A DNA stretch of 64,000 bases from an uncultured Algimonas sp. (GTDB lineage Bacteria; Pseudomonadota; Alphaproteobacteria; Caulobacterales; Maricaulaceae), in the NCBI GenBank assembly GCA_964414555.1, contig CAYPWW010000003.1, positions 59 through 64,058 of the forward strand, in the 5' to 3' direction. The notes below the pieces were generated by a model. It was given only the letters and a program-made list of their open reading frames with translations. It did not search any database and had not been told where the DNA came from. Position numbers and translations under genes: made by a program. How positions within the stretch are numbered: position 1 is the first letter of the stretch; each line of letters starts with the position of its first letter. This document shows, piece by piece, positions 1 through 64,000 of the stretch.

Positions 1-1
1 C

Positions 2-67
2 TCGATTGTTGAGAAGGTGTTTCAGGTGATCGGCCGTGATGTGGCGGATATGCAGGGTTTGGCGTGA
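2..67 (+). CDS. dxs: 3' end of a gene entering the window, probably 1-deoxy-D-xylulose-5-phosphate synthase
   Basis: Frame 2 reads SIVEKVFQVIGRDVADMQGLA* (TGA 65-67), resembling alphaproteobacterial Dxs C-termini. dxs-tlyA is a common gene order. Only 21 residues are visible. Confidence 0.5.
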   Translation, partial: SIVEKVFQVIGRDVADMQGLA

Positions 68-609
68 GGGCGCTCGCTTTATGTTTAGCGGCCACGCTAA
101 TGGTTGCTTGCGAAACATCCTTTGATGCCGATAAAAATTCTGAACCACATTCTAGTATTTTAACGCAAGATCGTCGGAGCTTGCTACTTTTGGAATTAGA
201 CCGTCAAAAGAAAATCTGGCAACTTAATCGGCCAGAGGGTTACAAATACACAGTTTTACGAAATTGCTTTTGTTTCCCAGCACCCCGCAGAGGGCCTAAT
301 GAAATTTCAGTTTTGAAGAACGATATTGTTCGACGCGTCTATGTCGGAACCTCCCAGGACGAATACCTCACTGGGTCGGACATACCTGAAAACCTGTTTG
401 GTGATTTTACTGTCGAAGATCTATTTAGCAGAGTGGAAGATCACTTAAACCCTGAGGCAAATACGTTCTACGGCAGAGAACAGACAGTTTACTTCACTGT
501 CGAATACGATCCAATTTGGGGTTTTCCAAAGGAAATTTCTTTCGATGTAGATCGCATTCTTGACGAGCAATACGTGCTGACCGCTGAACAATTTGTCGCC
601 ATGAATTAA
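64..609 (+). CDS. Putative lipoprotein, DUF6174-like
   Basis: Signal peptide with lipobox-like LMVA-C; YKYTVLRNCFC and GFPKEISFD motifs. The GTG start overlaps the upstream TGA. Sampled 60-nt lines are about 38-45% GC. Confidence 0.6.
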   Translation: MRALALCLAATLMVACETSFDADKNSEPHSSILTQDRRSLLLLELDRQKKIWQLNRPEGYKYTVLRNCFCFPAPRRGPNEISVLKNDIVRRVYVGTSQDEYLTGSDIPENLFGDFTVEDLFSRVEDHLNPEANTFYGREQTVYFTVEYDPIWGFPKEISFDVDRILDEQYVLTAEQFVAMN

Positions 610-612
610 ATT

Positions 613-1341
613 GTGCGCGCTGATCAATATCTGACCACCCACAAACACTACGCCTCGCGCGCGCGGGCGCAGGCGGCGATTAAGGCTGGGTTGGTGTCCG
701 TTGATGGACGCACATTAAAGAAGCCGTCCGAGAAGATTGCAGACGGCGCAACAGTCGTGGCGGGTCGAGAGCACCCTTGGGTGTCGCGCGGCGGGATGAA
801 ATTGGCGCATGCGCTGGACGTGTTCGCCGTCGATCCGACAGGACGCACGGCGCTGGATGTTGGGGCGTCAACGGGCGGATTTTCGCAAGTACTGGTAACG
901 CAGGGCGCGGCGAAAGTCTTTGCCGTGGATGTCGGTCATGGACAGCTGCATCCCGATCTGCACAGCGAGTCCCGGATTGTCTCGATGGAAGGGCAAGACG
1001 CGCGCACGCTCTCGCCGACGCAGCTTAACCCAACGCCAGACCTCGTGGTCTGTGACGCGAGCTTTATCTCCGCCATGAAAGTGCTGGAGGTGCCGCTGCG
1101 TTTGGCTGCGCCGGAGGCTGAGCTAATCACCCTGGTAAAACCGCAATTCGAAGTCGGGAAGGCGAACCTGCGGCGCGGTGGGCTTGTGGCCTCAGAGGAG
1201 CTGGGCCTGCGCGCGCTGGACAGCGTTCGTCACTGGGTCACGGCGCAAGGCTGGCGGGTCGAGGCGACGGAAGCCTCGCCGATCCTTGGCGGGTCGGGAA
1301 ATCGGGAATACCTGCTCTACGCGCGGCGTCGGGAGATGTAA
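613..1341 (+). CDS. tlyA: TlyA family rRNA methyltransferase (S4 + FtsJ-like)
   Basis: N-terminal S4 domain (MRAD...SRARAQAAI), WVSRGGMKL, LDVGASTGGF, VDVGHGQL, LVKPQFEVG, GGSGNREY. Confidence 0.95.
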   Translation: MRADQYLTTHKHYASRARAQAAIKAGLVSVDGRTLKKPSEKIADGATVVAGREHPWVSRGGMKLAHALDVFAVDPTGRTALDVGASTGGFSQVLVTQGAAKVFAVDVGHGQLHPDLHSESRIVSMEGQDARTLSPTQLNPTPDLVVCDASFISAMKVLEVPLRLAAPEAELITLVKPQFEVGKANLRRGGLVASEELGLRALDSVRHWVTAQGWRVEATEASPILGGSGNREYLLYARRREM

Positions 1342-1376
1342 AAAACCCCGCCGACTTGCGTGGGCGGGGCTGTTTT
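1340..1376. terminator. Bidirectional intrinsic terminator between convergent tlyA and the first glycine-zipper gene
   Basis: AAAAAA-CCCCGCC-loop-GGCGGGG followed by a T-rich tract. Confidence 0.8.
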
Positions 1377-1381
1377 AGGTG

Positions 1382-2029
1382 CTAGTGCCGGCGGCGATAG
1401 TTCCGGCGATTATGGCCGCGATTGCGGTTGCGGTAATGGCCGCGTGTCCGATATCCACGATTGTAATAGCCGCGATTGCCTGTGTTCAGGCTAATCGAAA
1501 TACCCGTGCGGGGGCGCACATAATAGGGCTGCGGATCATAGCGATAGAAGGGCTGTTGATAGGTCGTCGTGTAGGTCGTGTTGTACCCTTGATTATAATA
1601 GGGCTGGCTATAGCCGTATTGGCTGTGACCTTGCGGATAGTGATAGGTCGTATTGCCTTGGTAATAACCCCCCTGATTATAGCCGCCGCCATGATAATAC
1701 CCGGTCTGCTGATTGTAGTAGCCACCTTGGTTGTAGCCACCCTGATAATAGCCACGATTATTGGAACGCCCATCGCCTGCGATGGCTGCACCTGCGACAC
1801 CGCCGATGACTGCGCCGAGGACGGAGCCTTCGGTCCGCGCGCCGTTTCCGGCCAGTTGGCTTCCTGCAACACCGCCGATAACTGCGCCAATGCCGGCGCC
1901 GATCAGTTGATCTGAATTACCGCTTTGATGTTGGTGGTGATAACCCGTGTTGTGAGCCGAAGCAGCCACACTGAGGCTGGCTGTGACGGCGAAAGCAGCC
2001 ACGATTTTGAAAGGGGTCGAGTAGCGCAT
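1382..2029 (-). CDS. Secreted glycine-zipper 2TM protein with a G/Y/N/Q-rich region and an Arg-rich tail
   Basis: Sec signal ending AASA; LIGAGIGAVIGGVAG...RTEGSVLGAVIGGVAGAAI; low-complexity C-terminal half. Confidence 0.85.
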   Translation of the reverse strand: MRYSTPFKIVAAFAVTASLSVAASAHNTGYHHQHQSGNSDQLIGAGIGAVIGGVAGSQLAGNGARTEGSVLGAVIGGVAGAAIAGDGRSNNRGYYQGGYNQGGYYNQQTGYYHGGGYNQGGYYQGNTTYHYPQGHSQYGYSQPYYNQGYNTTYTTTYQQPFYRYDPQPYYVRPRTGISISLNTGNRGYYNRGYRTRGHYRNRNRGHNRRNYRRRH

Positions 2030-2169
2030 ATATGCGTCCTTTATTTAAGGTCCTACCGGCACCCGTCCCCTGGCACCGCGTCTCGAAACGATTAACGAGA
2101 CATAAAGACTATACACACACCGCGCGCATCTTGCAAAATCACAGCTGCGTAAGATGTCATTTGCGCAGC

Positions 2170-2206
2170 AAAAAGGGCGCGAGACCATAGTCCGCGCCCT
2201 GATTTT
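2170..2206 (-). terminator. Intrinsic terminator downstream of the second glycine-zipper gene
   Basis: AAAAA-GGGCGCG...CGCGCCCT hairpin; the A-run gives a U-tract on the minus strand. Confidence 0.75.
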
Positions 2207-2224
2207 ATTGCGATGTTCGTGCGT

Positions 2225-3742
2225 TTAGTGGTGAGACTTACAGCTCGATGCACTGTGGCGCGCACCCGGGATTTCGCGACCTTTATCGTCATACATGCGC
2301 TTGCCGTCGCCGTAGCAATAGCCTTCTTGGCTATGCACGACTGTGTCTGGAACGCTGTGACCCGACTCATAGGCCGTGTGTGTAGGTGCCAGTGTCACAC
2401 AGCTGCTGCTGTGGTGAGCCGTACCTGCATGACAGACGGGCTGTGCGGGTGTGTAGATCGGCGCACTTTCAATGATGCGGGCTGGCGCTTCACATGTGCC
2501 GTTGCCGAGATCGGTCGTTCCGACGGGGCAAGGCTGGTTCACGACGATTGGCGCGGCACCCATGACGGTACGGGCCGGTTCCTGACATGTGCCATTTCCG
2601 AGATCCGTTGTGCCAGCTGGGCAGGCTTGTGGGATCACGATTGGGGCGGCACCCATGACGGTACGAGCAGGTTCTTGGCATGTGCCATCACCCATATCCG
2701 TTGTGCCAGATGGGCAGGCTTGCGGGATCACGATTGGGGCCGCGCCAATGACTGTACGGGCAGGTTCTTGGCATGTGCCATTACCCATATCCGTGGTTCC
2801 AGCAGGACAGCTGGACGGAATAACAGTTGGTGCAGGGGCGTAGACCGTCTTGGCCGGCTCCATGCAGGTGCCATTGCCTTGATCCATTGTGCCTGCTGGG
2901 CAGGTGGAGGGGATCACGGTTGGGGCAGGTTCATACACTGTGCGCGGGGCGCTCATGCAGGTGCCGTCTGATTGCATGGTTGTCCCGGATGGGCAGGGCG
3001 CTTCAATCACGACGCGCGGGCGCTCAACGATTTGCGGCTGAACTGTCGTAACCTGCTGTGAGTAGCTGGTGACAGGGATAACGGGGCCGGAAACATAACC
3101 ACCGGATGCGTAAGTTGTCGGGGCATAAGCTGGGCCAGCTGGCAGACCTGCGCCATAACCATATCCGGCTGGTGCATAGCCAGCGTTGCCGTATCCGGCC
3201 GTCGTATATCCACCAACGGGACCATAGGCAGGGGCGTAACCGCCGCCGGCATATCCACCGCCAGCATAGCCGCCACCCGTGTATCCGCCGTAGCGACCAT
3301 TAGAGCGACCGTTCCGGTTTGCGAGGGCATAGCCTGCGACACCGCCGAGCACGGCGCCAAGGGCTGTGCCTTCTTCGCGCACGCCGGAGCCTGCGAGGTT
3401 GGAGCCGATCACGCCGCCAAGGCCTGCGCCAATGGCTGTGCCAGCGAGGTTGCGACCGTTAAAGCCGGGGTTGAACTGTCCAGCGTAAGGGTTGCCGTAA
3501 TAGTTAGACCGCGAGTTACCATAGGCTGCGCCAGCTAAACCACCGACGACAGCGCCGATCGCTGTGCCTTCGTCGCGATTGCCTGCGCCCGCGATATTGG
3601 AACCAATAGCGCCGCCAATACCGGCACCAACAGTCCCGCCAAGGACGGTGTTATTATCAAATCCAGGGAAAAACTGCGCTGAGGCTGTCGCTGGAAGACA
3701 GGCGATGGCCGCAATTGCGGCGGTCGAGAGTAAAAGTTTCAT
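2225..3742 (-). CDS. Secreted protein with two glycine-zipper 2TM units and six 31-aa Cys-containing repeats (505 aa)
   Basis: Start moved to ATG 3742 (AGGAG RBS; signal peptide MKLLLSTAA...ASA). Two zipper units, a G/Y/A/P linker, CPxGTxDxGNGTC repeats and a His/Cys-rich C-terminus. Confidence 0.85.
   Translation of the reverse strand: MKLLLSTAAIAAIACLPATASAQFFPGFDNNTVLGGTVGAGIGGAIGSNIAGAGNRDEGTAIGAVVGGLAGAAYGNSRSNYYGNPYAGQFNPGFNGRNLAGTAIGAGLGGVIGSNLAGSGVREEGTALGAVLGGVAGYALANRNGRSNGRYGGYTGGGYAGGGYAGGGYAPAYGPVGGYTTAGYGNAGYAPAGYGYGAGLPAGPAYAPTTYASGGYVSGPVIPVTSYSQQVTTVQPQIVERPRVVIEAPCPSGTTMQSDGTCMSAPRTVYEPAPTVIPSTCPAGTMDQGNGTCMEPAKTVYAPAPTVIPSSCPAGTTDMGNGTCQEPARTVIGAAPIVIPQACPSGTTDMGDGTCQEPARTVMGAAPIVIPQACPAGTTDLGNGTCQEPARTVMGAAPIVVNQPCPVGTTDLGNGTCEAPARIIESAPIYTPAQPVCHAGTAHHSSSCVTLAPTHTAYESGHSVPDTVVHSQEGYCYGDGKRMYDDKGREIPGARHSASSCKSHH
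2435..2995 (-). repeat. Six tandem coding repeats of about 93 bp (31 aa)
   Basis: Protein units such as CPAGTTDMGNGTCQEPARTVIGAAPIVIPQA. The central copies are near-identical at DNA level (gcatgtgcca...tccgt). Confidence 0.9.
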
Positions 3743-3916
3743 GCGTGCGGCTCCTTGAAGCAGACCTATTAAGGCGGCTCCACGAACCACCCACCATTTT
3801 CGGTTTGGCTTGCTTGGTGCAAGTCTCACGCCGAAATCACGTTTCTTATAGCATTTTTTTCCCGCGAAACCGAAGGCGCTTCGCCTGAGACGGGAGTCGC
3901 GGGTATAAAATAAGGT

Positions 3917-3944
3917 AAAACCCGACCTCCGCAAGGAGGCCGGG
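3917..3944 (-). terminator. Intrinsic terminator downstream of the third glycine-zipper gene
   Basis: AAAA-CCCGACCTCC-GCAA-GGAGGCCGGG. Confidence 0.75.
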
Positions 3945-3978
3945 TCACACATAGAGTTTTCACATGGGGACGGAAAAC

Positions 3979-4737
3979 TTAGTGATCAGAGTAACAAAGG
4001 TTCCGCGAGTTGCCGTGGTAATGGCCGCGACGGTATCCGTCATTATAGCCGTAACCTTGGTTGCGATTGTAGCCGGAGTTCCGGTCACGTTGGCGGTCGG
4101 TGAACTTCTTGATCCGACGACGCTCGCGCTTCAGTTCTTTCAGCTTGCGACCATTGCGTTCCAAACGACGCTCTAGGCGCGGGTTGTAGTGTCGCGAATA
4201 GCGAATCTCACGCTTCAGCTGATCGCCCCTGCGGCGCACATCTTCGATCTGGCGATCAATCTGGTACAGCGGATCATTATAACGGTTGTTATAGCCGTAA
4301 GAGCTGTTCCCGCGATTGCGCCCATGGGCATGACCGTGGCCACGTCCAGGGTGGCCGACCGTCTGCACGTGCGGGCTGGTATAAACCGTCCGCGTTTGTG
4401 TGCGCGTCGGATAGTGACGCGTGGTCTGGCCTTGCGTCGTGTAGACGCGGTTCCGATCGTAACGCTTCTCGCAATCCGTCGCACCGTCACCGATGGCTGC
4501 GCCGGCGATCCCGCCGATAATCGCGCCTAAGACGGCACCTTCTGTTCTGTCGCCACGTCCGGCGATACCTTCGCCAATGACTGTGCCGAGCGAGCCGCCG
4601 ACGACACCACCCAGGATGGCGTTTTCGGTATCCGAGCAGTTGTTACGGTAATCTGCCGCAGAGGCGCTGGCGGGGAAAACGAGAGTTGCCGCTGCCAGTG
4701 TGACAGCAGCGAGAGCGGTTTTGACAGTCTTGGTCAT
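3979..4737 (-). CDS. Secreted glycine-zipper 2TM protein with a basic coiled-coil C-terminal region
   Basis: Start moved to ATG 4737 (CAGGAG RBS). Signal peptide ending ASA; ILGGVVGGSLG...RTEGAVLGAIIGGIAGAAIG. Confidence 0.85.
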   Translation of the reverse strand: MTKTVKTALAAVTLAAATLVFPASASAADYRNNCSDTENAILGGVVGGSLGTVIGEGIAGRGDRTEGAVLGAIIGGIAGAAIGDGATDCEKRYDRNRVYTTQGQTTRHYPTRTQTRTVYTSPHVQTVGHPGRGHGHAHGRNRGNSSYGYNNRYNDPLYQIDRQIEDVRRRGDQLKREIRYSRHYNPRLERRLERNGRKLKELKRERRRIKKFTDRQRDRNSGYNRNQGYGYNDGYRRGHYHGNSRNLCYSDH

Positions 4738-4860
4738 GGTAGTCTCCTGTTTGGGCAACGACGTTGGGAAGATGCCCAGGTCGATGATTCCTTTTTAGGA
4801 GACGGCGTTTGAACTCACTCTGATTTTGGAATTCATACTCGGTTCAAGAAACCTTAACTC

Positions 4861-5940
4861 TTAGACATGTTGCGCAAGAAAGCGCTCAACCTCATCCAAA
4901 GCGTCCAGCGCTTCGGGGATATGGTCGTCGAAAATCTGCCAGACATGGGGCAGACCCCCATCCCACAGCTGAAGTGTAACAGGTGAACCGGCGGCTTCCG
5001 CTTTGCCAGCAAAGCGGATCGCATCATCGCGCAACATCTCATCCGCGCTTGCCTGAACCAGCGTCGGCGGCAGATTTGAAAGATCATCGAAAACGGGCGA
5101 TTGATCCGGGTGAGAGGGGCTCATGCCGTAATGTTTTCGCATCATAGGCAACAGCATGGCACGCGGGGCCTTCACGATCGGACGCAGTAGAGGCTCCAGC
5201 ATAATATCGCGGTCCAGATTATCCTTCATAGATGGGCTAGACAGCGTTGCATCTGTTGTCGGGGAGAATGCGACGATGGCATCGGCTTGACGCGCGGCGT
5301 TACCTCGCGCCCAATTGCCCAACATCAGCGCAAGGTTTCCGCCCGCACTGTCACCGGCCAGCGCAAGTTTCTTTGGCGCGCTTTCTCTGTCGGGCCCATG
5401 ATCGCAAATCCAGTCATAGGCGGCCCGTGCATCTTCAATCGTATTGCGCCGCGTGTTTTCCGGCATCAGACGGTAATTCGGGGCAAACACCGCCATGCCT
5501 GTTCGTCGCGCCAGCTGCGCTGTTAGGGGACGGTGAGAAATATCAGAGCCGACGGTGAACGCCCCGCCGTGCAGATAGAGCAGACGGCGACCCGCATCAT
5601 ATCCCGGCGCCAGCGTCCAACGACCATGTATCTCTCGACCATCGACGGTGATTGTCGCGTCGCGAAATTCGATATCGGCGTAATCCCGCGCGAGACCAGC
5701 TTGGTCAAAGCGTTCGCGCTTGCCTTCCCAGCCGGATGTGCTGTTGCCCGCAACAGGGTCCGCGCCGAACATCTCTTTCAGATATTCATTGAGCTTCGAC
5801 AGACCTTCTGAGGGCTGCGCCCGCGCAAAGGGCGTCACATCGCGATCATATTGCGACAGGTCTTCGCCAGAGAGCCGACGCACATAGGCATAAAAGCCAA
5901 TCGCGCCGAGCGCGGGAACCGTGAGGAGAGGGAGGATCAT
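4861..5940 (-). CDS. Alpha/beta hydrolase, HSL-like esterase/lipase with N-terminal anchor
   Basis: YLHGGAF oxyanion motif, GDSAGG nucleophile elbow, ...HVWQ. Start ATG 5940 follows an AAGGAA RBS. Confidence 0.9.
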   Translation of the reverse strand: MILPLLTVPALGAIGFYAYVRRLSGEDLSQYDRDVTPFARAQPSEGLSKLNEYLKEMFGADPVAGNSTSGWEGKRERFDQAGLARDYADIEFRDATITVDGREIHGRWTLAPGYDAGRRLLYLHGGAFTVGSDISHRPLTAQLARRTGMAVFAPNYRLMPENTRRNTIEDARAAYDWICDHGPDRESAPKKLALAGDSAGGNLALMLGNWARGNAARQADAIVAFSPTTDATLSSPSMKDNLDRDIMLEPLLRPIVKAPRAMLLPMMRKHYGMSPSHPDQSPVFDDLSNLPPTLVQASADEMLRDDAIRFAGKAEAAGSPVTLQLWDGGLPHVWQIFDDHIPEALDALDEVERFLAQHV

Positions 5941-5950
5941 AACGTTTTCC

Positions 5951-7027
5951 TTATTGTGTTCCCACCTGCCCACGATGGCGGAGCATGTGATCGGCGAGGG
6001 TGACGGCCATCATGGCTTCTGCCACCGGTACGCCGCGGATCCCGACGCAGGGATCGTGGCGGCCTTTGGTTTGGACGTCGATCTCTTGGCCCTTGGCATC
6101 AATGGAGGGAACTTTTGTTAGCATGGAGCTGGTCGGTTTGATCGCCAGTCGCGCCGTGATCGTGTCGCCGTTGGAAATCCCACCGAGAATACCGCCCGAA
6201 TTGTTGCTTTGAAACGCGGCTTGGCCATCCTTCATGCGGATGGCGTCAGCGTTCTGGGTGCCGGACCAGCGGGCGGCGGCAAAGCCTGCGCCGATCTCCA
6301 CGCCCTTGGCAGCGTTGATCGACATCAGACCCATCGCCAGATCACTGTCCAGCTTGCCATAGACGGGTGCGCCCCAGCCTGCGGGGACCCCGGTGGCTTC
6401 GACATGGATGACCGCGCCGACGGAATTGCCGTCTTTACGCACGCCATCGAGATAGGCTTCCCAGTTTTTCGCGGCCGTCGCGTCGGGGCACCAGAACGGG
6501 TTTTGCGTGACCGTGTTCCAGTCCCAATTCTCGCAATCAATATCCTGATCGCCGATGGAGACAACACAGCCTCGGATTTGAATATCGTCACCAAGAATTT
6601 TTCGCGCAATCGCACCGGCTGCGACTCGGTTCGCGGTTTCGCGCGCGCTGGAGCGTCCGCCGCCACGATAATCGCGGATGCCGTATTTCGCATCATAGGT
6701 CAGATCCGCATGGCCGGGGCGGTAACGGTCCTTGATTTCAGAATAATCGCGCGAGCGTTGGTCTGTATTCTCAATTAGGAGAGAGATCGGCGTGCCGGTC
6801 GTCTGGCCTTCAAACACACCAGAGAGAATTTTCACGGCGTCTGGTTCACGGCGCTGGGTCACGAAACGCGATGTGCCCGGTTTGCGCTGATCCAAATAAG
6901 TCTGGATGTCGGTTTCCGTCAGCGGAATGCGCGGCGGACAGCCATCGACGACACAGCCAATGGCCGGGCCGTGGCTTTCGCCCCAGGTCGTGAAGCGGAA
7001 AAGATGTCCGAAAGTATTATGTGACAT
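5951..7027 (-). CDS. aroC: Chorismate synthase
   Basis: MSHNTFG...[42 protein letters not shown]. Confidence 0.98.
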
Positions 7028-7076
7028 GCCCCGCGTTTAGCGGGGACGCGCGCGCAAGGCTATTGGCGATTTGCCG

Positions 7077-7292
7077 CTAAAACGCGCGGGCTCCGGCGCG
7101 GACGCGCATGACTTGCGGCGCAGGCGGGATCAGCGTCTCAAACGCATCCTTGGCTTGTAGGAAAGCAGTGACATTGCCGTAAGGACTGTCGGGGTGGAAG
7201 AACTTCGCTTTCTTGCGCCACGCCCCACGGATATCGGCTTCGCGCGCGGACATAGATAGGCCGAGTGTCAAAAGTGCGTGTTGGCGTGTCAT
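7077..7292 (-). CDS. Small free-standing J-domain protein
   Basis: IRGAWRKKAKFFHPD helix II plus HPD motif. Start is ATG 7292, or 7316. Confidence 0.7.
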   Translation of the reverse strand: MTRQHALLTLGLSMSAREADIRGAWRKKAKFFHPDSPYGNVTAFLQAKDAFETLIPPAPQVMRVRAGARAF

Positions 7293-7426
7293 GGTGGCCC
7301 CATTCGTCAATCGCACGTGAAGGATCGTGCTTAATTTTTTCCCAATAAAGCGCTAAGGGTTTAACACCGCCTCAACAGGCATGGTTAACAATGCCTTTCA
7401 CGCGAAATTTTAAGCGAAAACTTGCT

Positions 7427-8083
7427 ATGAACACACCTGTCATCCCGCCCACACCGACGCGCGCAGAGTATTTGGATAACGGCCCGCGCGACATGTCATG
7501 GCTGGACGCTGATGCGCCAATCCCGCTGTTCGAAGACTGGATCGCGACAGCGGGCAAGACAGAGCCCAATGACCCCAATGCGATGAGTGTCGCAACCGTC
7601 GATGGTGCGGGTCAACCAGATGTACGGATCTTGCTGCTGAAGGGGCTGAGCGATGCGGGCTTTGTCTTTTACACCAATAGTGAAAGCGCCAAAGGGCGAC
7701 AGCTGATCGAAACCGGGCAGGCGGCGCTGTGCTTTCACTGGAAAACGCAAAAGCGCCAAGTCCGTGTCCGCGGCTCCGTCGAGCAGGTGTCGGATGCAGA
7801 ATCAGATGCTTATTTCGCGGAACGCGCGCGGGGCTCGCGTATCGGGGCATGGGCGTCGGATCAGTCGCGCCCTGTCACATCTCGTGAAGCCATGATCGAT
7901 GATGTTGAGGCGGTTGAGGCGCGGTTCGAAGGCAAAGATGTCCCGCGCCCGGACCATTGGTTCGGCTGGCGGGTGCGTCCCCGTGCCATCGAATTCTGGC
8001 AAGATGGCGCCTTTCGTGTGCATGACCGTATTCTTTTTACCAAAGACGGCGACGACTGGGCGAAGACTCGCCTTTATCCCTAA
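7427..8083 (+). CDS. pdxH: Pyridoxine/pyridoxamine 5'-phosphate oxidase
   Basis: PNAMSVAT, RILLLKG, FYTNSESAKG, RQVRVRG, RPDHWFG, IEFWQDGAFRVHDR, RLYP. Confidence 0.97.
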   Translation: MNTPVIPPTPTRAEYLDNGPRDMSWLDADAPIPLFEDWIATAGKTEPNDPNAMSVATVDGAGQPDVRILLLKGLSDAGFVFYTNSESAKGRQLIETGQAALCFHWKTQKRQVRVRGSVEQVSDAESDAYFAERARGSRIGAWASDQSRPVTSREAMIDDVEAVEARFEGKDVPRPDHWFGWRVRPRAIEFWQDGAFRVHDRILFTKDGDDWAKTRLYP

Positions 8084-8118
8084 AGCCGCTAAGACGAGGG
8101 CACACGAGAGAGACACCC

Positions 8119-8982
8119 ATGGCCGACCTGACACCTGCAAATGATGACATCGCAATCCTGCCCAAGGAAAAAGGGGCGAAGCGGCAGATGCTGCGACGGT
8201 GGGTTCTCCGTGCGAGCTTGGCGTTGACGATCCTGGGCCCGTTGGTTTTTGTCGTTGCAGCCATCGGCTATAAACTTGGATTATTCGGGCTGGGTACTGC
8301 GTTGGGAACCTTGACGCGAGAGATTGGCCCGCTTGTCCTTATGGTTGGTGCGGTTCTAGCTGTCCTTGCCATTATTTTGGCTTTCGCGATTAAACCGCGC
8401 AAAGGTTTGGTCATTGGCCTGATCGGATTGGTTGTGCCGCTGTTGGGTTTGGGCAAACTCGCCGGGACGCAAAAGGCGGTCTATGAGACCTATCCCTTTA
8501 TCCACGATGTCACGACGGATACGCAGGACGTCCCGACATTCGGAGACGTCGTCTTGGCCGAGCGCGCGGCCGTCGAGGGTGTGAACTCCATCGATTATGT
8601 CGGTAAGAAAGCGCCGACTTTTGTCGACAAAAAGCCATCAGGCGAGAAACTCGTCTCCGCGCTGCAGACACAATATTTCCCGGAAATTCGTCCGCTCGTC
8701 CTCAGCGAAGACAAAGCGGTCGTCTTCGGCGAAGCGCTAGCCACGGCGAAATCCATGGGCTGGGCGATTAAAGCGAAAGACGCCGCAACAGGTCGCATCG
8801 ACGCGACGGATACGACCTTCTGGTATGGTTTCGAAGACGATGTCACGATCCGCATCCGTGAAGGTAAAGGCGGCGGCACGATCCTGGACGTGCGCTCGAT
8901 CTCGCGCATTGGTGGGTCTGATCTTGGCAAGAATGCAGAACGGGTTGAGGCGTTTTTGGCAAAGATGGCCGCGAACGACTAA
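8119..8982 (+). CDS. DUF1499 domain membrane protein
   Basis: Three to four N-terminal TM segments; IHDVTTD, FWYGFEDDVTIR, DVRSISRIGGSDLGKNAERV. Confidence 0.85.
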   Translation: MADLTPANDDIAILPKEKGAKRQMLRRWVLRASLALTILGPLVFVVAAIGYKLGLFGLGTALGTLTREIGPLVLMVGAVLAVLAIILAFAIKPRKGLVIGLIGLVVPLLGLGKLAGTQKAVYETYPFIHDVTTDTQDVPTFGDVVLAERAAVEGVNSIDYVGKKAPTFVDKKPSGEKLVSALQTQYFPEIRPLVLSEDKAVVFGEALATAKSMGWAIKAKDAATGRIDATDTTFWYGFEDDVTIRIREGKGGGTILDVRSISRIGGSDLGKNAERVEAFLAKMAAND

Positions 8983-9875
8983 GCCGCGTGATAGCTCTGG
9001 CGTAATCCGTCAGGGCCGTCAGCACTGACCCGCCCCGTCTCGCGCAGATGGATCATGTGTGAGAGCACACTATGCGCGGCAGCCGGATGCAGGCGCTTGT
9101 CCACATCGACATAAAGCTTGGCGACGATGTCGGTGATCTGGTTCAGACCTGAATTCAACGCGCCGAGGATCTGATCCTCACGCTTTAGGCGGTGGTCGAT
9201 ATAGGCTTGGACGAAGGGCTGAACCTCTGTGATCGCCGCACCGTGGGTCGGGCGGATAATGTCGAAGTCTCGGTCTAGCACGCGGCGCAAGCTGTTCAGA
9301 TAATCGCCCATATGCCCATCGGGCGGGGAGACGACAGAGGTGCTCCACCCCATGATGTGATCGCCGGAAAACAGCGTGTTCTCTTCGTGCAGTGCATAGC
9401 AGAGATGGTTCGACGTGTGGCCGGGCGTATGGATCGCTTCCATTTTCCAGCCATCGCCTCGGATGACGTGACCATCGCGGATTTCCACGTCAGGCTTAAA
9501 CGTCAGATCATCGCCCGCTTCCAACCTAACTTCGCCGTCTGTTGGTGGGACCGGCTGAACGCCAAAGCCATAAACCTGACAGCCATGTTCGCGCGCGAGC
9601 GGGGCGGCCATGGGGCTGTGGTCTAGGTGGTGGTGGGTCACGAGGACATGGGTGACAGTGCGGCCCTCTAAGGCGCGCGTCAGCGCAGCGCGGTGTTTGG
9701 GCGTATCCGGGCCGGGGTCGATGACGCAGACATTTTTATCGCCGATAATAAAGACACCCGTACCAGTATAGGTGAACGGCCCGGGATTATCCGCAATGAC
9801 ACGTTGAACCAACGGGCTTAGCTGCGCCGCTACGCCGTAATCAAAGTCAAAGGTTCTGACAAAAGGGATTCCCAT
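8979..9875 (-). CDS. MBL-fold metallo-hydrolase (LACTB2-like)
   Basis: NPGPFTYTGT, THHHLDH, TPGHTSNH, SGDH, PTHG. Confidence 0.92.
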   Translation of the reverse strand: MGIPFVRTFDFDYGVAAQLSPLVQRVIADNPGPFTYTGTGVFIIGDKNVCVIDPGPDTPKHRAALTRALEGRTVTHVLVTHHHLDHSPMAAPLAREHGCQVYGFGVQPVPPTDGEVRLEAGDDLTFKPDVEIRDGHVIRGDGWKMEAIHTPGHTSNHLCYALHEENTLFSGDHIMGWSTSVVSPPDGHMGDYLNSLRRVLDRDFDIIRPTHGAAITEVQPFVQAYIDHRLKREDQILGALNSGLNQITDIVAKLYVDVDKRLHPAAAHSVLSHMIHLRETGRVSADGPDGLRQSYHAA

Positions 9876-10768
9876 TACAGTCGCGCTATTACGGCTTTGC
9901 GCAAGGCAAGGCCAAGGGTTTTCACTGCACGCAGTTTATGCCGCAGGGGTAGGGCCAGCGGTGGCCCCATATCCGTCTTGTTGACGTCCACAATATAAAG
10001 TCTGTCAGTCTTGGCATCGCGCAGAATATCCAATCCGCCCCAATCGAGTCCCATTGCAGCGCAAAAGGCCGAGATACGAAGGCGCTCATCTTCGGAGAAA
10101 TGCGCTTCCGGTGTGGACAGGCGAACACGCGTGTTGAGATTATCAAACCGTCGAGCCTCTGGACGTTCTTTCAAAAAGACGAGGGGGATGTCGCCAAAGA
10201 CCGTTGGGCACCGATAATCCAGCACGGTCCCATCTTCTGTCCGGTTGTCGATCAGATGTTGATAGACGCGATCTGGCTTTGCCGGAGCTGGATCAAGACG
10301 AATAACACCGTCATGGACGCCGTTGATCTCGCCTTTCTCCAGATAGGGCGCCGTCGCCGTCGCGGGGTTCAGCGAGAGGTCATATCCGAAGATCTCGCGA
10401 AACACCTCGGCCACGCGGCTCTTTGAAATATCGGTGCAGTCGCCGTTCAAGGTCAACTCTGCTCCCGTGTCTATTTGCGCACTATAGGTGCTATCGTCGA
10501 AAACGAGCGCGACGCGTGCGATGTCTTTTGCGCGGAAGCCGCCTTGGGCAATGGTAGCCCAGACCAAATACCAAGGTCGCGGGGCGACAGGTTGAAACGC
10601 GATATCAATGTCCCGCTTGCGAAAGGCGGACCGCACTGCTTCGACACATATATATAGGCCACCGCGCCAGACGTCCCACGCTAAGGCAGGGTTGAACGCG
10701 ATCTTTGCGCCGGTTGCGCGCACGCGCACGCCGCGCCAGCTCCAGTCGAAATCGCCCAACACACTCAT
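9875..10768 (-). CDS. Uncharacterised ATP-grasp-like protein
   Basis: EKGEINGVHDG, VYQHLIDN, GLDWGGLDILRD...LYIVDVNKT resemble ATP-grasp nucleotide/metal-binding motifs. Its stop overlaps the MBL start (TAATG). The start is uncertain (10768 or 10837). Confidence 0.6.
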   Translation of the reverse strand: MSVLGDFDWSWRGVRVRATGAKIAFNPALAWDVWRGGLYICVEAVRSAFRKRDIDIAFQPVAPRPWYLVWATIAQGGFRAKDIARVALVFDDSTYSAQIDTGAELTLNGDCTDISKSRVAEVFREIFGYDLSLNPATATAPYLEKGEINGVHDGVIRLDPAPAKPDRVYQHLIDNRTEDGTVLDYRCPTVFGDIPLVFLKERPEARRFDNLNTRVRLSTPEAHFSEDERLRISAFCAAMGLDWGGLDILRDAKTDRLYIVDVNKTDMGPPLALPLRHKLRAVKTLGLALRKAVIARL

Positions 10769-10804
10769 AGAGACTGGCCTATAGGCCTCGCAGGCGGGTG
10801 CAAT

Positions 10805-10833
10805 AAAAAAGCCCCGGTTTTGGCCGGGGCTTT
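10805..10833 (-). terminator. Intrinsic terminator after sppA
   Basis: AAAAAA-GCCCCGG-TTTTGG-CCGGGGC-TTT. Confidence 0.8.
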
Positions 10834-10856
10834 CCAAATTGTGATCTGCGCGTGCG

Positions 10857-12620
10857 TTATTCGATGACGGGAATATCGACGGCCATTTCCTGTCCGATGC
10901 GGACAGTGTTCTGGCGCGCGCGAATAGCGGCTTGCACTTCTGGCAAAGCGGCGATTTCCCGCAAGGTCGCCATGTCCTCGCCCATTTGCGCCGTGCCAGA
11001 GAACAGCTCTTTCAGCTGCTCTTCTGATGTCTTCTGACGCGGGAAGACTTTGATGCGGATATCGGCGTCTTCCTCGAGGCCGGCCAAGCGTTTGGCGGCG
11101 TCTAGCGCGGTCATGATACCGCCCAGCTCATCGACCAAGCCGACTTCTTTGGCTTGCTCGCCTGTCCAGACGCGACCCTTGGCAATCTCTTGCACACGCG
11201 ACAGAGGCAGGTCGCGACCCTCTGCAACGAGGGTTGTGAAGTCGTCATAGATCTCTTGCAGTTGCCCGCGATAGGCTTCGGCTTGATAGGCGCTGAAAGG
11301 CTCATCAATGGAATAGGCACCTGCGAATTCGCCGCCGACTGTGATGCCCTCGATGGTGTAACCCATCTTATCAAAGGTCCCGTCCAGCGCGACCTTGCCA
11401 CCGAACACGCCGATAGAGCCGGTGATAGTCTGGGGCAGAGCGACGATGTGATCTGCATGGGCCGAGACGTAATAGCCGCCTGAGGCCGCATATTGACCCA
11501 TAGAGATAACGACGGGTTTGCCAGCCTCTTTTGCGCGCTCTGATGCCGCGAGGATTTGGTCTGAGGCCGCAGGGCTGCCGCCGCCAGAACTGATGCGGAA
11601 GACAATGGCTTTGACTTTCTCGTCCTTCAGTGCGGCATCAAAGCCTTTCGCCAAAGTGTCACCGCCAATGCTGACGGAGGATGAGAAGATCGATCCGCCG
11701 CCGCTTTCACCTGGCAAGATCGCACCTTGGCCGCCGATAAACGCGATGGTCTCGCCGGAGAAATCCACGCCGGGGCCATATTCGGCGATATCCAGAAACG
11801 CGACTTTGTCGTTGCCAACTTTCTCACGGACGTAAGCGCGGGCTTCTTCAAAGTGGCCCAGCGTATCGACCATGCCCGCCTCAAGCGCAGTTTCTGCGCT
11901 GTGCGGCGCGGTCTGGAGGACTTGCGTGATGGCCTCGACGCTCATGCCGCGATCGGTTGCGACCTGTGCCACAGCATTATCAAACAAGGATGTCAGGTAA
12001 CTCGTCGCGGCTTCGCGATGTTCTGGCGTGAAGTCTTTTTCGATGTAGCTGTTCACGGCGTTCTTATATTCGTGGAACTGGAACAGCTGCGGCTCAGCAT
12101 CCAGCTTTTCCATGACGCCGCCATAAAACTCTGTCTCGCTGCGCAGACCAGAGATGGCCCAGCCCGTCGTGTCCTGCATCCAGATTTCGTCTGCTGCAGA
12201 CACGGCTTGATACGTCATCAGCGATGTTCCCTCAAAGCCCTGAGCATAGGCGATGACGAATTTGTCCGATGTTTTAAAGTCTAGCAGGGCCAGGCGCAGT
12301 TCTTCCGCGCTGGCGGGTGCCATGCCAAAATTCTCTGCGCGGATAAAAACGCCTTTGACCGAATCATCCGTTTTTGCGCGATTGAGCGCGTAAACCGTGT
12401 CGACAATATTGGCGGGCGCATCACCAAACAGGCTCTCGCCGACGCTATGATCCATCATGGGCTCGCGTAGATCCATATAAAGGACACGATCTGAGGGCGT
12501 GTCAGAGCCGCCAAACAACGCGCCGAGTGCGCCAAAGAAGATGCCGAGTATAATCAGAACAATGAAGAACCCGAAGATTCCGGCAATCGTGCCAAACATA
12601 GTGATAAAAAACTGACGCAT
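10857..12620 (-). CDS. sppA: Signal peptide peptidase SppA (protease IV, 67K type)
   Basis: N-terminal TM, tandem S49 domains; EYKNA, RISSGGGS, AASGGYY, ITGSIGV, GRVWTG. Confidence 0.95.
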   Translation of the reverse strand: MRQFFITMFGTIAGIFGFFIVLIILGIFFGALGALFGGSDTPSDRVLYMDLREPMMDHSVGESLFGDAPANIVDTVYALNRAKTDDSVKGVFIRAENFGMAPASAEELRLALLDFKTSDKFVIAYAQGFEGTSLMTYQAVSAADEIWMQDTTGWAISGLRSETEFYGGVMEKLDAEPQLFQFHEYKNAVNSYIEKDFTPEHREAATSYLTSLFDNAVAQVATDRGMSVEAITQVLQTAPHSAETALEAGMVDTLGHFEEARAYVREKVGNDKVAFLDIAEYGPGVDFSGETIAFIGGQGAILPGESGGGSIFSSSVSIGGDTLAKGFDAALKDEKVKAIVFRISSGGGSPAASDQILAASERAKEAGKPVVISMGQYAASGGYYVSAHADHIVALPQTITGSIGVFGGKVALDGTFDKMGYTIEGITVGGEFAGAYSIDEPFSAYQAEAYRGQLQEIYDDFTTLVAEGRDLPLSRVQEIAKGRVWTGEQAKEVGLVDELGGIMTALDAAKRLAGLEEDADIRIKVFPRQKTSEEQLKELFSGTAQMGEDMATLREIAALPEVQAAIRARQNTVRIGQEMAVDIPVIE

Positions 12621-12888
12621 GAGAGGTCCCATATACAGATGAGTGAGGCGGGCAGGGCACCCGCAAGCTATTTACTGTTTAACGATATGTCTGGCTTTTG
12701 AATAGAACACAAACCGTTTCTTCACAGCCCGTTGTCGTGTCGCAGGCAGGCTGTGTCGGCGTGCCGCGTCATCCTGTCTGTAAATTTTACGATTCTAGGC
12801 CGCAAATGCGGTTGCACTGTTTGGGACAGATCGTTATGTCCGCGTCACGCCAGACAGGATTGGCCCGATTTGGTTCGCTTGAACCTAT

Positions 12889-12962
12889 TGGGGCGTAGCC
12901 AAGTGGTAAGGCATCGGGTTTTGATCCCGTGATCGTTGGTTCGACCCCAGCCGCCCCAACCA
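12889..12962 (+). tRNA. tRNA-Gln (anticodon TTG)
   Basis: Acceptor stem TGGGGCG/CGCCCCA; D-arm AGCCAAGTGGTAAGGC; anticodon loop TT-TTG-AT; T-arm GTTGG-TTCGACC-CCAGC; encoded CCA. Confidence 0.93.
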
Positions 12963-13240
12963 GTCCGTCTGTCGTCTTTCTGTCACTTTATATAAGTACG
13001 GGCTGAACGCAGTCACTCCACTGCGCGAATGGCTTGTTTAGAGCGAGAATATTCTATATTGTGATTTTATAACAAAATGGATGACTAGGATAATCCGGCG
13101 CTCTGAAAAAAGACTGGGATAAGATTTGGAAATTTCTTGCACTGTCACGGTCGTAATGATTGATTAATAAAATTGGCCCGTGTAGGCGGGTTCCCTCAAA
13201 CGCACCGCTAAGTGTGCGAAGACTGCTTTGGAGGACGTGA

Positions 13241-14059
13241 GTGGTACAGTTTAAATACGCCCGTATTGCGCTTTGCGCTGGCTTGCTGATGAGTGCGAGT
13301 GCTGTAACGGCGCCTGCGTTCGCGCAGGACGCAGATGCGAGAGTGGCGGAATATAGCGCTTTGCTCGATCAAATCGAAGATGCGCGCCTGTCGATTGCGC
13401 AGCGTGAAGTCATGCTGGCCAATCAACAGTCACAGATCGAAGGTCTCCGCGGTGAGATCAAAGCCGTGCCGGCCGTTGGTTCCAGCCTGCGCGAAATGGC
13501 GCAGCAAATGACCAATGAAATCGAAAAGGTCATCGAATCGGACTTACCGTTCCGTCGGGACGAACGCTTTGCGCGTCTCGACTCGCTCCGGGCTGTGGTC
13601 GGAGATGCAACGGTCCCGGACTCAGAAGTCTTTCGTCGGGCTTTGTCTGTCTATGACATTGAGGCGAATTACGGCAATTCTATTTCGGCTTACACAGGCA
13701 ACAACCCGCTGAACCCGGGTGGTCGTTTGCAGGCCTGCCGTGACAACCTCGAATCCTCGCGCTGTGCTCTGAACAAGGATTTAAAAGTGCTGTTGAATGC
13801 GGGCGCGACTCTGGATGACCGTGAAATTCAGGATAGCCTGCAGGACGGTAATTACGTCCACTTCGGCCGCATGTCTTTTATCTATCTCGAACTTGATAGC
13901 TCCGAGGGTTACCGCTGGAGCACAGACGAGAGTGGTTGGGTTCCCCTGCCAAGTGGCGACATCATTGATGCGCGCCGTGCGGTTCGCGTGGCCCGAGGTG
14001 AAAGTGCCCCCGGTGTCGTCACCGCACCAATCCGTATTGATGGGCAAGCTGCACCTTAA
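13241..14059 (+). CDS. DUF3450 family periplasmic coiled-coil protein (TonB2-system associated), copy 1
   Basis: Signal peptide; DLPFRRDERFARL, EVFRRAL...E.NYG, FGRMSFIY, RRAVRVARGESAP. Confidence 0.85.
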   Translation: MVQFKYARIALCAGLLMSASAVTAPAFAQDADARVAEYSALLDQIEDARLSIAQREVMLANQQSQIEGLRGEIKAVPAVGSSLREMAQQMTNEIEKVIESDLPFRRDERFARLDSLRAVVGDATVPDSEVFRRALSVYDIEANYGNSISAYTGNNPLNPGGRLQACRDNLESSRCALNKDLKVLLNAGATLDDREIQDSLQDGNYVHFGRMSFIYLELDSSEGYRWSTDESGWVPLPSGDIIDARRAVRVARGESAPGVVTAPIRIDGQAAP

Positions 14060-14130
14060 GCAGCGTAACGAAATTTAATGACGCCGGTAAAGTCGCGCGT
14101 CTCGATAATCAGCAGACCTGGAAGGAAACC

Positions 14131-14907
14131 ATGTTAAACTCTTCAATCGCCAAGCGCCTGTTGTTGGCCGGTGCCGCCTTCGGCTTGATGGCCGGCTCGG
14201 CCCACGCCCAGCTCGATACCGCTCTGTCCGTCGCCAAGCAGTCCACAGCGGCCGCCGCAGCCTCGCAACAGCGTGTCGAACAGCTGGATGATCAGGCTGA
14301 CACTGCGATCCGCGAATATCGCGCGGTTCTGCAACAAAAAGACAATATCGAGCTCTTCGTCGCGCAGCAGGATATCTTCCGCCGCTCGCAGGTCTCTGAA
14401 ATCGAAAGCCTGCGTCGTCAGCTCGGCACGGTTGAGCAGATCAAACAGGGCATGTCCCCGATGATGCTGAAAATGACGGCCGCGCTGGAAGATAGCGTCA
14501 AATCCGATCTGCCGTTCAACCGCGCAGAGCGTCTGGCCCGCATCAACAACGTTAAAGAGATCCTCGGTAATCCTGACATCTCTCCTGCGGAACAATATCG
14601 CCGCGTGCTGAACGCCTACAAGATTGAGGTCACTTACGGCCTTGGTATCGACAGCTATGAGGGCGCGCATCCGACGAAGCCTGGCAATGTCGTGAACTTC
14701 TTGCGCTTTGGCCGCACGTCGCTTGTCTATATCTCTAAAGATGAGACAGAAATCGCCATTTACGACCTCAACGCCGACGGCACAGGGTCCTGGAGCACGC
14801 TGGAGGGCGCAGATGCCATCCAAATGCGTCAAGCCATTCGAATCGCCCGCGGTGAAGCTGCGCCTGGCCTGGTCTACGCGCCGGTCAAAGTAAGCAGCGG
14901 CACATAG
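14131..14907 (+). CDS. DUF3450 family protein, copy 2
   Basis: Signal peptide; DLPFNRAERLARI, AEQYRRVLNAYKIEVTYG, FLRFGRTSLVY, QAIRIARGEAAP. Confidence 0.9.
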   Translation: MLNSSIAKRLLLAGAAFGLMAGSAHAQLDTALSVAKQSTAAAAASQQRVEQLDDQADTAIREYRAVLQQKDNIELFVAQQDIFRRSQVSEIESLRRQLGTVEQIKQGMSPMMLKMTAALEDSVKSDLPFNRAERLARINNVKEILGNPDISPAEQYRRVLNAYKIEVTYGLGIDSYEGAHPTKPGNVVNFLRFGRTSLVYISKDETEIAIYDLNADGTGSWSTLEGADAIQMRQAIRIARGEAAPGLVYAPVKVSSGT

Positions 14908-14922
14908 GAAAGGGAACATAAA

Positions 14923-16350
14923 GTGAGCATCAAAATGAAACTTGTTACCAAAGCCACGGCAGCCCTTTTCGGCTCTGCCCTTCTTCTCACGGCGGCTCCG
15001 GCCAGCGCGCAGATCACATCGGTCGACGCGCTGCTGAACGACATTCGCCAGAACTCTGATCGGATCGCGGCGGAAAATCGCCAGCGTGAACAGCAGTTCC
15101 AACAACGCGCCAGCGAGCAATCTGCGCTTCTGAACGAAGCTCAGCGCGAATTGCGGGCCCTCGAGTCGCAAGCTGCGAATGTCGAACGCTCCTTCGCGTC
15201 TAACCGCAATCAAATTGAGCGTCTGGAAACGCAACTGCGCGCCGCGCAGGGCGATTTCGGTGAGGTCTTTGGTCTCGCGCGCTCCAAAGCGGGTGAGTTT
15301 AAAGCCCTGCTGGATAACTCGCTGATCACATCACAGTACCCTGAGCGTACGCGTGTTCTGGGTCGCATCGCTGAATCCAAAGCGCTGCCATCTACAGAAG
15401 ATCTGAACGCCATCTGGCAAACAATGCTGCAAGAAATCAAAGCGCAGCGTCAGGTCTCGACCTACACGGCGGCTGTTGCCAATATCGATGATGGTGCCAT
15501 GCAAGAAGTTACACGTGTTGGACCGTTCTCGGTCTTCACGGCCCAAGGCGCACAGTTCCTCGATTATAACGCTGCGGACGAAAACTCCGGTGAAGATGCG
15601 CCGCTTCTGTCGAAGCTGCCACGTCAGCCCGGTGGTGTTGTCTCCGCTGCGGCCAACCGCGTTGCAAGCGCTGGCGCAGGCGATCTCGTCTATGCACCGC
15701 TTGATCCAACACGGGGCGAGTTGCTGAAATCCTTCGAGCGCGTGCCGTCCTTCGTGGAGCGTCACTGGGTCCAAGGCGGTGGTATCGGTAAAGGTATCAT
15801 CATCATGGCCGCTCTGGGTGTGTTGTTCGGTATCTTCAACATCATCCGTCTGTTGCTCGTGAAAATGGCCGTCAACGGTCAGAAGCGTAAGGCACAGCCG
15901 TCCAAGTCGAACCCACTGGGTCGCGTCATGATGGCATATGAAGGTGCTGAAAATCAGGATTCGGAAACAGTTGAGCTGAAACTCGACGAAGCGATCCTTC
16001 GTGAATCGCCGAAATTCGAGTTTGGTCTCAACCTTCTCAAGCTGCTGGCCGGTTTGGCCCCGCTGCTCGGACTGCTCGGTACCGTGACGGGTATGATCCA
16101 GACCTTCCAAGCCATGATGATCTACGGAACAGGCGATCCACAGCTGATGGCTGGTGGTATCTCTGTCGCCCTCGTGACAACCATGCTGGGTCTCTATGCG
16201 GCGATCCCGCTGCTCATCCTGCACAGCTTCTGTTCGTCGCTGGCGCGTTCCATCCAAGGTACGCTGGAAGAGCAATCGGCTGGTATCGTGGCCCGTCACG
16301 TCGAAGCCCGCGGTACAGGTATCGCTGGGTCCGGAACGACGATCGCTTAA
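14923..16350 (+). CDS. TtpC-like long MotA/TolQ/ExbB family protein
   Basis: Signal peptide, coiled-coil periplasmic domain, C-terminal APLLGLLGTVTGMI...GGISVALVTT. GTG start follows a GGGA RBS. Confidence 0.9.
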   Translation: MSIKMKLVTKATAALFGSALLLTAAPASAQITSVDALLNDIRQNSDRIAAENRQREQQFQQRASEQSALLNEAQRELRALESQAANVERSFASNRNQIERLETQLRAAQGDFGEVFGLARSKAGEFKALLDNSLITSQYPERTRVLGRIAESKALPSTEDLNAIWQTMLQEIKAQRQVSTYTAAVANIDDGAMQEVTRVGPFSVFTAQGAQFLDYNAADENSGEDAPLLSKLPRQPGGVVSAAANRVASAGAGDLVYAPLDPTRGELLKSFERVPSFVERHWVQGGGIGKGIIIMAALGVLFGIFNIIRLLLVKMAVNGQKRKAQPSKSNPLGRVMMAYEGAENQDSETVELKLDEAILRESPKFEFGLNLLKLLAGLAPLLGLLGTVTGMIQTFQAMMIYGTGDPQLMAGGISVALVTTMLGLYAAIPLLILHSFCSSLARSIQGTLEEQSAGIVARHVEARGTGIAGSGTTIA

Positions 16351-16380
16351 GGCGGGGTCTAGGATAGAAAGGCTATTGCC

Positions 16381-16908
16381 ATGGACATGCTAAACCCGAT
16401 TAACGTCTATAACGGTCTCCAGGAGTTTCTGGGGACCGGGGGCAGCATCCTCTTCTACATCATGATCCTCACATTCTTTATGTGGACGTTCATTTTGGAG
16501 AGGTTTGCTTACTACCTGTTCGCGCACAAACCGCTGAAAGCGCGTTTGAAGGCGGAATGGGACGCCCGCGCGGACAAAGAATCGTGGCGCGCTGCGGCGA
16601 TCCGCGACGAGCTGATCAGCCAAGTCAAAGAGCGTACAGACACGAATGTCGGTATTATCAAGACACTCGTGGCCCTCGCGCCGCTCATGGGTCTGCTCGG
16701 AACTGTGACAGGTATGATCGAAGTGTTCGATGTCATGGCGCTGTCCGGATCATCCAATGCGCGCTTGATGGCGGGCGGCGTCTTTAAGGCGACGATCCCG
16801 ACAATGGCCGGTATGATGGCGGCTCTGTCTGGTATCTTCTTCACGACGGCTTTGCCGCGTTGGAGCGCCCGGGAAACCGCACGTTTCGCCGACGAACTAC
16901 AAGCTTAA
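16381..16908 (+). CDS. exbB: ExbB/TolQ family proton channel
   Basis: APLMGLLGTVTGMI, MAGGVFKATIPTMAG. Confidence 0.88.
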   Translation: MDMLNPINVYNGLQEFLGTGGSILFYIMILTFFMWTFILERFAYYLFAHKPLKARLKAEWDARADKESWRAAAIRDELISQVKERTDTNVGIIKTLVALAPLMGLLGTVTGMIEVFDVMALSGSSNARLMAGGVFKATIPTMAGMMAALSGIFFTTALPRWSARETARFADELQA

Positions 16909-16983
16909 AGGGTGGCGGCTCTGCCGCACTCGATTTTGAGACGACAGCCCGCGTAAGTGGGTGAGTGAAAGGAAACCCTTCGA

Positions 16984-17406
16984 ATGAGACGTTCACGCCG
17001 CAATGCCGGGGGAGATGACGCCGACGTCGACATGACCCCGATGCTCGACATCGTGTTCATCATGTTGATCTTCTTCATCGTGACGGCCACATTTTTGGAC
17101 GAAACGGGTATCGACCTGACGCAGCCACCGCCGCCGCCGGACGATATTAATACGCCGCCTAGCAATAACCCTGCGATCACAGTTTATGTTGATGGCCGCG
17201 ATTTCTGCGCCGTTGACGGTGAAGGCACCGGCTGTGACCGCGTTATCCTTCGTGTCGAGAAGCTACTGGCCGAGAAGCCAAATGCGGCTGTGATTTTGCG
17301 TATGGATGAGAAGTCCTCGCACAAAATCCTCGTCGATTTGAAAGACGGTCTGGACGCTGCTGGCCTCGCCACAAAGATCGAAGTCATCCGTGACACAGGC
17401 GCCTAA
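16984..17406 (+). CDS. exbD: ExbD/TolR family protein, copy 1
   Basis: DMTPMLDIVFIMLIFFIVT with the conserved TM Asp. Confidence 0.9.
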   Translation: MRRSRRNAGGDDADVDMTPMLDIVFIMLIFFIVTATFLDETGIDLTQPPPPPDDINTPPSNNPAITVYVDGRDFCAVDGEGTGCDRVILRVEKLLAEKPNAAVILRMDEKSSHKILVDLKDGLDAAGLATKIEVIRDTGA

Positions 17407-17486
17407 AACACTGCGTTTCCGAAGCGGGAACGCGCCAACTGATAAAATGGCTTGCAAAAGCTGTAATAATGTAACAGGGTAACATC

Positions 17487-17882
17487 ATGGCAAGACGCGG
17501 TCGCACACCGATTCCCGAAGAGGATACAGAGCTCAACATGACGCCCATGTTGGACGTCGTCTTCATTCTGCTGATCTTCTTCATCGTGACATCCGTCTTT
17601 GTGAAGACGCCGGGTGTTGATCCGAACCAGCCAGAGGCGACTCTGGATGCGGAATGGAAACCGACGATCCTTGTCGCGGTGAATGCGCAAAACGAAATTT
17701 GGATCGACAAGAAGCCTTATGCGATTGGCGAAATTCGTCCGATCATTATGTCGATCCGCGATGAGAGCCCGAAAGCCGACGCGATCATCAAGGCTGATCG
17801 GAATGCTGAAGTTGGCATCGTGATGTCGGTTCAGGAACTGATGCAGGATCTGGGTATCAATACCCGGGTCGGCACGGAATAG
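17487..17882 (+). CDS. exbD: ExbD/TolR family protein, copy 2
   Basis: NMTPMLDVVFILLIFFIVT; IKADRNAEVG. Confidence 0.9.
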   Translation: MARRGRTPIPEEDTELNMTPMLDVVFILLIFFIVTSVFVKTPGVDPNQPEATLDAEWKPTILVAVNAQNEIWIDKKPYAIGEIRPIIMSIRDESPKADAIIKADRNAEVGIVMSVQELMQDLGINTRVGTE

Positions 17883-17894
17883 TAGGAGTTTAGT

Positions 17895-18545
17895 ATGAGC
17901 AACGCCATTCGTTGGTTGGTCTTTATGCCAATCGCTCTTCTCGTCACCGTTTTGTTGTTTCTCTTCATGCGCTGGCTGATCTCGGATGAGTTTAAGCCGC
18001 AGGATAAGGTTGAAACGGCAAGTTTTGAGATCAATCCAAAGGTTGAAGACATCAAAGTCATCGAGCGGGAAACCGTCGTTGATAAGGTCAAGAAAGTTAT
18101 CACTCCGCCACCGCCGCCTATGATTGAGCGTGCCAAGGCCGACAAGCCGACAGAGCGGATCGCCTCCCTCGAAGGTGCGATTCCTGAGTTTGAAGCGCCG
18201 ACGATCGACAAGCAAAGCTTTAAGATCCAGGTCTCTGATCGTGATGCTCAGCCACTCGTTCGTATTCCGCCGATCATGCCGCCACGCTTTCTGCAGGGTG
18301 ACAACTCTGGCTATTGCAAAGTGCGCTTTGACGTGTCGCCAGAGGGTCAACCCTTTAACGTGGATGCTTATCTTTGCACGTCGAACCAGCTAAAATCTTC
18401 GACGGTGAAGTCGGTTCAGAAGTGGAAGTATAACCCCAAGATTGTTGACGGACGCTCCGTTTCACGGACAGGCGTGGAATCTACGATCAAGTTCGATCTT
18501 GCGGACGAGCGTGGCCGGAAACTGCCACTGCCGTCTGGCTACTAG
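17895..18545 (+). CDS. tonB: Energy transducer TonB
   Basis: Single N-terminal TM, Pro-rich linker, PLVRIPP...VRFDV...WKYNP C-terminal domain. Confidence 0.9.
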   Translation: MSNAIRWLVFMPIALLVTVLLFLFMRWLISDEFKPQDKVETASFEINPKVEDIKVIERETVVDKVKKVITPPPPPMIERAKADKPTERIASLEGAIPEFEAPTIDKQSFKIQVSDRDAQPLVRIPPIMPPRFLQGDNSGYCKVRFDVSPEGQPFNVDAYLCTSNQLKSSTVKSVQKWKYNPKIVDGRSVSRTGVESTIKFDLADERGRKLPLPSGY

Positions 18546-18554
18546 ATAGCGTTG

Positions 18555-18582
18555 GCCCACCGCGCGCTTTAACGCGCGGGGC
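18555..18582. other. GC-rich stem-loop between tonB and the TPR gene, without a U-tract
   Basis: CCGCGCG-CTTTAA-CGCGCGG with flanking GCCC/GGC. Possibly an mRNA stabiliser or processing site. Confidence 0.5.
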
Positions 18583-18743
18583 AAATGCTGGTCACGGGAC
18601 CGTGGCCAAATAAGGAAAGGCATTGCGACGACGCGCCGCGTTTGGCCGCCTTGTCCTTCCGACCCGCCCCTTGCATTGTTTCGGGGCATAACTCTACCCG
18701 CCTGGGGCACAAACCCTCGGCGATACCATCGACGGAGGTTCTT

Positions 18744-20237
18744 ATGACCCGCACCACGATCACGATCCGCAAAAAGGCCGCACACCTTCTCGGTGCCAGC
18801 TGTCTCGCCGTTGCGGCGCTCTCGCTCAGCGCGGTGGCTCCGTCCAGCGCAGCCTTCGCACAAGAAGAGGGTCGCCAATTCGACGCCAAATCAGGCGAGC
18901 TTGTCAGCCAAGCGCAAACACAAGCGACAGCCGGTGACAACCAAGGCGCGGTCAACACGCTCAATCAAGCGCTCGCCCTGCCAGACCTGAACCCATATGA
19001 GCGTTCAACCATGTATCAGATGCTGGGTCAGTATAGCTATGAGCTGGATCGTCCGGCCGAAGCCCTTCGCGCGTTTGAAAACGCGATCAATGCCGGCGGA
19101 ATGCTCCCGAAAGAAATCGACAGCATTACAGTCGTGATCGCGCAGCTGATGATCGGTAACGGTCAATATGCTGAAGGCGCGCAGCGCATGGAGAACTACC
19201 TCAATTCTGGTGGTCAGCAAAAAGATCAATATATCGACCTGCTCGTCCAAGCGTGGGTGCAGGCCGAACAATATCAGCGCGCGCTGCCTTGGGCCGAAAA
19301 GTGGTTCAACAAAGCCAGCCCGAAAGAGCGTAAGCATTTCGACCTGCTGAACTTTCTCTACAACAACTTGGGTATGCAAGGGCGTCAGGCGGATATCGTC
19401 AAGCAGATGATCAATCGCTGGCCCGAAGATAAAAACCTCTGGGACATCTGGGCGTCCATGCTGGCCAATGGTGGTCGCGAGCAGGAAGCTTTTGAAGTGA
19501 CCAAGATGCTCTATCTGGGTGGCGCATTGAATCAGGAATCTGATCTGATGAAGGTCGTCCAATATTACTCCTTCTACGACATGCCGTATCAGGCCGCTGA
19601 AATCCTCGAGCGTGAGATGAATGCGAACCGCATTTCCCGTACGCCTGAGAAAATGAAGCAGCTGTCCGGTCTCTTCCGTCAAGCGCGTGAGTATAAGCGG
19701 GCCATCCCGGTTCTCGAAGCGGCGGCAAGCCAGTCCGGCGAAGCCAAGCTTTATGCGGATCTCGGCGAAGCGCTCTACAATGAAGGTCAGTGTCAGAAGT
19801 CTGAGCAGGCCTTTAATGAAGCGATCAATCGCGGGTATGATGCCGGTAAATCTTGGATGCTGATTGCGAACTGTCGTTATGAAGAAACGCAAAAGCTCGA
19901 CCGCCTGAATTGTAAGATGACGGATGCGCAAATGGATGAAGCGCCGATTACAAAGGCGCGCCTGAACGCGCTGGCGGCTTTCGACCGCGTGCCAGCCAGC
20001 TCTCGCGAGCGTGGAAATGCGCAAAAGTGGAAGAAGTTCATCTCTGCCGAACGCGAAGCTGTCCAGCGTCGTTGTGAGTTCGAACGTTCTGTTGAACGTG
20101 AGCTTTGCTATCAGAACATCAAGCTGGCCTATGACGCGGAAGTCTTTGTTGGCGGGTTTGAACTCGACGACGCCGCGAAATGTATGCAGTACAAGGCGGA
20201 TTACGACGCCGAATATCGTGTTGTAACGACGGAATAG
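18744..20237 (+). CDS. Secreted tetratricopeptide repeat protein of the TonB operon
   Basis: Start ATG 18744 follows a GGAGG RBS. Signal peptide ending AFA, many TPR-like helices, Cys-rich C-terminus. Confidence 0.85.
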   Translation: MTRTTITIRKKAAHLLGASCLAVAALSLSAVAPSSAAFAQEEGRQFDAKSGELVSQAQTQATAGDNQGAVNTLNQALALPDLNPYERSTMYQMLGQYSYELDRPAEALRAFENAINAGGMLPKEIDSITVVIAQLMIGNGQYAEGAQRMENYLNSGGQQKDQYIDLLVQAWVQAEQYQRALPWAEKWFNKASPKERKHFDLLNFLYNNLGMQGRQADIVKQMINRWPEDKNLWDIWASMLANGGREQEAFEVTKMLYLGGALNQESDLMKVVQYYSFYDMPYQAAEILEREMNANRISRTPEKMKQLSGLFRQAREYKRAIPVLEAAASQSGEAKLYADLGEALYNEGQCQKSEQAFNEAINRGYDAGKSWMLIANCRYEETQKLDRLNCKMTDAQMDEAPITKARLNALAAFDRVPASSRERGNAQKWKKFISAEREAVQRRCEFERSVERELCYQNIKLAYDAEVFVGGFELDDAAKCMQYKADYDAEYRVVTTE

Positions 20238-20257
20238 TCACGCCTCATATCACTTTC

Positions 20258-20287
20258 AAAACCCGGCCCTTGTGGTCGGGTTTTTTA
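20258..20287. terminator. Intrinsic terminator ending the TonB operon
   Basis: AAAA-CCCGGCC-loop-GGTCGGG-TTTTTT. Confidence 0.85.
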
Positions 20288-20326
20288 TTGCGCGAGATTC
20301 GCGTGAGGCCTGTCCTCCAAAACCGC

Positions 20327-20355
20327 TTGCCATTTTCTTTGTTATAATATAACGT
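20327..20355 (+). promoter_or_regulatory. Putative sigma70 promoter of the second tonB with an overlapping palindromic operator
   Basis: TTGCCA-N17-TAACGT; perfect inverted repeat GTTATA-A-TATAAC at 20341-20353. Confidence 0.45.
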
Positions 20356-20378
20356 TACATCATAACAGGGAGGAAGAT

Positions 20379-21119
20379 ATGCCAAACGAGCAAAACAACA
20401 CACATCTACTGGGTGAGGGGACGCGAGATATCGAAGCGCTTGGTCAGAGCGAAATAGATCGCAGTCGGGCCAAACATTTGGGTCTTGTCCTTCCGATGGC
20501 GGCTGTCGTGACAACGGGCCTAATGCTCGGCATGTCGGCTTTGATCGCGGTCGAGTTTGTTCCTCAAGCGGAAGCGGAAACGCGCGTCTTCGACATCAAT
20601 CCCGTCGAGTCCATTATCGAACCCACACTAACGGTGGAGCCGCCACAGGCGCTGCAAGCTGTTGAGGTCCCGCCACCGCCGCCGCGCATACAAGACGCCG
20701 TGACGAAAAAGGTTGAAGTCGCGCCCCGCACCTTGCCAGGCAAGGTCAAACCCATGGACGGATTCAAAATCGACCTTGGCGACGGCCCGGGTCCGCTCAT
20801 CATCAGTGATGTGGATGCCAAACCGCTCGTCAGGGTGCCGCCGGCCATGCCGCCGCGTTTCGCGCAAGGCGACCATTCTGGCTATTGCAAAGTCCGGTTT
20901 GATGTTTCTGCGGAAGGCCAACCGTTCAACATCGACGCCTATGCTTGCACATCGGGACAGCTGAAATCCGCGACGGTCAAATCTGTGCAGCGGTGGAAAT
21001 ATAAGCCGAAAATGTTGAGCGGTCAGGCAACGTCTCGCAGCGGAGTCCAAGCGACAATCCGCTTTGACCTGACAGACGAAAGGGGACAGCCTCTGCCCCT
21101 GCCATCTGGTTCCGGTTAA
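20379..21119 (+). CDS. tonB: Second TonB, paralogue of 17895-18545
   Basis: TM helix, Pro-rich linker. The C-terminal domain matches the first TonB at 75 of 102 positions by manual alignment. Confidence 0.88.
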   Translation: MPNEQNNTHLLGEGTRDIEALGQSEIDRSRAKHLGLVLPMAAVVTTGLMLGMSALIAVEFVPQAEAETRVFDINPVESIIEPTLTVEPPQALQAVEVPPPPPRIQDAVTKKVEVAPRTLPGKVKPMDGFKIDLGDGPGPLIISDVDAKPLVRVPPAMPPRFAQGDHSGYCKVRFDVSAEGQPFNIDAYACTSGQLKSATVKSVQRWKYKPKMLSGQATSRSGVQATIRFDLTDERGQPLPLPSGSG

Positions 21120-23203
21120 TCGGCGAGCCCGACGCAATCCAATGCGAAGGCATATTCCAGCGCGGTTTCCTTTAGGCTGTCATAGCGACCGCTTTCGCCT
21201 TGATGTCCGGCATCCATGTTGATTTTCAGCAGGATGTCGGCGTCAGCCGTTTGGTGCTCGCGGAGTTTTGCCGCCCATTTTGCCGGCTCCCAATAGGTCA
21301 CGCGCGGGTCGGTCAGTCCGCCTGTGATCAGGGCGGGTGGATAGGCGCGGGTCGTCACATTGTCATAGGGGCTATAGGCGCGCAGGCGCTGGAAAGCCGC
21401 CTCATCCTCAATCGGATTTCCCCATTCCGGCCATTCCGGCGGGGTGAGGGGGAGCTCCGTATCGCTCATCGTGTTGAGCACATCGACAAAAGGCACTGCG
21501 GCGATGATCCCTGCGAAAAGCTCTGGAGCTTGGTTGAGCGCCGCTCCGACGAGGAGACCACCCGCCGATCCGCCATGCGCGACAAGGCGGCCTTCAGATG
21601 TCCAGCCCAGCGCGGCAAGGCCCCGCCCGACATCGACATAATCATTGAAGGTGTTCGTCTTCTTCTCCAGCTTGCCGTCCAGATACCATTGGTATCCCTT
21701 GGATTGACCGCCGCGAATATGGGCTATCGCATAGATCATGCCGCGATCGACGAGGGAGAGAATATTCGTCCGAAACGCCGCCGGAATCGTGATGCCGTAG
21801 GAGCCATAGCCATAGAGCAACAACGGGGCTGAACCGTTGGTTTTAACGTCTTTCCGCGCGAGGATCGTGACGGGAATATCTTCTCCGTCGCGGGATTGAA
21901 TACTGATCCGTTCAACACAGTAGTTTTCCGGGTCATGCCCGCTGGGGACGACTTGCACCCGAACCGTTTCGCGGGTGCGCGTTGCCATATTATAACGGTA
22001 AACTGTGCCGGGACGAGACGGCGAAGCATAGCTGAAATAGAGGGTATCCGTCGCATATTCATAGCCGGATTTAATGCCCAAACCATAGGCGGCCTCTGGC
22101 ATGTCGATGGCGTGTTCTTCGCCGCTATCCATATGGCGGATGACGATGCGGGGCAGGGCGTCTTGGCGTTCCAAGCGGACGAGCCAGTCTTTGAAGGTCT
22201 CCATGCCGAGGACCAGCGTGCCGGGGTTGTGTGGGATGAAGGGCTGCCACTGATCGGCCGATTGCCCGCTTTCGCCTGTCATCACGGCGAAGTCGACAGC
22301 GCCATGCGCATTCGTCAGGATATAGGTCTGTCCGCCTTGGTCGTGCAGGCTGTACTCCAGCCCGGCCATGCGCGGGGCAAAACATGCCGGTGGAACGGTC
22401 GGGTCATGGCTGGGGATGCGGTGGATTTCGCTCGTCGTGTGATTATGGGCGCTGATTTCGATGAAGCGATCATCGTCTGAACTGCCAACACTGACGAAAA
22501 AGCCGGGATCAGATTCTTCATAGGCCGTGTGGATCTTGCTGCGTGCGTCGAAAACATCTTTGAAACGCACCGCATGGGGGCGCTGATTTTCGTCGCGTTC
22601 GACCCAGAAAAGCGTCCGCTTGTCTGCCGCCCAGACGAGGGCGCCAGCGGAGCGGTCAATGCCTGTCTCATGCGTTTCGCCCGTCGCCAGATCGCGCAAG
22701 AAGACGCGGTAATTCTCAGAACCTTTGTCATCGATGGAATAGGCCAGCCATTTGTGGTCAGGGCTATGCGCGACATCGCCAATGTCGAAAAAGCTAGTGC
22801 CTTTTGCCAAGGCATCGCAGTCGAGAATGATCTCATCTTGTGGGGCGTCTTCGGCGGTGGCTTGCCGCGCATAGACGCCGTGTTGGTCACCTTCGCGGTA
22901 GAAATGGAAATAGGCGTAGGCCCCATCTGGCATGGGAACGCCCCGCGCAGTGGGTTCCAGGCGGCCCTTCATCTCTGCGAAGATGGCGGTTTTCAGCCTA
23001 TCCAGCGGCGCGAGAGCTGATTGTGTGTAGGCGTTCTCTCTCTCCAAATGGCTTCGGATATCGGGGTTCAAAACGGACGGGTCACGCATAACGGCTTGCC
23101 AATTATCGTCGCGCATCCACGCGTAATCATCCGTCCAGTCCACACCAAAGCGTGTTTGGGTGAGAGGCCGCTTTTCAGCAATCGGGGCGAGGGGTTTCGT
23201 CAT
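21116..23203 (-). CDS. ptrB: Oligopeptidase B (S9A family)
   Basis: DDYAWMRD, LLYGYGSYG, HIRGG, GGSAGG, EWPEWGNP, DPRV.YWEPAKW, AGHQG. The start may be 23203, 23224 or 23272. Confidence 0.95.
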   Translation of the reverse strand: MTKPLAPIAEKRPLTQTRFGVDWTDDYAWMRDDNWQAVMRDPSVLNPDIRSHLERENAYTQSALAPLDRLKTAIFAEMKGRLEPTARGVPMPDGAYAYFHFYREGDQHGVYARQATAEDAPQDEIILDCDALAKGTSFFDIGDVAHSPDHKWLAYSIDDKGSENYRVFLRDLATGETHETGIDRSAGALVWAADKRTLFWVERDENQRPHAVRFKDVFDARSKIHTAYEESDPGFFVSVGSSDDDRFIEISAHNHTTSEIHRIPSHDPTVPPACFAPRMAGLEYSLHDQGGQTYILTNAHGAVDFAVMTGESGQSADQWQPFIPHNPGTLVLGMETFKDWLVRLERQDALPRIVIRHMDSGEEHAIDMPEAAYGLGIKSGYEYATDTLYFSYASPSRPGTVYRYNMATRTRETVRVQVVPSGHDPENYCVERISIQSRDGEDIPVTILARKDVKTNGSAPLLLYGYGSYGITIPAAFRTNILSLVDRGMIYAIAHIRGGQSKGYQWYLDGKLEKKTNTFNDYVDVGRGLAALGWTSEGRLVAHGGSAGGLLVGAALNQAPELFAGIIAAVPFVDVLNTMSDTELPLTPPEWPEWGNPIEDEAAFQRLRAYSPYDNVTTRAYPPALITGGLTDPRVTYWEPAKWAAKLREHQTADADILLKINMDAGHQGESGRYDSLKETALEYAFALDCVGLAD

Positions 23204-23330
23204 AGCGTCAGAGTCTTTCATCGCAGTGTGATAGTGCAGATAAGGCGCGTCTGGCTTCGCGAAAAGGGGCAACGTCCTATTAACGCTATGGCTTTAGGTT
23301 TGCGAAACATTCTTCACCCGTGGAAACCTT

Positions 23331-24578
23331 ATGGCCGGCCTTGCGATCCAACAAAAAAGTGACCTGCCCGAAGCACCGGTCACCTTAAAGACCCCGATGG
23401 ACCCGTCCGTCGAGCAGGCGACACGGCGCCATCTGGCCAAACGCCTCGCCGATGTGATCTGTATCCCTGCCAGTCAGTTGACCCCCCAAGAGCGCCATAT
23501 GGCGGGCGATGTGTTGGTCGAGCTGTTGCGTAGTGCCGATGCCGATATTCGCGAATCTGTCGCGAAACGTCTGGTGATGCTAAATGAAGCTCCACGCACA
23601 ATCCTCGTCATTCTGGCCAAAGACGATATTGCGATCGCGCGGCATGTCCTCGAAAAAAGCAAATCCCTCACCGACTCAGATCTGATCCAAATTTCGCGGA
23701 AAGTGTCGAACGAACATCGTATGATGATCTCTAAGCGGCGGAAGGTTTCAGATGCCGTCGTCGATGCCGTTGCGGAATTTTTGGAAGAAGACGTCGTCGC
23801 GTCGCTTCTGAAAAACAAAGGTGCGAATTTCAGCGAGACGGCGCTGCAACGGATATTGACGGTTTCGCGCTCGCATCAGAAATATGTCGAGTTGCTTGTC
23901 AAACGCGAAGAGTTGCGCCCCTCACACGGGCTGACGATGTTCTGGTGGGCGAACACCGCTAACCGTAAGAAAATTCTTCATCGCTTTGCCGTGACACGCG
24001 CTGTCTTGCAGGACAGCTGCCAAGACCTGTTTCCACGCGCTGCGGCAGAAGGTTGGTCGGATGCTGGCGTCCGGAAGGCGTTGCAATTCATTGAACGCCG
24101 CCAACGTAACCGCGCCGCCATTGAGCGCTCCGAATTTGAAGGTCTAGAAGCCGCCATCGAAACAGCGGAAGTTCAAGGCCTGTCGCGTAAACTAACCGAA
24201 GAGATTTCCTATATGTCCGGCGTAAAGCCTGCGACAGGTGCACAAATCCTAACGGATAAGGGCGGGGAGGCGATTGCTATCCTGACGAAAGCGCCGGGTT
24301 TGAAACGCGAATATATTGAGAAATATTGGCGCGCGCTGAAACGGCCCGTCCATGATGTTGACGGCAACATCCATCCCGATCTTGCACGGGTCTATGAGAC
24401 TTATGACGTAATTTCGACAGACAAGGCGCAAACAGTTTTACGCTATTGGAACTGGTCGCTGACGGCGTCCCTGAACGCTGATGTGCTCCGCTATATCAAA
24501 AACGGTGTGATCCCGCGTGAAGAAGAATTTGGCGCAGCGGCGATTACGGCAGCACTGGTGTTCTCTCATCGGGGCTAG
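23331..24578 (+). CDS. DUF2336 domain protein
   Basis: Helical repeats typical of the family (RESVAKRL, IARHVLEKSKSLTDSDL, HRMMISKRRKVS). Confidence 0.85.
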   Translation: MAGLAIQQKSDLPEAPVTLKTPMDPSVEQATRRHLAKRLADVICIPASQLTPQERHMAGDVLVELLRSADADIRESVAKRLVMLNEAPRTILVILAKDDIAIARHVLEKSKSLTDSDLIQISRKVSNEHRMMISKRRKVSDAVVDAVAEFLEEDVVASLLKNKGANFSETALQRILTVSRSHQKYVELLVKREELRPSHGLTMFWWANTANRKKILHRFAVTRAVLQDSCQDLFPRAAAEGWSDAGVRKALQFIERRQRNRAAIERSEFEGLEAAIETAEVQGLSRKLTEEISYMSGVKPATGAQILTDKGGEAIAILTKAPGLKREYIEKYWRALKRPVHDVDGNIHPDLARVYETYDVISTDKAQTVLRYWNWSLTASLNADVLRYIKNGVIPREEEFGAAAITAALVFSHRG

Positions 24579-24677
24579 TCCTGCTGAAACCTGTGTAAAA
24601 CCAGAACCCTGATAAAGGATTGGCGCTTTAACCCGCTCGATTCGCCCGTTAAACCTCTGCCAAAGAGGGAGCGGGTT

Positions 24678-25172
24678 CTGCTGCGATTTACACTCATATT
24701 GGTCTTAGCCTTGGCTGTAACGTGGTTGACGCTTTCCGGCTATTTCAAACCTATGTTGTTGGGCTTGGGCGTGATCTCGATTGGGCTGGTCGTCTGGATG
24801 GCGGGGCGTATGCGTATCCTTGATGGGGAAACCGCACCTTACATCACGGTCCCGCAGACACTGTCCTATTTCACATGGTTGTTCTCAGAGATCGTCAAAG
24901 CCAATATTGCCGTTGTTCGGGCCGTTATGTCACCCAATCTGGAAGTGTCACCAACACTCGTGAAAATTCCGACACCGCAAAAAACGGATATCGGCCGCGT
25001 GATGTTTGCCAATTCGATCACACTCACGCCGGGCACGGTCAGCGTCGAAATGAATGATGACCATATTCTCGTTCATGCTTTGCTTTCAGAAATGGCGTCG
25101 CCGGAAGATTTTGTAGACATGAGCGAGCGCTCTGCTTGGGCGATTGGTGAGACCTTGGAGGTGTCGTCATGA
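24678..25172 (+). CDS. mrpE: Na+/H+ antiporter subunit E
   Basis: WLTLSG, IVKANIAV, ANSITLTPGT, ILVHAL. The probable start is CTG 24678 after GAGGGAG; the track uses TTG 24699. Confidence 0.9.
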   Translation: MLRFTLILVLALAVTWLTLSGYFKPMLLGLGVISIGLVVWMAGRMRILDGETAPYITVPQTLSYFTWLFSEIVKANIAVVRAVMSPNLEVSPTLVKIPTPQKTDIGRVMFANSITLTPGTVSVEMNDDHILVHALLSEMASPEDFVDMSERSAWAIGETLEVSS

Positions 25173-25489
25173 CGCCTTTCATGGGATATTTCATGTTGGG
25201 CTCTGCCTTTCTCCTCATCGTCTCGATGCTCTTGATGCTGGGCCGGTTGATCGGCGGGCCAACGCTCTATGACCGCCTGTTGGCTGTGAATAGTTTCGGG
25301 ACAAAGACTGTCCTGTATCTCTGCGTATTTTGTTTCATCATTGACCGTCCAGACGGCGTAGACATTGCCCTGCTCTATGCCTTGATGAATTTCATCGCGA
25401 CAATCGCAGTTCTAAAGTTCTTCAATTACAGGGCTTTGAATGTTGGTTTGATGGGGCAAAGCCAATCGGACCGGGGAGGTGAGGCATGA
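25169..25489 (+). CDS. mrpF: Na+/H+ antiporter subunit F
   Basis: GPTLYDRLLA, DIALLYALMNFIATIA. Confidence 0.9.
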   Translation: MTPFMGYFMLGSAFLLIVSMLLMLGRLIGGPTLYDRLLAVNSFGTKTVLYLCVFCFIIDRPDGVDIALLYALMNFIATIAVLKFFNYRALNVGLMGQSQSDRGGEA

Positions 25490-25881
25490 TGCTCATTCTC
25501 GCCGCTGCCGCCGATACCGCACATGCGGGCGCGCACATCGACTGGATCGCATTTTTCCGCTTGATCGGAACGCTCGTCTCGATGGCGACGGGCATGTTCT
25601 TCGTCATGGCGGGCACGATCGGTGTGTTGCGCTTGCCAGATTTCTACACGCGTCTCCATGCGGCGGGGATGACAGATACGCTGGGCGCAGAACTGATTTT
25701 GCTCGCGCTGATTTTCCAAAGCGATAGCTTGCAGATGGTCTTGAAGCTGTTGCTCGTCGCGTTCTTCCTGCTTGTAGCCAGCCCAACGGCGACCCATGCC
25801 GTTGCGCACGCCGCCTATAAGGCAGGGTTGAAGCCCATGCTCGGCAAATACCGTGCGCCGGATGTGGAGGACACGCCGTGA
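25486..25881 (+). CDS. mrpG: Na+/H+ antiporter subunit G
   Basis: GVLRLPDFYTRLHAAG, SPTATHAVA. Confidence 0.92.
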   Translation: MMLILAAAADTAHAGAHIDWIAFFRLIGTLVSMATGMFFVMAGTIGVLRLPDFYTRLHAAGMTDTLGAELILLALIFQSDSLQMVLKLLLVAFFLLVASPTATHAVAHAAYKAGLKPMLGKYRAPDVEDTP

Positions 25882-26552
25882 TTTTTGCCGCCGCTGAACC
25901 GTCTTTCGCCGTGCCCGTCCTGCTCTTGGATGTCAGCTTGATGGCGATCCTTGTGATCGTGGCGTTTGCTATCGTACGAATGCGCTCGCTCTTTGGGATC
26001 GTCATGTTGCAGGGCGTTTACTCGCTGGTCTGCGCGGCGTGGTTTGTGTCGCTGGATGCCGTCGATGTGGCCTTTACAGAAGCCGCCGTGGGGGCAGGCG
26101 TCTCAACCGTTTTGATGCTCTCGGCCATGTTGCTGGCGGATCGGAAGTCCACGCCTGTGCCCATGCGTCGCCAGCTTGGCGCGCTGGCCGTCGTCGTCGT
26201 GGCAGGGGTCGCGATGCTCTATGCCGTCGGGGATATGCCGGCCTTTGGTGACGTAAATTCCGCCGCCAACAGCTATGTCGGTATGGATTTTATCGCCAAG
26301 ACAGCCACTGAAGTCGAAGTTCCGAATGTCGTCACCGCCGTGTTGGCCAGCTATCGCGGCTACGATACATTTGGAGAGGTCGTCGTGATCTTCTCTGCGG
26401 GTCTGGGTGTCGTTTTGCTCTTGGGATTGAACGGAAATGCGGGTCGCTGGATCGCGCGACCGAACGGCATTTATATCAAAGACCGCACAGCCCCTTCTGC
26501 CGCATTGGCCGAGGATATGCGCGAACCAAAACCAGCAGAGGAAGACGCATAA
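25878..26552 (+). CDS. DUF4040 / MrpA C-terminal-like antiporter subunit (MrpB-related)
   Basis: DVAFTEAAVGAG, PNVVTAVLASYRGYDTFGE. Confidence 0.85.
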   Translation: MIFAAAEPSFAVPVLLLDVSLMAILVIVAFAIVRMRSLFGIVMLQGVYSLVCAAWFVSLDAVDVAFTEAAVGAGVSTVLMLSAMLLADRKSTPVPMRRQLGALAVVVVAGVAMLYAVGDMPAFGDVNSAANSYVGMDFIAKTATEVEVPNVVTAVLASYRGYDTFGEVVVIFSAGLGVVLLLGLNGNAGRWIARPNGIYIKDRTAPSAALAEDMREPKPAEEDA

Positions 26553-27013
26553 TGCGCGACTCTTCCTACACGCCCCGTGACCCGCATGTCCTTTTGCGCG
26601 TCATTTCGAAATTCCTGATTCCACTGATCGCGCTCTTCGGGTTTTATGTCCAATTCCATGGGGATTACGGTCCCGGTGGCGGCTTTCAGGCAGGTGTGAT
26701 CCTCGCGGCCTCCGTCATTCTCTACGCGCTGATTTTTAGCCTCGATGAAGCCAAGCGCGCTTTCCCGCCATGGCTCATCCGTGTCGGCATGAGCCTCGGC
26801 GTTTTGCTCTATGGCGGAACGGGCGTTGTGACGTTTCTGCTGGGCGCAGAGTTTCTAAATTATAACGTGCTTTGGTCCGATCCGATCAGCGGCCAGCACT
26901 ACGGCATTCTCGCGGTCGAACTGGGCGTGCTCTGCTCCGTGACCAGCGTGATGATCGCGATTTTCTATGCCTTTGGCTCGCGTCAGCCCGAAACCTCGGA
27001 TGAGGATTGGTAG
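26552..27013 (+). CDS. mrpB: Na+/H+ antiporter subunit B
   Basis: HGDYGPGGGFQAG, VELGV. Confidence 0.9.
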   Translation: MRDSSYTPRDPHVLLRVISKFLIPLIALFGFYVQFHGDYGPGGGFQAGVILAASVILYALIFSLDEAKRAFPPWLIRVGMSLGVLLYGGTGVVTFLLGAEFLNYNVLWSDPISGQHYGILAVELGVLCSVTSVMIAIFYAFGSRQPETSDEDW

Positions 27014-27487
27014 ATGTCCGAGCTCTTCTCCCAATATAATTATATCGTCGTCATCGTGTTGATGATGACGGGGCTTTATGTGGTTTTCGCCTCGCGGAAC
27101 CTCATCAAAAAGCTCGCAGGATTGAGCGTGTTCCAAACCTCTGTTTTCTTACTCTACATCACCGTGGCTAAAGTCTCTGGAGGTCAGCCGCCGATCCTGT
27201 TGAAGGATAAATATGGCAAAGACGGTGATGGTCACGCTTTGCTGGATGGCCCGATTGAGGTCGCAGCGGGCGGTGCATCCTATATCCTCCCCGGACCGGG
27301 AACGGATGTGCTTTACTCCAACCCGCTGCCGCATGTTTTGATCCTCACGGCGATTGTCGTGGGCGTCGCGACGTTGGCGATTGGCCTCGCGCTGACTGTC
27401 CGTATCCGCGAAGTTTATCACACGATCGAGGAGGACGAGATCGAAGCGGCGGACTTTGTCTATAATCTGGAAGGCACGGCGGACTGA
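27014..27487 (+). CDS. mrpC: Na+/H+ antiporter subunit C
   Basis: NLIKKLAGL, NPLPHVLILTAIVVG. Confidence 0.92.
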   Translation: MSELFSQYNYIVVIVLMMTGLYVVFASRNLIKKLAGLSVFQTSVFLLYITVAKVSGGQPPILLKDKYGKDGDGHALLDGPIEVAAGGASYILPGPGTDVLYSNPLPHVLILTAIVVGVATLAIGLALTVRIREVYHTIEEDEIEAADFVYNLEGTAD

Positions 27488-29010
27488 TGGCGCTTTTGTC
27501 TTATATCCCTGACTGGTTGCTGACGCACGGCCCTGCTTTCTTGATGGCTCTGCCGCTTATCATGGCGGCGGTTGTCGCGCTCCTGCCGAACCGGCGTGTC
27601 GCTTGGGCGACAACATTTGTGATTTCAGCCATTTTGACGGTCACAGCTTTCGCGCTGGCGCTGTATAATATGGAGGTCGGCACGACGATATACCGCATGG
27701 GCGGATGGGCGCCGCCGCATGGTATCTCGCTCGTCGTCGATGCGCTAAGTGCGCCTTTGTTGGTATTGATCGCTTTGATGAGCTTTGTGACGCTGATCTA
27801 TGCGCTGCCCGCGACGATTGCGGAAATTAAACCGAACAAACGCGCGCCATTTTATGCCGCCTTCTTGCTTTGCGTGGCAGGCTTGTTGGGCATGGTCATC
27901 ACGGGTGACGCGTTTAACGTTTTCGTCTTCCTCGAAGTCTCTTCGATCAGCACCTATGTCCTTGTTGCGATGGGCGCAGCGCGTGACCGTCGTGCACTCT
28001 CGGCCGCCTATAATTATCTCATTCTCGGGTCCATTGGCGCGACGTTCTTCGTTATCGGGATTGGTTTTCTCTATATGGAAACAGGCACGCTCAACATGGC
28101 GGATATGGCGCGGATCCTCGCGGATCTAGACGGTGGATCGCGCGTCGCGCGCGTCGCCTTTGGCTTCATCGTCATCGGTCTGGGACTGAAGCTCGCCATG
28201 TTCCCGCTGCACACGTGGCTGCCGGGTGCCTATGCTTATTCCCCGACGCCTGTGACAGCTTTCCTAGCGTCGACGGCGACAAAAGCCGCGCTCTATTTGT
28301 TGCTCCGTTTCGTCTTCTTCGTCTTTGATCCAAGCTTTGCCTATGTCGCCGATGTGCTGATGTTCATGATTGTCGCGCTGGGTGTGATCGGCATGGTTGT
28401 CGCCTCACTGCTCGCGATTTTCCAGACGGACATGCGCCGTGTGCTAGCGTTCTCTTCTGTGGCGCAAGTTGGCTATATGCTGCTGGGTGTCGGGATTGCG
28501 ACGACAGCCTCAGTCGCGGCGGGCTATCTGCATCTGTTGAACCACGCGATTATCAAAGGCGGCTTGTTCCTCGCATTAGGTGCGATGTGGTATCGCTTTG
28601 GCATCACGCGCGTGGAGGACTTCCGCGGTCTCGGCAAAACAATGCCTTGGACGATGGGCGCTTTCACGATTTCCGGTCTGTCTCTGATCGGCGTGCCATT
28701 TACCGCTGGATTTGTCTCCAAAGTGAATCTTGTCTTCGCGGCGGCTAACGCGGGGTGGTGGTGGGCCGTTGGGATCGTCATGCTGACGTCCATTCTTGCG
28801 CTGATCTATATCGGCCGTGCGCTACTTTTAGCCTATTTCCAGTCCCCGCCAGAAATCGACGGCCACGTTGTTGCACGGCATGAAGCCCCATACACGATGC
28901 TCTTGCCTATGTGGATGTTGGCCATTGGCTCTATCATCATTGGGGTTTCCAATGATCAGATTGTCGGTGTTGCCACCCGTGCGGCTGAACTTCTGCTCGG
29001 AACGGGGTAG
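27487..29010 (+). CDS. mrpD: Na+/H+ antiporter subunit D, copy 1
   Basis: GDAFNVFVFLEV, KLAMFPLHTWLP, HAIIKGGLF, GVPFTAGFVSK. Confidence 0.92.
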   Translation: MALLSYIPDWLLTHGPAFLMALPLIMAAVVALLPNRRVAWATTFVISAILTVTAFALALYNMEVGTTIYRMGGWAPPHGISLVVDALSAPLLVLIALMSFVTLIYALPATIAEIKPNKRAPFYAAFLLCVAGLLGMVITGDAFNVFVFLEVSSISTYVLVAMGAARDRRALSAAYNYLILGSIGATFFVIGIGFLYMETGTLNMADMARILADLDGGSRVARVAFGFIVIGLGLKLAMFPLHTWLPGAYAYSPTPVTAFLASTATKAALYLLLRFVFFVFDPSFAYVADVLMFMIVALGVIGMVVASLLAIFQTDMRRVLAFSSVAQVGYMLLGVGIATTASVAAGYLHLLNHAIIKGGLFLALGAMWYRFGITRVEDFRGLGKTMPWTMGAFTISGLSLIGVPFTAGFVSKVNLVFAAANAGWWWAVGIVMLTSILALIYIGRALLLAYFQSPPEIDGHVVARHEAPYTMLLPMWMLAIGSIIIGVSNDQIVGVATRAAELLLGTG

Positions 29011-29014
29011 GGCG

Positions 29015-30511
29015 ATGGATCTTTACATGACACCGCAGATCGCGCTGGCCCTCATGCTGCTGATCCCGCTCGTCGCGGCGGGCCTCATTCCGCTGTTCGG
29101 AAAGCAGCCGAATGTCCGCGAGGCAATTACATTTGTGTTCGGTGGACTCTTACTAGCGACCGTTATTTATCTTTGCCGCGATGTCGCCAGTGGCGGTCGT
29201 CCAGAATTGCATCTGGGTAGCTTCGCTGGGCGCTTTGATTTTACCCTGAAGCTAGAGCCCCTCGGCGCGACATTCGCCGCGATTGCTAGCTCGCTCTGGA
29301 TGGTCAACTCGGCCTTCACGCTGGGTTATATGCGCGGGAATAATGAGAAGAACCAAACGCGTTTCTTCGCGTTCGTGGCCGTTGCGATTGCCGCCGCTAT
29401 GGGCATCGCGGCCTCGGCCAACCTGATCACTTTGTTTATCTTCTACGAAGCTTTGACGCTCTCGACCTTCCCATTGGTAACACACAAAGGCGACGAGAAA
29501 GCCAAGCGGGGCGGCACGATCTATGCGCTGATCCTGATGGGGACGTCGCTCGCATTGCTCCTGCCGGCCGTAATCGGGACCTATGTCATCGCGGGCACGA
29601 CAGAGTTCCGAGTCGGCGGTGTCTTCCCGCCGGAGACATCTCTCCTCGCGACGTCGACGCTGCTGTTCTTGTTCGCTTTCGGCATCGGCAAAGCGGCACT
29701 GATGCCAACCCATCCGTGGTTGCCCAACGCCATGGTGGCACCGACGCCCGTTTCGGCATTGTTGCACGCGGTAGCCGTCGTGAAAGCGGGCGTTTTCACC
29801 ATGCTGAAAGTTGTGACCTTTACCTTCGGGCCCAGCCTCGCCGCCGCTACGCCAGCCTCAACTTGGCTCGCATGGATCGCGGCCATTTCCATCGTGTTGG
29901 CGTCTGTCATCGCGCTGCGACAAGATAATCTGAAAGCCCGTCTAGCTTATTCCACCGTCTCGCAGCTGTCTTACGTCACGCTGGGCGCGATGCTGGCGAC
30001 GTCTATGGGTATCCTCGGCGGTGGTTTGCAGATCGTCATGCACGCGTGGGGCAAGATTACGCTCTTTATGTGTGCGGGCGCGATCTACACCATCGCGCAC
30101 CGGACGAATATTTCCCAACTCGATGGGCTAGGCCGGACCATGCCGTGGGTATTTGGCGCGTTCCTGATTGGCGCGCTTTCCATCATCGGCATCCCGCCTA
30201 TGGGCGGCAGTTGGCCGAAGTTCTTCCTGATGGTTGGCGCGGTCGATAGCGGCAAGTCTATTCTTATCGCGGCGCTAATCGCATCCTCGATTTTGAACAT
30301 TATCTATCTCGTGCCGATTGCTGTGCGGGGCTTCATGAAATCGCCCAAAGACGCCGCGGATGATGCGCATATTGCAGAGGTCCGTCGCAAACATCGCTGG
30401 GTGATTATCCCGCCGGTCTTCACGGCCTTTGGCTCGCTCGTGCTGTTCTTCTTTGCTGGGCCAATCGTTGACTTCCTTCAACCGATCCTACCGGGGGGAG
30501 GGCTACAATGA
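29015..30511 (+). CDS. mrpD: Na+/H+ antiporter subunit D family, copy 2
   Basis: FIFYEALT, KAALMPTHPWLPNAMVAPTPVSALLHAVAVVKAG, LAYSTVSQL. Start moved to ATG 29015. Confidence 0.9.
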   Translation: MDLYMTPQIALALMLLIPLVAAGLIPLFGKQPNVREAITFVFGGLLLATVIYLCRDVASGGRPELHLGSFAGRFDFTLKLEPLGATFAAIASSLWMVNSAFTLGYMRGNNEKNQTRFFAFVAVAIAAAMGIAASANLITLFIFYEALTLSTFPLVTHKGDEKAKRGGTIYALILMGTSLALLLPAVIGTYVIAGTTEFRVGGVFPPETSLLATSTLLFLFAFGIGKAALMPTHPWLPNAMVAPTPVSALLHAVAVVKAGVFTMLKVVTFTFGPSLAAATPASTWLAWIAAISIVLASVIALRQDNLKARLAYSTVSQLSYVTLGAMLATSMGILGGGLQIVMHAWGKITLFMCAGAIYTIAHRTNISQLDGLGRTMPWVFGAFLIGALSIIGIPPMGGSWPKFFLMVGAVDSGKSILIAALIASSILNIIYLVPIAVRGFMKSPKDAADDAHIAEVRRKHRWVIIPPVFTAFGSLVLFFFAGPIVDFLQPILPGGGLQ

Positions 30512-30861
30512 GCGATGAACTCCAAGAGGTAACGTTGGACGCCGTGGACAACAGTAACATCCATCCGGTCAGCCGTGCTTTTCTTTTCCTCGGCGACGAG
30601 AAAGTGAAGCGTAACTTCATCTGGCTGCCACTGATCGGCATGTTGATCTGTATTGTGCTGGGCGTGTTCCATCCGCAAAAACATCCGCTGCCGGGCGAGC
30701 AATATATCCCCGGCTCTTGGGCGATTTACGGCTTCATCGCCTATAGCCTGATCGTGCTGAGCGCGAATACGCTGTTCCGCTGGCTTGGTCGCGATGAGGA
30801 TTATTACGGGGAGGGCGGGCTGCCCGATCCAGAGATTTCGACGGAGCATCATCATGATTGA
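30508..30861 (+). CDS. Small two-TM membrane protein within the mrp operon
   Basis: Two hydrophobic segments. Overlaps both neighbours (ATGA, ATGATTGA). Confidence 0.7.
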   Translation: MSDELQEVTLDAVDNSNIHPVSRAFLFLGDEKVKRNFIWLPLIGMLICIVLGVFHPQKHPLPGEQYIPGSWAIYGFIAYSLIVLSANTLFRWLGRDEDYYGEGGLPDPEISTEHHHD

Positions 30862-31234
30862 TGCAAAGACCGGAGCTGTGCAATTTGGTGAGACGTGGTG
30901 TCAGAAAGACGACACGCGCCCTGTGCTGGAGCGCCGCCTGCCGCCGTTTTATTGGAAACGCGAAATGGTGGGCCCTGCCAAAGATGAAATCGCGCTCTTC
31001 GTGAAAACATCAGGTGTTTTCGGTGCTGTCTACTTTGGGACAACAGGCATTTCACTCATCAAGATTGGTCTTGATCGCGTGTACAAAAAACCCTTCGCGT
31101 TGCGGGCAGCGGAATATAAAAAATACCTCGCTAAAGTCTGTGGTTTGACTCCGGGGACCTACCCATGGGGCAAGTTAGTCGTCAGCGAGGATCCTCGAGA
31201 CGCTTCCAGTGACATAGGTCTTTATTATGATTGA
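30854..31234 (+). CDS. Low-GC orphan protein (126 aa) inserted in the mrp operon
   Basis: Open frame MIDAKTG...GTYPWGKLVVSEDPRDASSDIGLYYD, overlapping both neighbours. Sampled lines are 45-48% GC versus 60% in the next gene. Confidence 0.65.
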   Translation: MIDAKTGAVQFGETWCQKDDTRPVLERRLPPFYWKREMVGPAKDEIALFVKTSGVFGAVYFGTTGISLIKIGLDRVYKKPFALRAAEYKKYLAKVCGLTPGTYPWGKLVVSEDPRDASSDIGLYYD

Positions 31235-32978
31235 GGCGCTCCCCATCCTCGCTGAGATCAATCCCGGTCTGTGGGTTATCCTCGCCGGTATCGTCTGTGC
31301 GCTCTTGCCCGTTGGACCAATCCGCAAGGCCTTTGTCATTGCGGCGCCGATTTTCGCAGGCCTGCTGATCTTTCAACTACACACCCAACCCGAAGTTTTG
31401 GGCGGGGTGCTTCAGTTTGGCCCCGTCGAACTGACGACGTTGCGTATTGATAGTCTGTCTGTTGTCTGGGGCTATTTGTTCTGCCTCGCGGGGATCATCA
31501 ACGGGATCTATGCGCTGCATGAAAAGTGTCGGATCACGGATAGTTCTGCGCTCGTTTATACAGGCGCTGCGATTGCAGGCGTGCTGGCGGGCGACATGAT
31601 TACGCTGTTTATCATGTGGGAGCTGACGGCGGTGTCCTCGGTCTTCTTGATCTGGAAGGGCGGCGACCATGCCTATGCAGCAGGGATACGATATCTCGCG
31701 ATCCATGTGCTTTCGGGCGTGATGTTACTCGCGGGCGCAATCCTCCACGCGCAAGCCAATGGCGGCGATTTCATGTTTAACTTCATCGGACTGGACAGTC
31801 CGGGTGGGTGGCTGATGTTGATCGCGATGGGGATTAAATGCGGCTTCCCCATGCTGCATATGTGGATGCAGGATGCTTATCCGAAAGCCTCAATAACGGG
31901 CACGGTTATCCTTGCGAGTTTTACGACAAAATTCGCGATCTACGCCTTGGCGCGGGGTTTCCCCGGCACGGATATTTTGATCTGGATCGGCGCGATCATG
32001 ACCTGTTTCCCCGTGTTCTTTGCGGTGGTCGAGAATGACCTGCGCCGCGTCTTGGCTTACTCGCTGAACAACCAGCTGGGTTTTATGGTTTGCGGGATTG
32101 GCATCGGAACATCGCTCGCGCTGAACGGCGTCGTCGGACAAGTCTTTGTCCATGTTATCTTTAAGGGCCTGCTGTTCATGTCCATTGGCGCGGTCATGTA
32201 CCGTACCGGCACGGCGAAAGCCTCAGAGCTGGGCGGGCTGTTCCGCTCCATGCCGTATACGACAATCTTCTGTTTGATCGGGGCAGGGTCGATTGCGGCC
32301 TTCCCGCTCTTGGCGGCCTTTGTGACGAAAGCCATGATCCTCGCGGCGGCTGTGGAAGAGCATCTCTACATCCCGTTCCTGATGATGTTGTTCGCCTCGG
32401 CCGGTGTGATGGAACATTCTGGGATTAAGGTTCCGCATTTCACCTTCTTCGCGCATGATAGCGGGCGGCGGGTGAAAGAGGCGCCGTGGAACATGTTGGT
32501 GGCTATGGGCTTGGCTGCGTTCCTTTGTATCTATCTCGCCTTGCCAATTCCGGGCGGCGGTTATCACTTCCTCTATGATCTCATGCCGTTCGAGCTGGAT
32601 AAGCCGTACAAGCCCTACACATGGGATCATGTCGTGTTCCAAATGCAGCTGCTCTTTGCCGCGATCTTCGCTTTCACCCTATTGAAGCGCTACAAGCTCT
32701 ATCCGGCAGAGCGCCGCGCCGAGATCGTGGATGCCGATTGGTTCTATCGTAAGATGGGCTTGAATGTCGCCAGCTGGGGGTCCGCTATGTGGACGCGCCT
32801 CGCCGCTGTCACGACGCGCCAGCGTAAGCATTTCACGGACGTTGCAGGCCGACGTCTCTACCAAGTCTTTTCCCCTGCGGGCGGAACGCGTGAGGCTGCG
32901 CCGTCCGGTCTGGCCGCTATTCTTGTGGCCGCGCTTCTCGTCTTGGTGCTGGTTGTGGAGTATTTTGCAGGGCCATGA
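31227..32978 (+). CDS. mrpD: Na+/H+ antiporter subunit D family, copy 3 (long)
   Basis: FIMWEL, KCGFPMLHMWMQDAYP, RRVLAYSLNNQLG, HVIFKGLLF. Confidence 0.88.
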   Translation: MIEALPILAEINPGLWVILAGIVCALLPVGPIRKAFVIAAPIFAGLLIFQLHTQPEVLGGVLQFGPVELTTLRIDSLSVVWGYLFCLAGIINGIYALHEKCRITDSSALVYTGAAIAGVLAGDMITLFIMWELTAVSSVFLIWKGGDHAYAAGIRYLAIHVLSGVMLLAGAILHAQANGGDFMFNFIGLDSPGGWLMLIAMGIKCGFPMLHMWMQDAYPKASITGTVILASFTTKFAIYALARGFPGTDILIWIGAIMTCFPVFFAVVENDLRRVLAYSLNNQLGFMVCGIGIGTSLALNGVVGQVFVHVIFKGLLFMSIGAVMYRTGTAKASELGGLFRSMPYTTIFCLIGAGSIAAFPLLAAFVTKAMILAAAVEEHLYIPFLMMLFASAGVMEHSGIKVPHFTFFAHDSGRRVKEAPWNMLVAMGLAAFLCIYLALPIPGGGYHFLYDLMPFELDKPYKPYTWDHVVFQMQLLFAAIFAFTLLKRYKLYPAERRAEIVDADWFYRKMGLNVASWGSAMWTRLAAVTTRQRKHFTDVAGRRLYQVFSPAGGTREAAPSGLAAILVAALLVLVLVVEYFAGP

Positions 32979-33367
32979 GCGACGACACGCGCATCTTGGA
33001 GCTGACAACACAAATTGTGAGTGCCCATGTCGGCGCGCATAAATCTACGCCTGAGGAAATCACTGCACTGATTGCGAAAGTCCACACAGCGCTCAGCACT
33101 GTGGCAGATCCAACAGCAGCAGAGTCGCAAGACACGCCTGCCGTGCCGATTTCTGATTCCTTGCGGGATGATGCCATCGTCTGCCTAGAGGACGGCCTCG
33201 AGTTCCAAAGCCTGAAGCGTCACCTGCGTGTGAAATATAACCTCACGCCGGATGCCTATCGCCAAAAATGGGGCTTACCGCGCGATTACCCGATGGTTGC
33301 GCCGGCCTATGCCCGCCGCCGCTCGGCCTTGGCGAAACGTTCTGGCCTCGGAAAAAGCGCGAAATAG
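32975..33367 (+). CDS. mucR: MucR/Ros family transcriptional regulator
   Basis: IVCLEDGLEFQSLKRHL...TPDAYRQKWGLPRDYPMVAPAYARRRSALAK. Confidence 0.95.
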   Translation: MSDDTRILELTTQIVSAHVGAHKSTPEEITALIAKVHTALSTVADPTAAESQDTPAVPISDSLRDDAIVCLEDGLEFQSLKRHLRVKYNLTPDAYRQKWGLPRDYPMVAPAYARRRSALAKRSGLGKSAK

Positions 33368-33545
33368 CCGCTCGATTCGGAGCCGAGTCGGAAATCGTCT
33401 GATTTTTACGTTTGTCGCGAGCATTATGGTTAACAAAACCTTGCGACCAAGAATCGAACACGTCCAACACACTTAGCAAGGGGACACAGCTCGTGTGACG
33501 CTTTGTTGTCGGGGCTGAGACAGACAAGGACGGGGAAACAGGGAT

Positions 33546-34055
33546 ATGCTATCTGGGAATGCCTTGCGGCACCAAATTATCCTGCCGGAACAGCGGGACT
33601 TTTACGATTATTGGCGGAGCAAATGTCGGGGTAATGCTCTCCCATCTCGCCATGATATCCTACCGGAAGACTTACGCACACAACTGCCCACAACGACGAT
33701 TATGGAACGTGTCGAAGGTCCAGATGGCCATCGCTATCGCCATCGTCTCGCGGGGACCGGATTCTGGAAGCTCTATGGCCGGGAAATTCAAGGCCGTCAT
33801 ATTGATGAGCTGCCGATTGGTTGTCGGGTCGATTACTGGCATCGTGTTCTGGATCAAGTTGTTGAAAACCGTCGTCCTTATGTCGGTGTCACGCGGCCGC
33901 AAACGCCGATGGGCTCGCATATGGCGCAGTTCTGGGTCCGACTCCCGCTCTCTGAAAATGGGACAGATATCGACATGATCCTCGGATACGACCATCTTGT
34001 AAAAATGAGTGAGGTTCAGGATATCGAACCCGTTCAGCAGAAAATATACGCCTAA
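33546..34055 (+). CDS. Stand-alone PAS domain protein (PAS_5/DUF1457-like)
   Basis: YDYWRSKCRGNALPSRHDI...YRHRLAGT, LPLSENG. Confidence 0.85.
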   Translation: MLSGNALRHQIILPEQRDFYDYWRSKCRGNALPSRHDILPEDLRTQLPTTTIMERVEGPDGHRYRHRLAGTGFWKLYGREIQGRHIDELPIGCRVDYWHRVLDQVVENRRPYVGVTRPQTPMGSHMAQFWVRLPLSENGTDIDMILGYDHLVKMSEVQDIEPVQQKIYA

Positions 34056-34083
34056 TTCAGTCGCTTAGACGGTCGATAAGTCA

Positions 34084-34135
34084 GGGTATAAATCCCCCAA
34101 ATGACTCGACTTTTCTATATATAGGAATATAATCC
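34084..34135 (+). promoter_or_regulatory. Putative promoter/operator of the GafY/Z-like pair
   Basis: TCGACT-N16-TATAAT (34106-34133). The -10 lies inside GGAA-TATA-ATCC, and a related GGGT-ATAA-ATCC sits 40 bp upstream. Confidence 0.45.
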
Positions 34136-34187
34136 TCATTATGAGGAACGGCGAGTAGAGTGGCCCGTTCAGTGAACGGAGACCCCC

Positions 34188-34529
34188 ATGCCGCGACGTC
34201 GCATATCACCACTCGACCCCGCTTTTACGCAGCTGACTTTGGCGGCTGTTGGCCTAGAATTTGGCCTGCCAGAGCTGTGTGATCCCACGCCACGACGCCG
34301 GACGAAGCAGATCGTCTTTGCGCGTCAGGTTGCCATGTATTTGGCGGCGACGGGCTTTAACATGACGACAACCCGCACGGCAGAGATGTTCGGGCGGGAT
34401 CGCTCAACGGTCTCTCACGCGCTGGGTGTTGTTGAGGATAGCCGCGATGATGCCGTCTTCAATCGCAAGCTCGAGAAGGTCGAGGTCTTCCTAGATCAAT
34501 GCCGCGAGAGTTTTGGAGTTGGCGTATGA
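34188..34529 (+). CDS. DnaA C-terminal-type helix-turn-helix protein (GafY-like / GafA N-terminal-like)
   Basis: IVFARQVAMYL...AEMFGRDRSTVSHA matches the DnaA domain IV HTH. Overlaps the next gene. Confidence 0.8.
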   Translation: MPRRRISPLDPAFTQLTLAAVGLEFGLPELCDPTPRRRTKQIVFARQVAMYLAATGFNMTTTRTAEMFGRDRSTVSHALGVVEDSRDDAVFNRKLEKVEVFLDQCRESFGVGV

Positions 34530-35248
34530 GCGCGTTTCAACCCATCTTGCAGAACATCTATCGCGTTGACGGTCTCATTGACCTCACGCCTCAAGGGGCA
34601 GAGCGACCCGTCTTCCCGCGCAGAGATCGACGCAAGCGTCCAGCACTTTGGCTCGAGCGGGACGCCTTTGCTTGGCTGCGCGCAGAGGGCGCGTTGGAGG
34701 AAGTCACGCGCGGTTATGTGCTGAGCCAGTCCACGGTCCGCAGGCTGCGTCACGGGCGCGAGGGCGCGCTGGGCCAGCATGAGGCCTTGCAAGAGCGTAA
34801 CATCTATATCCCCGGTGGGGCCATCCGTCCGGCTCATGTGAACACTCGGATTACGGCGCTGGACCGTCTCGCGCGGCGGCGCTTTCTGTCAAAGGCGGAA
34901 TATGAAGCTGGGCAAGCTTTGGCGCGGGATTATGCGCGGGCCGGGCACGGTCAGATTGCGACGCAGGACTTTATGGCCAGCGGTGCAGACGGCGGTGATC
35001 GCGCGGGTGCTGCGGAACGCGCTATGCTGAACCGTGTCACCGCGTCGACACGTTTGACCGCGGCCCGCGTTGCCATGGGTGAGGGGCTCGCCGGCCCTGT
35101 CATCGCTGTCTGCTGCCGGGATGAGCGGATTGATGAGGTTGAGCGCGCAGAGCGTTGGGCGAAAGGCGCGGGTCGAAATCTGATCAAGGTTGGCTTGGGG
35201 TGTTTGGTCAAACTCTATGGAACACAACCGGGTCAAAGCGCTCAGTAA
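34526..35248 (+). CDS. DUF6456-like protein (GafZ-like / GafA C-terminal-like GTA activator)
   Basis: LDRLARRRFLSKAEYEAGQALARDY, VCCRDERIDEVERAERWAKGAGRNLIKVGL. Start ATG 34526. Confidence 0.7.
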   Translation: MSAFQPILQNIYRVDGLIDLTPQGAERPVFPRRDRRKRPALWLERDAFAWLRAEGALEEVTRGYVLSQSTVRRLRHGREGALGQHEALQERNIYIPGGAIRPAHVNTRITALDRLARRRFLSKAEYEAGQALARDYARAGHGQIATQDFMASGADGGDRAGAAERAMLNRVTASTRLTAARVAMGEGLAGPVIAVCCRDERIDEVERAERWAKGAGRNLIKVGLGCLVKLYGTQPGQSAQ

Positions 35249-35305
35249 ATCCGGAGGCGGTGAAGGTTTAATCCACGGCGTCTGAGCTGGGTTTAAGCTG
35301 TTCAG

Positions 35306-35632
35306 ATGACAGATAAAGACCGTTTCATCTCCCTCGACGCCGCGCAAGTCGCGCTAAATCAGAGCCTCGTTAAACTGACATCTCAATTGGAAGAGACGCC
35401 AGAAAAGGCTGCGCGCGGGCTCTCTATTACTCTCAAGGCTTTGGCCGATCTGCAGTCCCACCGTGACGCCATCCAAGCCCGCGAAGCCGCGTCCGAATAC
35501 ACACGCTATGAGGACCTTCCACCCCCGCCGCCGGATGAAGTCCGCAAATTCAGAAAGCTGTTTAACAAGATGGTGGACGCCAAGGTCGAAGCTCGTCTGA
35601 GGCAAATAGGCCAAGACAAGGGCTCGTCATAG
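35306..35632 (+). CDS. Probable GTA small terminase subunit
   Basis: 108-aa helical protein ending 1 nt before the large terminase. The call rests on position. Confidence 0.55.
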   Translation: MTDKDRFISLDAAQVALNQSLVKLTSQLEETPEKAARGLSITLKALADLQSHRDAIQAREAASEYTRYEDLPPPPPDEVRKFRKLFNKMVDAKVEARLRQIGQDKGSS

Positions 35633-35633
35633 A

Positions 35634-36866
35634 ATGACGAAATTCCGTGACAGGGCGACGATCGGTGCCACCCAAGATTGGGTGAACGCGGCGCGTGACA
35701 ACCAACTGCCGCCGGACACAGACTGGCGTATCTGGCTGGTGCTGGGCGGTCGCGGGGCAGGGAAGACGCGAACAGGCGCAGAGTGGATCCGCGCGAAAGT
35801 CGCTGCGGGAGCTGAACATATCGCCTTGGTCGCGCCCACTTTAACAGATGCGCGAGAGGTCATGTTGGAGGGCGAAAGCGGGCTGCTCAATATCGGATAT
35901 CCGCGCGAACGTCCGCGCTTCATCGCCTCACGTCGACGTTTGGAATGGCCGGACGGGGCGGTTGGTCACATTTATACGGCGGAAGATCCGGATGGCCTGC
36001 GTGGACCGCAATTCGATGCAGCATGGGCGGATGAGTTTTGTGCTTGGACCTATCCAGAGGACACATTGTCTAACCTGAGATTGGCCTTACGCTTGGGCGC
36101 GCATCCGCGTTTGGTCGTGACGACAACACCGCGCCCCATCCCAGCGCTGCTCTCTTTGATGGAGGAGATCGGGGTCGCAGTTTCGCGCGCACGCACGCGC
36201 GAGAATACCGCCCATCTCTCGCCGAGTTTCTTGGCCGATATGGAAGCGAGTTATGGCGGCACGGCGCTTGGTCGGCAGGAACTCGACGGAGAGATCGTGA
36301 CGGAATTCCCGGGGGCGCTTTGGACGTTACAGGTTTTGGCGAAACAGCGTGTCGAGGCAACGCCTGACCTCGACCGGATATTGGTGGCGATTGACCCACC
36401 TGCCAGCTCTGGCCCAAAAGCAGATGCGTGCGGGATAATCGTTGCAGGCCGCGCTGGAGATCGCGCTTATGTATTGGCCGATGCCACAGTCCACCGGGCC
36501 CCGCCGCAGGACTGGGCGACCCGCGCGGTTGCGCTTTATCATCAATATAATGCCGACGCGCTGCTGGCCGAAACCAATCAGGGCGGAGAGATGATTGCGG
36601 CCGTCATCCACCAGATCGACCCGAATGTGAATATCCTCACCGTACATGCGACAAAGTCTAAAACGGCGAGAGCGGAGCCCGTCGCCAATCTTTATGTGCG
36701 GGAGCGTGTCTTTCATGTTGGGCGTTTTGATGCGCTGGAGTCCGAGTTAATCTTGATGGGGGTGCCCGGCCTTCGCCGTTCTCCGGACCGTGCGGATGCG
36801 CTCGTCTGGGCTGTGCATAGCCTGTTGCTGAAACAGACATATCAGCCGCGCGTGCGGGGGCTCTAG
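35634..36866 (+). CDS. GTA large terminase
   Basis: Walker A GGRGAGKT, LRGPQF, Walker B WADEF, nuclease VAIDPP...DACGI...SPDRADALVWA. Confidence 0.95.
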   Translation: MTKFRDRATIGATQDWVNAARDNQLPPDTDWRIWLVLGGRGAGKTRTGAEWIRAKVAAGAEHIALVAPTLTDAREVMLEGESGLLNIGYPRERPRFIASRRRLEWPDGAVGHIYTAEDPDGLRGPQFDAAWADEFCAWTYPEDTLSNLRLALRLGAHPRLVVTTTPRPIPALLSLMEEIGVAVSRARTRENTAHLSPSFLADMEASYGGTALGRQELDGEIVTEFPGALWTLQVLAKQRVEATPDLDRILVAIDPPASSGPKADACGIIVAGRAGDRAYVLADATVHRAPPQDWATRAVALYHQYNADALLAETNQGGEMIAAVIHQIDPNVNILTVHATKSKTARAEPVANLYVRERVFHVGRFDALESELILMGVPGLRRSPDRADALVWAVHSLLLKQTYQPRVRGL

Positions 36867-36897
36867 TCTACGCTGTTTGCCTGTGCGAGGGGACGGT

Positions 36898-37410
36898 ATG
36901 GAATATATGCTGCTCTTCGTTGCCGCCTTGGGACTGATCTTTTTCTTTGGGCGATCCAAGGCACCGTTTTCTGCGCCAGAGGTTTCACCGATTTCTGATC
37001 AAGCCCTTGAGGCGTTTGAAGTTGCGCCAAGCCTCTGGGTCAATATGCCTGAATTTGCGCTTTATCAGGCTCTGCTCGAAACACTGCCTGCCGGGTATTC
37101 GGTGCATGGCAAGGTCCGCTTGGAAGATATTATCCGCGTGAAACGTCACGTGAATCCAAAGCTGCGTTGGTCTTTGCGCGGGCGTGTCAAATCCCGCCAT
37201 GTAGACTATTTGATTATTGATCGGCACGGGCACCCAATGATGGCGATTGAGCTAGATGGAAGCAGCCATAATGCTCGTAATCCGTCAGAAGCGGATAAAG
37301 TCAAAACCGCCCTGTTTGCCGCCGTGGGCCTGCCACTGAACAGAATTCGCGTTGGCGAAGATTTTCGCCGTATTACCGCCGCAATCCTCTCCGAGTTAAA
37401 GGACTCTTAA
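36898..37410 (+). CDS. DUF2726 domain protein (membrane-anchored, PD-(D/E)XK-like)
   Basis: N-terminal TM; KVRLEDII, RHVDYLI, AIELDGSSH, DKVK...AVGLPLNR. Confidence 0.85.
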   Translation: MEYMLLFVAALGLIFFFGRSKAPFSAPEVSPISDQALEAFEVAPSLWVNMPEFALYQALLETLPAGYSVHGKVRLEDIIRVKRHVNPKLRWSLRGRVKSRHVDYLIIDRHGHPMMAIELDGSSHNARNPSEADKVKTALFAAVGLPLNRIRVGEDFRRITAAILSELKDS

Positions 37411-37453
37411 CCACGTTATAGTTGTGTAGGGACGCACAGCTTTTGGAGAAATC

Positions 37454-37891
37454 GTGCTCGGTCGTTTATCGAAAAAGTCCCGCCACGCGGCAAAATCTGC
37501 GTTGAAAGATACGGAGTCGAAGCTTGCCTTGCTGAAGCTTGAGCTCGCCGCACAGCAAGTGAGCTTGGCCCGTCAGACGGATGATCTTGCGCCGCTCTCG
37601 GCCGCGTCAGAGGCTTTGTTAGAAGCCCGCCGCCTGTTCACATTTGAGCTTTGCCCAAAAGAAGTCCTGACGGTTCAGCGCGCTCTCGCGGATACGCAAC
37701 TGCGTCTCGCCCGCGCCCACAAAGATAAAGCCGCGATCCGAACAGCGCGCGATTACTACCGATCTGCGATCACGCTCGCCTCTATGTTGGGCGAGGATGA
37801 GCAGCGCGAAGACATTCGTATCAATATGAAAATCGCGGAAAGCCTTCTGGGCCGCAGACCGCAAGCTACGTCCCTGTTTGACGCCGCGTAA
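37454..37891 (+). CDS. Hypothetical all-helical (TPR-like) protein
   Basis: GTG start follows a GGAG RBS. Amphipathic helices (ARDYYRSAITLA). No family recognised. Confidence 0.55.
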   Translation: MLGRLSKKSRHAAKSALKDTESKLALLKLELAAQQVSLARQTDDLAPLSAASEALLEARRLFTFELCPKEVLTVQRALADTQLRLARAHKDKAAIRTARDYYRSAITLASMLGEDEQREDIRINMKIAESLLGRRPQATSLFDAA

Positions 37892-38040
37892 ATCTGTTCT
37901 CTTTCAATGATTTGAGAGAAAAGTGCGGAGATAGATCCGCGCCCGTCCGGTTCCCCCTATAACCAGCTTATCGACGCAATTGTGTCCACGTGTTTTCGGA
38001 CCCAAGCGTCTCCCCGCTGTTTTCAACCGGACCCTCCATT

Positions 38041-39201
38041 ATGCTCAATCCTTTCCGACGCGCCGTTGCGTCGCCTTTACCCGTGCCCGAACAAAAGGCG
38101 GCACGTCCGCTCGTTGCGTTAGAACTGCGGCGTCAGGGGCAGGGCACGGCGCGGGACTTTGGCGCACTCTGCCGCGAAGGTTATGCGCGCAATCCGATTG
38201 CTTATCGCTGTGTTCGCTTGATCGCAGAGAGTGCCGCGTCGGTCCGGCTGCAGGCCAATGATCCAGATGTTTCGCGGGTCTTGTCGCGGGGCTTACCCGG
38301 ACAATCAGCCGTCGAAACCTTTGAGGCCTTTTACGGCTATCTTCAGGTCGGCGGGACGGCCTTTTTAGAAGCCGTCCTCTCGCCAGATTTGGATGGGGAT
38401 GAACGTCCGATCGCGGTGGTTGCGCATCGCCCGGACGGGTTTGCCATGGGAACAGATTCCAAGGGCCGTTCAACAGGTTGGGAGCAGACGCGAGACGATA
38501 AAACCCGACGGTTTCCGCGTGACCAACTGAGTGGACGTAGCGCGCTGCATAATATGCGCCTGTTTAATCCGGCAGATGATTGTGCCGGATTATCCCCGCT
38601 CTCTGCCGCTGCTCAGGCCGTTGATTTGCATAATCGCGGCGGGGCTTGGGCCAAGGCGCTGCTTGAAAATTCTGCGCGCCCTAGCGGGGCATTGATCGTC
38701 AATGCGCAAGGCGGGGATCGTTTGAGTGATGAGCAATTCGATCGGTTGAAGGCAGAGCTGGAAGGAAACTTCTCTGGCCCTAGTCGTGCTGGCCGTCCCA
38801 TGGTTTTGGAAGGCGGCCTCGATTGGAAATCCATGTCGCTCTCGCCCGCCGATATGGATTTCACCGCAACACGCCGCGAAGCCGCCCGCGATATTGCGCT
38901 GGCCTTTGGCGTGCCGCCGATGCTGCTGGGTATTCCAGGGGACAATACTTACGCGAATTACCGCGAGGCGAACCAAGCCTTCTGGCGTCAGACGATTATC
39001 CCACTGGTCGCGAAAACAGCAGCAGGTCTCCAAGACTGGATGGCCCCATTCTTTGGCGATGATCTACGGATTGCGCCGGATCTCGACCGCGTTCCAGCCT
39101 TGGCAGAAGAGCGCGCGATTCTCTGGAAACGTCTCTCCGATGCAAGCTTTGTGACAGAGGCGGAGGCTCGCGACATTGCTGGGTTGGAGGTCGCGCCATG
39201 A
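38041..39201 (+). CDS. HK97-family portal protein
   Basis: GYARNPIAYRCV, NSARPSGAL, VLEGGLDWK, AFGVPPMLLG.PGDNTYANYREA. The start is uncertain (38041 or 37990). Confidence 0.95.
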   Translation: MLNPFRRAVASPLPVPEQKAARPLVALELRRQGQGTARDFGALCREGYARNPIAYRCVRLIAESAASVRLQANDPDVSRVLSRGLPGQSAVETFEAFYGYLQVGGTAFLEAVLSPDLDGDERPIAVVAHRPDGFAMGTDSKGRSTGWEQTRDDKTRRFPRDQLSGRSALHNMRLFNPADDCAGLSPLSAAAQAVDLHNRGGAWAKALLENSARPSGALIVNAQGGDRLSDEQFDRLKAELEGNFSGPSRAGRPMVLEGGLDWKSMSLSPADMDFTATRREAARDIALAFGVPPMLLGIPGDNTYANYREANQAFWRQTIIPLVAKTAAGLQDWMAPFFGDDLRIAPDLDRVPALAEERAILWKRLSDASFVTEAEARDIAGLEVAP

Positions 39202-39455
39202 ACGACACGACCCTTATGAAAAGTCCGACGCAATTTGATCGGACGATCACCCTGGGCCTGATCTTGACGGTCCTGTTTCAAACAGCGGGCGGATTTATGT
39301 GGGCGGGTGCGGCCGCCGCGCGCCTGACCTCGCTAGAAGCTCAACTGGCCCATCATCCTGATATTTCAGAGCGTCTAGCGCGCTTGGAGGGCAAATCCAC
39401 GCAAATGGCGCAAAGCCTCTCGCGCATTGAACGGGAGCTGATCCGTGAAAACTGA
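39198..39455 (+). CDS. Small GTA protein with one TM segment and a coiled coil
   Basis: TITLGLILTVLFQTAGGFMWAG followed by a heptad region (RLARLE...LSRIE). Overlaps portal and protease. Confidence 0.7.
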   Translation: MNDTTLMKSPTQFDRTITLGLILTVLFQTAGGFMWAGAAAARLTSLEAQLAHHPDISERLARLEGKSTQMAQSLSRIERELIREN

Positions 39456-39897
39456 ATTGCATATTTCTGGCTATGCCAGCCTGTTCGGCGAGACCGACCT
39501 CATGGGCGATACCGTCGCCCGCGGGGCTTTTGCCGCGTCGCTTCTCTCACGTGTGGAAAAGCTTCCCATGCTGTCGGGTCACCAAACAGATCAACCGATT
39601 GGCGTCTGGGACCGCGTTGTCGAGGACGCGCGCGGCTTGTTTGTTTCGGGCCGGATTTTGTTAGGCTCAGAGCTCGCGGATACGACCGCACGGCTGATCC
39701 AAGAGGGCGCGATCAGTGGCCTGTCCATTGGATACCGAACCCGGCGAAAAACCCCGAAGGCTCGCGGCCGACAGCTTACAGAAATTGATCTTTGGGAGGT
39801 GTCTGTCGTCGCCTTCCCGATGCAGCGCACTGCGCGAATTACCCACATTGGCGACGCCTCACACTCCTCACCTCAACTTGCAAGGACTCCTGCATGA
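39445..39897 (+). CDS. HK97-family prohead protease
   Basis: ISGYASLF, MLSGH, GLSIGY, LWEVSVVAFP. Confidence 0.92.
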   Translation: MKTELHISGYASLFGETDLMGDTVARGAFAASLLSRVEKLPMLSGHQTDQPIGVWDRVVEDARGLFVSGRILLGSELADTTARLIQEGAISGLSIGYRTRRKTPKARGRQLTEIDLWEVSVVAFPMQRTARITHIGDASHSSPQLARTPA

Positions 39898-41048
39898 CGA
39901 CCGAATTGGAAACAAAAATGACCCCTGAATTGAAAACGGCCCAAGCCGACTTTGCCGCAACCTTTGCGGCGTTTCGTGACGCAAATGACGCGCGTCTGAC
40001 TGAAATCGAAGCTAAATCTGCCGCTGACCCGCTACTCGGCCAACAGGTCGAACGGTTGAACGCGGCGTTGGACGCGCAAACGCGCCGTATCGAAACGTTG
40101 ACGCTCTCCGGTGTGCGTGGCGGCGGCGCAATTGCTGCGCCCGCTGAAGCCAAATCCGCTTGGTCGTCTTTCATCCGCACGGGTGACGCGACGGCGCTGG
40201 AAGGCAAGTCGCTTGCCTCGATGGACGGTGAGGGCGGCATGATCGCCCCGATCGAAACAGAGACGCGCATTGATGCTGTTCTAGCCGAGACCTCGCCCAT
40301 GCGTGGCCTGGCGACAGTCCGCACAATCGGCGCCTGTGCCTTCCGCAAGCCCGTCTCTATGGCCGGCGCCAGTGCTGGCTGGACAGGCATTGCCGCTGCC
40401 ATCGACGCCGACGCACCACAGCTCGAACTGCTCGATTTCCCAACGGATGAGCTTTACGCCATGCCGGCCGCGACGCAGGCCCTGCTGGATGACAGCGTAG
40501 CCGACGTCGATGCGTGGCTGGCCGACGAAGTGCGCGATGTCTTCTCAGCACAAGAAACGGCCGCCTTCGTCAGTGGCGACGGTGTGGACAAGCCCAAAGG
40601 CTTCCTGACCTATGGCCTCGATCAGATCGACACAGGCACAGCCGGTGAGATCAATACCGATGATCTGATTGACCTGATCTATGCGCCGGAGTCCCGATAT
40701 CGTACGGGAGCGAGCTTTGTCATGAACCGCCGCACGATCAACAGCGTGCGCAAGTTCAAGGACGCAGATGGTAATTACATCTGGCAGCCCTCTATCGCGT
40801 CCGGCACGCCGTCGACCTTGCTGGGCTATCCTTTGGTCGAGATGGAAGAGATGCCCGACATTGCGAGCGGTAACGCCTGCGTTGCTTTTGGTGACTTCCG
40901 TCGCGGTTATCTGATTGCCGACCGTCAGGGCGTGCGGGTCTTGCGCGATCCGTATTCTGCCAAGCCTTACGTGCTGTTCTACACGACGAAACGTGTGGGC
41001 GGTGGCGTTCAAGATGTGGACGCGATCAAGCTGCTCGCCGCTGTCTAA
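39894..41048 (+). CDS. Major capsid protein (HK97 fold)
   Basis: ELYAMPAATQALLDD, GDGVDKPKG, KFKDADGNYIWQP, FGDFRRGY, LRDPYSAKPYVLFYTTKRVGG. Start ATG 39894. Confidence 0.96.
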   Translation: MTTELETKMTPELKTAQADFAATFAAFRDANDARLTEIEAKSAADPLLGQQVERLNAALDAQTRRIETLTLSGVRGGGAIAAPAEAKSAWSSFIRTGDATALEGKSLASMDGEGGMIAPIETETRIDAVLAETSPMRGLATVRTIGACAFRKPVSMAGASAGWTGIAAAIDADAPQLELLDFPTDELYAMPAATQALLDDSVADVDAWLADEVRDVFSAQETAAFVSGDGVDKPKGFLTYGLDQIDTGTAGEINTDDLIDLIYAPESRYRTGASFVMNRRTINSVRKFKDADGNYIWQPSIASGTPSTLLGYPLVEMEEMPDIASGNACVAFGDFRRGYLIADRQGVRVLRDPYSAKPYVLFYTTKRVGGGVQDVDAIKLLAAV

Positions 41049-41073
41049 ACCGACACCACTCAACTGCTTTTCG

Positions 41074-41102
41074 AAGCCCGCCATCCGGCGGGCTTTTTTA
41101 TT
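41074..41102 (+). terminator. Intrinsic terminator between the capsid and head-completion/tail genes
   Basis: AAGCCCGCC-ATCC-GGCGGGCTT-TTTT. Confidence 0.85.
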
Positions 41103-41122
41103 TCCACTTAGCTGAGGCTCCC

Positions 41123-41629
41123 ATGACATTGACTGATCTTGCCCCGCCGCCGTCGGGAGCCGTATCGCTGGCTGCGGCAAAGACATTTCTGCGCGTCGAT
41201 ACCGATACGGAAGATGCGCTGATCTTAGAGCTGATCGCGACGGCGGCAGCCTATATCGAAAACCTCTGCGCGCTCTCCCTCATCACGCGCGCGCAAAGCT
41301 TGCGCCGCCCAGTCGAAGCCGGGACCGTGCGCCTGCATCGCTATCCCGTGACCTCGATTGAGGCCATTCGCTTGGACGGCACAGCTATTGATAGCGCGGC
41401 AAATTTGCGCGCGCGTCCAGTCACCGTGACAATCCCGCGATCTGGCGTCGTTGAGATCGATTTTACGGCCGGCTTCGGCACGGATCCTGCGGATATTCCG
41501 ACACCATTACGCCAAGCCCTCTTGCTTCTCGTGGCGCATCTTTATGAGCATCGCGGCGATAGCGCCGCGCCGCCCATCCCGATGATGGTAGATGCACTGG
41601 TAGCACCCTATCGGGGGCTGCGACTATGA
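41123..41629 (+). CDS. Head-tail connector (adaptor, gp6/gp15-like)
   Basis: VSLAAAKTFLRVD...EDALI, FTAGFG...PTPLRQALLLLVAHLYEHR. Confidence 0.9.
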   Translation: MTLTDLAPPPSGAVSLAAAKTFLRVDTDTEDALILELIATAAAYIENLCALSLITRAQSLRRPVEAGTVRLHRYPVTSIEAIRLDGTAIDSAANLRARPVTVTIPRSGVVEIDFTAGFGTDPADIPTPLRQALLLLVAHLYEHRGDSAAPPIPMMVDALVAPYRGLRL

Positions 41630-41943
41630 TCGGGCGGTTACGGACCCGACTGGGCCTCTATACGCCGTCAGTTGTCGCCGATGATCTGGGTGGGACTGTC
41701 ACGACCTGGGCGTTCCAGCGTAAACTCTGGGCGGCGATCCAGCCCAAGACGATCTCTGAAGTGCGTGAGAACGGGCGCTTGGCCGTCACGCAGAGCTACC
41801 GCGTCGTCATTCGTTATGACCCGCATTTTCCCGAACGTGCGCGCCTCATCTGGGGCAGCCGAATTTTACGCGTCATCGCCGCCAGCGACCCCGACACGCG
41901 GGGTGAGCGTTTGCATCTGATCTGTGAGGAGGAACACCAGTGA
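41626..41943 (+). CDS. Head closure protein (stopper)
   Basis: IGRLRTRL, DDLGG, LWAAI, DPDTRGERLHLICEE. Confidence 0.88.
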   Translation: MIGRLRTRLGLYTPSVVADDLGGTVTTWAFQRKLWAAIQPKTISEVRENGRLAVTQSYRVVIRYDPHFPERARLIWGSRILRVIAASDPDTRGERLHLICEEEHQ

Positions 41944-42377
41944 GTATCACCGAACAGGCCGAAGCGCTCGCGCTCGCTGTCCACGCTGTCTTGGCCGAGG
42001 ATATCGGCATCAACGACGCGCTGGGCGGTAATGGCACGCCGCCGCGCCTCTATGACGCCGCGCCCGAAGATCCGATCTTCCCCTATCTCACCTATGGCGC
42101 GATGCGGTCCGAGGATATTGGCGCGGATGACACCCCCATGGCCGTGCATCAGATGACCTTGCATGTGTGGTCCCGCTATTCAGGACGCGCGGAAGTGCTG
42201 GGCCTGCTCACGCGAGTGGGGGCGGCGCTAAAGGCGGAACGCCTCAGTGATACCGGACATATCGCCGTGCGCAGTGCCAACCCCGTTTACTCCGATGTCT
42301 TACGCGCCGCTGACGGCCGCACCCAGCACGGCTTGTTGCGCATCTCATTCACCACACAAATTGGAGGCGCAGCATGA
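41940..42377 (+). CDS. Tail terminator (DUF3168)
   Basis: LYDAAP, FPYLTYG, HQMTLHVWS, DGRTQHG. Confidence 0.88.
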   Translation: MSITEQAEALALAVHAVLAEDIGINDALGGNGTPPRLYDAAPEDPIFPYLTYGAMRSEDIGADDTPMAVHQMTLHVWSRYSGRAEVLGLLTRVGAALKAERLSDTGHIAVRSANPVYSDVLRAADGRTQHGLLRISFTTQIGGAA

Positions 42378-42781
42378 GCGCACAACAGGGCAGCCAAATG
42401 CTGCTGAAAATCGAACGTGACGGCGTTTTTACGACCGTCGCGGGATTGCGGACCAAATCTCTGCGCCTGAATGCCAAGCCCGTCGATGTGACCGATACGG
42501 GCTCGGGCGGCTGGAAAGAGCTTTTGCCGGGGGCAGGCATCCGCACGGCGGAAATCTCTGGCACAGGGGTGTTTCGCGATGCGGCATCAGATGCCAGCGT
42601 GCGAGAGGCGTTTTTCGCACAATCTGCCCAGACGTGCCAGTTTGTCATTCCTGATTTTGGAACCATCATGGGCGCGTTTCATATCACGAGCCTATCCTAT
42701 GCCGGCAGCTATAATGGCGAGGCGCAGTTTGAGCTAACCCTCTCGAGCGCTGGCGTGCCGGTCTTCGCTGCCACGCAATGA
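42374..42781 (+). CDS. Major tail tube protein (TP901-1 family)
   Basis: AGLRTKSLRLNA..VDVT, ISGTGVF, PDFGTIMGAF, YNGEA.FELTLSSAG. Confidence 0.92.
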   Translation: MSAQQGSQMLLKIERDGVFTTVAGLRTKSLRLNAKPVDVTDTGSGGWKELLPGAGIRTAEISGTGVFRDAASDASVREAFFAQSAQTCQFVIPDFGTIMGAFHITSLSYAGSYNGEAQFELTLSSAGVPVFAATQ

Positions 42782-43044
42782 GCCCGCATATAAAACGCGT
42801 ACAAGTGGCGGGCGTCCCGACGGCGCTCAGGCTGACGGTCGGGGGATTGGCGGAAATCGCGAAACAGCTGGCGTGTGAAAGCCCAAGCGAACTGTCTGCG
42901 CGATTACGGAAAGCGCACACAGCGGATTGGAATGACGTCTTATCGGCTCTCGCAACGCCGCGCCTAGAGGGGCAGCTGTCAGAAGAAAACATCGCGGAAC
43001 TGCTACCTGAAATCAGCGCGCTGATCGTCGAGGCCTTGGCATGA
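42778..43044 (+). CDS. Tail assembly chaperone (GTA gp10-like)
   Basis: LRLTVGGLAEI; positioned after the tube gene. Confidence 0.75.
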   Translation: MSPHIKRVQVAGVPTALRLTVGGLAEIAKQLACESPSELSARLRKAHTADWNDVLSALATPRLEGQLSEENIAELLPEISALIVEALA

Positions 43045-43235
43045 GCTGGCCGTTTGAGAGCTGGCTGCAAATCGCCGTGCGGCGTTTTGGGATGAGTCCT
43101 GCGAATTTCTGGAACACCGATTTGCGCGACTGGCTCGTGCTGATGGAAACGACCCGTGTGGCCGGATGCGGGCAGACGGAATTGGGTGCGCTCATGGCGG
43201 CGTATCCGGATGAAGGATCTGAACATGCAGAGTGA
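43041..43235 (+). CDS. Phage tail assembly chaperone 2
   Basis: GMSPANFW...LGALMAAYPD. Confidence 0.8.
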   Translation: MSWPFESWLQIAVRRFGMSPANFWNTDLRDWLVLMETTRVAGCGQTELGALMAAYPDEGSEHAE

Positions 43236-43644
43236 GAATACACTGACAGAGGCCGCACGCGATGCGCTGGAGGGCTTTGCCAATGGCCCCGCCAGCCAGG
43301 CAGCCGATGACGTCGCCCGCGCCTTTGAACAGGCGGGCGATCGGATCGCGAATAGTTTGGAAAAAGCCGCGCAGACAGGTGAGTTTTCGTTCAATGCCTT
43401 GGCCGAAAGCATCACGCGTGACTTTGCGAAATTGGCAATTGATCAATTAATTACGGCGCCTTTGGAAGGGTTTGTTGGCTCTCTGACTGGGGCAATCACA
43501 GGCGCTCTGGGTGGTGCATCCGGACGCAATACTGTGACCGTGAACGTGTCCGGTGCAGCACAGGCGACAGGCTCTGGTGCGCAACCTTCGCAACGTCAAA
43601 TGGCCAATCGGATCGCATCCGTTGTGGCCCGATCGGGAGGATAA
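43225..43644 (+). CDS. Very short tail tape measure protein (139 aa)
   Basis: AFEQAGDRIANSLEKAAQTGEFSFNALA and VTVNVS...SQRQMA resemble GTA TMP. Start ATG 43225 overlaps the previous gene. Confidence 0.75.
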   Translation: MQSENTLTEAARDALEGFANGPASQAADDVARAFEQAGDRIANSLEKAAQTGEFSFNALAESITRDFAKLAIDQLITAPLEGFVGSLTGAITGALGGASGRNTVTVNVSGAAQATGSGAQPSQRQMANRIASVVARSGG

Positions 43645-43647
43645 AGG

Positions 43648-44268
43648 ATGACAGATTTTCACGATATACGCTTCCCGACACGCCTCGCTTTTGGTGCGAG
43701 TGGTGGACCTGTGCGGCGCACGGATATTCTCCAACTCGCCAGTGGTGGCGAAGCGAGAAACACGCCCCATGCTTTTTCTCGACGGAGATATAACGCGGTC
43801 AGTGGGTTAAAGTCACAGGCGGAGGCTTCTGAACTTATTGCATTTTTTGAATCTAGATTGGGCGCATTACATGCGTTCCGATTTCGGGATCCACTAGATC
43901 ACGCGACGGCTGAGAGCGTTAGCGCAACGGATGTCTTACTCGGGCTCGGCGATGGAGAGCGGACAGTTTTCCAACTCGCGAAAGCCTATGGGGCGGAACC
44001 CTATGTCCAGATGCGCCCACTGACGAAACCCGTAGTGGGGACCGTTCGCGTGGCCGTCGATGCCGTCGAAATTGACGTCGCAATTAATTACCTCACAGGA
44101 GAAATCACTTTTGAGACACCACCCTCAACGGGCGCAAGGGTCACGGCTGGATGCAAGTTTGATGTGCCGGTTCGCTTCGCGATGGATCATCTCGACATTG
44201 TCTTAAGCGACTTCGCGGCCACACGTATCGACGACATTCCTCTGATCGAGGTCTTGGATCATGTCTGA
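43648..44268 (+). CDS. Distal tail protein (DUF2460/TIGR02217)
   Basis: FHDIRFP...GGP, FRFRDPLD, TAGCKFDVPVRF. Confidence 0.92.
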   Translation: MTDFHDIRFPTRLAFGASGGPVRRTDILQLASGGEARNTPHAFSRRRYNAVSGLKSQAEASELIAFFESRLGALHAFRFRDPLDHATAESVSATDVLLGLGDGERTVFQLAKAYGAEPYVQMRPLTKPVVGTVRVAVDAVEIDVAINYLTGEITFETPPSTGARVTAGCKFDVPVRFAMDHLDIVLSDFAATRIDDIPLIEVLDHV

Positions 44269-44887
44269 GGTCTCAACCCGCTGTACGCTCTGGCAGCTCC
44301 GACTCGGCGATGGCCAAACTTATGGCCTCACGGATCATGATAGGCCTCTTGTGATTACCGACGTCACCTATTCTCCGCAGGCGAGTTTCACGGCGTCCGC
44401 GGCGGAACATCAAACAGGTTTCGATAGTGATAGCGGAACCCTCCAAACCGTTTTTGACGTCGTGGGTTTAGATGCGCAATCCATTGCTGACGGCGTATTG
44501 GACGACGCGCGCCTCGTGCAATTTTCTTACGACTGGCAGAGTGGCGAGGCACCGACCCGACTGAGCGAAGGACGGATTAGTGATGTGCGCGCTCAAGGTG
44601 ACGGGTTTGAGGCGGAATGGCTCGGGCTCGCCAGTCTGCTAGACCGTTCGCATGGCCGTGTGTTTTCGCGCCAATGTGACGCGAGCTTTTGTGATAGCCG
44701 CTGCGGTTTGAACCGCGCGGATTATCCGACTGAGACGGATTGCCCGCGCAGTTTTACCGCCTGCCGTGATATATTTGCCAATACGGAGAATTTTCGGGGC
44801 TTTCCTTACCTGCTCGGGGACGACGCGCTCCAAGCCGGGCCGATTGACAGTGATCGTCGGGATGGCAGCTCGCGCTATCGATTATGA
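44261..44887 (+). CDS. Baseplate hub protein (DUF2163), shortened
   Basis: GLTDHDRPL, QCDASFCDSRC...CPRSFTAC, NFRGFPYLLGDD. Confidence 0.85.
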   Translation: MSEVSTRCTLWQLRLGDGQTYGLTDHDRPLVITDVTYSPQASFTASAAEHQTGFDSDSGTLQTVFDVVGLDAQSIADGVLDDARLVQFSYDWQSGEAPTRLSEGRISDVRAQGDGFEAEWLGLASLLDRSHGRVFSRQCDASFCDSRCGLNRADYPTETDCPRSFTACRDIFANTENFRGFPYLLGDDALQAGPIDSDRRDGSSRYRL

Positions 44888-45345
44888 GTGATTCAGAGAC
44901 TCGGGTGGCTGTGCTGTCATGCTGCAAAGACTGGATCGACACGCCCTATCGTCATCAGGCGAGTGCGCGCGGTGCTGGCACAGATTGCTTGGGCTTGATC
45001 AGGGGCATTTGGCGCACACTTTATGGTGCCGAGCCTGAGACACCGCCAGCCTATACGCCAGATTGGTCGGATGCCTCCGGCGATGAAGCCTTGCTCGGCG
45101 CGGCGCGGCGCTGGCTCAAACCAATTACAAATGCTGCGATACAGCCGGGCGATGTCATGCTGTTTCGCATGTCCCCGGGCGTGCCATGCAAACACATTGG
45201 GGTTCTGACCGACACGCATATTCTGACTCATGCCTATTGGGGGCGCGCCGTCGTTGAGAGCGCACTTGTGCCCTATTGGCGCCGTCGCTGGGTCCACAGT
45301 TTCGCCTTTCCACCCCTGACACCCTTCGCGGAGACACCATCATGA
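44884..45345 (+). CDS. NlpC/P60 cell-wall peptidase of the tail
   Basis: WIDTPYRHQAS..GAGTDCLGLIRG, CKHIG, HAYWG. Confidence 0.93.
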   Translation: MSDSETRVAVLSCCKDWIDTPYRHQASARGAGTDCLGLIRGIWRTLYGAEPETPPAYTPDWSDASGDEALLGAARRWLKPITNAAIQPGDVMLFRMSPGVPCKHIGVLTDTHILTHAYWGRAVVESALVPYWRRRWVHSFAFPPLTPFAETPS

Positions 45346-48300
45346 CCAATCTCGCCGTTGCCGGGGTCCAGATCGCGGGCAATGCGCTCGTCCAAGCGGG
45401 CACAGCCATTGCGGCCCAAACCGCGAGCCAGTTCATTTCCAATGCATTCGACACGCGGAACTTTCAGGGCCCACAGCTCGAGAGCTTTCATCTGCAAACC
45501 TCACGCGACGGCGCCCCGATGCCGCGCGTATTCGGACGGGTGCGGTTGGCAGGGCAGGTGATCTGGGCCAGCCATATGCGCGAAACATCCAGCGAGGAAC
45601 GCGTCGGCGGTGGAAAAGGCGGGCCAACTCAGACGAATTATAGCTATTCGATCAGTTTTGCGATTGGCCTGTGCGAAGGTGAAATCCTCGGCGTTGATCG
45701 GATTTGGGCGAATGGCGCGCCACTTGCCACGGACGGGCTGACGATCCGGACGCATCGCGGAACATCGGATCAGCCGCCCGATCCCGTAATTGCCGCCACC
45801 GAACCCGGTGCCGTGCCCGCCTTCCGGGATACGGCCTATATCGTCTTTGAGGACTTCCCCTTGGACAATTATGGGGGGCGCTTGCCACAGATCAATGTCG
45901 AGATCGTTCGCGCCGTTGGTACGCGGTCTGGACGGCTAGAAGAACTGGTCCGCTCGGTTTGCTTGCTGCCGGGATCGGGGGAGTTTGCCTATAGTTCGAC
46001 AATCGTTGAGGAACGCCCAACTCCCGGCCTGACGCGCCCCGTGAATATGAATAATATGAGCGGGCAGGCAGATTTGGAGCTCGCGCTAGACCAACTACAA
46101 GCACAGCTGCCGAATTGTGGAAATGTCTCAATCATCTCGGCTTGGTTTGGGAGTTCTCTTGCTTGCGGGGAGTGCGAAATCCGTCCGGGGGTTGAACGTC
46201 GTGAGCGTGTAACTCGTGGGATCAGTTGGCACGTCGGGCGCGATGATCGCGGCACGGCCTATCTGATCAGTCAGGATGCAGAAGGTCGCCCGAATTTTGG
46301 CGGCACCCCGTCGGATGAGAGTTTGATCTCGGCCATTCGTTCACTGCGTCAGCGCGGGTTGAGTGTGACGCTTTATCCGTTCCTTATGATGGATGCGGAC
46401 GGGTTTCCCTGGCGAGGGAGAGTCACGACGCAGGATCAAAGTGTGACAACGCGAGCGGATGTTGAGGTTTTTTTCGGGACGGCACAGGTTTCAGATTATA
46501 GCCTTGGTGCCGGATCTGATCACTATCGCGCCGATGACAATCGCTACCGGAATTTCATTCTCTCTCATGCGAATTTGGCGCGCCGCGCTGGCGGTGTTGA
46601 TCGCTTTATCATCGGCTCTGAGATGAAAGCGCTAACAACCTTGCGTGATCCAGCCGGAGCCTTTCCAGCCGTCGAACAGATGGCTGACTTAGCGGCGGAT
46701 GTGCGCGCCATTTTGGGCCAAGATACGGGTCTGACCTATGCGGCGGATTGGTCAGAATATTTTGGGTATCAGCCGCAAGATGGATCGGGTGATGTGTTCT
46801 ATCACCTTGATCCACTCTGGGCGTCTCCAGCGATTACAGCCGTCGGAATCGATGCTTATTTTCCACTGTCAGATTGGCGAGATGGGGCGCATCTGGATGC
46901 TGATAACTTTGAGACACCTTATGAATTAGATTATCTAATTGCGAACATTGAAGGTGGCGAAGGGTATGATTGGTATTACGCTAGTGATGCAGACCGCGAA
47001 GCGCAAAACCGATTACCAATTTCCGATTGGGTCTACCGCTATAAAGACTTACGGAACTGGTGGTCCCAGCCGCATTTCAATGTTGTAGACGGCGTTTCCA
47101 TCGCGACAGACTGGCAGCCTGAATCCAAACCTTTCTGGCTGACAGAGGTCGGTTGCCCTGCTGTTCGATACGGCGCGAACCAGCCAAATCTATTCTCTGA
47201 CGGGAAAAGTATTGAGAGTAATATTCCATATTATTCAGATGGTTCACGTGATGATCTCATGCAGCGTCGATACTTGGAAAGCCTTATTGGCTATTGGGCT
47301 GGTGCCCAGAACAATCCTGTGTCGATTGTGACAGGGGCACGGATGATCGATCCTGATGCGACGAGTGTTTGGGCGTGGGACGCGCGGCCCTTTCCAGACT
47401 TTCCAGCGCGAACAGATGTCTGGTCTGATGGCCCAAATTGGCAGACGGGTCATTGGATAAACGGGCGGACGGGATTGGTTCCGCTGGGCGATGTTTTGAC
47501 GGAACTCACGGAGGAAGCAGGACTAGAAGACATTGATGTCTCTCGCGTCACAGGCCTTGTTTCGGGCTATGTCATTGACCGCCCGATGCGAACGCGAGAC
47601 GCGCTCATTCCGCTCTTGCAAATTTATGACGTTGTCATGGCAGAAACTGCCGGACAGGTAGAATTTTTTGCACCTGATGCGAAGCCCATCTTCGATATAA
47701 ATCCGTCGGAATTAATTGTTGCGGATATGGGGGCGATCACCTTTGAGACAGAAGATGGATCAGCCAGTCTTCGCGATGCGCGTGTCGCTTTTATCGACGC
47801 TGGACGCGACTATCAGATTGGCTCCGTTTCTGCGCGAAACGATCTGGCCGCGACGGTGCGTGTTGCTGACATACGCGCGCCGCTGGTCATGGACATAGGT
47901 CATGCGCGGGCGGTTGCGAATCGTGTTCTCGCACAGAGCGAACCCGCGCGACACACTGCGCGCTTTGCCGTGCCGCCCTCGACGGCTCGCGCCTTGTCCG
48001 CAGGCGGACGTGTCCGGTTGCCGGATACGGACGCAACTTGGCAGATCACATCTATCCTGTCTGGCACACTGTCAGAGGTGAGTGCCATCCAACTGGCCGA
48101 GACCGCGTTTGCGAAAGATGTTTCAGGGCCGACACCTGTTATAACGGCCACACCCAGCTGGGTGTCAGAGCCGGCTGCTTTGGTTTTTGATCTGCCCGGA
48201 CGAGCGGGGCCTCATGTTGGTGCGCTGATGTCGCCATTCCGCCCGGCGAGCTTAGAGGCTGGCGGGCAAAGCGTGACGACAGAGACAGCTGTGAAAATTG

Positions 48301-48965
48301 GCGCGACACTCAGCCCGCTGACGTTTGCGCCTGTCACAGTATGGGACCACATGACGACTCTCGATATCTGGTTGCCGGATGCGACACTCGTTGCGCGACC
48401 CGCGGCAGATATACTCTCGCAAGGTAATCGTTTCGCGGTTGAGACAGCCAAAGGCTGGGAGATTATCGCGGCGGCAAATATAACGCTAATCGGGCCAGAG
48501 CAGTGGCGATTGCGGACACTCTTGCGCGGGTTAGATGGGTCAGATGATGCGCAGGTTGAAAGCCTATCGAGCGGGGCGCGGATTGTCTGGCTCGATGCGG
48601 GCCTTGAAACGCTCAGCTTGGATGCTGATTACATCGGTCAACCCATAGAGCTGTCCGTCGTGGCCGGAGGGCGAACAGGTATTCCTGCGCAATTCACCTA
48701 TGAGGCCGCGCACCGCCGACCGCTGTCGCCTGTGCATGCCGAGGTTAAACCAATTCAATCCGGCGTGCGCCTCTCATGGATAGGTCGAAGCGCGATAGAT
48801 CGCGATGATCCACGGACCTATCGGGTCCGTTGGTTGGAACAGGTTTTGGAAACATCCGAGACCGTGGTCGACCTTCCGCTCTCGCTCGGTCAGCAGACGT
48901 CTGTAGAGATTTCTGAGATTGATCCGTTTGTTGGACCAGGGCCTGCGCTGGAAATCTACGTCTAA
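45342..48965 (+). CDS. Baseplate multidomain 'megatron' protein with GTA TIM-barrel-like domain
   Basis: GAPMPRVFGRVRLAGQVIWA, LPGSGEF, IGSEM, YAADWSEY, WLTEVGCPAV, WAWDARPFP. Start ATG 45342. Confidence 0.93.
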   Translation: MTNLAVAGVQIAGNALVQAGTAIAAQTASQFISNAFDTRNFQGPQLESFHLQTSRDGAPMPRVFGRVRLAGQVIWASHMRETSSEERVGGGKGGPTQTNYSYSISFAIGLCEGEILGVDRIWANGAPLATDGLTIRTHRGTSDQPPDPVIAATEPGAVPAFRDTAYIVFEDFPLDNYGGRLPQINVEIVRAVGTRSGRLEELVRSVCLLPGSGEFAYSSTIVEERPTPGLTRPVNMNNMSGQADLELALDQLQAQLPNCGNVSIISAWFGSSLACGECEIRPGVERRERVTRGISWHVGRDDRGTAYLISQDAEGRPNFGGTPSDESLISAIRSLRQRGLSVTLYPFLMMDADGFPWRGRVTTQDQSVTTRADVEVFFGTAQVSDYSLGAGSDHYRADDNRYRNFILSHANLARRAGGVDRFIIGSEMKALTTLRDPAGAFPAVEQMADLAADVRAILGQDTGLTYAADWSEYFGYQPQDGSGDVFYHLDPLWASPAITAVGIDAYFPLSDWRDGAHLDADNFETPYELDYLIANIEGGEGYDWYYASDADREAQNRLPISDWVYRYKDLRNWWSQPHFNVVDGVSIATDWQPESKPFWLTEVGCPAVRYGANQPNLFSDGKSIESNIPYYSDGSRDDLMQRRYLESLIGYWAGAQNNPVSIVTGARMIDPDATSVWAWDARPFPDFPARTDVWSDGPNWQTGHWINGRTGLVPLGDVLTELTEEAGLEDIDVSRVTGLVSGYVIDRPMRTRDALIPLLQIYDVVMAETAGQVEFFAPDAKPIFDINPSELIVADMGAITFETEDGSASLRDARVAFIDAGRDYQIGSVSARNDLAATVRVADIRAPLVMDIGHARAVANRVLAQSEPARHTARFAVPPSTARALSAGGRVRLPDTDATWQITSILSGTLSEVSAIQLAETAFAKDVSGPTPVITATPSWVSEPAALVFDLPGRAGPHVGALMSPFRPASLEAGGQSVTTETAVKIGATLSPLTFAPVTVWDHMTTLDIWLPDATLVARPAADILSQGNRFAVETAKGWEIIAAANITLIGPEQWRLRTLLRGLDGSDDAQVESLSSGARIVWLDAGLETLSLDADYIGQPIELSVVAGGRTGIPAQFTYEAAHRRPLSPVHAEVKPIQSGVRLSWIGRSAIDRDDPRTYRVRWLEQVLETSETVVDLPLSLGQQTSVEISEIDPFVGPGPALEIYV

Positions 48966-49003
48966 GCCGTTGAAAACGCGCTTCAGCGCCTTAGATGTTA
49001 GGC

Positions 49004-49945
49004 ATGGCGAAAAACCCTTACACATTGCTCGGCGTGCCAAAATCCGCGACCGAGAAAGAGATCAAATCTGCGTATCGTAAACTAGCGAAAACGCTGCATC
49101 CCGATGTGAACCCAGGAGATGAGAAAAAGGCGGAGCGCTTCAAAGAAGTCACGGCCGCCTATAATTTGTTGTCGAACCCAGATTTGCGCGCGCAATATGA
49201 CTCTGGGCGTGTCGATGCGTCGGGTCAGCAGCAAAACCCCTTTGCGGGTGGTTTTCGTCACGCGAATGCGAGCGGCGGTATGAATACGGGGTTTGGTGGA
49301 TTTGGCGGCATGGGCGGCCAAGACGATATGGCCGACCTGTTTTCGTCCCTTTTCGGCATGAATATGGGCGCAGGCGGCGGTGGCTATCAACGGCGCCAGC
49401 AGCAACAACAATTTCGCCAACCTCCCCAGCAGGGTGAAGACATTCGCTATACACTCAAAATGAGCCTGGCAGACGCCCTGACAGGCGGGGTAAAAGACCT
49501 TGGTAAAGGCCTAAAAGTCAAATTCCCGAAGGGCATCAAAGATGGTCAAACGGTCCGGCTGCGCGGCAAAGGTCAACCCGGCGCAAATGGTGGCCCAGCC
49601 GGAGACGCGCGGGTGAAAATCTCTGTTCTGCCGCACCGGAACCTTTCTCGCGATGGAAATGACCTGAAACTCGATGTCCCGATTTCGCTATCAGAAGCTC
49701 TCAAAGGCACTGAGATCAACATCGACATGCCATCGGGTGCGGTCCCTCTGACAATCCCCCCCGGTACGAATAGCGGCAAGCGTTTTCGCTTGAAGGGCAA
49801 AGGCGTGAGAGCCAAAGACGGAACCGGTGACCTTTATGTAACGCCACAGATAAAACTGACGGATGGCGAGTTGGCGGGCGGCAGTGTGATCGCGGATTTA
49901 CTGCCAGATGGCGAGAAGCACGATCTTCGCAGAGGGTTGATCTGA
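49004..49945 (+). CDS. DnaJ-class chaperone lacking the zinc finger (CbpA-like)
   Basis: NPYTLLGV...YRKLAKTLHPD, G/F-rich region, GEDIRY, RLRGKG, GDLYV. Confidence 0.92.
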   Translation: MAKNPYTLLGVPKSATEKEIKSAYRKLAKTLHPDVNPGDEKKAERFKEVTAAYNLLSNPDLRAQYDSGRVDASGQQQNPFAGGFRHANASGGMNTGFGGFGGMGGQDDMADLFSSLFGMNMGAGGGGYQRRQQQQQFRQPPQQGEDIRYTLKMSLADALTGGVKDLGKGLKVKFPKGIKDGQTVRLRGKGQPGANGGPAGDARVKISVLPHRNLSRDGNDLKLDVPISLSEALKGTEINIDMPSGAVPLTIPPGTNSGKRFRLKGKGVRAKDGTGDLYVTPQIKLTDGELAGGSVIADLLPDGEKHDLRRGLI

Positions 49946-49963
49946 CAGATGCGTGAGGCGATA

Positions 49964-49979
49964 TTCAGATATTGTTCAG
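49964..49979 (+). promoter_or_regulatory. 11-bp-phased direct repeat upstream of PepSY/response regulator/kinase
   Basis: TTCAG-ATATTG-TTCAG, the geometry typical of OmpR-family sites. Confidence 0.45.
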
Positions 49980-50002
49980 GGGGCGCGGCGTAGAACGCCA
50001 AT

Positions 50003-50290
50003 ATGTTGAATAAACGACATATCTTTCGTGCGATTCTTGCCGCTACGCTGTCTATAGGCGCTGGCGCGAGTGCTTTTGCCGTGCCGCAAAGTCATTTTGT
50101 CATGCAGGCGCAAAGCAGTATCTCACCCGCGCAGGCGAAATCTATCGCACAATCACGAGTAAAAGGCGGCCAAGCCGTTGATATTAAACGCAGTGGCGAT
50201 ACTTATCGCGTGCGTGTTATCGCGCCGAACAATAAAATCGTCGATGTTTATATTGACGCCAACACGGGACGCGTCACAAAAGTAAAATAG
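50003..50290 (+). CDS. PepSY domain periplasmic protein
   Basis: Signal peptide; ISPAQAKSIA...YRVRV...VYIDANTGRV. Confidence 0.88.
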   Translation: MLNKRHIFRAILAATLSIGAGASAFAVPQSHFVMQAQSSISPAQAKSIAQSRVKGGQAVDIKRSGDTYRVRVIAPNNKIVDVYIDANTGRVTKVK

Positions 50291-50317
50291 TCCCGACGTT
50301 ACCTTCAAGGCTCCCCC

Positions 50318-50998
50318 ATGCGCATTCTTATCGTCGAAGACGACGCCGACCTTTCCCGTCAACTGAAAGCGACCTTCAAGGACGCTGGCTATGCTGTGGA
50401 TGTCGCCAGTGATGGTGAAGAAGGCCATTTTCTTGGCGATACCGAGCCCTATGATGCCGTCGTTCTAGACCTCGGCTTGCCCCTGATTGACGGTGTTTCC
50501 GTCCTTCAGAAGTGGCGCGCGGATGGAAAGACGTTCCCGGTCTTGATCCTGACGGCGCGAGATCAATGGTCTGAAAAAGTCGCCGGTTTTGATGCGGGCG
50601 CCGATGATTACCTGACAAAGCCGTTCCACACGGAAGAGCTGATGGCGCGCTTACGGGCGCTGCTACGCCGCGCGTCGGGTCATACGACAGATACGATTGA
50701 AATTGGAGATTTGCGCGTCGACAATCGCGCAGCCCGGGCCTTTGTCGATGGTCAGGCGATCAAGCTGACAAGTCACGAGTTTCGTCTGTTGTCCTACATG
50801 GCGGCGCATGAAGGTCGCGTGATTTCCCGTACGGAACTCGTCGAGCATATTTATGATCAAGATTTTGACCGTGATTCCAACACGATCGAAGTGTTCGTCG
50901 GTCGCTTGCGCAAGAAAATCGGGACCAGCCGTATCGAGACTGTACGTGGTCTTGGCTATCGCTTGCTGGACCCAGAAGCGGAAGCGCCTGCGACATAA
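50318..50998 (+). CDS. OmpR-family response regulator (FeuP/PhoP-like)
   Basis: ILIVEDD, LDLGLP, LTARD, DDYLTKPF, DSNTIEVFVGRLRKK, TVRGLGY. Confidence 0.93.
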   Translation: MRILIVEDDADLSRQLKATFKDAGYAVDVASDGEEGHFLGDTEPYDAVVLDLGLPLIDGVSVLQKWRADGKTFPVLILTARDQWSEKVAGFDAGADDYLTKPFHTEELMARLRALLRRASGHTTDTIEIGDLRVDNRAARAFVDGQAIKLTSHEFRLLSYMAAHEGRVISRTELVEHIYDQDFDRDSNTIEVFVGRLRKKIGTSRIETVRGLGYRLLDPEAEAPAT

Positions 50999-51001
50999 TA
51001 T

Positions 51002-52396
51002 ATGACGGGGGCGCCGCGATCACTCGTCAGCTCGCTTGTACGCGGGGCGGCACTTTGGGCGATTCCGGCGCTGGTTTTAGCCGCGCTGGCCCTGACTTGG
51101 GTCTCCCGTAGCTCAACATATCGTGGTTTTGATGAACCTCTAGAGGCGGCTGTGACGGGCCTTATTGCGTCCGTCGAAGTGCGCGAAGACGGGACGTTGC
51201 GCTTGTCGCGTGAACTGCCGGACCCGCGATATCAGCGCGCATTATCAGGTCGATATTGGGTCATGGGAATCCTCGGCGAAGGCGGAGAAATTCTGCCCGC
51301 TCTCTCCTCCCGCTCGCTTTATGGCGCGCGGTTTTATGTGAATGATAATGCAGAGGCTGCGCTAGCCGCCGTTACGGCTGAACCCGTCCGGTTTATTACG
51401 GCAGGACCGGATGTCGAAGCGGATGAGACCTTGCGCGTAGTTGCGCGACAGGTTGCATTTGAGGGCGTCACGGACCCTATTATCGTCGCGGCCGCAGCCG
51501 ACCGTCAGCCTGTGATCGAGTCGATCCGGACCTTGGTTCTGACGATGCTTAGTTTGATGCTCTTGGTCACGATTGGCCTGGTTTTCGCCGTTTATACGCA
51601 GGTGCGCTTGGGCCTGCGCCCGCTGTTTGATTTGCGGAACCGGATTGCAGATGTGCGGGAAGGGCGTGCGGCACAGGTCGACGGCTCTTACCCGCCTGAA
51701 ATCGCGCCGCTGGCGGGCGAGCTGAATAGCTTGATCGCGCATAATAAAAATATCGTGGAGCGTGCGCAAACCCATGTGGGTAATCTTGCCCATGCGCTGA
51801 AAACGCCCATCGCGGTTCTTCGCAATGAGGCCGCAGCTGGCAAAACCACAAATTCAGATGTCGTCTCTCGTCAGACTGAGAGCATGTCCGCGCAAGTGGA
51901 CCATCATTTGCGTCGCGCGCGGGCGGCTGCGCGGGGGCAAGCCATTGGTGTACGGGCGGATGTCGATCCTGTCGTGGATGGTCTGGTCCGAACACTGCCG
52001 CGCATTTACCGCGAGCGTGACCTGATCATCACGAAATCAGGCGAGACCGGTCTGCGCTTTCGCGGTCATCCGAGAGACCTTGAAGATATGGTCGGGAATC
52101 TGATGGATAATGCTGCGAAATGGACCCGCGGCAAGGTCGAGGTGGATATCCGACGCAGCGCGCCAAGCCAGTTTACGATCTCCGTCCGCGACTCAGGTCC
52201 GGGTCTAGAGCCTGAGCAATATGATGAAGCCCTCAAGCGCGGCGCTCGGCTGGATGAAGCTACGCCCGGCACAGGTCTGGGCCTGTCCATCGTCAGTGAT
52301 CTGGCGGAAGCCTATAATGGGTCTTTGGAACTAGGTCGGGCTAAGATTGGCGGTTTAGAGGCTGTTTTGCGTTTGCCCGCCGCACCAGACGGATGA
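51002..52396 (+). CDS. Sensor histidine kinase (FeuQ/PhoQ-like)
   Basis: Two TMs, HAMP (YPPEIAPL), LAHALKTP, NLMDNAAKW, DSGPG, GTGLGL. Confidence 0.93.
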   Translation: MTGAPRSLVSSLVRGAALWAIPALVLAALALTWVSRSSTYRGFDEPLEAAVTGLIASVEVREDGTLRLSRELPDPRYQRALSGRYWVMGILGEGGEILPALSSRSLYGARFYVNDNAEAALAAVTAEPVRFITAGPDVEADETLRVVARQVAFEGVTDPIIVAAAADRQPVIESIRTLVLTMLSLMLLVTIGLVFAVYTQVRLGLRPLFDLRNRIADVREGRAAQVDGSYPPEIAPLAGELNSLIAHNKNIVERAQTHVGNLAHALKTPIAVLRNEAAAGKTTNSDVVSRQTESMSAQVDHHLRRARAAARGQAIGVRADVDPVVDGLVRTLPRIYRERDLIITKSGETGLRFRGHPRDLEDMVGNLMDNAAKWTRGKVEVDIRRSAPSQFTISVRDSGPGLEPEQYDEALKRGARLDEATPGTGLGLSIVSDLAEAYNGSLELGRAKIGGLEAVLRLPAAPDG

Positions 52397-53043
52397 GCCA
52401 GCCGCCGCCCACTGCCTTAGAAGATCGTGACGTGCGGGATGGTCGCCTGTTCTCGCCCTCTGCGGGACGAAACAAAGAGGTCGTTTCAAGCGCCTTAGCA
52501 GACCTCCTTCCGCAGGCGGCGTGCGTTCTAGAGATTGCTAGCGGCACGGGCGAGCAGGGCATTGCGACCTGTCTCAAACGCTCTGATCTGCGCTGGCAGT
52601 TCTCTGACCCAGATCCAACCTCGCGCGAGAGCCAAGCGGCATGGATCGCGCATGAAAAGCTAGATCTGCCCGCACCCCTCAACATCAATACGAGCCAAAA
52701 CGAATGGACCGTGGGCTTGCCTCACCTCGACGCTATTTTCTGTGCAAATATGATTCATATCGCCCCGCTTTCCGCGACGGAAGGCTTGGCGGATGGGGCG
52801 AAGGAGAGGCTCGATGGAGAAGGTCTGCTGATCCTTTATGGCCCCTATCTTTTTGGCGAAGACAGCGCGCCGTCCAATTTGGATTTTGATCTCAGCCTAA
52901 AATCCCGAAATCCCGCTTGGGGGGTCCGATCTTTGGACCTCGTTAAGCATATCTTCGCACTACGCGGCTTTAATCTCGCAGAGCTCCGCGCCATGCCAAA
53001 GAACAACCATATTCTGGTGTTCTCTCAGGGCGGGACAAACTGA
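52393..53043 (+). CDS. DUF938 family SAM-dependent methyltransferase
   Basis: FSPSAGRNK, LEIASGTGEQ, CANMIHI, LYGPY, SNLDFDLSLKSRNPAWGVR, MPKNN. Confidence 0.9.
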   Translation: MSQPPPTALEDRDVRDGRLFSPSAGRNKEVVSSALADLLPQAACVLEIASGTGEQGIATCLKRSDLRWQFSDPDPTSRESQAAWIAHEKLDLPAPLNINTSQNEWTVGLPHLDAIFCANMIHIAPLSATEGLADGAKERLDGEGLLILYGPYLFGEDSAPSNLDFDLSLKSRNPAWGVRSLDLVKHIFALRGFNLAELRAMPKNNHILVFSQGGTN

Positions 53044-53064
53044 CGAAACATTGCGGTTTCGTCA
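53041..53064. promoter_or_regulatory. Perfect 9-bp inverted repeat upstream of degP
   Basis: TGACGAAAC-ATTGCG-GTTTCGTCA. Confidence 0.5.
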
Positions 53065-53126
53065 TGTTTTGGACAGCATTGGGTCATATCCACCCTTGCA
53101 GTCTGCAAAGTGAGGAAGGGTTAACC

Positions 53127-54764
53127 GTGTCCAAGATGAAGCTGACATTGCTGGGGTCCGTCATGGCCTTTGGCTTGGCCCCACAGGCCGTTGCGCAAGA
53201 CGCGACTTTGATTTTCGCAGATGCGGATCGCTATGAAGTCGTGCTGGATCAACCCACCCCCCAAAATGAATTTACACCTCTGCGCGATATGGGCGAGACG
53301 TCACCGCCGCCACCCGCAAATGATGTCACGCAAGAAGTGGGTCTTGGGTTGCCAGCCCCCATCCTAACGCCCCAGAGTGCGCCAGAGACAACACGCGAGA
53401 TTGCCCCACAAGCCGCGCCTGTTGCCGCACCTTCGATCACGCCTGGCACGAATATCATGGACATGCCGATCAACGCGCTGCCGTCGATCGCTGATCTCGT
53501 GGATCGGGTCAGCCGTTCGACTGTGAATATTATCGTGACGACGGATACGGGCGAGACCACATCCGAGGGCCAAGGCTCTGGCTTTGTCATCTCGAACCAA
53601 CGCGAAGTCGTGACGAATTATCACGTCATCGAAGGCGGCACGAACATCGACATCGAGTTCAATAACGGAACCCGAATGCCGGCCGAGATCATCGGCACAG
53701 ATGAAGAAACCGATCTGGCCTTGTTACGCTTGCAGACCAATGCGCCGATTCCGCATGTGGATTTTCATAGTGGTGAAGAGCTGCGCATCGGCGATTGGGT
53801 TGTTGCGATTGGTAACCCCTTTGGTATTGGTCAATCGACTTCATTGGGCGTGATTTCAGCCATTGGTCGCGAGCGCGTCGATAGCGGCTCTTACGTCGAT
53901 TATATCCAGACTGACGCCACGATTAACCGCGGGAACTCTGGCGGTCCGCTGTTCAATCTGAATGGTGATGTGATTGGCGTGAACTCGGCGATTTACTCCC
54001 CCACAGGCGCCAGCGTAGGGATTGCCTTTGTTATCCCGCATTACACAGCCGAAGAAGTCATCAACTCTATTCGTAAAGATGGTCGCGTGCGGCGTGGTTA
54101 TCTCGGCGCAGCCCTGCGGACGGCGGAATATTCGCTGGATGGACAGCCCGGTGTTTATAAGGGCGGGGCGACAATCACCTCGGCGCTTCCCGGTTCTCCG
54201 GCGCAAGTCTACGGGTTGCAAGTCGATGACATTATCCTGCGTATCAATAATACGGTCGTCAGAAACTCCGTCGAAGCGACTCGCGCCATTGCGGCTATCG
54301 CACCGGGACAAGTCGCGAAATTCTATTACGAGCGGGGCGAGAAACAATTCATGCTCGACGTGCAAATCGGCGAGCGCCCAGAGAAATATGAAATCCGCAA
54401 GGCCAGTGCCGAGAGCCAAGGCCTCCCGCCACCTCCACCGCCACAGGATATGTCAAAGCCCAAGGTCAATATCGACACTGGGCTGCACCTGCTGGACCTT
54501 TCGCCAGAGTTTCGCTCAGCTATTAACATGCGTGCGGACCAAGTCGGCGTCTATGTCGAGGCTGTCGATCCCGGCAGTCAAGCCGAGCAGGGCGGTTTTA
54601 AAATGGGCATGGTCCTGATGGAAGCTGACGGCCAGCCCGTCGCGGAAGTCGCAAAATGGAAATCCATCGTGTTGAATGCCAAGTCGGCACAGCAGGACGG
54701 GTTAGTCGTAAATGTCAGACGTAAAGATGGCACGGAAACCTATATGGTGCTCCCGTTGCTATAA
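53127..54764 (+). CDS. degP: DegP/HtrA serine protease with two PDZ domains
   Basis: GSGF..S, TNYHV, TDLAL, AIGNPFG, IQTDATINRGNSGGPL. Start GTG 53127 or ATG 53136. Confidence 0.93.
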   Translation: MSKMKLTLLGSVMAFGLAPQAVAQDATLIFADADRYEVVLDQPTPQNEFTPLRDMGETSPPPPANDVTQEVGLGLPAPILTPQSAPETTREIAPQAAPVAAPSITPGTNIMDMPINALPSIADLVDRVSRSTVNIIVTTDTGETTSEGQGSGFVISNQREVVTNYHVIEGGTNIDIEFNNGTRMPAEIIGTDEETDLALLRLQTNAPIPHVDFHSGEELRIGDWVVAIGNPFGIGQSTSLGVISAIGRERVDSGSYVDYIQTDATINRGNSGGPLFNLNGDVIGVNSAIYSPTGASVGIAFVIPHYTAEEVINSIRKDGRVRRGYLGAALRTAEYSLDGQPGVYKGGATITSALPGSPAQVYGLQVDDIILRINNTVVRNSVEATRAIAAIAPGQVAKFYYERGEKQFMLDVQIGERPEKYEIRKASAESQGLPPPPPPQDMSKPKVNIDTGLHLLDLSPEFRSAINMRADQVGVYVEAVDPGSQAEQGGFKMGMVLMEADGQPVAEVAKWKSIVLNAKSAQQDGLVVNVRRKDGTETYMVLPLL

Positions 54765-54793
54765 AACTTAAGTGAATCAAAGGGTGGGGGCCC

Positions 54794-55477
54794 ATGGAGA
54801 AGCAGATGCGAATACTCGTTGTCGAAGATGACTCGGTTGCGGCCGAATATGTCCGAAAAGGACTGATGGAGGCCGGCCATGTTGTCGATCTCGCCCCCGA
54901 TGGAGATCTGGGGTTAGAAATGGCCCGCGCCGCAGATTATGATGCTTTGATTCTGGACCGGATGCTGCCAAAGCGTGACGGGTTGGAGTTGCTCTCTGAT
55001 TTGCGCGAAGACGGCGATGCAACGCCCGTGCTGATCCTATCAGCGCTAGGTGAAGTCGATCAAAAAGTCGAAGGCTTGCGAGCCGGTGGCGATGATTATC
55101 TCGCCAAGCCCTACAGCTTCACGGAACTCCTCGCGCGTGTCGAAGCGATTGGGCGCCGCTCTGATCCTACGGCGGCTGTCACAAAGCTGAAAGTCGGCGG
55201 GTTGGAGATGGACCTCCTCGCGCGGACCGTTCGTCGCGATGGTCAGAAAATTCTCCTGCAACCGCGCGAATTTCGCCTGTTGGAATGTCTGATGCGCAAT
55301 GCGGGTCGGGTTGTGACCCGCACGATGTTGCTTGAAAAAGTCTGGGACTACCACTTTGACCCCCAGACCAACGTTATCGACGTCCATATTTCGCGCCTGC
55401 GTGGCAAGATCGACAAAGAGTTCGATGAGCCGCTGCTACATACTGTGCGCGGTGCGGGCTATCGCTTGCAGGTCTAG
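54794..55477 (+). CDS. OmpR-family response regulator (CusR/CpxR-like)
   Basis: LILDRMLP, DDYLAKP, VWDYHFDPQTNVIDVHISRLR. Confidence 0.93.
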   Translation: MEKQMRILVVEDDSVAAEYVRKGLMEAGHVVDLAPDGDLGLEMARAADYDALILDRMLPKRDGLELLSDLREDGDATPVLILSALGEVDQKVEGLRAGGDDYLAKPYSFTELLARVEAIGRRSDPTAAVTKLKVGGLEMDLLARTVRRDGQKILLQPREFRLLECLMRNAGRVVTRTMLLEKVWDYHFDPQTNVIDVHISRLRGKIDKEFDEPLLHTVRGAGYRLQV

Positions 55478-55501
55478 GCCCGCCCGCCTAGGACGATCCG
55501 C

Positions 55502-57094
55502 ATGATTGCGGCCATACAAAAAATGATGCGGAACACGCTGTTCCGCCTCTCCCTGCTCGGGGCGTTGCTGACGATTTTTTCTGTCGGCGCGTCGCTGGGC
55601 TATATGTATTATTCTATGATCAATACGGAGCTGGACCGCGTTGATGGCGTTAACATCGCCGAGATCTCAGAACTCCAAAATGTCTATGACCAAGCCGGTC
55701 AGACAGCCATACAAGCCGCAATCGCAACGGGACGTCTGGACCCACGGATCACGGCGGATAGTCCGCTTTACAAGAACGTCTATAATGTTGTCGGTTTTGA
55801 AGCCGTCGGTAATGCCGTGGACGAGCGCGGGACAAGTTTCGAGGGCCTCTATTTCTTGGCGAACCGGAGCGCCCAGCCTCGCGGGAACCTGTCGAACCGG
55901 ACGGGGGATGAAAAATTCGAGACTTTAGCGCAGGCCGAAGACGGCGAGCGCATATTTAGCCTCATTCAGTTCCGCTATAATAATCCGCAATTTCAATCAG
56001 ACGAATTTAATGATCGCCGTGCGCGCGGGATTGTCAGCTATATCATGCTGGATGAAGAGCGGGTCGCGAGTGTCATTGTCGGAAAAGACGTAGAATCTAT
56101 TTCGCGTACGGGGGAAAGAATTCGTACGACCTTACTGCCTGCGATGGGGATCGCGGCTTTTCTCGGCTTATTGTCTTCTTTCTTTGTCTCCCGACGTTTT
56201 GCCCGGCGTGTGGAAGGGTTCAACCGCCTCGCTACCGATGTTCGTGCGGGCAATCTCGACCGTCGTGCGCCGCGAAATTATTCCGAAGATGAGATGGACC
56301 TGCTGGCCGAGCATTTGAACGCGATGCTGGATCATATCTCTCGCCTGATGGAGGCGATGCGCTATGCCGGGGATAGTGTCGCCCATGACTTGCGGACGCC
56401 CCTAACGCGACTGCGCACACGATTGGAAACCGCTGCCGTTGAGTTGGGCGAAGCCGAGGAGGCCGACGTCCTTTATGCGGCGGCGGATGATGCGGATCAG
56501 CTTTTGACGACGTTTGACTCCGTCCTGCGGATTGCACGACTGGAAGCGGGCGAGCGGCGCGAGCTCCTAAAACCGCTGGACCCTAAACCTATCCTTGATG
56601 ACCTCGCCGAGCTTTATGAGCCAGCCTGCGAGGATGCTGGATTGAGTTTTAAGGCGGATATTTCGTCGAAGGCGATGATCTCTGCAGATCGAGGGCTACT
56701 CTCGCAAGCCGTCTCGAACCTCTTGGAGAATGCGATTAAATATACGCCGTCTGGCGGGTCGATCACGCTGATCTGTCGCCGCACACGTGGGCATATCGAG
56801 ATCGCGATTGCCGATGATGGGCCGGGCATTCCCAGCTGGGATCGTGAGCGCGTGAAGGAGCGCTTTGTCCGCTTAGATAAATCGCGATCTCTCCCAGGCA
56901 GTGGTCTGGGGCTATCTTTGGTCGAAGCTGTCGCTGATCTTCACCGTGCAGAGTTTATCATGGCGGATAATGAAGATTTGCCTGATGCTGATAATGGCGG
57001 AGATGCGAACCGCCCGGGCCTTCGCGCTAGTCTGATGTTCCCAAGGTTGAAGTCGCGTCAGGTTGAGACAAAAACTGACGCCGTCTCGGCATAA
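55502..57094 (+). CDS. Sensor histidine kinase
   Basis: Two TMs, HAMP, VAHDLRTPLTRL, NLLENAIKY, DDGPG, GSGLGL. Confidence 0.93.
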   Translation: MIAAIQKMMRNTLFRLSLLGALLTIFSVGASLGYMYYSMINTELDRVDGVNIAEISELQNVYDQAGQTAIQAAIATGRLDPRITADSPLYKNVYNVVGFEAVGNAVDERGTSFEGLYFLANRSAQPRGNLSNRTGDEKFETLAQAEDGERIFSLIQFRYNNPQFQSDEFNDRRARGIVSYIMLDEERVASVIVGKDVESISRTGERIRTTLLPAMGIAAFLGLLSSFFVSRRFARRVEGFNRLATDVRAGNLDRRAPRNYSEDEMDLLAEHLNAMLDHISRLMEAMRYAGDSVAHDLRTPLTRLRTRLETAAVELGEAEEADVLYAAADDADQLLTTFDSVLRIARLEAGERRELLKPLDPKPILDDLAELYEPACEDAGLSFKADISSKAMISADRGLLSQAVSNLLENAIKYTPSGGSITLICRRTRGHIEIAIADDGPGIPSWDRERVKERFVRLDKSRSLPGSGLGLSLVEAVADLHRAEFIMADNEDLPDADNGGDANRPGLRASLMFPRLKSRQVETKTDAVSA

Positions 57095-57112
57095 TCAAAT
57101 CTAGTTTTATCT

Positions 57113-59854
57113 TTAAGCTGCAGGCTTCTGCACGATCGGGGGCGGCGCCTGAACCGGTGCAGGAGCGGGCTGCGCTGGCGGCTCCTCTCCCAAGGCTGTC
57201 TCGTTCTGTTGCAACACCTGTGCGATATCTGCGGCAATCCGGGAGATTTCGCTACCGACTTCGCTGCTCGTATCGGCAACAGCCTGCTTGGCAGGTGTAT
57301 TTGGTAGGGTGAAGATAACCGTCGTCCCTTGGCCCACCACGGACTGGATCGCAAAGTTGCCACCGTGCAATTCGACCAATGATTTCGACAGAGCCAAGCC
57401 GAGACCTGTGCCTTCATGTTGTCGAGAGTGTTGGCTATCAATCTGTTCGAACGGCTGGGCGAGGCGTTTGATGTCCTCTTCTGATATGCCGATACCTGTG
57501 TCGGAAACGCGCACGATCAGGCCTGCCGATTTAACCTCAACGCCGATTGTGACGACGCCACCTTCTGGTGTAAATTTAATCGCATTGGTCGTCAGGTTCA
57601 GCAGGATCTGTTTCACAGCGCGCGGGTCGGCCTCGATCTCTGGCGTAGCCGCACCATCATAAATTAGCTTCAAGCGGTTCTCATCTGCCCGCCCGCGAAC
57701 AATCCGCATGACCTGCGAAATCATATCGGACATCGCCATGGCTTCTGTGTTCAATGTCATTTTACCGGCTTCAATTTTGGACATGTCCAGAATGTCGTTG
57801 ATCAGCGAGAGCAGATGCTGGCCTGAAAACAGGATGTCATTGACATATTCGGCGTAGCGCGCGTCGCCGAGCGGTCCGAACATTTCCTTTTTCATGATGT
57901 CAGAGAAGCCGTTGATCGCGTTCAGCGGTGTTCGCAGCTCATGACTCATATTTGCGAGGAATTCTGACTTGGAGTGGTTGGCTTCTTCAGCGCGGATTTT
58001 CTCCTGCTCATAATTTTCGGCCAGTTCCACGATGCGGACTTGCGATTTGCGTAGAACCTTAATCGTTTGCTCCAAAGCCTCCTGATTGGCGCGTAACTCA
58101 TGTTCACGCGTTCGAATGGCGGTCACTTCTGTACCGATTGAGACACGTCCGCCATCGGTTGTGTAAGTCTCCAGATAACGAACCCATCGGCCATCCGACA
58201 GTTGGATTTCGTTACCCGTTCCGTCGCCCAGTTTTAATTCCTGCGCGATCGCGGCCTTGGCGTGATATTCGACAACGGCATATTCCATGCCTTGTTGTAG
58301 ATTGCCGGGTTTGAAGCCGAAGAAATCTTCGAATTTCGTATTCCAAAGAACAAGGCGGTCCATTTGGTCCCAAATGACAAAACTGTCGTTCATAGATCGC
58401 AGGGCATCAAACAGACGCGCTTCAGCAGCTTGAAGGCGGGCTTGCGCGCCGCGTGTCTCTGTAACGTCAATGGCCATGCCCAAAACGAGTTTGGTCTGAT
58501 CATCGCGGGTCATGGGACGACCACGGCAAGACATGAAAATTGGAACGTGCGCGACGCCCATTTCCATTTCGAAGGCGCCGTTCATGTGCGCACGACGGAG
58601 GAGGCTGTAAAAACCATCACGCTGCGCGACATCAAACAGGGCCAAAAACTTCGGAAGCGGTAAAGTCGTCTCGGTCTCTGGTAATCCCACAGTCTTGGCG
58701 AGAGATGGGCTTAGATAGGCTGTGTTACGCGTTAGATCGACTTCCCAAATACCGCCTTGGCTCCCATCAATGGCCGTCCGGTAGCGTTGGCGAGAAATCG
58801 TTTCTTCGTGACTTTGTTTTCGGACGGCATCAATTTGCTTCAATAATTGCGTCATCAACATCCAAATCAACCAAGCTGATCCAAGAAAAAGCGACCCGAA
58901 CAGCAAGAGATTTTGCTTCAACCCGGTCGACATGCCCCGTGGCGTGATATCGATAACGGAGAGGTTTGAGGTTTGTCCCACGCGCGCAGCACCTAACCAA
59001 ACGCGATCGTCTGCGCGGACGTGCTGGACAACATTCACACTATCGTCGCCTAACGTCATGTTGGTGAGTTTGTTCGGCGTAACGCGGTAATAGGATTGCG
59101 TGCCTTGCGACGCGATTGTCGGTGAGCCATCTACGACGCGCCCAGAATCGAGCATAAGAACGCGAGAGCCTGTCCGGTCCCCGACGAGTGCGCCAGGCTC
59201 CAGAGCCACAACGAGATAGCGGTCCCCAGCTTTCCGTGTGACGACGGGGGTCGCATTCCCCTCGTCATTGATCAAAGAATCGACGCGGACGCCTTGCGCA
59301 GGCACGTTTCGACGATCCAAAGCAGCCAGAGGACGCCCCACGCCAACGGTTTCTGCCAACACGCGGCCATTTCCGTCGATAACAGCGGCGCCGATGATGT
59401 TCTTAGAACGTGTCACGATATTGACGACCTGCTGCGGGCTGCCGTTCATGGATAAGGCTGTTTCGATCCAAGCAATTTCGGAATCGAGCTCTGATGTTAC
59501 GGCGCGGGCTTGTGCGGCGAGGGCGGTGCCAAAACGGTTGATTTCTTCATCGCGTTGCGCGCCGGCATCATTGACGAATTTGGTGATCGCCAGAATGATG
59601 AAGAGCGCAAAAAATAGCAGGGTAGAGATCAGTAGGCGCTTGAAAATATCTCGACCGCCGAGGCGCGATGATAAGCGCGAAACGAAGTCTTCGCCGCCTG
59701 CCGAGGTGCCTTCGGGTCGTGTGAAGACAGGTGGTCTTGCGCCAGTGTTTTGTGCTGCTGGTGCGACAGGGCGCGGCGGGACTTGTCCAGCAGGTGCGAC
59801 GGGTTGCGGCGGCGCATAAGGTTGCGCGGGCATGGTTGGCCGATCCTGCAACAC
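57113..59854 (-). CDS. pleC: PAS-domain histidine kinase PleC
   Basis: Two TMs, PAS domains, KSEFLANMSHELRTPLNAINGFS, ILDMSKIEAGK, GTGLGLALSKSL. GTG start follows a GGGGAG RBS; pepN is nearby. Confidence 0.85.
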   Translation of the reverse strand: MLQDRPTMPAQPYAPPQPVAPAGQVPPRPVAPAAQNTGARPPVFTRPEGTSAGGEDFVSRLSSRLGGRDIFKRLLISTLLFFALFIILAITKFVNDAGAQRDEEINRFGTALAAQARAVTSELDSEIAWIETALSMNGSPQQVVNIVTRSKNIIGAAVIDGNGRVLAETVGVGRPLAALDRRNVPAQGVRVDSLINDEGNATPVVTRKAGDRYLVVALEPGALVGDRTGSRVLMLDSGRVVDGSPTIASQGTQSYYRVTPNKLTNMTLGDDSVNVVQHVRADDRVWLGAARVGQTSNLSVIDITPRGMSTGLKQNLLLFGSLFLGSAWLIWMLMTQLLKQIDAVRKQSHEETISRQRYRTAIDGSQGGIWEVDLTRNTAYLSPSLAKTVGLPETETTLPLPKFLALFDVAQRDGFYSLLRRAHMNGAFEMEMGVAHVPIFMSCRGRPMTRDDQTKLVLGMAIDVTETRGAQARLQAAEARLFDALRSMNDSFVIWDQMDRLVLWNTKFEDFFGFKPGNLQQGMEYAVVEYHAKAAIAQELKLGDGTGNEIQLSDGRWVRYLETYTTDGGRVSIGTEVTAIRTREHELRANQEALEQTIKVLRKSQVRIVELAENYEQEKIRAEEANHSKSEFLANMSHELRTPLNAINGFSDIMKKEMFGPLGDARYAEYVNDILFSGQHLLSLINDILDMSKIEAGKMTLNTEAMAMSDMISQVMRIVRGRADENRLKLIYDGAATPEIEADPRAVKQILLNLTTNAIKFTPEGGVVTIGVEVKSAGLIVRVSDTGIGISEEDIKRLAQPFEQIDSQHSRQHEGTGLGLALSKSLVELHGGNFAIQSVVGQGTTVIFTLPNTPAKQAVADTSSEVGSEISRIAADIAQVLQQNETALGEEPPAQPAPAPVQAPPPIVQKPAA

Positions 59855-59996
59855 TGTCTCCCCTTCGTGTTCGGACGGTATGGTCCGGACATTTCCATCC
59901 TATTGGATGATCCCACTTACAAACGTCCGCTCTCTACCGGACGAATCATCCTTTACAGGACTAGCCGTAAGGGTCAGCCTAGTCGAACAAAACGTG

Positions 59997-60012
59997 GTTA
60001 ATATGACGTTTA
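59997..60012 (-). promoter_or_regulatory. Near-consensus CtrA site upstream of pleC
   Basis: The minus strand reads TAAA-N7-TTAAC versus the consensus TTAA-N7-TTAAC. Confidence 0.4.
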
Positions 60013-60074
60013 ATTCCGCGCTTTTTCTCGGTTTTCGTGATGAAACTGTGACGCGCTTGCGGGCTTCGTCCCGT

Positions 60075-60803
60075 CTAAGTGATGCGGGTTTCGGGTTCTG
60101 GTCGGCCGATGGCGAAACCTTGCGCCGCGTCAAAGCCGAGTTCCGTGACGAAATCCCGTAACTCCTGCGTCTCGACGCCTTCCGCAATAAAGCGCACGTC
60201 TAGCGGCTCGCGGAGCGATAAGAGTGCTCGCAGAATGGCCCGATCTCGCGAGGCATTAAACGCCGCCGCAACGAAACCACCGTCAATTTTCAACCAGTTA
60301 CAAGGTAGGGCACGCAAATAGCGGATGGACGCCGCGCCTGCACCGACATCGTCCAGACATACCGGGTGCCCTCTGGATTTCAGCTCTCCCAATAACGTAT
60401 CCGCATGATCCAAATCTTGCATATGCCAGCTCTCGGTCAGCTCAATGACCAGTTTGGTTGGCGACGCTTGGAGGGCTGTTAGGCACGCCATGACGGATGC
60501 TTTAAAATTGGGCTTATCGACTGAGGCGCCAGAGAGGTTGATGGCGATACCTCCGCCATCCGGATTTTCGTTCAGCACGAGGATCGCTTGCGCCAGCATG
60601 GACAGGTCCAAATCACGGATGACGCCTGAAATCTCTGCCGGTCGTAAAACGCCTTCTAGGTGCGTATCTTGGTCAAATCGTACGAGCCATTCGTGATGGT
60701 GCAACTGACCCGTCGACAGCGAGACAATCGGCTGACGCATGATAGAAAAGCGCTGTTCGGACACATGGTCGCGAAATCCTTCGGCTGTATGAAGCGAGGT
60801 CAT
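60075..60803 (-). CDS. Stand-alone EAL domain protein (c-di-GMP phosphodiesterase)
   Basis: QPIV...EWL, INLS, IELTE, LDDVGAG, LKID, AEGVE, QGF. Confidence 0.9.
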   Translation of the reverse strand: MTSLHTAEGFRDHVSEQRFSIMRQPIVSLSTGQLHHHEWLVRFDQDTHLEGVLRPAEISGVIRDLDLSMLAQAILVLNENPDGGGIAINLSGASVDKPNFKASVMACLTALQASPTKLVIELTESWHMQDLDHADTLLGELKSRGHPVCLDDVGAGAASIRYLRALPCNWLKIDGGFVAAAFNASRDRAILRALLSLREPLDVRFIAEGVETQELRDFVTELGFDAAQGFAIGRPEPETRIT

Positions 60804-60855
60804 GTCAGAGAGAATAAGCGAAGTGTGTTAAAATACCGCTCTCAGGACCTGCACT

Positions 60856-63474
60856 TTAATTGTCGCTGCCCAAGGTCTTCTGTGCGATTTCCAAGACGTT
60901 TTTGCTGGGTTTGGCCGCGATGACGCGTTGCAGCTCGGTTCCGATCAGAGTTTGGCGTTCGTCATCTAGTTTTCGCCAGACTTCAAACGCGCCCAACAGG
61001 CGCGCGGCCACGGACGGATTACGACTGTCCATATCCAAGACTTGATCGGCAAAGAAGCGATAGCCAGAGCCATCAATTTTATGGAACAGATCGGCATTGC
61101 CCATCGCAAACCCGCCGACCAAGGCGCGGACACGGTTTGGATTGGTGCGTTGATATCGCGCGCTCTCTGTAAGCTGCAGGATAGACTGAACACCACCCGC
61201 ATGGGGCCGCATGGCTTGCACGGAAAACCACTTGTCGATGACCAGCGGGTTGGCCTCCCAACGTGTGTAGAAGTCTTCCATATTTGTCTCGACACGTTGC
61301 CCGCCAAGACGGGTTAGTGTGACCAAGGCAGACAGCTCGTCGGTCATATTCGTGGCTTCGGCCAGCTGGGCCTGCGCGAGAGTTGCGGCCAGTGGGTCAT
61401 GTCGCACGGCCAGTAAAGCCAGGCAACGGTTGCGCAACGCACGCCGTCCGGCCGAGGCGGCGTCTGGGCTGTAAGCGCCGTCATCTGCCAGCGCATGATA
61501 GCGCTCTAGCAATGTGTCTCGCAGATGGTCTGCTACCGCGCGGGACAGCCATTTTCCGGCGGCCTGCACAGCGAGGGGGTCCGCTTGATCGAGGCTTTGC
61601 AAAACTTCCATCGGGGCAGGCGGTGTCAGCGCTAAGGCTTTGAAGGCATTGTTGAAGTGCGGGTTATCCAACGTGCGCGCTAGACCTTCGCAATAGCCCT
61701 GTAACGCCCGATCGACGGACGGAATTTCACCCGCTGCGATGGCATGGGTCATGTTGCCCATCAGTTGACGCGCGAGGGTTTGGCCAGCTTCCCAACGGTT
61801 AAAGGCATTGGGATCTGACCGCATCAACCGCAGCAAATCTTCCGTTGAGGCATCCGTTTTCAACGTCACGGGCGCAGAGAAATCCTGCAACACGGAGAGC
61901 GAATGTGGACTGTCGAAACGCGGATAGGTGACGCTTTCGTCTTTCGTTGAGAGCAAGGTCAGCTGTGGCTCCATCAGGGCGCCATCATCGCCAATCGCTT
62001 GCCAGCGGATGGGGATGACCATTGGGTCTTTATGGGGCTGTCCCGGTGTCGGGTGCGTGGTTTGTGTGAATGTCACGATTTGGCTGTCCGATGACAACGT
62101 CTGCGCCTCGCTCCGCCGAACGGACAGCTCTGGCGTGCCGGCCTGTTGATACCAGCGCATGAATTGCGAGAGGTCTTCGCCGCTGGATTGCTCGAAACAC
62201 GCGATGAACTGCTCGACCGTCGCAGCCGTGCCGTCCAGCGTGTCGAAATAGAGATCACAGGCTTTGCGAAACGCGTCGGCGCCCAACCATGTTTTCAGCA
62301 TCCGGATCAGCTCCGCGCCTTTCTCATAAATCGTCGCGGTGTAGAAATTGTCGATTTTCAGATATTGGTCAGGGCGCACGGGATGGGCGAGAGGTCCCGC
62401 GTCCTCAGCGAATTGCCGCGCGCGCAAGGCACGCACGTCTTTGATCCGTTGCACGGCCGCGCCGCGTTGATCGGCAGAAAACTCTTGATCGCGGAAAACG
62501 GTGAAGCCTTCTTTCAGGCAGAGCTGGAACCAATCGCGACAGGTGATGCGATTGCCGGTCCAATTGTGGAAATACTCATGCGCGACAACGCTCTCGATCC
62601 GCTCGAAATTCATATCCGTTGCGGATTTTCCGTCTGCCAGCAGCAGCGCAGAGTTGAAGATGTTCAGCCCCTTATTCTCCATCGCGCCGAAATTGAAATC
62701 GCGCACGGCGACGATCATGAAACGGTCCAGATCATATTCGCGGCCAAACGCCTCTTCGTCCCAGCGCATGGAGCGTTTCAGCGCGTCCATCGCATATTCG
62801 GCCTGTGGCGCATTGCCGGGGTCGACGAAGATTTCTAGCGGGATGTCGCGGCCGCTCATCGTCGTGAAGCTGTCCTCCAACACATCAAACTCTCCCGCGA
62901 CAAGCGCGAAGAGATAGCAGGGCTTCGGAAAGGGGTCGTGCCAGACGGCGAAATGACGCTCGGCGTTGATCGCGCCGCTCTCAACCAAATTCCCATTTGC
63001 CAGCAGGGTCGGGCAGGTCTTCAGGTCTGCCTCGATCCGCACGGTGAACACGCTCATCACATCGGGGCGGTCGGGATAGAAGGTAATCCTGCGAAAGCCT
63101 TCCGCCTCGCACTGGGTGCAGAACCGCCCACCGGATACGTATAGCCCCATCAGGGTCGAATTTTCCTTTGGGTTACAGCGCGAACGGATTTCCAGCGTGA
63201 ACGGCCCGCCTTGTTTCGGCAGGGTCAGTGCCTCTTGGTTCAGCTGATATTCCGTGCGCTTCAACACGCGCCCGTCGATGGCAACCGACAGCAGGTCGAT
63301 ATTCTCGCCGTTGAGAACAAACGGCTCATCGCGAACCGGCCGCACCTCCATCTTGGACGTCACCTCTGTCGCCGTGGGTGACAGGTCGAAGCTCAGATGC
63401 ACGGATGTGATGTCATGGCTCGGCGGTGTGTAATCAGAGAGCAGGGTCGGCGTCGGGGCGGTGTCTGTGCGCAT
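60856..63474 (-). CDS. pepN: Aminopeptidase N (M1 family)
   Basis: TQCEAEGFRRIT, GAMENKGLN, HEYFHNWTGNR...KEG, YEKGAE. Confidence 0.98.
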   Translation of the reverse strand: MRTDTAPTPTLLSDYTPPSHDITSVHLSFDLSPTATEVTSKMEVRPVRDEPFVLNGENIDLLSVAIDGRVLKRTEYQLNQEALTLPKQGGPFTLEIRSRCNPKENSTLMGLYVSGGRFCTQCEAEGFRRITFYPDRPDVMSVFTVRIEADLKTCPTLLANGNLVESGAINAERHFAVWHDPFPKPCYLFALVAGEFDVLEDSFTTMSGRDIPLEIFVDPGNAPQAEYAMDALKRSMRWDEEAFGREYDLDRFMIVAVRDFNFGAMENKGLNIFNSALLLADGKSATDMNFERIESVVAHEYFHNWTGNRITCRDWFQLCLKEGFTVFRDQEFSADQRGAAVQRIKDVRALRARQFAEDAGPLAHPVRPDQYLKIDNFYTATIYEKGAELIRMLKTWLGADAFRKACDLYFDTLDGTAATVEQFIACFEQSSGEDLSQFMRWYQQAGTPELSVRRSEAQTLSSDSQIVTFTQTTHPTPGQPHKDPMVIPIRWQAIGDDGALMEPQLTLLSTKDESVTYPRFDSPHSLSVLQDFSAPVTLKTDASTEDLLRLMRSDPNAFNRWEAGQTLARQLMGNMTHAIAAGEIPSVDRALQGYCEGLARTLDNPHFNNAFKALALTPPAPMEVLQSLDQADPLAVQAAGKWLSRAVADHLRDTLLERYHALADDGAYSPDAASAGRRALRNRCLALLAVRHDPLAATLAQAQLAEATNMTDELSALVTLTRLGGQRVETNMEDFYTRWEANPLVIDKWFSVQAMRPHAGGVQSILQLTESARYQRTNPNRVRALVGGFAMGNADLFHKIDGSGYRFFADQVLDMDSRNPSVAARLLGAFEVWRKLDDERQTLIGTELQRVIAAKPSKNVLEIAQKTLGSDN

Positions 63475-63634
63475 GGTGTGAGTCCTTCGTCTTCGAGGCG
63501 TTTTGGGGAAGGTGCGTGTTTAAGGCAATGGGACAAATCGGAGTTCCTTCGCCCGCATAATGCCATCCCCCCTAGACATCGACCCGCTATCCGCTAAGGG
63601 CCGCGCAACACTTCTTAGCGCGTGAAATTTTGCC

Positions 63635-64000
63635 ATGTCCGACTCTATTCAATTCCTTCGTAACGTTGCCATCGTGGCCCACGTTGACCACGGTAAAACG
63701 ACGCTCGTCGATAAGCTGCTGCGGCAGTCCGGTACGCTGGACGAACGCGGCGACCGTGAAGAGCGCGTCATGGACTCCGGCGATATCGAGAAAGAGCGCG
63801 GGATTACCATTCTGGCGAAGAATACCGCGATTGGCTGGACTGACCCTGACAACCAGCCATGGCGCATCAATATCGTCGACACCCCAGGTCACGCGGATTT
63901 CGGCGGCGAGGTCGAGCGCGTGCTCTCCATGGTCGATTCTGTTGTGTTGCTGGTCGATGCTGTCGAAGGTCCGATGCCGCAGACGTCTTTCGTGACGAAG
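63635..64000 (+). CDS. typA: Translational GTPase TypA/BipA, 5' part (runs off the window)
   Basis: [26 protein letters not shown]...[18 protein letters not shown]...[24 protein letters not shown]. Absent from the supplied ORF track. Confidence 0.95.

What the first reader, a model, noticed from the sequence alone, without database searches (positions are those of the whole stretch)
1382..4737. Triad of secreted glycine-zipper paralogues with three different cargo domains
Seen: three adjacent minus-strand genes, each with its own RBS and terminator and a Sec-type signal without a lipobox. All share a G-x-R-[TDE]-E-G-x-x-[ILV]-G-A zipper hairpin, and the middle gene has two. The C-termini differ completely: G/Y/N/Q plus Arg tail; Cys repeats; basic coiled coil. 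Known: glycine-zipper 2TM domains oligomerise in or at membranes (17-kDa antigen/SlyB-like proteins). Inference: a modular envelope system in which a common zipper anchor displays interchangeable surface, matrix or adhesion modules, possibly as hetero-oligomers. I do not recognise a described system with this layout.
Basis: partly seen in the sequence, partly recalled or inferred. Interest (0 to 1): 0.7.

Follow-up and report, generated by a model that had tools for sequence, protein, structure and literature searches.

The report
Conserved trio of exported glycine-zipper proteins
Three neighbouring genes of a marine stalked bacterium (family Robiginitomaculaceae) encode related exported proteins that share a membrane-seeking glycine-zipper hairpin but carry different tails; the trio is kept together across the whole family, its function is untested, and it most likely helps hold the cell envelope together rather than displaying adhesins on the surface.

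Summary
Window 1382-4737 (minus strand) carries three separately terminated genes: P1 (215 aa), P2 (505 aa) and P3 (252 aa). Each has a type-I signal peptide, no lipobox, and a PF05433 glycine-zipper hairpin (two in P2).

The strict turn motif occurs four times in 64 kb, only in these genes.

The order abhydrolase > P3 > P2 > P1 > tlyA recurs in 45 of 73 species-level loci. These are from Litorimonas, Algimonas, Hellea, Robiginitomaculum and related MAGs. The refutation test "not syntenic" therefore fails.

The tails differ less than claimed. All follow one plan:
- a zipper;
- a Tyr/Gly-rich low-complexity spacer;
- an optional module (a basic helical hairpin in P3, 0-10 cystine beta-hairpins in P2);
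- a basic/His tail that usually ends in ...C..H or ...H.

Modules have been shuffled between paralogues.

Nothing supports surface display. A helical hairpin puts both ends on the periplasmic side.

Hetero-oligomers remain untested.

My best reading: non-lipidated SlyB/YiaD-like membrane-anchored periplasmic tether or stabiliser proteins.

P3 alone has a strongly conserved 37-bp operator-like element, so the three genes are not obviously co-regulated.

This is a lineage-specific variant of a known domain family, of moderate interest.

The parts
1382..2029 (-). P1 gene (215 aa). Signal peptide aa 1-25 (nt 1955-2029). The mature N-terminus begins with His (HNTGYHHQHQ). Zipper hairpin aa 42-86 (nt 1772-1906). 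Y/G/Q/N-rich region aa 87-170 (nt 1520-1771). Arg-rich tail aa 171-215, pI 12, ending RRRH (nt 1385-1519).
   Evidence: 139 homologues. The mature N-terminal H[DN][NT]G[YF]xHxH motif is present in 43/47 orthologues.
1339..1377 (-). P1 intrinsic terminator (GC-rich hairpin followed by U6).
   Evidence: -21.1 kcal/mol, z = -4.69.
2225..3742 (-). P2 gene (505 aa). Signal peptide aa 1-22. Zipper hairpin 1 aa 30-77 (nt 3512-3655). Conserved linker GNPYAGQFNPGFNG. Zipper hairpin 2 aa 96-147 (nt 3302-3457). G/Y/A/P-rich disordered region aa 148-245 (nt 3008-3301). Seven Cys-x11-12-Cys beta-hairpin modules aa 246-450 (nt 2393-3007), which include a 93-nt tandem repeat. C-terminal Cys-loop knob YCYGDGKRMYDDKGREI...CKSHH (nt 2228-2392).
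   Evidence: AlphaFold gives two helical hairpins at pLDDT about 77-82 and beta-hairpins at 70-80. The mature Cys count is even in 48/48 orthologues.
2165..2211 (-). P2 intrinsic terminator.
   Evidence: -23.6 kcal/mol, z = -3.81.
3979..4737 (-). P3 gene (252 aa). Signal peptide aa 1-27. Zipper hairpin bracketed by Cys34 and Cys89 (nt 4471-4638). T/R/G/Y/H-rich spacer. Basic antiparallel helical hairpin aa 156-222 (nt 4072-4272). Tail RRGHYHGNSRNLCYSDH.
   Evidence: The helical hairpin has pLDDT of about 95 or more. The Cys-zipper-Cys arrangement is present in 48/48 orthologues.
3915..3950 (-). P3 intrinsic terminator (12-bp GC stem followed by a U-run).
   Evidence: -31.4 kcal/mol, z = -6.32.
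4810..4846 (-). Conserved 37-bp element upstream of P3: TGAAC-N6-TGAAT-N8-TCAG-N5-GTTCA. It has four half-sites: two 11-bp-spaced direct repeats arranged as an inverted pair. A conserved CTAxA, resembling a -10 element, follows 10-12 nt further on.
   Evidence: It is unique in the window. There are 49 matches in 736 kb of related loci, 48 of them directly upstream of a P3 orthologue. A relaxed version of the pattern (TGAAC...GTTCA) matches upstream of P2 in 0/48 loci and upstream of P1 in 1/48.

Best explanation
The region holds three independently transcribed paralogous genes. They form a core, lineage-specific gene trio of the Robiginitomaculaceae (order Maricaulales, stalked marine alphaproteobacteria). 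Each product is exported by Sec, cleaved by signal peptidase I and not lipidated.

Shown:
- The glycine-zipper helix-turn-helix (two in P2) is homologous to the outer-membrane transmembrane hairpin of SlyB.
- It is at least as hydrophobic as that hairpin.
- In P3 it is bracketed by an invariant Cys pair. The disulfide staple this pair suggests is inferred, not shown.

Inferred:
- The hairpin inserts into, and oligomerises in, an envelope membrane. The periplasmic face of the outer membrane is most likely, as for SlyB, YfgH and YiaD.
- Everything downstream stays in the periplasm. That comprises a Tyr/Gly-rich flexible spacer of evolvable length, an optional module (the basic helical hairpin in P3, the string of cystine-stapled beta-hairpins in P2), and a cationic His/Cys-terminated end.
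- The end binds an anionic or metal-bridged partner such as peptidoglycan, phospholipid head groups or another envelope protein.

On this reading the trio is a set of non-lipidated SlyB/YiaD-like anchors that stabilise or tether the envelope, each reaching a different distance or partner. The genes are neighbours because they arose by tandem duplication, and gene conversion or module exchange between them continues. Whether they co-assemble is open.
For: Export and absence of a lipobox:
- Window sequence.
- No lipobox-like motif in any of 47-48 unique orthologues per family; AxA-like site in all.

Zipper homology:
- PF05433 hits.
- SlyB (7ojf/7ojg) is the only PDB sequence match: E = 0.02 over SlyB residues 58-105.
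- Foldseek aligns 52 columns at 2.6 A and 40% identity (not significant overall).
- Partial NCBIfam hits cover only the zipper part of the YiaD and PA1041 'peptidoglycan-binding anchor lipoprotein' models.
- Zipper helices have Kyte-Doolittle means of 1.1-1.9, against 1.24-1.46 for SlyB.
- The Cys34/Cys89 bracket is present in 48/48 P3 orthologues, as expected for an oxidising compartment and a hairpin fold.

Structure:
- P2 hairpins have pLDDT about 80. Residues 147-244 are disordered. Small beta-hairpins lie at each Cys pair.
- The P3 helical hairpin 156-222 has pLDDT above 95.

Common plan and cationic ends.

Variable spacer: 0-10 Cys modules per P2 orthologue, while the double zipper and terminal knob are retained.

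Conservation: the trio is found in 45 of 73 species-level loci across four named genera and related MAGs. It persists where flanking genes change.

Precedents: SlyB and YfgH act as outer-membrane stabilisers.
Against: - There is no experimental or expression evidence. No RNA runs were found.
- All characterised outer-membrane zipper proteins (SlyB, YfgH, OsmB, YiaD) are lipoproteins carried by Lol. How a non-lipidated zipper would reach and enter the outer membrane is unknown, so inner-membrane or soluble periplasmic localisation cannot be excluded.
- The P3 zipper was modelled at low confidence (pLDDT about 40).
- No peptidoglycan-binding or other known ligand-binding domain was detected.
- Caulobacter OsrP, the nearest described non-lipoprotein PF05433 protein, gave no phenotype under sucrose stress when deleted.
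- Adjacency may reflect duplication history only.
Confidence: 0.45

Rival explanations
1. Stress-induced periplasmic protectants. On this view the proteins are OsrP/OsmB-like hydrophilic, low-complexity proteins. They associate only peripherally or transiently with membranes, buffering the periplasm or membranes during osmotic, ionic or desiccation stress. They would not be permanent structural tethers.
For: - OsrP of Caulobacter has the same signal-peptidase-I plus PF05433 design and is induced by hyperosmotic stress.
- Large disordered G/Y/N/Q/T regions are present.
- P3 has a dedicated, highly conserved operator-like element, which suggests conditional expression.
Against: - No EcfG/sigmaT-type promoter (GGAAC-N15-18-CGTT) was found upstream of any of the three families: 0/48, 0/48 and 1/48.
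- Conserved structured modules (the helical hairpin, cystine hairpins and terminal knob) look like binding parts rather than bulk hydrophilins.
- OsrP carries its zipper at the C-terminal end, whereas these carry it at the N-terminus.
Confidence: 0.2
2. The zipper anchors the proteins in the outer membrane and the C-terminal modules are displayed on the cell surface as adhesion, matrix or holdfast-related modules, possibly as hetero-oligomers.
For: - The Tyr/Gly/Asn/Gln-rich and Cys-repeat regions resemble adhesive or amyloid-prone sequences.
- The hosts are attached, stalked, often epiphytic bacteria, judging from the organism names.
- Caulobacter CdzC/D glycine-zipper proteins do sit on the cell surface.
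- The founding member of the domain family is called a 'surface antigen'.
Against: - A helical hairpin returns the chain to the side it entered from, so the tails should be periplasmic.
- No secretion system, usher, CsgG/HfaB-like pore or T1SS lies in the conserved neighbourhood, which consists of tlyA, an abhydrolase, aroC and dxs.
- Cdz proteins use a T1SS leader, not a Sec signal.
- No adhesin domains were detected.
Confidence: 0.12
3. Membrane-tethered periplasmic metal-binding proteins. On this view the His-first mature N-terminus of P1 and the shared HxH...C...H-COOH ends bind Zn, Cu or Ni. This would serve buffering, delivery or metal-dependent cross-linking.
For: - The mature P1 N-terminus H[DN][NT]G[YF]xHxH is present in 43/47 orthologues.
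- A C-terminal His is present in 63-74% of orthologues of all three families.
- The motif RGHYHG..C...H-COOH is shared by P3, an unlinked fourth paralogue family and some P1 orthologues.
- The window P3 contains GHPGRGHGHAHG.
Against: - No match to any known metal-binding family.
- The motifs are short and sit in basic, low-complexity sequence where His and Arg are frequent anyway.
- The window P1 has no Cys and ends simply in RRRH.
- No metal transport or resistance genes lie nearby.
Confidence: 0.1
4. Glycine-zipper pore-forming toxins or contact-dependent bacteriocins, like Cdz or the T6SS/T7SS zipper effectors.
For: Glycine zippers mediate membrane insertion in CdzC/D and in several effectors. 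P1 is aggregation-prone in composition.
Against: - No immunity gene, T1SS or other secretion genes are adjacent.
- The proteins have Sec signals and are 190-480 aa when mature, against about 85 aa for Cdz.
- The locus is a vertically inherited core locus with housekeeping flanks, not an island.
- GC content is like that of the surroundings.
Confidence: 0.03

Closest known systems
SlyB (E. coli/Salmonella PhoPQ-regulated outer-membrane lipoprotein; PDB 7ojf/7ojg) and its relative YfgH
   Same: The PF05433 two-helix glycine zipper is shared. SlyB is the only solved structure matched by sequence. Hairpin hydrophobicity is similar. SlyB oligomerises into rings in the outer membrane and stabilises it. 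That is the model for how the zipper here would work.
   Different: There is no lipobox or lipid anchor in any orthologue. There is no periplasmic beta-sandwich domain; disordered Y/G-rich spacers, a helical hairpin or cystine hairpins stand in its place. P2 has two zippers in tandem. The turn motif R-[TDE]-E-G is lineage-specific.
YiaD / PA1041-type 'glycine zipper + OmpA-like' peptidoglycan-binding anchor lipoproteins
   Same: The design principle is the same: an N-terminal signal, a glycine zipper as outer-membrane anchor, and a periplasmic C-terminal part that contacts the cell wall. Partial NCBIfam hits cover the zipper part.
   Different: Scores are far below the cutoffs (23-31 bits against 175-250). 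There is no OmpA-like domain and no lipobox.
OsrP (CCNA_00882) of Caulobacter crescentus
   Same: It is an alphaproteobacterial, Sec-exported, signal-peptidase-I-cleaved, non-lipoprotein PF05433 protein of unknown function, predicted to be periplasmic.
   Different: OsrP has its zipper near the C-terminus (residues 224-268 of 332). It is sigmaT- and GsrN-controlled and is a single gene. No sigmaT-type promoter is found here. Sequence relationship outside the zipper was not tested.
CdzC/CdzD contact-dependent glycine-zipper bacteriocins of Caulobacter
   Same: Several adjacent small glycine-zipper proteins in a member of the Caulobacterales, cell-envelope associated and aggregation-prone.
   Different: Cdz proteins are about 85 aa and have T1SS leaders. 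They need cdzAB and the immunity gene cdzI, and are often island-borne. None of these features is present here.
Braun's lipoprotein Lpp (functional analogy only)
   Same: P3 combines a membrane anchor, a spacer and a coiled-coil-type helical module with a conserved C-terminal residue. Formally this resembles an outer-membrane-to-wall strut. That alphaproteobacteria lack Lpp is my own background knowledge, not a tool result.
   Different: There is no lipid anchor. P3 has an antiparallel hairpin rather than a trimeric parallel coil. It ends in His rather than Lys. No evidence of attachment to peptidoglycan exists.

Membership tests
Pfam PF05433 (Rick_17kDa_Anti, glycine zipper 2TM domain) | HMM match at or above the gathering score (24.2 bits) | tested here: met
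   P1 scores 25.7 bits and P2 31.4 bits in two stretches. P3 scores 22.1 bits, just below the cutoff, but many P3 orthologues carry a precomputed PF05433 hit.
SlyB-like outer-membrane lipoproteins | N-terminal lipobox Cys (lipidation, Lol transport) | tested here: not met
   There is no [LVI][ASTVI][GAS]C motif in any of 47-48 orthologues per family, and all have AxA sites.
SlyB-like outer-membrane lipoproteins | Glycine-zipper helical hairpin | tested here: met
   (SlyB residues 58-105, E = 0.02).
SlyB-like outer-membrane lipoproteins | About 10-kDa periplasmic beta-sandwich domain after the zipper | tested here: not met
   The P2 and P3 models show disorder, a helical hairpin or isolated beta-hairpins instead. 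P1 was not modelled, but its tail is 27% Tyr and 19% Gly low-complexity sequence.
SlyB-like outer-membrane lipoproteins | Ring-shaped oligomers in the outer membrane | not testable with these tools
   No multimer prediction or experiment was available.
YiaD / PA1041 glycine-zipper OmpA-like anchors (NCBIfam NF053611, NF053612) | Full-length model match with a C-terminal OmpA-like peptidoglycan-binding domain | tested here: not met
   Scores are 23.6-31.4 bits against a cutoff of 175, and 18 against 250. Only profile positions of about 5-87 (signal plus zipper) align. There is no PF00691 hit.
OsrP-type general-stress glycine-zipper proteins (Caulobacter) | Type-I signal peptide plus PF05433, non-lipoprotein | tested here: met
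OsrP-type general-stress glycine-zipper proteins (Caulobacter) | EcfG/sigmaT promoter GGAAC-N16-17-CGTT | tested here: not met
   0/48 (P3), 0/48 (P2) and 1/48 (P1) upstream regions match.
OsrP-type general-stress glycine-zipper proteins (Caulobacter) | Sequence homology to OsrP outside the zipper | not tested
Named hits do not include Caulobacter.
Cdz contact-dependent glycine-zipper bacteriocins | Small (5-10 kDa) toxins with a T1SS leader, adjacent cdzAB-type T1SS and an immunity gene | tested here: not met
   The proteins have Sec signals and are 190-483 aa when mature. Their neighbours are tlyA, an abhydrolase, aroC and dxs.
BA14K (PF07886), considered for the P2 C-terminal Cys loop | Pfam HMM match | tested here: not met
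   No hit at E up to 10 for six P2-type C-terminal fragments, nor for full-length P2 at E up to 1.

The most novel reading that the evidence does not exclude
The three proteins, with the unlinked fourth paralogue, co-assemble through their near-interchangeable zippers into non-lipidated SlyB-like rings or patches in the outer membrane. Their graded spacers and His/Cys-terminated cationic ends reach the wall or inner membrane at different depths. This would be a previously undescribed Lpp-independent, possibly metal-bridged, envelope-tethering system specific to stalked marine Robiginitomaculaceae. One member (P3) would be switched by a dedicated regulator acting at the conserved 37-bp operator.
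Probability: 0.1. Interest if true: 0.65.

Novelty: new variant of a known kind. Interest (0 to 1): 0.38.

Why it matters
Glycine-zipper (PF05433) proteins have only recently been understood, and only for E. coli lipoproteins. SlyB and YfgH form rings that protect the outer membrane under stress. One of those papers states that the role of glycine-zipper proteins outside E. coli remains relatively unexplored.

This locus offers a clean natural experiment. It is a family-wide, vertically inherited set of non-lipidated zipper proteins in which the same anchor is combined with spacers and end-modules that have been swapped and resized during evolution.

If the anchors do insert into the outer membrane without lipidation, that raises a targeting question: how does an alpha-helical hairpin reach the outer membrane without Lol? 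It would also suggest how alphaproteobacteria that lack Lpp couple their envelope layers.

If the proteins are only periplasmic stress proteins, the finding is ordinary.

Tried and rejected
- BA14K-like reading of the P2 C-terminal Cys loop (C..KRYD..G..I...C): no Pfam hit even at E = 10. Rejected.
- General-stress (EcfG/sigmaT), sigma54, sigma32 and CtrA motifs upstream of the three genes: sigma54 and sigma32 absent; EcfG in at most 1 of 48 upstream regions; the CtrA box matched 1, 3 and 10 of 48 (P3, P2, P1) with no chance expectation computed. None taken as a regulator.
- An RpoE-like reading of TGAAC-N18-TCAGA upstream of P3 was considered. The four-half-site symmetry and the conserved CTAxA 10-12 nt downstream fit an activator or operator site centred near -43 better. 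Undecided.
- An SD-sequestering helix in the P3 leader was predicted from 10 close relatives, with a few compensatory pairs. It vanished when 37 sequences were used, giving no consensus structure. The 'anti-SD' may instead be the -10 element. Not claimed.
- P2 leader: no convincing conserved structure.
- Rfam on window 1-8000: no match at E up to 1.
- RNA evidence: no RNA runs list any of the three genes. Only seawater metagenome DNA contigs hold the locus.
- Fold searches of both models against the PDB: nothing at E up to 0.001. P3 gives only generic helical hairpins. For P2, SlyB appears at rank 50.
- Exhaustive HMMER search with the P2 Cys-repeat half: only 40 hits in 1.84 billion representatives. 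The CPxGT..DGxC unit also occurs in unrelated proteins, including one with serine-protease-like motifs and proteins with CPSGYTKSG-type repeats. It is a small recurrent disulfide hairpin, not a diagnostic domain.
- The 575-aa version of P2 starting at 3952 was rejected because it runs through the P3 terminator.
- Antisense ORFs (1379-1915 +, 2213-2971 +) are by-products of the G/A-rich coding strand.

Full report
**What is there**

Window 1382-4737 carries three minus-strand genes:
- P1, 1382-2029, 215 aa.
- P2, 2225-3742, 505 aa.
- P3, 3979-4737, 252 aa.

They lie between tlyA (613-1341, +) and an abhydrolase_3 gene (4861-5973, -), followed by aroC.

Each gene has a Shine-Dalgarno sequence 6-8 nt before its ATG. 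Each is followed by a stable hairpin plus U-run: -21.1, -23.6 and -31.4 kcal/mol, z = -4.7, -3.8 and -6.3, with none of 200 shuffles as stable. Intergenic gaps are 236 and 195 nt. The genes therefore look monocistronic.

The longer P2 ORF from 3952 crosses the P3 terminator and is rejected. GC content is like that of the flanks.

**Check of the observation**

All three products start with a classical signal peptide ending A-S-A. None has a conserved lipobox. In 47-48 unique orthologues of each family there were no lipobox-like motifs, and AxA-like sites were found throughout.

Pfam finds PF05433 (glycine zipper 2TM) in P1 (25.7 bits) and twice in P2 (31.4 bits). P3 scores just below threshold (22.1 against 24.2).

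The four zipper domains are 43-58% identical.

**Relatives and synteny**

The families are small and restricted. Word-indexed searches of 5.8 billion proteins gave 96 (P2), 109 (P3) and 139 (P1) hits. Named hits come only from Hellea, Litorimonas, Robiginitomaculum, Fretibacter and 'Maricaulaceae' MAGs. One Sphingopyxis hit matches the zipper alone. Litorimonas and Robiginitomaculum belong to Robiginitomaculaceae, order Maricaulales.

A scan of one genome per GTDB species returned 73 loci. Of these, 45 contain the complete order P3 > P2 > P1. They are usually flanked by the abhydrolase and aroC on one side and tlyA on the other, with gaps of about 100-570 nt. Three loci fetched through protein look-ups show the same order.

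Most of the remaining loci are truncated contigs or unlinked paralogues. The trio persists in Robiginitomaculum-type genomes where the abhydrolase is absent or a 2-kb insertion separates P2 from P1. Two Robiginitomaculum MAGs appear to have only P3 and P1.

**Anatomy of the products**

P1:
- The mature protein begins with His, in a conserved H[DN][NT]G[YF]xHxHQ motif (43/47 orthologues).
- One zipper follows.
- Then comes an 84-aa region with 27% Tyr, 19% Gly and 15% Gln.
- It ends with a 45-aa tail of pI 12 ending RRRH.

P2:
- Two zippers are joined by the invariant linker GNPYAGQFNPGFNG.
- A 100-aa G/Y/A/P-rich segment is predicted to be disordered.
- Seven C-x11-12-C units are each modelled as a small beta-hairpin (pLDDT 70-80).
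- The terminal loop is YCY....KRYD..G.EI....C..HH.
- Across orthologues the number of CPxGT...C units ranges from 0 to 10. The double zipper and the terminal loop are kept, and the mature Cys count is even in 48/48.
- The middle is therefore an evolvable spacer, consistent with the 93-nt tandem repeat.

P3:
- The zipper is bracketed by Cys34 and Cys89 (48/48 orthologues). This arrangement fits a disulfide-stapled hairpin in an oxidising compartment.
- A variable T/R/G/Y/H spacer follows.
- A very confidently modelled basic antiparallel helical hairpin spans residues 156-222 (pLDDT of about 95 or more).
- The end is either RRGHYHG.SRNLCYSDH or, in a short variant, a basic stretch ending in Tyr, Trp or Arg.

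**The tails are not 'completely different'**

All three families share one plan: zipper, then Tyr/Gly-rich spacer, then optional module, then a cationic His-rich end. The last residue is His in 35/47, 30/48 and 32/48 orthologues.

An unlinked fourth paralogue family in the same genomes has a Cys-bracketed zipper and the same HYHG..C...H-COOH end.

Modules have moved between paralogues:
- An Algimonas P1 orthologue ends in RRGHYHGRTICYSTH.
- In Hellea-type genomes the P3 zipper is 67-85% identical to the P1 zipper next door, against 50% in the window.
- This indicates gene conversion or domain replacement. P3 zippers are correspondingly the least conserved between species: 53% mean, against 70-77% for the others.

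**How it most likely works**

The only solved structure matched by sequence is SlyB: 7ojf/7ojg, E = 0.02, residues 58-105, its transmembrane hairpin. The zipper helices here are at least as hydrophobic as SlyB's.

SlyB and YfgH are outer-membrane glycine-zipper lipoproteins that oligomerise into rings and stabilise the membrane under stress. YiaD and PA1041-type proteins couple the same zipper to a periplasmic wall-binding domain, and only their zipper parts match here.

From these precedents I infer the following:
- The hairpins are membrane-inserting, self-associating anchors.
- Because a hairpin returns the chain to the side it entered from, the spacers, modules and cationic ends remain periplasmic.
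- There they could contact peptidoglycan, anionic lipids, other proteins or metal ions.

These steps are inference. Nothing here shows localisation, oligomers or ligands. The lack of a lipid anchor leaves the route to the outer membrane unexplained.

**Rivals**

- Periplasmic stress protectants like Caulobacter OsrP. OsrP is also a signal-peptidase-I, non-lipoprotein PF05433 protein, it is sigmaT-dependent, and its deletion had no phenotype under sucrose stress. No sigmaT-type promoter is present here.
This is disfavoured by topology and by the absence of any secretion partner in the conserved neighbourhood.
- Metal binding through the His/Cys motifs. This is suggestive but matches no known family.
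- Cdz-like bacteriocins. These are excluded by size, signal type and the missing T1SS and immunity genes.

**Regulation**

No RNA data could be found and Rfam has no match.

Upstream of P3 only, a 37-bp element TGAAC-N6-TGAAT-N8-TCAG-N5-GTTCA lies about 70-75 nt before the ATG. It is unique in the window (4810-4846). It occurs 49 times in 736 kb of related loci, 48 of them directly before a P3 orthologue. Tested as the relaxed pattern TGAAC-N20-40-GTTCA, it is absent before P2 and matches once (1/48) before P1.

A conserved CTAxA follows 10-12 nt later. If that is the -10 element, the element is centred near -43, like a class II activator site. An ECF-type promoter reading is also possible.

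The three genes thus have separate signals, and at least one has its own.

**Novelty and verdict**

The proteins belong to a known domain family, so this is not a new kind of system. The following features are not described in the literature searched:
- the non-lipidated design;
- the tandem double zipper;
- the specific tails;
- module exchange between paralogues;
- family-wide conservation of the trio.

I class it as a new variant of a known kind, of moderate interest.

Noticed in passing
window 4810-4846 (-), and upstream of P3 orthologues in loci L002-L065: A 37-bp element TGAAC-N6-TGAAT-N8-TCAG-N5-GTTCA with four half-sites lies about 70-75 nt before the P3 start codon. A conserved CTAxA follows 10-12 nt later. 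It occurs 49 times in 736 kb of loci, 48 of them directly upstream of P3, and a relaxed version (TGAAC...GTTCA) matches upstream of P2 in 0/48 loci and upstream of P1 in 1/48. It is a candidate activator or operator site, or an ECF-type promoter, for an unknown regulator.
   Followed up: partly
loci L058 and L066-L077 (for example L067:5001-5720): An unlinked fourth paralogue family exists in the same genomes. It has a signal peptide, a Cys-bracketed zipper, a T/Y/S/Q-rich region with conserved VTYSNHPVY..YGAGAV..GTTYxTGTVxYP, and the same C-terminal HYHG..C...H-COOH motif as P3.
   Followed up: partly
L002, L024, L025, L031, L054 and others (Hellea-type loci), compared with window 1772-1906 and 4471-4638: In Hellea-type genomes the P3 zipper is 67-85% identical to the neighbouring P1 zipper, against 50% in the window. 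This suggests gene conversion or zipper replacement between the paralogues.
   Followed up: partly
L038:5834-6466 (Algimonas ampicilliniresistens): A P1-type protein (HNTSYQHYHQ N-terminus, YYQQPRT repeats) ends with the P3-type knob RRGHYHGRTICYSTH. This shows shuffling of the C-terminal module between paralogues.
   Followed up: no
window 2393-3007 (-); P2 orthologues in all loci: The number of CPxGT...C cystine-hairpin units in P2 ranges from 0 to 10 between species. In the window part of this region is a 93-nt tandem repeat (3.3 copies, 81% matches). The region behaves as a length-variable spacer.
   Followed up: partly
proteins P0345, P0335, P0346, P0331: The same C-P-x-G-T/Y-x4-6-G-x-C mini-unit is repeated many times in unrelated proteins. 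One is a 1312-aa protein with serine-protease-like motifs at its C-terminal end. Others carry long runs of CPSGYTKSG-type repeats. Their source organisms are not known. Zipper-less secreted proteins P0332, P0333 and P0340 also carry the unit.
   Followed up: no
window 3743-3978 (P3-P2 intergenic) and orthologous regions: Conserved blocks lie upstream of P2 in Litorimonas/Algimonas: (A/T)TCCCGTC..AGGCGAA, ATG(C/T)TA, TTCGGC..AGA.TTGCA and ATGGTGG. No convincing conserved RNA structure was found, and there is no Rfam match.
   Followed up: partly
window 4738-4812 (P3 leader): In 10 close relatives RNAalifold predicts an inner hairpin and an outer helix pairing CUCCU with the Shine-Dalgarno sequence, with a few compensatory changes. 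With 37 sequences no consensus structure is found. The 'anti-SD' may instead be the -10 element.
   Followed up: partly
window 64-609 (+): This ORF has a lipoprotein-type signal (LMVAC). The first 500 bases of the window have a markedly lower GC content (0.45) than what follows (0.55-0.63). In Hellea a different small lipoprotein gene sits between P1 and tlyA.
   Followed up: no
one search compared: P1 and P3 have 99%-identical database entries (P0206 on a 1.04-Mb contig, and P0097). The best P2 hit is only 54-61% identical.
   Followed up: no

What the first reader, a model, noticed from the sequence alone, without database searches (positions are those of the whole stretch)
2435..2995. Six 31-aa CPxGTxDxGNGTC repeats forming a putative disulfide-beaded stalk
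Seen: each unit has a 13-residue Cys-to-Cys loop with a DxG[ND]G turn plus an 18-residue Pro/Val-rich spacer. Inner copies are almost identical in DNA, implying recent expansion. A His/Cys-rich cap follows (CHAGTAHH...CYGDG...CKSHH). Inference: a length-variable extracellular stalk, possibly binding Ca2+ or another metal. The motif loosely recalls CPxG...C repeats of other secreted proteins, but I cannot assign a family.
Basis: partly seen in the sequence, partly recalled or inferred. Interest (0 to 1): 0.62.

Follow-up and report, generated by a model that had tools for sequence, protein, structure and literature searches.

The report
Disulfide-bead stalk on glycine-zipper envelope protein
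A marine stalked bacterium makes an exported envelope protein with a SlyB-like glycine-zipper membrane anchor and a chain of six small cysteine-stapled hairpins on proline-rich spacers; the repeat is real, uncatalogued and lineage-restricted, but it is an ordinary kind of modular spacer.

Summary
The minus-strand gene 2225-3742 (505 aa) carries six in-phase 31-aa units, each a 13-residue loop C-P-x-G-T-x5-G-T-C plus an 18-residue Pro/Val spacer. A degenerate seventh loop and a Cys-bridged, His-terminated tail follow. One detail is overstated: the inner copies are 73-88% identical in DNA, not almost identical.

It has a Sec signal peptide, two SlyB-like glycine-zipper hairpins (PF05433) and a Gly/Tyr-rich linker.

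Relatives occur only in part of Robiginitomaculaceae (Litorimonas, Algimonas, Hellea, Robiginitomaculum) and carry 2-10 units, so stalk length does vary. First and last units are orthologous between species, while the middle ones turn over. The mature Cys count is even in 29 of 30 relatives, DsbB is present, and AlphaFold2 models each unit as a beta-hairpin between low-confidence linkers.

No Pfam, NCBIfam or PDB family matches the unit. Only 244 of 1.84 billion representative proteins match its profile. These include a second local family, single C-terminal units, insect Scarface-type proteases and an actinobacterial LPxTG protein.

Best reading: an outer-membrane-anchored spacer or tether, probably periplasmic. 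Extracellular location and metal binding remain untested. Interest is moderate to low.

The parts
2225..3742 (-). Complete gene ('family A'), 505 aa plus stop. The true start is the ATG at 3742-3740, not the upstream ATG at 3952.
   Evidence: ORF list and translation. Homologues start at the same MK(L/F)LLSTAA. An AAGGAG lies 8 nt upstream.
3751..3756 (-). Shine-Dalgarno AAGGAG
   Evidence: Read directly from the sequence.
3677..3742 (-). Sec (signal peptidase I) signal peptide MKLLLSTAAIAAIACLPATASA|Q. It has no lipobox.
   Evidence: Sequence. P17, A20, A22 and Q23 are nearly invariant in 20 homologues, and the h-region Cys is not conserved.
3515..3655 (-). Glycine-zipper helical hairpin 1 (residues 30-76)
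   Evidence: Pfam hits PF05433 and PF13441. AF2 helices 30-50 and 56-77 at pLDDT 73-80. Match to SlyB 7ojf: E=0.018 by phmmer, and 40% identity over 50 columns in the fold search, a match that is not significant on its own (E=2.1, rank 20).
3326..3442 (-). Glycine-zipper helical hairpin 2 (residues 101-139)
   Evidence: PF05433 at 31.4 bits against a 24.2 cut-off, best stretch 101-139. AF2 helices 96-116 and 122-143.
3098..3295 (-). Gly/Tyr-rich low-complexity linker (residues ~150-215, GGYAGGGYAGGGY...)
   Evidence: Sequence. AF2 pLDDT 32-37, modelled as disordered.
3068..3088 (-). Conserved GPVIPVT motif ahead of the array
   Evidence: G219, P220, P223, V224 and T225 are invariant or nearly invariant in 20 homologues.
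2456..3013 (-). Array of six 31-aa units (residues 244-429). The Cys-to-Cys loops lie at 2957-2995, 2864-2902, 2771-2809, 2678-2716, 2585-2623 and 2492-2530.
   Evidence: AF2 places a beta-hairpin in each unit (pLDDT 63-77) with linkers below 50. The single-unit model has pLDDT 78.
2399..2434 (-). Degenerate seventh loop CHAGTAHHSSSC (12 residues). Relatives have CP(A/T)G(S/T)(Y/F)...C here.
2228..2317 (-). Terminal knob C476...C501, YCYGDGKRMYDDKGREI...CKSHH, ending in His
   Evidence: Y475, C476, Y477, Y484, D485, G488, I491 and C501 are nearly invariant. Most tails in relatives end C-x-x-(H)-H. The motif occurs only in this protein in the own genome.
1382..2029 (-). Flanking paralogue: signal peptide + glycine zipper + G/Y/N/Q-rich region + Arg-rich tail ending in His
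   Evidence: PF05433 at 25.7 bits. Same position in Litorimonas sp. WD9-15.
3979..4758 (-). Flanking paralogue: signal peptide + Cys-flanked glycine zipper + basic coiled-coil-like segment, ending ...LCYSDH
   Evidence: Weak Pfam and NCBIfam glycine-zipper hits: PF05433 at 22.0 bits, below the 24.2 cut-off, and YiaD_Gzip E=2e-7. Same position in L016. A terminator-like hairpin lies at about 3925-3955 between it and the family A gene.

Best explanation
The gene encodes an exported cell-envelope protein of a Litorimonas/Algimonas-like marine prosthecate alphaproteobacterium.

Shown:
- A Sec signal peptide without a lipobox.
- Two SlyB/YiaD-type glycine-zipper helical hairpins.
- A disordered Gly/Tyr-rich linker.
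- Six strictly 31-residue units, each a 13-residue Cys-to-Cys loop C-P-x-G-T-T-D-x-G-[ND]-G-T-C followed by a conserved Pro/Val spacer (QEPA[KR]TVxGxAPIVIPQx).
- A degenerate seventh loop.
- A 26-residue Cys-bridged knob ending in His.

Inferred:
- After export, DsbA/DsbB oxidise each Cys pair, so every unit becomes a stapled beta-hairpin bead with a [DN]-G turn.
- The beads and stiff Pro-rich spacers form a protease-resistant, semi-extended stalk. Unequal recombination in the middle of the array changes its length (2-10 units among relatives).
- The glycine zippers embed the protein in the outer membrane, as in SlyB. The stalk holds the terminal knob at a distance, most likely across the periplasm as a spacer or tether towards peptidoglycan or another envelope partner, less likely on the cell surface.

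The ligand of the knob and the exact compartment are unknown.
For: Architecture:
- Pfam PF05433 scores 31.4 bits against a 24.2 cut-off, with two stretches.
- NCBIfam gives a partial YiaD_Gzip_OmpA match to the zipper only.
- SlyB (7ojf) is the only PDB sequence hit (E=0.018). It reappears in the fold search with 40% identity over 50 columns, though that match is not significant on its own (E=2.1, rank 20).
- AF2 gives helical hairpins at pLDDT 70-80, a hairpin in each unit at 63-77, and linkers below 50. The single-unit model with 86 aligned units reaches pLDDT 78, with beta-bridges flanking a five-residue turn.

Export and oxidation:
- The signal-peptide residues are conserved.
- The mature Cys count is even in 29 of 30 relatives, and the one odd case is cut by a contig end. 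Most have no Cys upstream of the array.
- DsbB is present in the genome.

Length variation and turnover:
- Relatives carry 2-10 units. The 31-aa period is strict in the Litorimonas/Algimonas clade, while Hellea and Robiginitomaculum have irregular 2-4 unit versions.
- First units best match first units in 20 of 23 cases, and last units match last units in 20 of 23. Inner units match within the same protein about half the time.

Spacer use elsewhere:
- The same loop lies just before the LPxTG anchor of an actinobacterial SpaA-type surface protein.
- It lies between the lipobox and LysM of a lipoprotein.
- It lies between the CLIP domains of insect Scarface-type proteases.

Genomic setting:
- The gene is chromosomal with stable synteny, aroC-esterase-zipper-family A-zipper-tlyA-dxs.
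Against: - Localisation is not shown. The E. coli glycine-zipper proteins are lipoproteins and this one is not, and the Rickettsia 17-kDa member is called a surface antigen.
- The whole-protein AF2 model is poor (mean pLDDT 54), and I could not measure Cys-Cys distances.
- The loop is more conserved than a mere staple needs (T5, T6, Q/L8, D/N10, G11 and T12 across 294 units). Single units also cap the C-termini of unrelated secreted proteins in the same genome. Both points hint at a binding or recognition role rather than pure spacing.
- The spacer is also highly conserved, so it may form a structure or oligomer interface that AF2 misses.
- A count varying from 2 to 10 argues against a strict molecular ruler.
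Confidence: 0.55

Rival explanations
1. The loops are small ligand-binding or recognition modules, for example for peptidoglycan, an envelope or holdfast polysaccharide, or an algal surface glycan. On this reading the array is a multivalent, avidity-based adhesin or anchor rather than a passive spacer.
For: - Loop residues beyond Cys, Pro and Gly are nearly fixed over 294 units from two protein families.
- The own genome also carries single units at the extreme C-terminus of two otherwise unrelated secreted proteins (...ANCPAGTTPQPNGTCLLN and ...IACPEGTTAQPDGTCMMDAE), which look like a tag.
- The module is confined to a clade of surface-attached marine bacteria.
Against: - No similarity to any known carbohydrate- or peptidoglycan-binding module.
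- In a 13-residue loop most residues may be fixed for folding alone: Thr for strand propensity and [DN]-G for the turn.
- Look-alike units in insect proteases and an LPxTG protein sit in linker positions.
Confidence: 0.25
2. The array is a Ca2+-rigidified rod. D7, N/D10 and the Glu two residues after the second Cys would coordinate Ca2+ in seawater and stiffen the stalk, as in Ca2+-dependent extender domains of large adhesins. This is compatible with the best explanation.
For: In inner units of the regular 31-aa arrays, D7 is 100%, N/D10 is 100% and E(+2) is 95% conserved. The organisms are marine.
Against: - In the sister family, position 7 is Ala in 80% of units, and in Hellea-type family A it varies.
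- The loop matches neither DxDxDG nor the RTX GGxGxD pattern.
- [DN]-G is explained by a type I' turn.
- No calcium-binding family was hit.
Confidence: 0.2
3. It is a glycine-zipper toxin or bacteriocin of the Caulobacter CdzC/CdzD kind (PMC5380434, found), with the repeats acting as a delivery arm.
For: It is a glycine-zipper protein in a relative of Caulobacter, with three paralogues side by side.
Against: - It has a classical Sec signal rather than a type I secretion substrate.
- No T1SS or immunity genes lie nearby.
- The locus sits among housekeeping genes with conserved synteny across genera.
- The protein is about 500 aa with a large non-zipper part.
Confidence: 0.03

Closest known systems
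SlyB / YfgH / OsmB / YiaD glycine-zipper outer-membrane proteins (Pfam PF05433, Rick_17kDa_Anti)
   Same: GxxxG-rich two-helix hairpin. It scores above the Pfam cut-off and SlyB is the only PDB sequence hit. YiaD shares the logic of a zipper anchor plus a C-terminal functional domain. These proteins stabilise the outer membrane under stress (10.64898/2025.12.22.696046).
   Different: No lipobox, so it is not a lipoprotein. It has two zippers in tandem, followed by a roughly 360-residue low-complexity and repeat part that none of the E. coli proteins has. There is no OmpA-like domain.
TNF-receptor 'A1' modules and EGF-like disulfide hairpins
   Same: A single-disulfide loop of about 13-17 residues beginning C-P-x-G-T. 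The only PDB profile matches were CPAGT stretches, one of them in TNFRSF21. Weak fold matches to granulin, megalin EGF and factor IX EGF. A1 module sizes are given in PMC3412742.
   Different: None of those matches is significant (E above 1). A1 modules are always fused to B modules in six-Cys domains, whereas here each loop stands alone between Pro-rich spacers. This is a resemblance of shape only.
Unannotated CP(F/S)GTxRQPDGSC repeats of insect Scarface-type CLIP serine-protease homologues (P0022, P0078, P0141)
   Same: Same loop length and C-P-x-G-T...Q-x-D-G-[ST]-C pattern, Pro-rich spacers and 8-21 tandem copies. Profile E=1e-80 for P0022.
   Different: Eukaryotic proteins with different spacers and no glycine zipper. 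The motif carries little information, so convergence cannot be separated from homology. Pfam does not annotate that region either.
Stalk or spacer repeats ahead of the LPxTG anchor of Gram-positive surface proteins (for example P0093, with SpaA-like domains)
   Same: Six CPAGTTMGxNGTC units sit directly before the sorting signal. That is the usual place of a wall-spanning stalk.
   Different: Very short spacers (PPVV), a different anchor chemistry and a different phylum.
Braun's lipoprotein Lpp as a periplasmic spacer (own knowledge)
   Same: An outer-membrane anchor at one end and an elongated element whose length could set a distance. Lpp itself is absent from this genome.
   Different: Lpp is a lipidated trimeric coiled coil linked to peptidoglycan through its C-terminal Lys. 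Family A ends in His and has no coiled coil.

Membership tests
Glycine zipper 2TM domain (PF05433) | Profile match above Pfam's gathering score | tested here: met
   31.4 bits against a 24.2 cut-off, with two stretches at residues 30-76 and 101-139.
Glycine zipper 2TM domain (PF05433) | Helix-turn-helix hairpin with GxxxG faces | tested here: met
   AF2 helices 30-50/56-77 and 96-116/122-143 at pLDDT 66-80. Aligns to the SlyB hairpin.
SlyB/OsmB/YiaD-type outer-membrane glycine-zipper lipoproteins | Lipobox Cys at the signal-peptide cleavage site | tested here: not met
   The signal ends ATASA|Q. The single h-region Cys is absent from homologues.
YiaD family (NF053611) | Full-length match including the OmpA-like C-terminal domain | tested here: not met
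   30.4 bits against a 175 cut-off, covering the zipper part only.
TNFR cysteine-rich domain / EGF-like | Significant sequence or fold match, with A1 module joined to a B module (six Cys per ~40 aa) | tested here: not met
   PDB profile search E=5.8 for TNFRSF21. Foldseek on the unit model gives E of at least 1.7. Each unit has only two Cys.
RTX / DxDxDG-type calcium-binding repeats | GGxGxD nonapeptide or DxDxDG loop | tested here: not met
   The loop is C-P-x-G-T-T-D-x-G-[ND]-G-T-C, has at most two acidic or amide side chains, and has a 31-aa period. No Pfam hit.
Any curated repeat family (Pfam-A, NCBIfam) | Profile match to the repeat region | tested here: not met
   Only sub-threshold chance hits: CPW_WPC at 21.2 bits against 23, and TrpM. 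The look-alike regions of P0022, P0093 and P0141 are also unannotated.
Disulfide-bonded exported protein | Cys pairs actually oxidised | not testable with these tools
   Indirect support only: the signal peptide, an even Cys count in 29 of 30 relatives and DsbB in the genome.
CdzC/CdzD glycine-zipper bacteriocins | Type I secretion, an adjacent transporter and an immunity gene | tested here: not met
   The protein has a Sec signal. The neighbours are tlyA, dxs, an esterase and aroC.

The most novel reading that the evidence does not exclude
The CPxGT...DGTC bead is the building block of a lineage-specific set of periplasm-spanning tethers in Robiginitomaculaceae, which lack Lpp. Family A would be anchored in the outer membrane by glycine zippers. 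The sister family B (own genome contig C25) has a signal peptide or lipobox, three beads and an invariant C-terminal ...YLPIRK. Its terminal Arg-Lys recalls the ...YRK end of Braun's lipoprotein, through which L,D-transpeptidases link Lpp to peptidoglycan. Bead number would then set the distance between outer membrane and peptidoglycan in these prosthecate bacteria.
Probability: 0.12. Interest if true: 0.7.

Novelty: new variant of a known kind. Interest (0 to 1): 0.36.

Why it matters
It defines an uncatalogued mini-repeat: a 13-residue stapled hairpin with a Pro-rich spacer. It also defines a new architecture for glycine-zipper outer-membrane proteins, a family whose roles outside E. coli are largely unexplored. 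If the stalk spans the periplasm, a natural series of 2-10 units would offer a way to ask how envelope spacing is set in alphaproteobacteria that lack Lpp. The bead could also serve as a compact, oxidation-dependent linker for protein engineering. Otherwise it is a lineage-specific envelope protein of modest general interest.

Tried and rejected
- Pfam and NCBIfam scans of the whole protein, the repeat region, the tail and family B gave no family beyond the glycine zipper.
- A PDB sequence search with the unit profile returned only chance CPAGT matches.
- Foldseek against PDB with the full model and the single-unit model found nothing significant. The full model is too disordered and the unit too small.
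- I rejected an N-glycosylation reading of N-G-T. Asn alternates with Asp (56/44% in family A, 99% Asp in family B), and the acidic residue is at -3, not the -2 of the PglB sequon (own knowledge).
- I rejected the plus-strand ORF 2213-2971 as the antisense shadow of the repeat.
- I rejected the upstream ATG at 3952, because the homologues and the RBS support 3742.
- A MYXO-CTERM, PEP-CTERM or LPxTG sorting signal is ruled out, as there is no C-terminal hydrophobic segment.
- No same-species genome was among the loci (best 62-68% identity).
- A literature search found nothing on this repeat or on envelope proteins of these genera.

Full report
**Observation.** The finding lies on the minus strand, inside the gene 2225-3742. 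The long ORF runs up to an ATG at 3952. The real start is the ATG at 3742: every homologue begins MK(L/F)LLSTAA there, and AAGGAG sits 8 nt upstream.

Residues 250-417 hold six loops of the form C-P-x-G-T-x5-G-T-C, exactly 31 residues apart. The back-translated loop pattern matches six times at 93-bp spacing, against zero in 100 shuffles. Tandem Repeats Finder reports period 93 with score 347. The 18 residues between loops are Pro/Val-rich.

After the array comes CHAGTAHHSSSC. Relatives have CP(A/T)G(S/T)(Y/F)...C at that place, so it is a degenerate seventh loop. Then comes YCYGDGKRMYDDKGREI...CKSHH.

DNA identity between inner units is 88% (u4/u5), 78% (u3/u4) and 73% (u3/u5), and the end units are 45-62% identical to the rest.

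**The whole protein.** The N-terminus is a Sec signal peptide ending ATASA|Q. P17, A20, A22 and Q23 are nearly invariant in 20 homologues, and the h-region Cys is not conserved, so there is no lipobox.

Two glycine-zipper 2TM hairpins follow: PF05433 at 31.4 bits against a 24.2 cut-off, residues 30-76 and 101-139. SlyB is the only PDB chain found by sequence (E=0.018). It reappears in the fold search with 40% identity over 50 columns, but that match is not significant on its own (E=2.1).

Next comes a Gly/Tyr-rich segment that AF2 leaves disordered, then a conserved GPVIPVT motif, the array, and a knob closed by the nearly invariant pair C476 and C501.

Both neighbouring genes on the same strand (1382-2029 and 3979-4758) also encode a signal peptide plus a glycine zipper with different tails. 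The arrangement aroC-esterase-zipper-family A-zipper-tlyA-dxs recurs in Litorimonas sp. WD9-15. This is a stable chromosomal locus, not a mobile one.

**Relatives and copy number.** A word-indexed search of 5.8 billion proteins gave only 20 relatives. A pattern scan of one genome per GTDB species gave 76 loci. All were from Litorimonas, Algimonas, Hellea, Robiginitomaculum or unnamed Caulobacterales/Hyphomonadaceae MAGs. NCBI places Litorimonas in Robiginitomaculaceae, Maricaulales.

The unit profile matched 15 of 151 sampled genomes of the order. All 15 were in the window's own family, in 6 of its 12 sampled genera.

Family A proteins carry 2-10 units. In the Litorimonas/Algimonas clade the period is strictly 31 aa with 4-10 copies. 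Hellea and Robiginitomaculum have 2-4 units at irregular spacing. The regular array is therefore a derived, expanded state.

First units are closest to first units of other species in 20 of 23 cases, and last units to last units in 20 of 23. About half of the inner units are closest to a neighbour in the same protein, with best within-protein pairs of 68-97% DNA identity. That is the usual picture of unequal recombination in the middle of an array with fixed ends. 'Length-variable' is supported. 'Recent expansion' is only mildly true for this particular gene.

**The unit.** All 294 units collected have a 13-residue loop. Its consensus is C-P-[AS]-G-T-T-[DA]-[QL]-[GS]-[DN]-G-T-C. In the regular arrays the spacer is nearly as conserved as the loop. 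The inner-unit consensus is IVIPQSCPAGTTDLGNGTCQEPAKTVMGAAP.

AF2 on the full protein with 20 homologues has mean pLDDT 54. It places a two-stranded hairpin in every unit at pLDDT 63-77, with linkers below 50. AF2 on one unit with 86 aligned units reaches pLDDT 78. Beta-bridges at T-D and C-Q flank a five-residue turn x-G-[DN]-G-T.

The mature Cys count is even in 29 of 30 relatives, and the exception is truncated by a contig end. Most have no Cys ahead of the array. DsbB is encoded in the genome. The disulfide-bead idea is therefore well supported indirectly, but not shown.

**Is it a known repeat?** No.
- Pfam and NCBIfam give nothing for the array or the tail.
- The unit profile finds only chance CPAGT stretches in PDB.
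- Foldseek gives nothing significant.

Against 1.84 billion representative proteins the profile finds 244 at E of 0.001 or better. Most belong to a second local family, family B. In the own genome family B lies on contig C25 (L078, 301 aa). It has a signal peptide, QSRYGNVYDYESGxNCGxxC, three loops in Ser/Thr/Tyr/Gly-rich spacers, and an invariant C-terminal YLPIRK.

Other contexts are informative:
- single loops at the very C-terminus of two unrelated secreted proteins of the same genome;
- a lipoprotein with two loops ahead of a LysM domain (P0115);
- an actinobacterial SpaA-type protein with six loops just before its LPxTG-type signal (P0093);
- insect Scarface-type CLIP protease homologues with 8-21 CP(F/S)GTxRQPDGSC loops on Pro-rich spacers (P0022, P0078, P0141).

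None of these regions is annotated by Pfam either. Whether the distant ones are homologous or convergent cannot be decided from so short a motif.

**Mechanism.** The loop's shape recalls the single-disulfide A1 module of TNF receptors (PMC3412742) and EGF-type hairpins. No test reached significance, and the defining pairing with B modules is absent.

[DN]-G is the classic hairpin-turn dipeptide (own knowledge). This explains the conserved 'DxG[ND]G' without invoking metal. Position 7 is Asp in 73% of family A units but Ala in 80% of family B units. In the regular arrays D7, N/D10 and a Glu two residues after the loop are all fixed, so Ca2+ binding remains possible for that subgroup.

The protein has a Sec signal, no beta-barrel or autotransporter part, and no other secretion signal. 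By default this leaves it in the periplasm or outer membrane. SlyB-type zippers sit in the outer membrane and stabilise it under stress (10.64898/2025.12.22.696046).

My best reading is therefore an outer-membrane-anchored protein whose bead-and-spacer stalk holds a small Cys-bridged, His-terminated knob away from the membrane, probably across the periplasm. The analogues above, with an anchor at one end and a wall-binding part at the other, support a spacer role.

Two things argue for a binding or recognition role as the main rival: the very high conservation of the loop surface, and the use of a single loop as a C-terminal cap. A Cdz-like bacteriocin role (PMC5380434) does not fit the Sec signal or the housekeeping neighbourhood.

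**Verdict.** This is a real, well-defined, uncatalogued repeat in a new architecture of a known anchor family, confined to one marine alphaproteobacterial lineage. The structural description is secure. Location, partner and metal binding are open. Interest is moderate to low.

The more novel possibility is that families A and B are Lpp-substituting periplasmic tethers. Lpp is absent and two YkuD transpeptidases are present. That evidence is thin, and I give the idea about 12%.

Noticed in passing
Own genome contig C25 (L078:1042-1947, + strand); 41 relatives among L033-L076: A second family of about 280-300 aa uses the same loop. It has a signal peptide (a lipobox in some relatives, such as L039 and L066), QSRYGNVYDYESGxNCGxxC, exactly three CPAGTTAQSDGTC loops in Ser/Thr/Tyr/Gly-rich spacers, and a C-terminus that is ...Y(L/M/R)P(I/V)RK in 41 of 41 cases. 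The terminal Arg-Lys recalls the YRK end of Braun's lipoprotein. The genome lacks Lpp and has two YkuD L,D-transpeptidases.
   Followed up: partly
Own genome C1:~51000-52790 (L080) and C14:~1570-2150 (L081): Two unrelated secreted proteins end in a single copy of the loop. One is a 508-aa, very basic Arg/Pro/Thr-rich protein ending ...ANCPAGTTPQPNGTCLLN. The other is a roughly 160-aa acidic protein ending ...IACPEGTTAQPDGTCMMDAE. The loop may act as a C-terminal tag.
   Followed up: partly
window 1382-2029 (-), 2225-3742 (-), 3979-4758 (-): All three adjacent glycine-zipper paralogues end in a His-containing basic tail with a C-terminal His...RNYRRRH...SSCKSHH and ...GHYHGNSRNLCYSDH. The same holds in Litorimonas sp. 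WD9-15 (L016). A shared C-terminal metal site or recognition signal is possible.
   Followed up: no
Proteins P0022, P0078, P0141: Insect Scarface-type CLIP-domain serine-protease homologues carry 8-21 tandem CP(F/S)GTxRQPDGSC loops on Pro-rich spacers between their CLIP domains. Pfam does not annotate this region.
   Followed up: partly
window 3925-3955 (-): A G+C-rich hairpin followed by a T run (GACCCGGCCTCC-TTGC-GGAGGTCGGGTTTTA) lies just after the stop of the upstream zipper gene. The family A gene is therefore probably its own transcription unit. The consensus scan did not list this site.
   Followed up: no

What the first reader, a model, noticed from the sequence alone, without database searches (positions are those of the whole stretch)
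34188..35632. Split GafA/GafYZ-like activator pair directly upstream of the GTA structural cluster
Seen: an overlapping DnaA-HTH gene and DUF6456-like gene end 57 bp before the small terminase. Known, from recall: Rhodobacter GafA and Caulobacter GafY/GafZ are GTA activators with these domain types and are encoded away from the head-tail cluster. Inference: regulator and structural genes form one self-contained locus, possibly the ancestral GTA arrangement and a simple handle for inducing this GTA.
Basis: partly seen in the sequence, partly recalled or inferred. Interest (0 to 1): 0.62.

Follow-up and report, generated by a model that had tools for sequence, protein, structure and literature searches.

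The report
GTA activator genes abutting GTA cluster
This marine bacterium (same genus as Litorimonas cladophorae) carries the already known two-gene switch for gene transfer agents (GafY plus GafZ) directly against the particle genes, because a block of about 12 kb of housekeeping genes left that spot; it is a tidy variant of a known system, not its ancestral form.

Summary
A 113-aa DnaA-domain-IV HTH gene (34188-34529) overlaps a 240-aa DUF6456 gene (34526-35248) by ATGA. That gene ends 57 bp before a 108-aa ORF abutting the large terminase of a complete RcGTA-type cluster (35306-48965).

The pair is the published split form of GafA (GafY/GafZ). I could not align it directly with the Caulobacter or Rhodobacter proteins.

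The tight junction is not ancestral here:
- Most genera of the family have mucR-mopJ-gafY-gafZ, then 6-16 kb of host genes (sufE to a CxxCxxCC gene), then g1-TerL.
- About 16-17 kb on either side are collinear with such a relative.
- Only this genus (9 of 9 genomes) and one other (2 of 2) lack the block, and its genes lie elsewhere in this genome.
- gafZ-sufE adjacency is also published for Hyphomicrobiales.

The 57-bp gap still holds a core promoter (AATCCA-18-TAAGCT-6-ATG). It is laid out like the one before g1 in relatives and like Caulobacter PgtaT. The gafY promoter has the same layout plus a GGAA-N4-ATCC dyad. Two sister genomes have only 12-24 bp with a ribosome-binding site, suggesting operon fusion.

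Across the class, loose linkage of 30 kb or less between the DUF6456 gene and TerL is common. Modest interest.

The parts
34123..34136 (+). AGGAATATAATCCT dyad (GGAA-N4-ATCC) over the -35-like box of the gafY promoter; candidate operator for a RogA-like repressor
   Evidence: Read. The block TAGGAAwwTAATCCTC recurs upstream of gafY in almost all loci read from genera g1, g322, g328, g312 and g331; two have CCCAATATAATCCTC, and g2 has TTATCCTC. It differs by one base from the GGAA-N4-TTCC repeats reported for RogA at Caulobacter PgafYZ (PMC9632790). Binding was not tested.
34131..34161 (+). Predicted gafY core promoter: AATCCTC, 18 nt, TAGAGT
   Evidence: AATCCTC followed at 17-18 nt by TAnnnT upstream of gafY in 16 of the 17 loci from these five genera in which that region was held. 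The pattern AATCCNC-N17/18-TANNNT gives 3 matches in the window against 0.53 expected. GGAG lies 6 nt before ATG 34188.
34188..34529 (+). gafY-like gene, 113 aa, DnaA domain IV-type HTH
   Evidence: PF08299 E 1.4e-12; NF004688 PRK06030 E 1.6e-15, below its cut-off; DnaA domain IV in the PDB; orthologues beside gafZ in all family loci read.
34526..35248 (+). gafZ-like gene, 240 aa, DUF6456 with a sigma region 4-like C-terminal HTH
   Evidence: PF20057 E 9.3e-18. Single copy in the genome. ATGA overlap with gafY. AlphaFold model of residues 155-240 has pLDDT 84. Its best fold matches are sigma region 4 domains (2h27, 3hug, 5fgm, 6kon; probability up to 0.97, TM 0.6-0.7), but E is about 1.
35270..35299 (+). 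Predicted core promoter of the GTA cluster inside the 57-bp gap: AATCCA, 18 nt, TAAGCT, then 6 nt to ATG 35306 (no ribosome-binding site, so g1 is possibly leaderless)
   Evidence: The layout ATCCnC-17/18-(c/t)AnnnT-6-ATG recurs before g1 in direct-junction genomes (L022, L023, L026, L028, L030) and in genomes that keep the host block (L032-L037). It resembles the mapped C. crescentus PgtaT: -35 AATCAT, GafZ site in the spacer, -10 TATCTTT (PMC11150451). Activity was not tested.
35306..35632 (+). g1, 108 aa, putative small terminase
   Evidence: Conserved ORF directly before TerL in relatives. No family match. Identity inferred from position, by analogy with RcGTA g1 (PMC6854486).
35634..36866 (+). 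Large terminase (g2)
   Evidence: Terminase_6N and Terminase_6C; 44-67% identical to GTA-type TerL across the class.
36877..37891 (+). Two inserted genes between terminase and portal: DUF2726 (36877-37410) and a 145-aa orphan (37454-37891)
   Evidence: PF10881 E 1.1e-20. Present in only some relatives: the orphan in L023, L027 and L028; DUF2726 in L031 and L036.
37990..41048 (+). Portal, 85-aa ORF, S78 prohead protease, HK97-type major capsid protein
41073..41096 (+). Intrinsic terminator between the capsid gene and g6: 10-bp stem with 7 GC pairs, then a T run
   Evidence: sequence. A hairpin with a T run sits at the same place in another genome of this genus (L045). A hairpin without a clear T run sits there in genus g312 (L043).
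41123..48965 (+). g6-g15: connector, head completion, tail completion, tail tube, tape measure, DUF2460, hub, NlpC/P60, GTA_TIM/Rcc01698_C host-attachment protein

Best explanation
The two genes are this bacterium's orthologues of the split GTA activator. GafY is the DnaA-domain-IV HTH protein. GafZ is the DUF6456 protein, with a sigma region 4-like HTH. They are translationally coupled through an ATGA overlap.

In the family's usual layout, mucR-mopJ-gafY-gafZ is followed by sufE and about ten other housekeeping genes, and only then by g1-TerL. In this genus (the GTDB genus that holds Litorimonas cladophorae) and one further genus, that block was excised or relocated. The gafZ stop now lies 57 bp from g1.

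Inferred working:
- A repressor of the RogA type sits on the GGAA-N4-ATCC dyad over the gafY promoter.
- When repression is lifted, GafY and GafZ are made.
- The cluster is then transcribed from the retained PgtaT-like core promoter in the gap (AATCCA-18-TAAGCT, starting at or near the g1 ATG).
- It is also transcribed by read-through from the gafY promoter, because no terminator separates gafZ from g1.
- GafZ-type antitermination carries RNA polymerase past the strong terminator after the capsid gene (41073-41096) into the tail genes.

Shown here: gene identities at family level, the overlap, the synteny, the derived origin of the junction, and conservation of both promoter layouts and of the terminator position.

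Inferred: every binding event, the transcription start sites, read-through and antitermination.
For: Domains. Single DUF6456 gene in the genome.

DUF6456 is the annotation of GafA homologues in Sherlock & Fogg 2022 (PMC9638019) and Kogay et al. 2022 (PMC9765227). The split form, with a DnaA-like gene in front, mucR upstream and sufE downstream, is published for Hyphomicrobiales. The same order was found here in genera g328, g312, g331 and g2.

A fused 382-aa relative covers both proteins: GafY profile E 6.6e-13 at residues 24-74, GafZ profile E 1.2e-48 at residues 105-373.

Junction: the distance from the DUF6456 domain to the TerL match is 413-549 bp in all 9 genomes of the genus and both genomes of genus g322. 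It is 6-36 kb on the same strand in 28 other family genomes. The genes in between are sufE, a histidine kinase, a BcsB-like gene, DUF1491, prfC, PAN/CAP proteins, PBP1 and a CxxCxxCC gene. Their homologues lie on other contigs of this genome. Flanks of about 16-17 kb on each side are collinear with a genome that keeps the block.

Promoters: compared with PgtaT in PMC11150451. No terminator-like site on the + strand between gafZ and g1.

Two sister genomes leave only 12 nt (L029, GGGGAG) or 24 nt (L031, AAGGA) between gafZ and g1. There the cluster most likely depends on the gafY promoter or on one inside gafZ.

Terminator after the capsid gene.
Against: No direct alignment with C. crescentus GafY/GafZ or R. 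capsulatus GafA could be made. Orthology rests on families, synteny and literature.

The window's DUF6456 score (65-67 bits) is low compared with most relatives (100-200 bits).

The 18-nt spacer of the gap promoter has no clear palindrome like the Caulobacter GafZ site.

In Caulobacter the GafY and IHF sites lie about 60-120 bp upstream of the promoter. Here that space is gafZ coding sequence, and I found no convincing sites.

The AATCCNC-N17/18-TANNNT pattern occurs 24 times in the genome, about the number expected by chance. Its weight comes from position and conservation, not from rarity.

Fold matches to sigma region 4 have E about 1.

Single-gene trees do not resolve whether the junction arose once or twice.

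Confidence: 0.7

Rival explanations
1. One reading: regulator genes directly ahead of the terminase genes are the ancestral GTA (phage-like) arrangement, retained here and lost elsewhere.
For: A DUF6456 gene lies 2.5 kb or less upstream of TerL on the same strand in four other, unnamed alphaproteobacterial families (f27, f166, f183, f49). Weak phage-family matches exist for both proteins (phrog_9734, phrog_21451). Earlier notes of this scan report a GafZ-like gene ahead of virion genes in a phage (unchecked).
Against: Within this family the block-bearing layout is the common one. Its gene content and order are shared by four genera, and the flanks are collinear. gafZ-sufE adjacency is also published for another order. 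The other tightly linked families carry gafZ alone, with no adjacent gafY and with different spacing, so they are not the same arrangement. A deep ancestral linkage of gafZ alone cannot be excluded, but it would not be what is seen in this window.
Confidence: 0.1
2. The junction is a neutral by-product of a rearrangement. g1 keeps its own promoter, transcripts from the gafY promoter do not matter for the cluster, and regulation is as in relatives with the block.
For: The core promoter layout before g1 is retained in this window and in five other direct-junction genomes. The breakpoint lies just upstream of it.
Against: There is no terminator between gafZ and g1. In L029 and L031 the gap is 12-24 nt with a ribosome-binding site and no promoter layout, which implies that upstream transcription suffices there. 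Any upstream activator sites of the old promoter were removed with the block.
Confidence: 0.2
3. The pair is not a GTA regulator. The DnaA-like protein acts on replication (as first proposed for HdaB) and the DUF6456 protein has an unrelated role. Proximity to the cluster is a coincidence.
For: The window's proteins score low against both family models. No experiment exists in this genus.
Against: In the class sample, 47 of the 77 genomes with a DUF6456 match also hold a GTA-type TerL, and most measurable distances are 30 kb or less. gafA homologues co-evolve with the cluster (PMC9765227). Gozzi et al. reassigned HdaB to GTA control (PMC9632790). Similar promoter layouts lie before gafY and g1.
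Confidence: 0.03

Closest known systems
Caulobacter crescentus GafY (CCNA_01111, formerly HdaB) and GafZ (CCNA_01112), with repressor RogA and IHF (Gozzi et al. 2022, PMC9632790; Tran and Le 2024, PMC11150451)
   Same: Two adjacent genes in one operon, a DnaA-domain-IV HTH protein followed by a DUF6456-type protein. The cluster promoter has a degenerate -35 of the AATCnn type. A GGAA-N4-type dyad lies over the activator promoter. An intrinsic terminator lies inside the cluster.
   Different: In Caulobacter the operon is about 1.8 Mb of gene numbering away from the cluster; here it is 57 bp away. No palindromic GafZ site is evident in the spacer. The space for upstream GafY and IHF sites is coding sequence. 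g1 is an intact ORF starting 6 nt after the -10, whereas Caulobacter has a 250-nt untranslated leader.
Rhodobacter capsulatus GafA (rcc01865; Fogg 2019, PMC6363796; Sherlock & Fogg 2022, PMC9638019)
   Same: The same two DNA-binding modules, a DnaA-like N terminus and a sigma region 4-like C terminus annotated DUF6456. It is a direct activator of an RcGTA-type cluster.
   Different: GafA is one fused 42-kDa protein encoded far from the cluster and controlled by CtrA and GtaR. Here the modules are split and adjacent to the cluster.
Split gafA of Hyphomicrobiales with mucR upstream and sufE downstream (Sherlock & Fogg 2022, PMC9638019, section 10)
   Same: Same split and same upstream mucR. In this family's other genera sufE is also the downstream neighbour.
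   Different: In this window sufE and the following genes are gone from that position, and g1-TerL take their place. A mopJ-like PAS gene lies between mucR and gafY.
Lambda Q-type late-gene antiterminators encoded just upstream of the late operon
   Same: A regulator that engages RNA polymerase at the promoter is encoded directly ahead of the terminase and virion genes, with a terminator downstream.
   Different: Different protein family. Here the position is secondary (derived), and the function is inferred only.

Membership tests
GafY / GafA N-terminal module | Small protein with a DnaA domain IV-type helix-turn-helix | tested here: met
   PF08299 E 1.4e-12, above the cut-off; DnaA domain IV chains are the best PDB matches.
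GafY / GafA N-terminal module | Encoded immediately upstream of, and co-transcribed with, the DUF6456 gene | tested here: met
   ATGA overlap at 34526-34529. The same order occurs in every family locus read.
GafY / GafA N-terminal module | Significant similarity to the characterised proteins (CCNA_01111; GafA residues at the N terminus) | tested here: inconclusive
   Reference sequences could not be fetched. Indirect evidence: a profile of family GafY sequences hits the N terminus of a fused GafA-type protein (E 6.6e-13), and phmmer hits Brevundimonas (Caulobacteraceae) neighbours of gafZ (E 1e-5 to 1e-8).
GafZ / GafA C-terminal module (DUF6456) | DUF6456 domain | tested here: met
   PF20057 at 65.1 bits, cut-off 26.3. 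The literature equates GafA homologues with DUF6456 proteins.
GafZ / GafA C-terminal module (DUF6456) | C-terminal sigma-70 region 4-like HTH | tested here: inconclusive
   The model of residues 155-240 (pLDDT 84) finds mostly sigma region 4 domains (TM 0.6-0.7, probability up to 0.97), but Foldseek E is about 1. The whole-protein search gave nothing significant.
GafZ / GafA C-terminal module (DUF6456) | Co-occurrence with an RcGTA-type head-tail cluster | tested here: met
   A complete cluster lies at 35306-48965. In the family, 74 of the 80 DUF6456-bearing genomes searched hold a GTA-type TerL.
GafZ / GafA C-terminal module (DUF6456) | Dedicated binding site (palindrome) between -35 and -10 of the cluster promoter | tested here: inconclusive
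   The spacer CGGCGTCTGAGCTGGGTT (35276-35293) has no clear dyad. Some relatives have GC-rich partial dyads, for example L022 CGCGCCCTTGGCGGG.
GafZ / GafA C-terminal module (DUF6456) | Antitermination of terminators inside the cluster; activation of GTA production | not testable with these tools
   A strong terminator is present at 41073-41096. Its function needs experiments.
RcGTA-type gene transfer agent cluster | Collinear g1-g15 set including the GTA-specific g12-g15 (DUF2460, hub, NlpC/P60, GTA_TIM/Rcc01698_C), in a fixed chromosomal position | tested here: met
   Host flanks are collinear between genera. Production of particles was not tested.

The most novel reading that the evidence does not exclude
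In this genus the GTA may have become one activator-first transcription unit, gafY-gafZ-g1...g15. Both promoters, before gafY and before g1, carry the same unusual -35-like box AATCC(T/A)C. This box would be read by the sigma region 4-like domain of GafZ (or by the GafYZ complex). The activator would then prime its own synthesis and the particle genes from two copies of one promoter type. In species whose gap has shrunk to 12-24 nt, the whole 14.8-kb locus would be a single autoregulated operon. This would be a natural series showing how a dispersed regulon collapses into an operon.
Probability: 0.25. Interest if true: 0.5.

Novelty: new variant of a known kind. Interest (0 to 1): 0.32.

Why it matters
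The GafYZ/GafA switch is the only direct activator known for RcGTA-type gene transfer agents. It has been studied only where it is unlinked from the particle genes.

This genus, which includes the cultured species Litorimonas cladophorae, offers a compact 14.8-kb locus holding activators, two matching promoters, the structural genes and an internal terminator. That makes it a convenient test bed for promoter recognition and antitermination by GafZ.

Its sister genomes form a graded series: block present, then a gap with a promoter, then a gap reduced to a ribosome-binding site. This shows regulator-target linkage evolving by deletion.

The survey also corrects an impression taken from the two model organisms. 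In most sampled genomes where the distance can be measured, gafZ is within 30 kb of the terminase.

None of this changes what is known about how GTAs work.

Tried and rejected
1. Fetching bona fide Caulobacter sequences failed.
- Two scans of genome contigs found nothing. One used a gafY-promoter probe sequence and one the PgtaT core sequence, both taken from the papers' supplements and text.
- The PgtaT pattern with 3 mismatches found nothing in 401 Caulobacteraceae genomes, nor in all 127 genomes of one large genus.
- A homologue search seeded with Brevundimonas halotolerans GafZ listed only Brevundimonas.
- The papers' supplements hold no protein sequences.

2. The synteny test for a Rhodobacterales-type gafA (lipA and guaA flanks) on the fused protein locus L020 was not met.

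3. Naming the other families with gafZ next to TerL gave only 'Alphaproteobacteria bacterium' MAG labels.

4. Solved-structure searches gave nothing for GafZ, and the whole-protein fold search gave nothing significant.

5. The 15-nt perfect palindrome TCCTCATTATGAGGA (34133-34147) was considered as an operator. I rejected it as evidence because it is not conserved in sister genomes. By my own arithmetic, about 4 such palindromes are expected per 64 kb.

6. A genome-wide scan for further promoters of the AATCCNC type gave 24 hits, about the chance level. No convincing extra regulon members emerged.

7. TerL and GafZ trees did not resolve whether the junction arose once or twice.

9. A RogA-like repressor was not identified with confidence. 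Of three S24-type proteins, one is LexA. A 208-aa cI-like protein on contig C22 is only a candidate.
Full report
**What is there.** On the + strand the window reads as follows.

| Coordinates | Gene or feature |
|---|---|
| 32975-33367 | mucR |
| 33546-34055 | mopJ-like PAS_5 gene |
| 34188-34529 | 113-aa Bac_DnaA_C gene |
| 34499 or 34526 to 35248 | DUF6456 gene |
| 35249-35305 | 57-bp gap |
| 35306-35632 | 108-aa ORF |
| 35634-36866 | large terminase |

- The DUF6456 gene is the only one in the 2.48-Mb genome.
- Its likely start is ATG 34526, which is the gene call's choice (P0001, 240 aa). That start forms an ATGA overlap with the gafY stop and follows a GGAG.
- The same 4-nt overlap was seen in several relatives (L022, L011, L034, L017).
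- Downstream lies a complete RcGTA-type head-tail cluster up to 48965. It includes the GTA-specific DUF2460, hub, NlpC/P60 and GTA_TIM/Rcc01698_C proteins.
- The 108-aa ORF has no family match in Pfam, NCBIfam or PHROGs. Calling it a small terminase rests on position and on its conservation before TerL in relatives.

**Whose genome.**
- The closest named GafZ-like proteins are from Litorimonas.
- One genome of the same GTDB genus (G501) has a contig of 1,640,783 bases, the length listed for the Litorimonas cladophorae protein P0010.
- The window therefore comes from that genus.
- A same-order family proved to be Caulobacteraceae, because G070 is Brevundimonas halotolerans.

**Is it GafY/GafZ?** I could not fetch the Caulobacter or Rhodobacter proteins, so membership rests on other evidence.
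- Sherlock & Fogg 2022 state that BLAST hits of R. capsulatus GafA are annotated as DUF6456 proteins.
- The same paper says that in Hyphomicrobiales the shorter 'gafA' is preceded by a small DnaA-like gene, with mucR upstream and sufE downstream.
- Kogay et al. 2022 list the gafA family as 'DUF6456 domain-containing protein'. They find it in 196 of 208 GTA-bearing genomes, co-evolving with the cluster.
- Gozzi et al. 2022 describe GafY as a DnaA domain IV homologue encoded in an operon with GafZ. They also say split pairs are commoner than fusions.
- In this family's other genera I found exactly mucR-(mopJ)-gafY-gafZ-sufE.
- A fused 382-aa protein from another alphaproteobacterium (L020) matches a profile of family GafY proteins at residues 24-74 (E 6.6e-13). 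It matches the entire GafZ profile at residues 105-373 (E 1.2e-48). This is the split-versus-fused relation expected for GafA.
- The C-terminal 86 residues of the window's GafZ fold with pLDDT 84. They retrieve almost only sigma factor region 4 domains, although with E about 1.

I take the identity as well supported at family level. The characterised references remain untested.

**Is the tight linkage ancestral?** I measured the distance between the DUF6456 match and the GTA-type TerL match at two levels.

In the family:
- The distance is 413-549 bp on the same strand in this genome, in all eight other genomes of the genus, and in both genomes of a second genus (g322).
- In 28 other family genomes gafZ lies 6-36 kb upstream of TerL on the same strand.
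- In a few genomes it is far away or on another contig.

The stretch in between has the same content and order in the four genera I read. It runs sufE, a histidine kinase, a BcsB-like protein, DUF1491, prfC, PAN/CAP-domain proteins, a class A penicillin-binding protein and a CxxCxxCC protein just before g1.
- Homologues of these genes exist in the window's genome on other contigs (C28, C67, C7, C89).
- Neighbourhoods of about 16-17 kb upstream (including the mrp operon) and downstream (portal to g15, a DnaJ-like gene, a two-component system and beyond) are collinear between the window and a genome that keeps the block.

The junction is therefore a clean excision or relocation of a housekeeping block. 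Because gafZ-sufE adjacency also occurs in another order, the block-bearing state is the older one. Single-gene trees were too weak to say whether the loss happened once or twice.

**Across the class.** In an even sample of 401 genomes, 77 have a DUF6456 match and 47 of those have a GTA-type TerL. The distance can be measured in 30 genomes.

| Distance from DUF6456 gene to TerL | Genomes |
|---|---|
| 2.5 kb or less, same strand | 9 |
| 5-30 kb | 14 |
| more than 50 kb | 7 |

- Besides this genome, the tight cases fall in four unnamed MAG families.
- There the gene next to the terminase is a DUF6456 protein without an adjacent gafY-like gene.
- That is a different arrangement from the one in this window.
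- Earlier notes of this scan describe similar GafY-less, cluster-linked cases. I treat them as leads only.
- The model organisms, with activators far from the cluster, are therefore not typical. I found no paper in the searchable library that reports this linkage.

**Control sequences.**

*Upstream of gafY.*
- The block TAGGAAwwTAATCCTC is conserved in almost all loci read from five genera. It is followed 17-18 nt later by TAnnnT in 16 of the 17 loci in which that region was held.
- In the window this reads AATCCTC (34131-34137), 18 nt, TAGAGT (34156-34161).
- The left part makes a dyad GGAA-TATA-ATCC. It differs by one base from the GGAA-N4-TTCC repeats that RogA binds at Caulobacter PgafYZ.

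*Before g1.*
- The 57-bp gap holds AATCCA (35270-35275), 18 nt, TAAGCT (35294-35299), 6 nt, then ATG, with no ribosome-binding site.
- The layout ATCCnC-17/18-(c/t)AnnnT-6-ATG stands before g1 in five other direct-junction genomes and in six genomes that keep the block.
- It resembles the mapped Caulobacter PgtaT, which has -35 AATCAT, a GafZ site in a 17-nt spacer and -10 TATCTTT.
- The breakpoint therefore lies just upstream of the old core promoter.

*How much weight the pattern carries.*
- The pattern AATCCNC-N17/18-TANNNT occurs 3 times in the window against 0.53 expected.
- It occurs 24 times in the genome, about the chance level.
- Position and conservation carry the argument, not rarity.

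*Variation and other signals.*
- Two sister genomes have only 12 nt (GGGGAG) or 24 nt (AAGGA) between gafZ and g1, with no promoter layout. Three others are unclear.
- No terminator-like site lies between gafZ and g1.
- A strong intrinsic terminator follows the capsid gene at 41073-41096. A hairpin with a T run sits at the same place in another genome of the genus, and a hairpin without a clear T run sits there in genus g312.

**How it most likely works (inferred).**
1. A RogA-like repressor holds the gafY promoter.
2. Once repression is relieved, GafY and GafZ accumulate.
3. The cluster is then transcribed from the gap promoter and by read-through from the gafY promoter.
4. GafZ carries the polymerase past the capsid terminator into the tail genes.

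The sister genomes without a gap promoter suggest that read-through alone can suffice. None of this has been tested.

**Verdict.** This is a real and correctly recognised GafY/GafZ-type pair, a known system in a new genus. Its abutment to the cluster is a derived, genus-level synteny variant with plausible regulatory consequences, not the ancestral layout. Interest is modest.

Noticed in passing
window 41073-41096: Strong intrinsic terminator (10-bp stem, T run) between the capsid gene and g6. A hairpin with a T run sits at the same place in another genome of the genus, and a hairpin without a clear T run in genus g312. It is a likely target for GafZ-type antitermination or a device setting the head-to-tail protein ratio.
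   Followed up: partly
window 36877-37891: A DUF2726 (nuclease-like) gene and a 145-aa orphan sit between the large terminase and the portal. Each is present in only some related GTA clusters, so they behave like moron-type insertions in a domesticated cluster.
   Followed up: partly
window 34066-34080, and the same position in L024, L036, L034 and others: Just after the mopJ stop, about 55-65 nt upstream of the gafY -35-like box, relatives carry a motif fitting the IHF consensus WATCAANNNNTTR (for example TATCAATAGCTTA and AATCAATAAGTTG). The window's copy (AATTCAGTCGCTTAG) has two mismatches. It could correspond to the IHF site reported at Caulobacter PgafYZ.
   Followed up: no
window 32975-34055 and loci L023-L037: mucR and a mopJ-like PAS_5 gene are conserved neighbours upstream of gafYZ across the family. 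mucR upstream of split gafA is also published for Hyphomicrobiales. This raises the question whether MucR silences the AT-rich gafY promoter.
   Followed up: no
class sample, loci L002-L009 (genomes G025, G205, G335, G306, G165, G182, G350, G047): In four unnamed alphaproteobacterial MAG families a DUF6456 (GafZ-like) gene without an adjacent gafY-like gene lies 0.9-2.5 kb upstream of the GTA terminase on the same strand. This is a different cluster-linked regulator arrangement.
   Followed up: partly
window 35623-35641: Inverted repeat CTCGTCAT-aga-ATGACGAG spans the g1 stop codon and the TerL start codon. It may affect translational coupling of the two terminase genes.
   Followed up: no
G000 contig C22:8700-9059: A 208-aa cI/LexA-like protein (HTH plus an S24 domain with a GDSM motif), distinct from LexA (contig C56), is a candidate RogA-like repressor of the gafY promoter. 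Identity was not established.
   Followed up: partly
Caulobacter PgtaT as described in PMC11150451, compared with loci L022-L037: In Caulobacter the transcription start is followed by a leader of about 250 nt before the true gtaT start codon. In this family an intact g1 ORF begins at the equivalent position. The Caulobacter leader may be a decayed g1.
   Followed up: no
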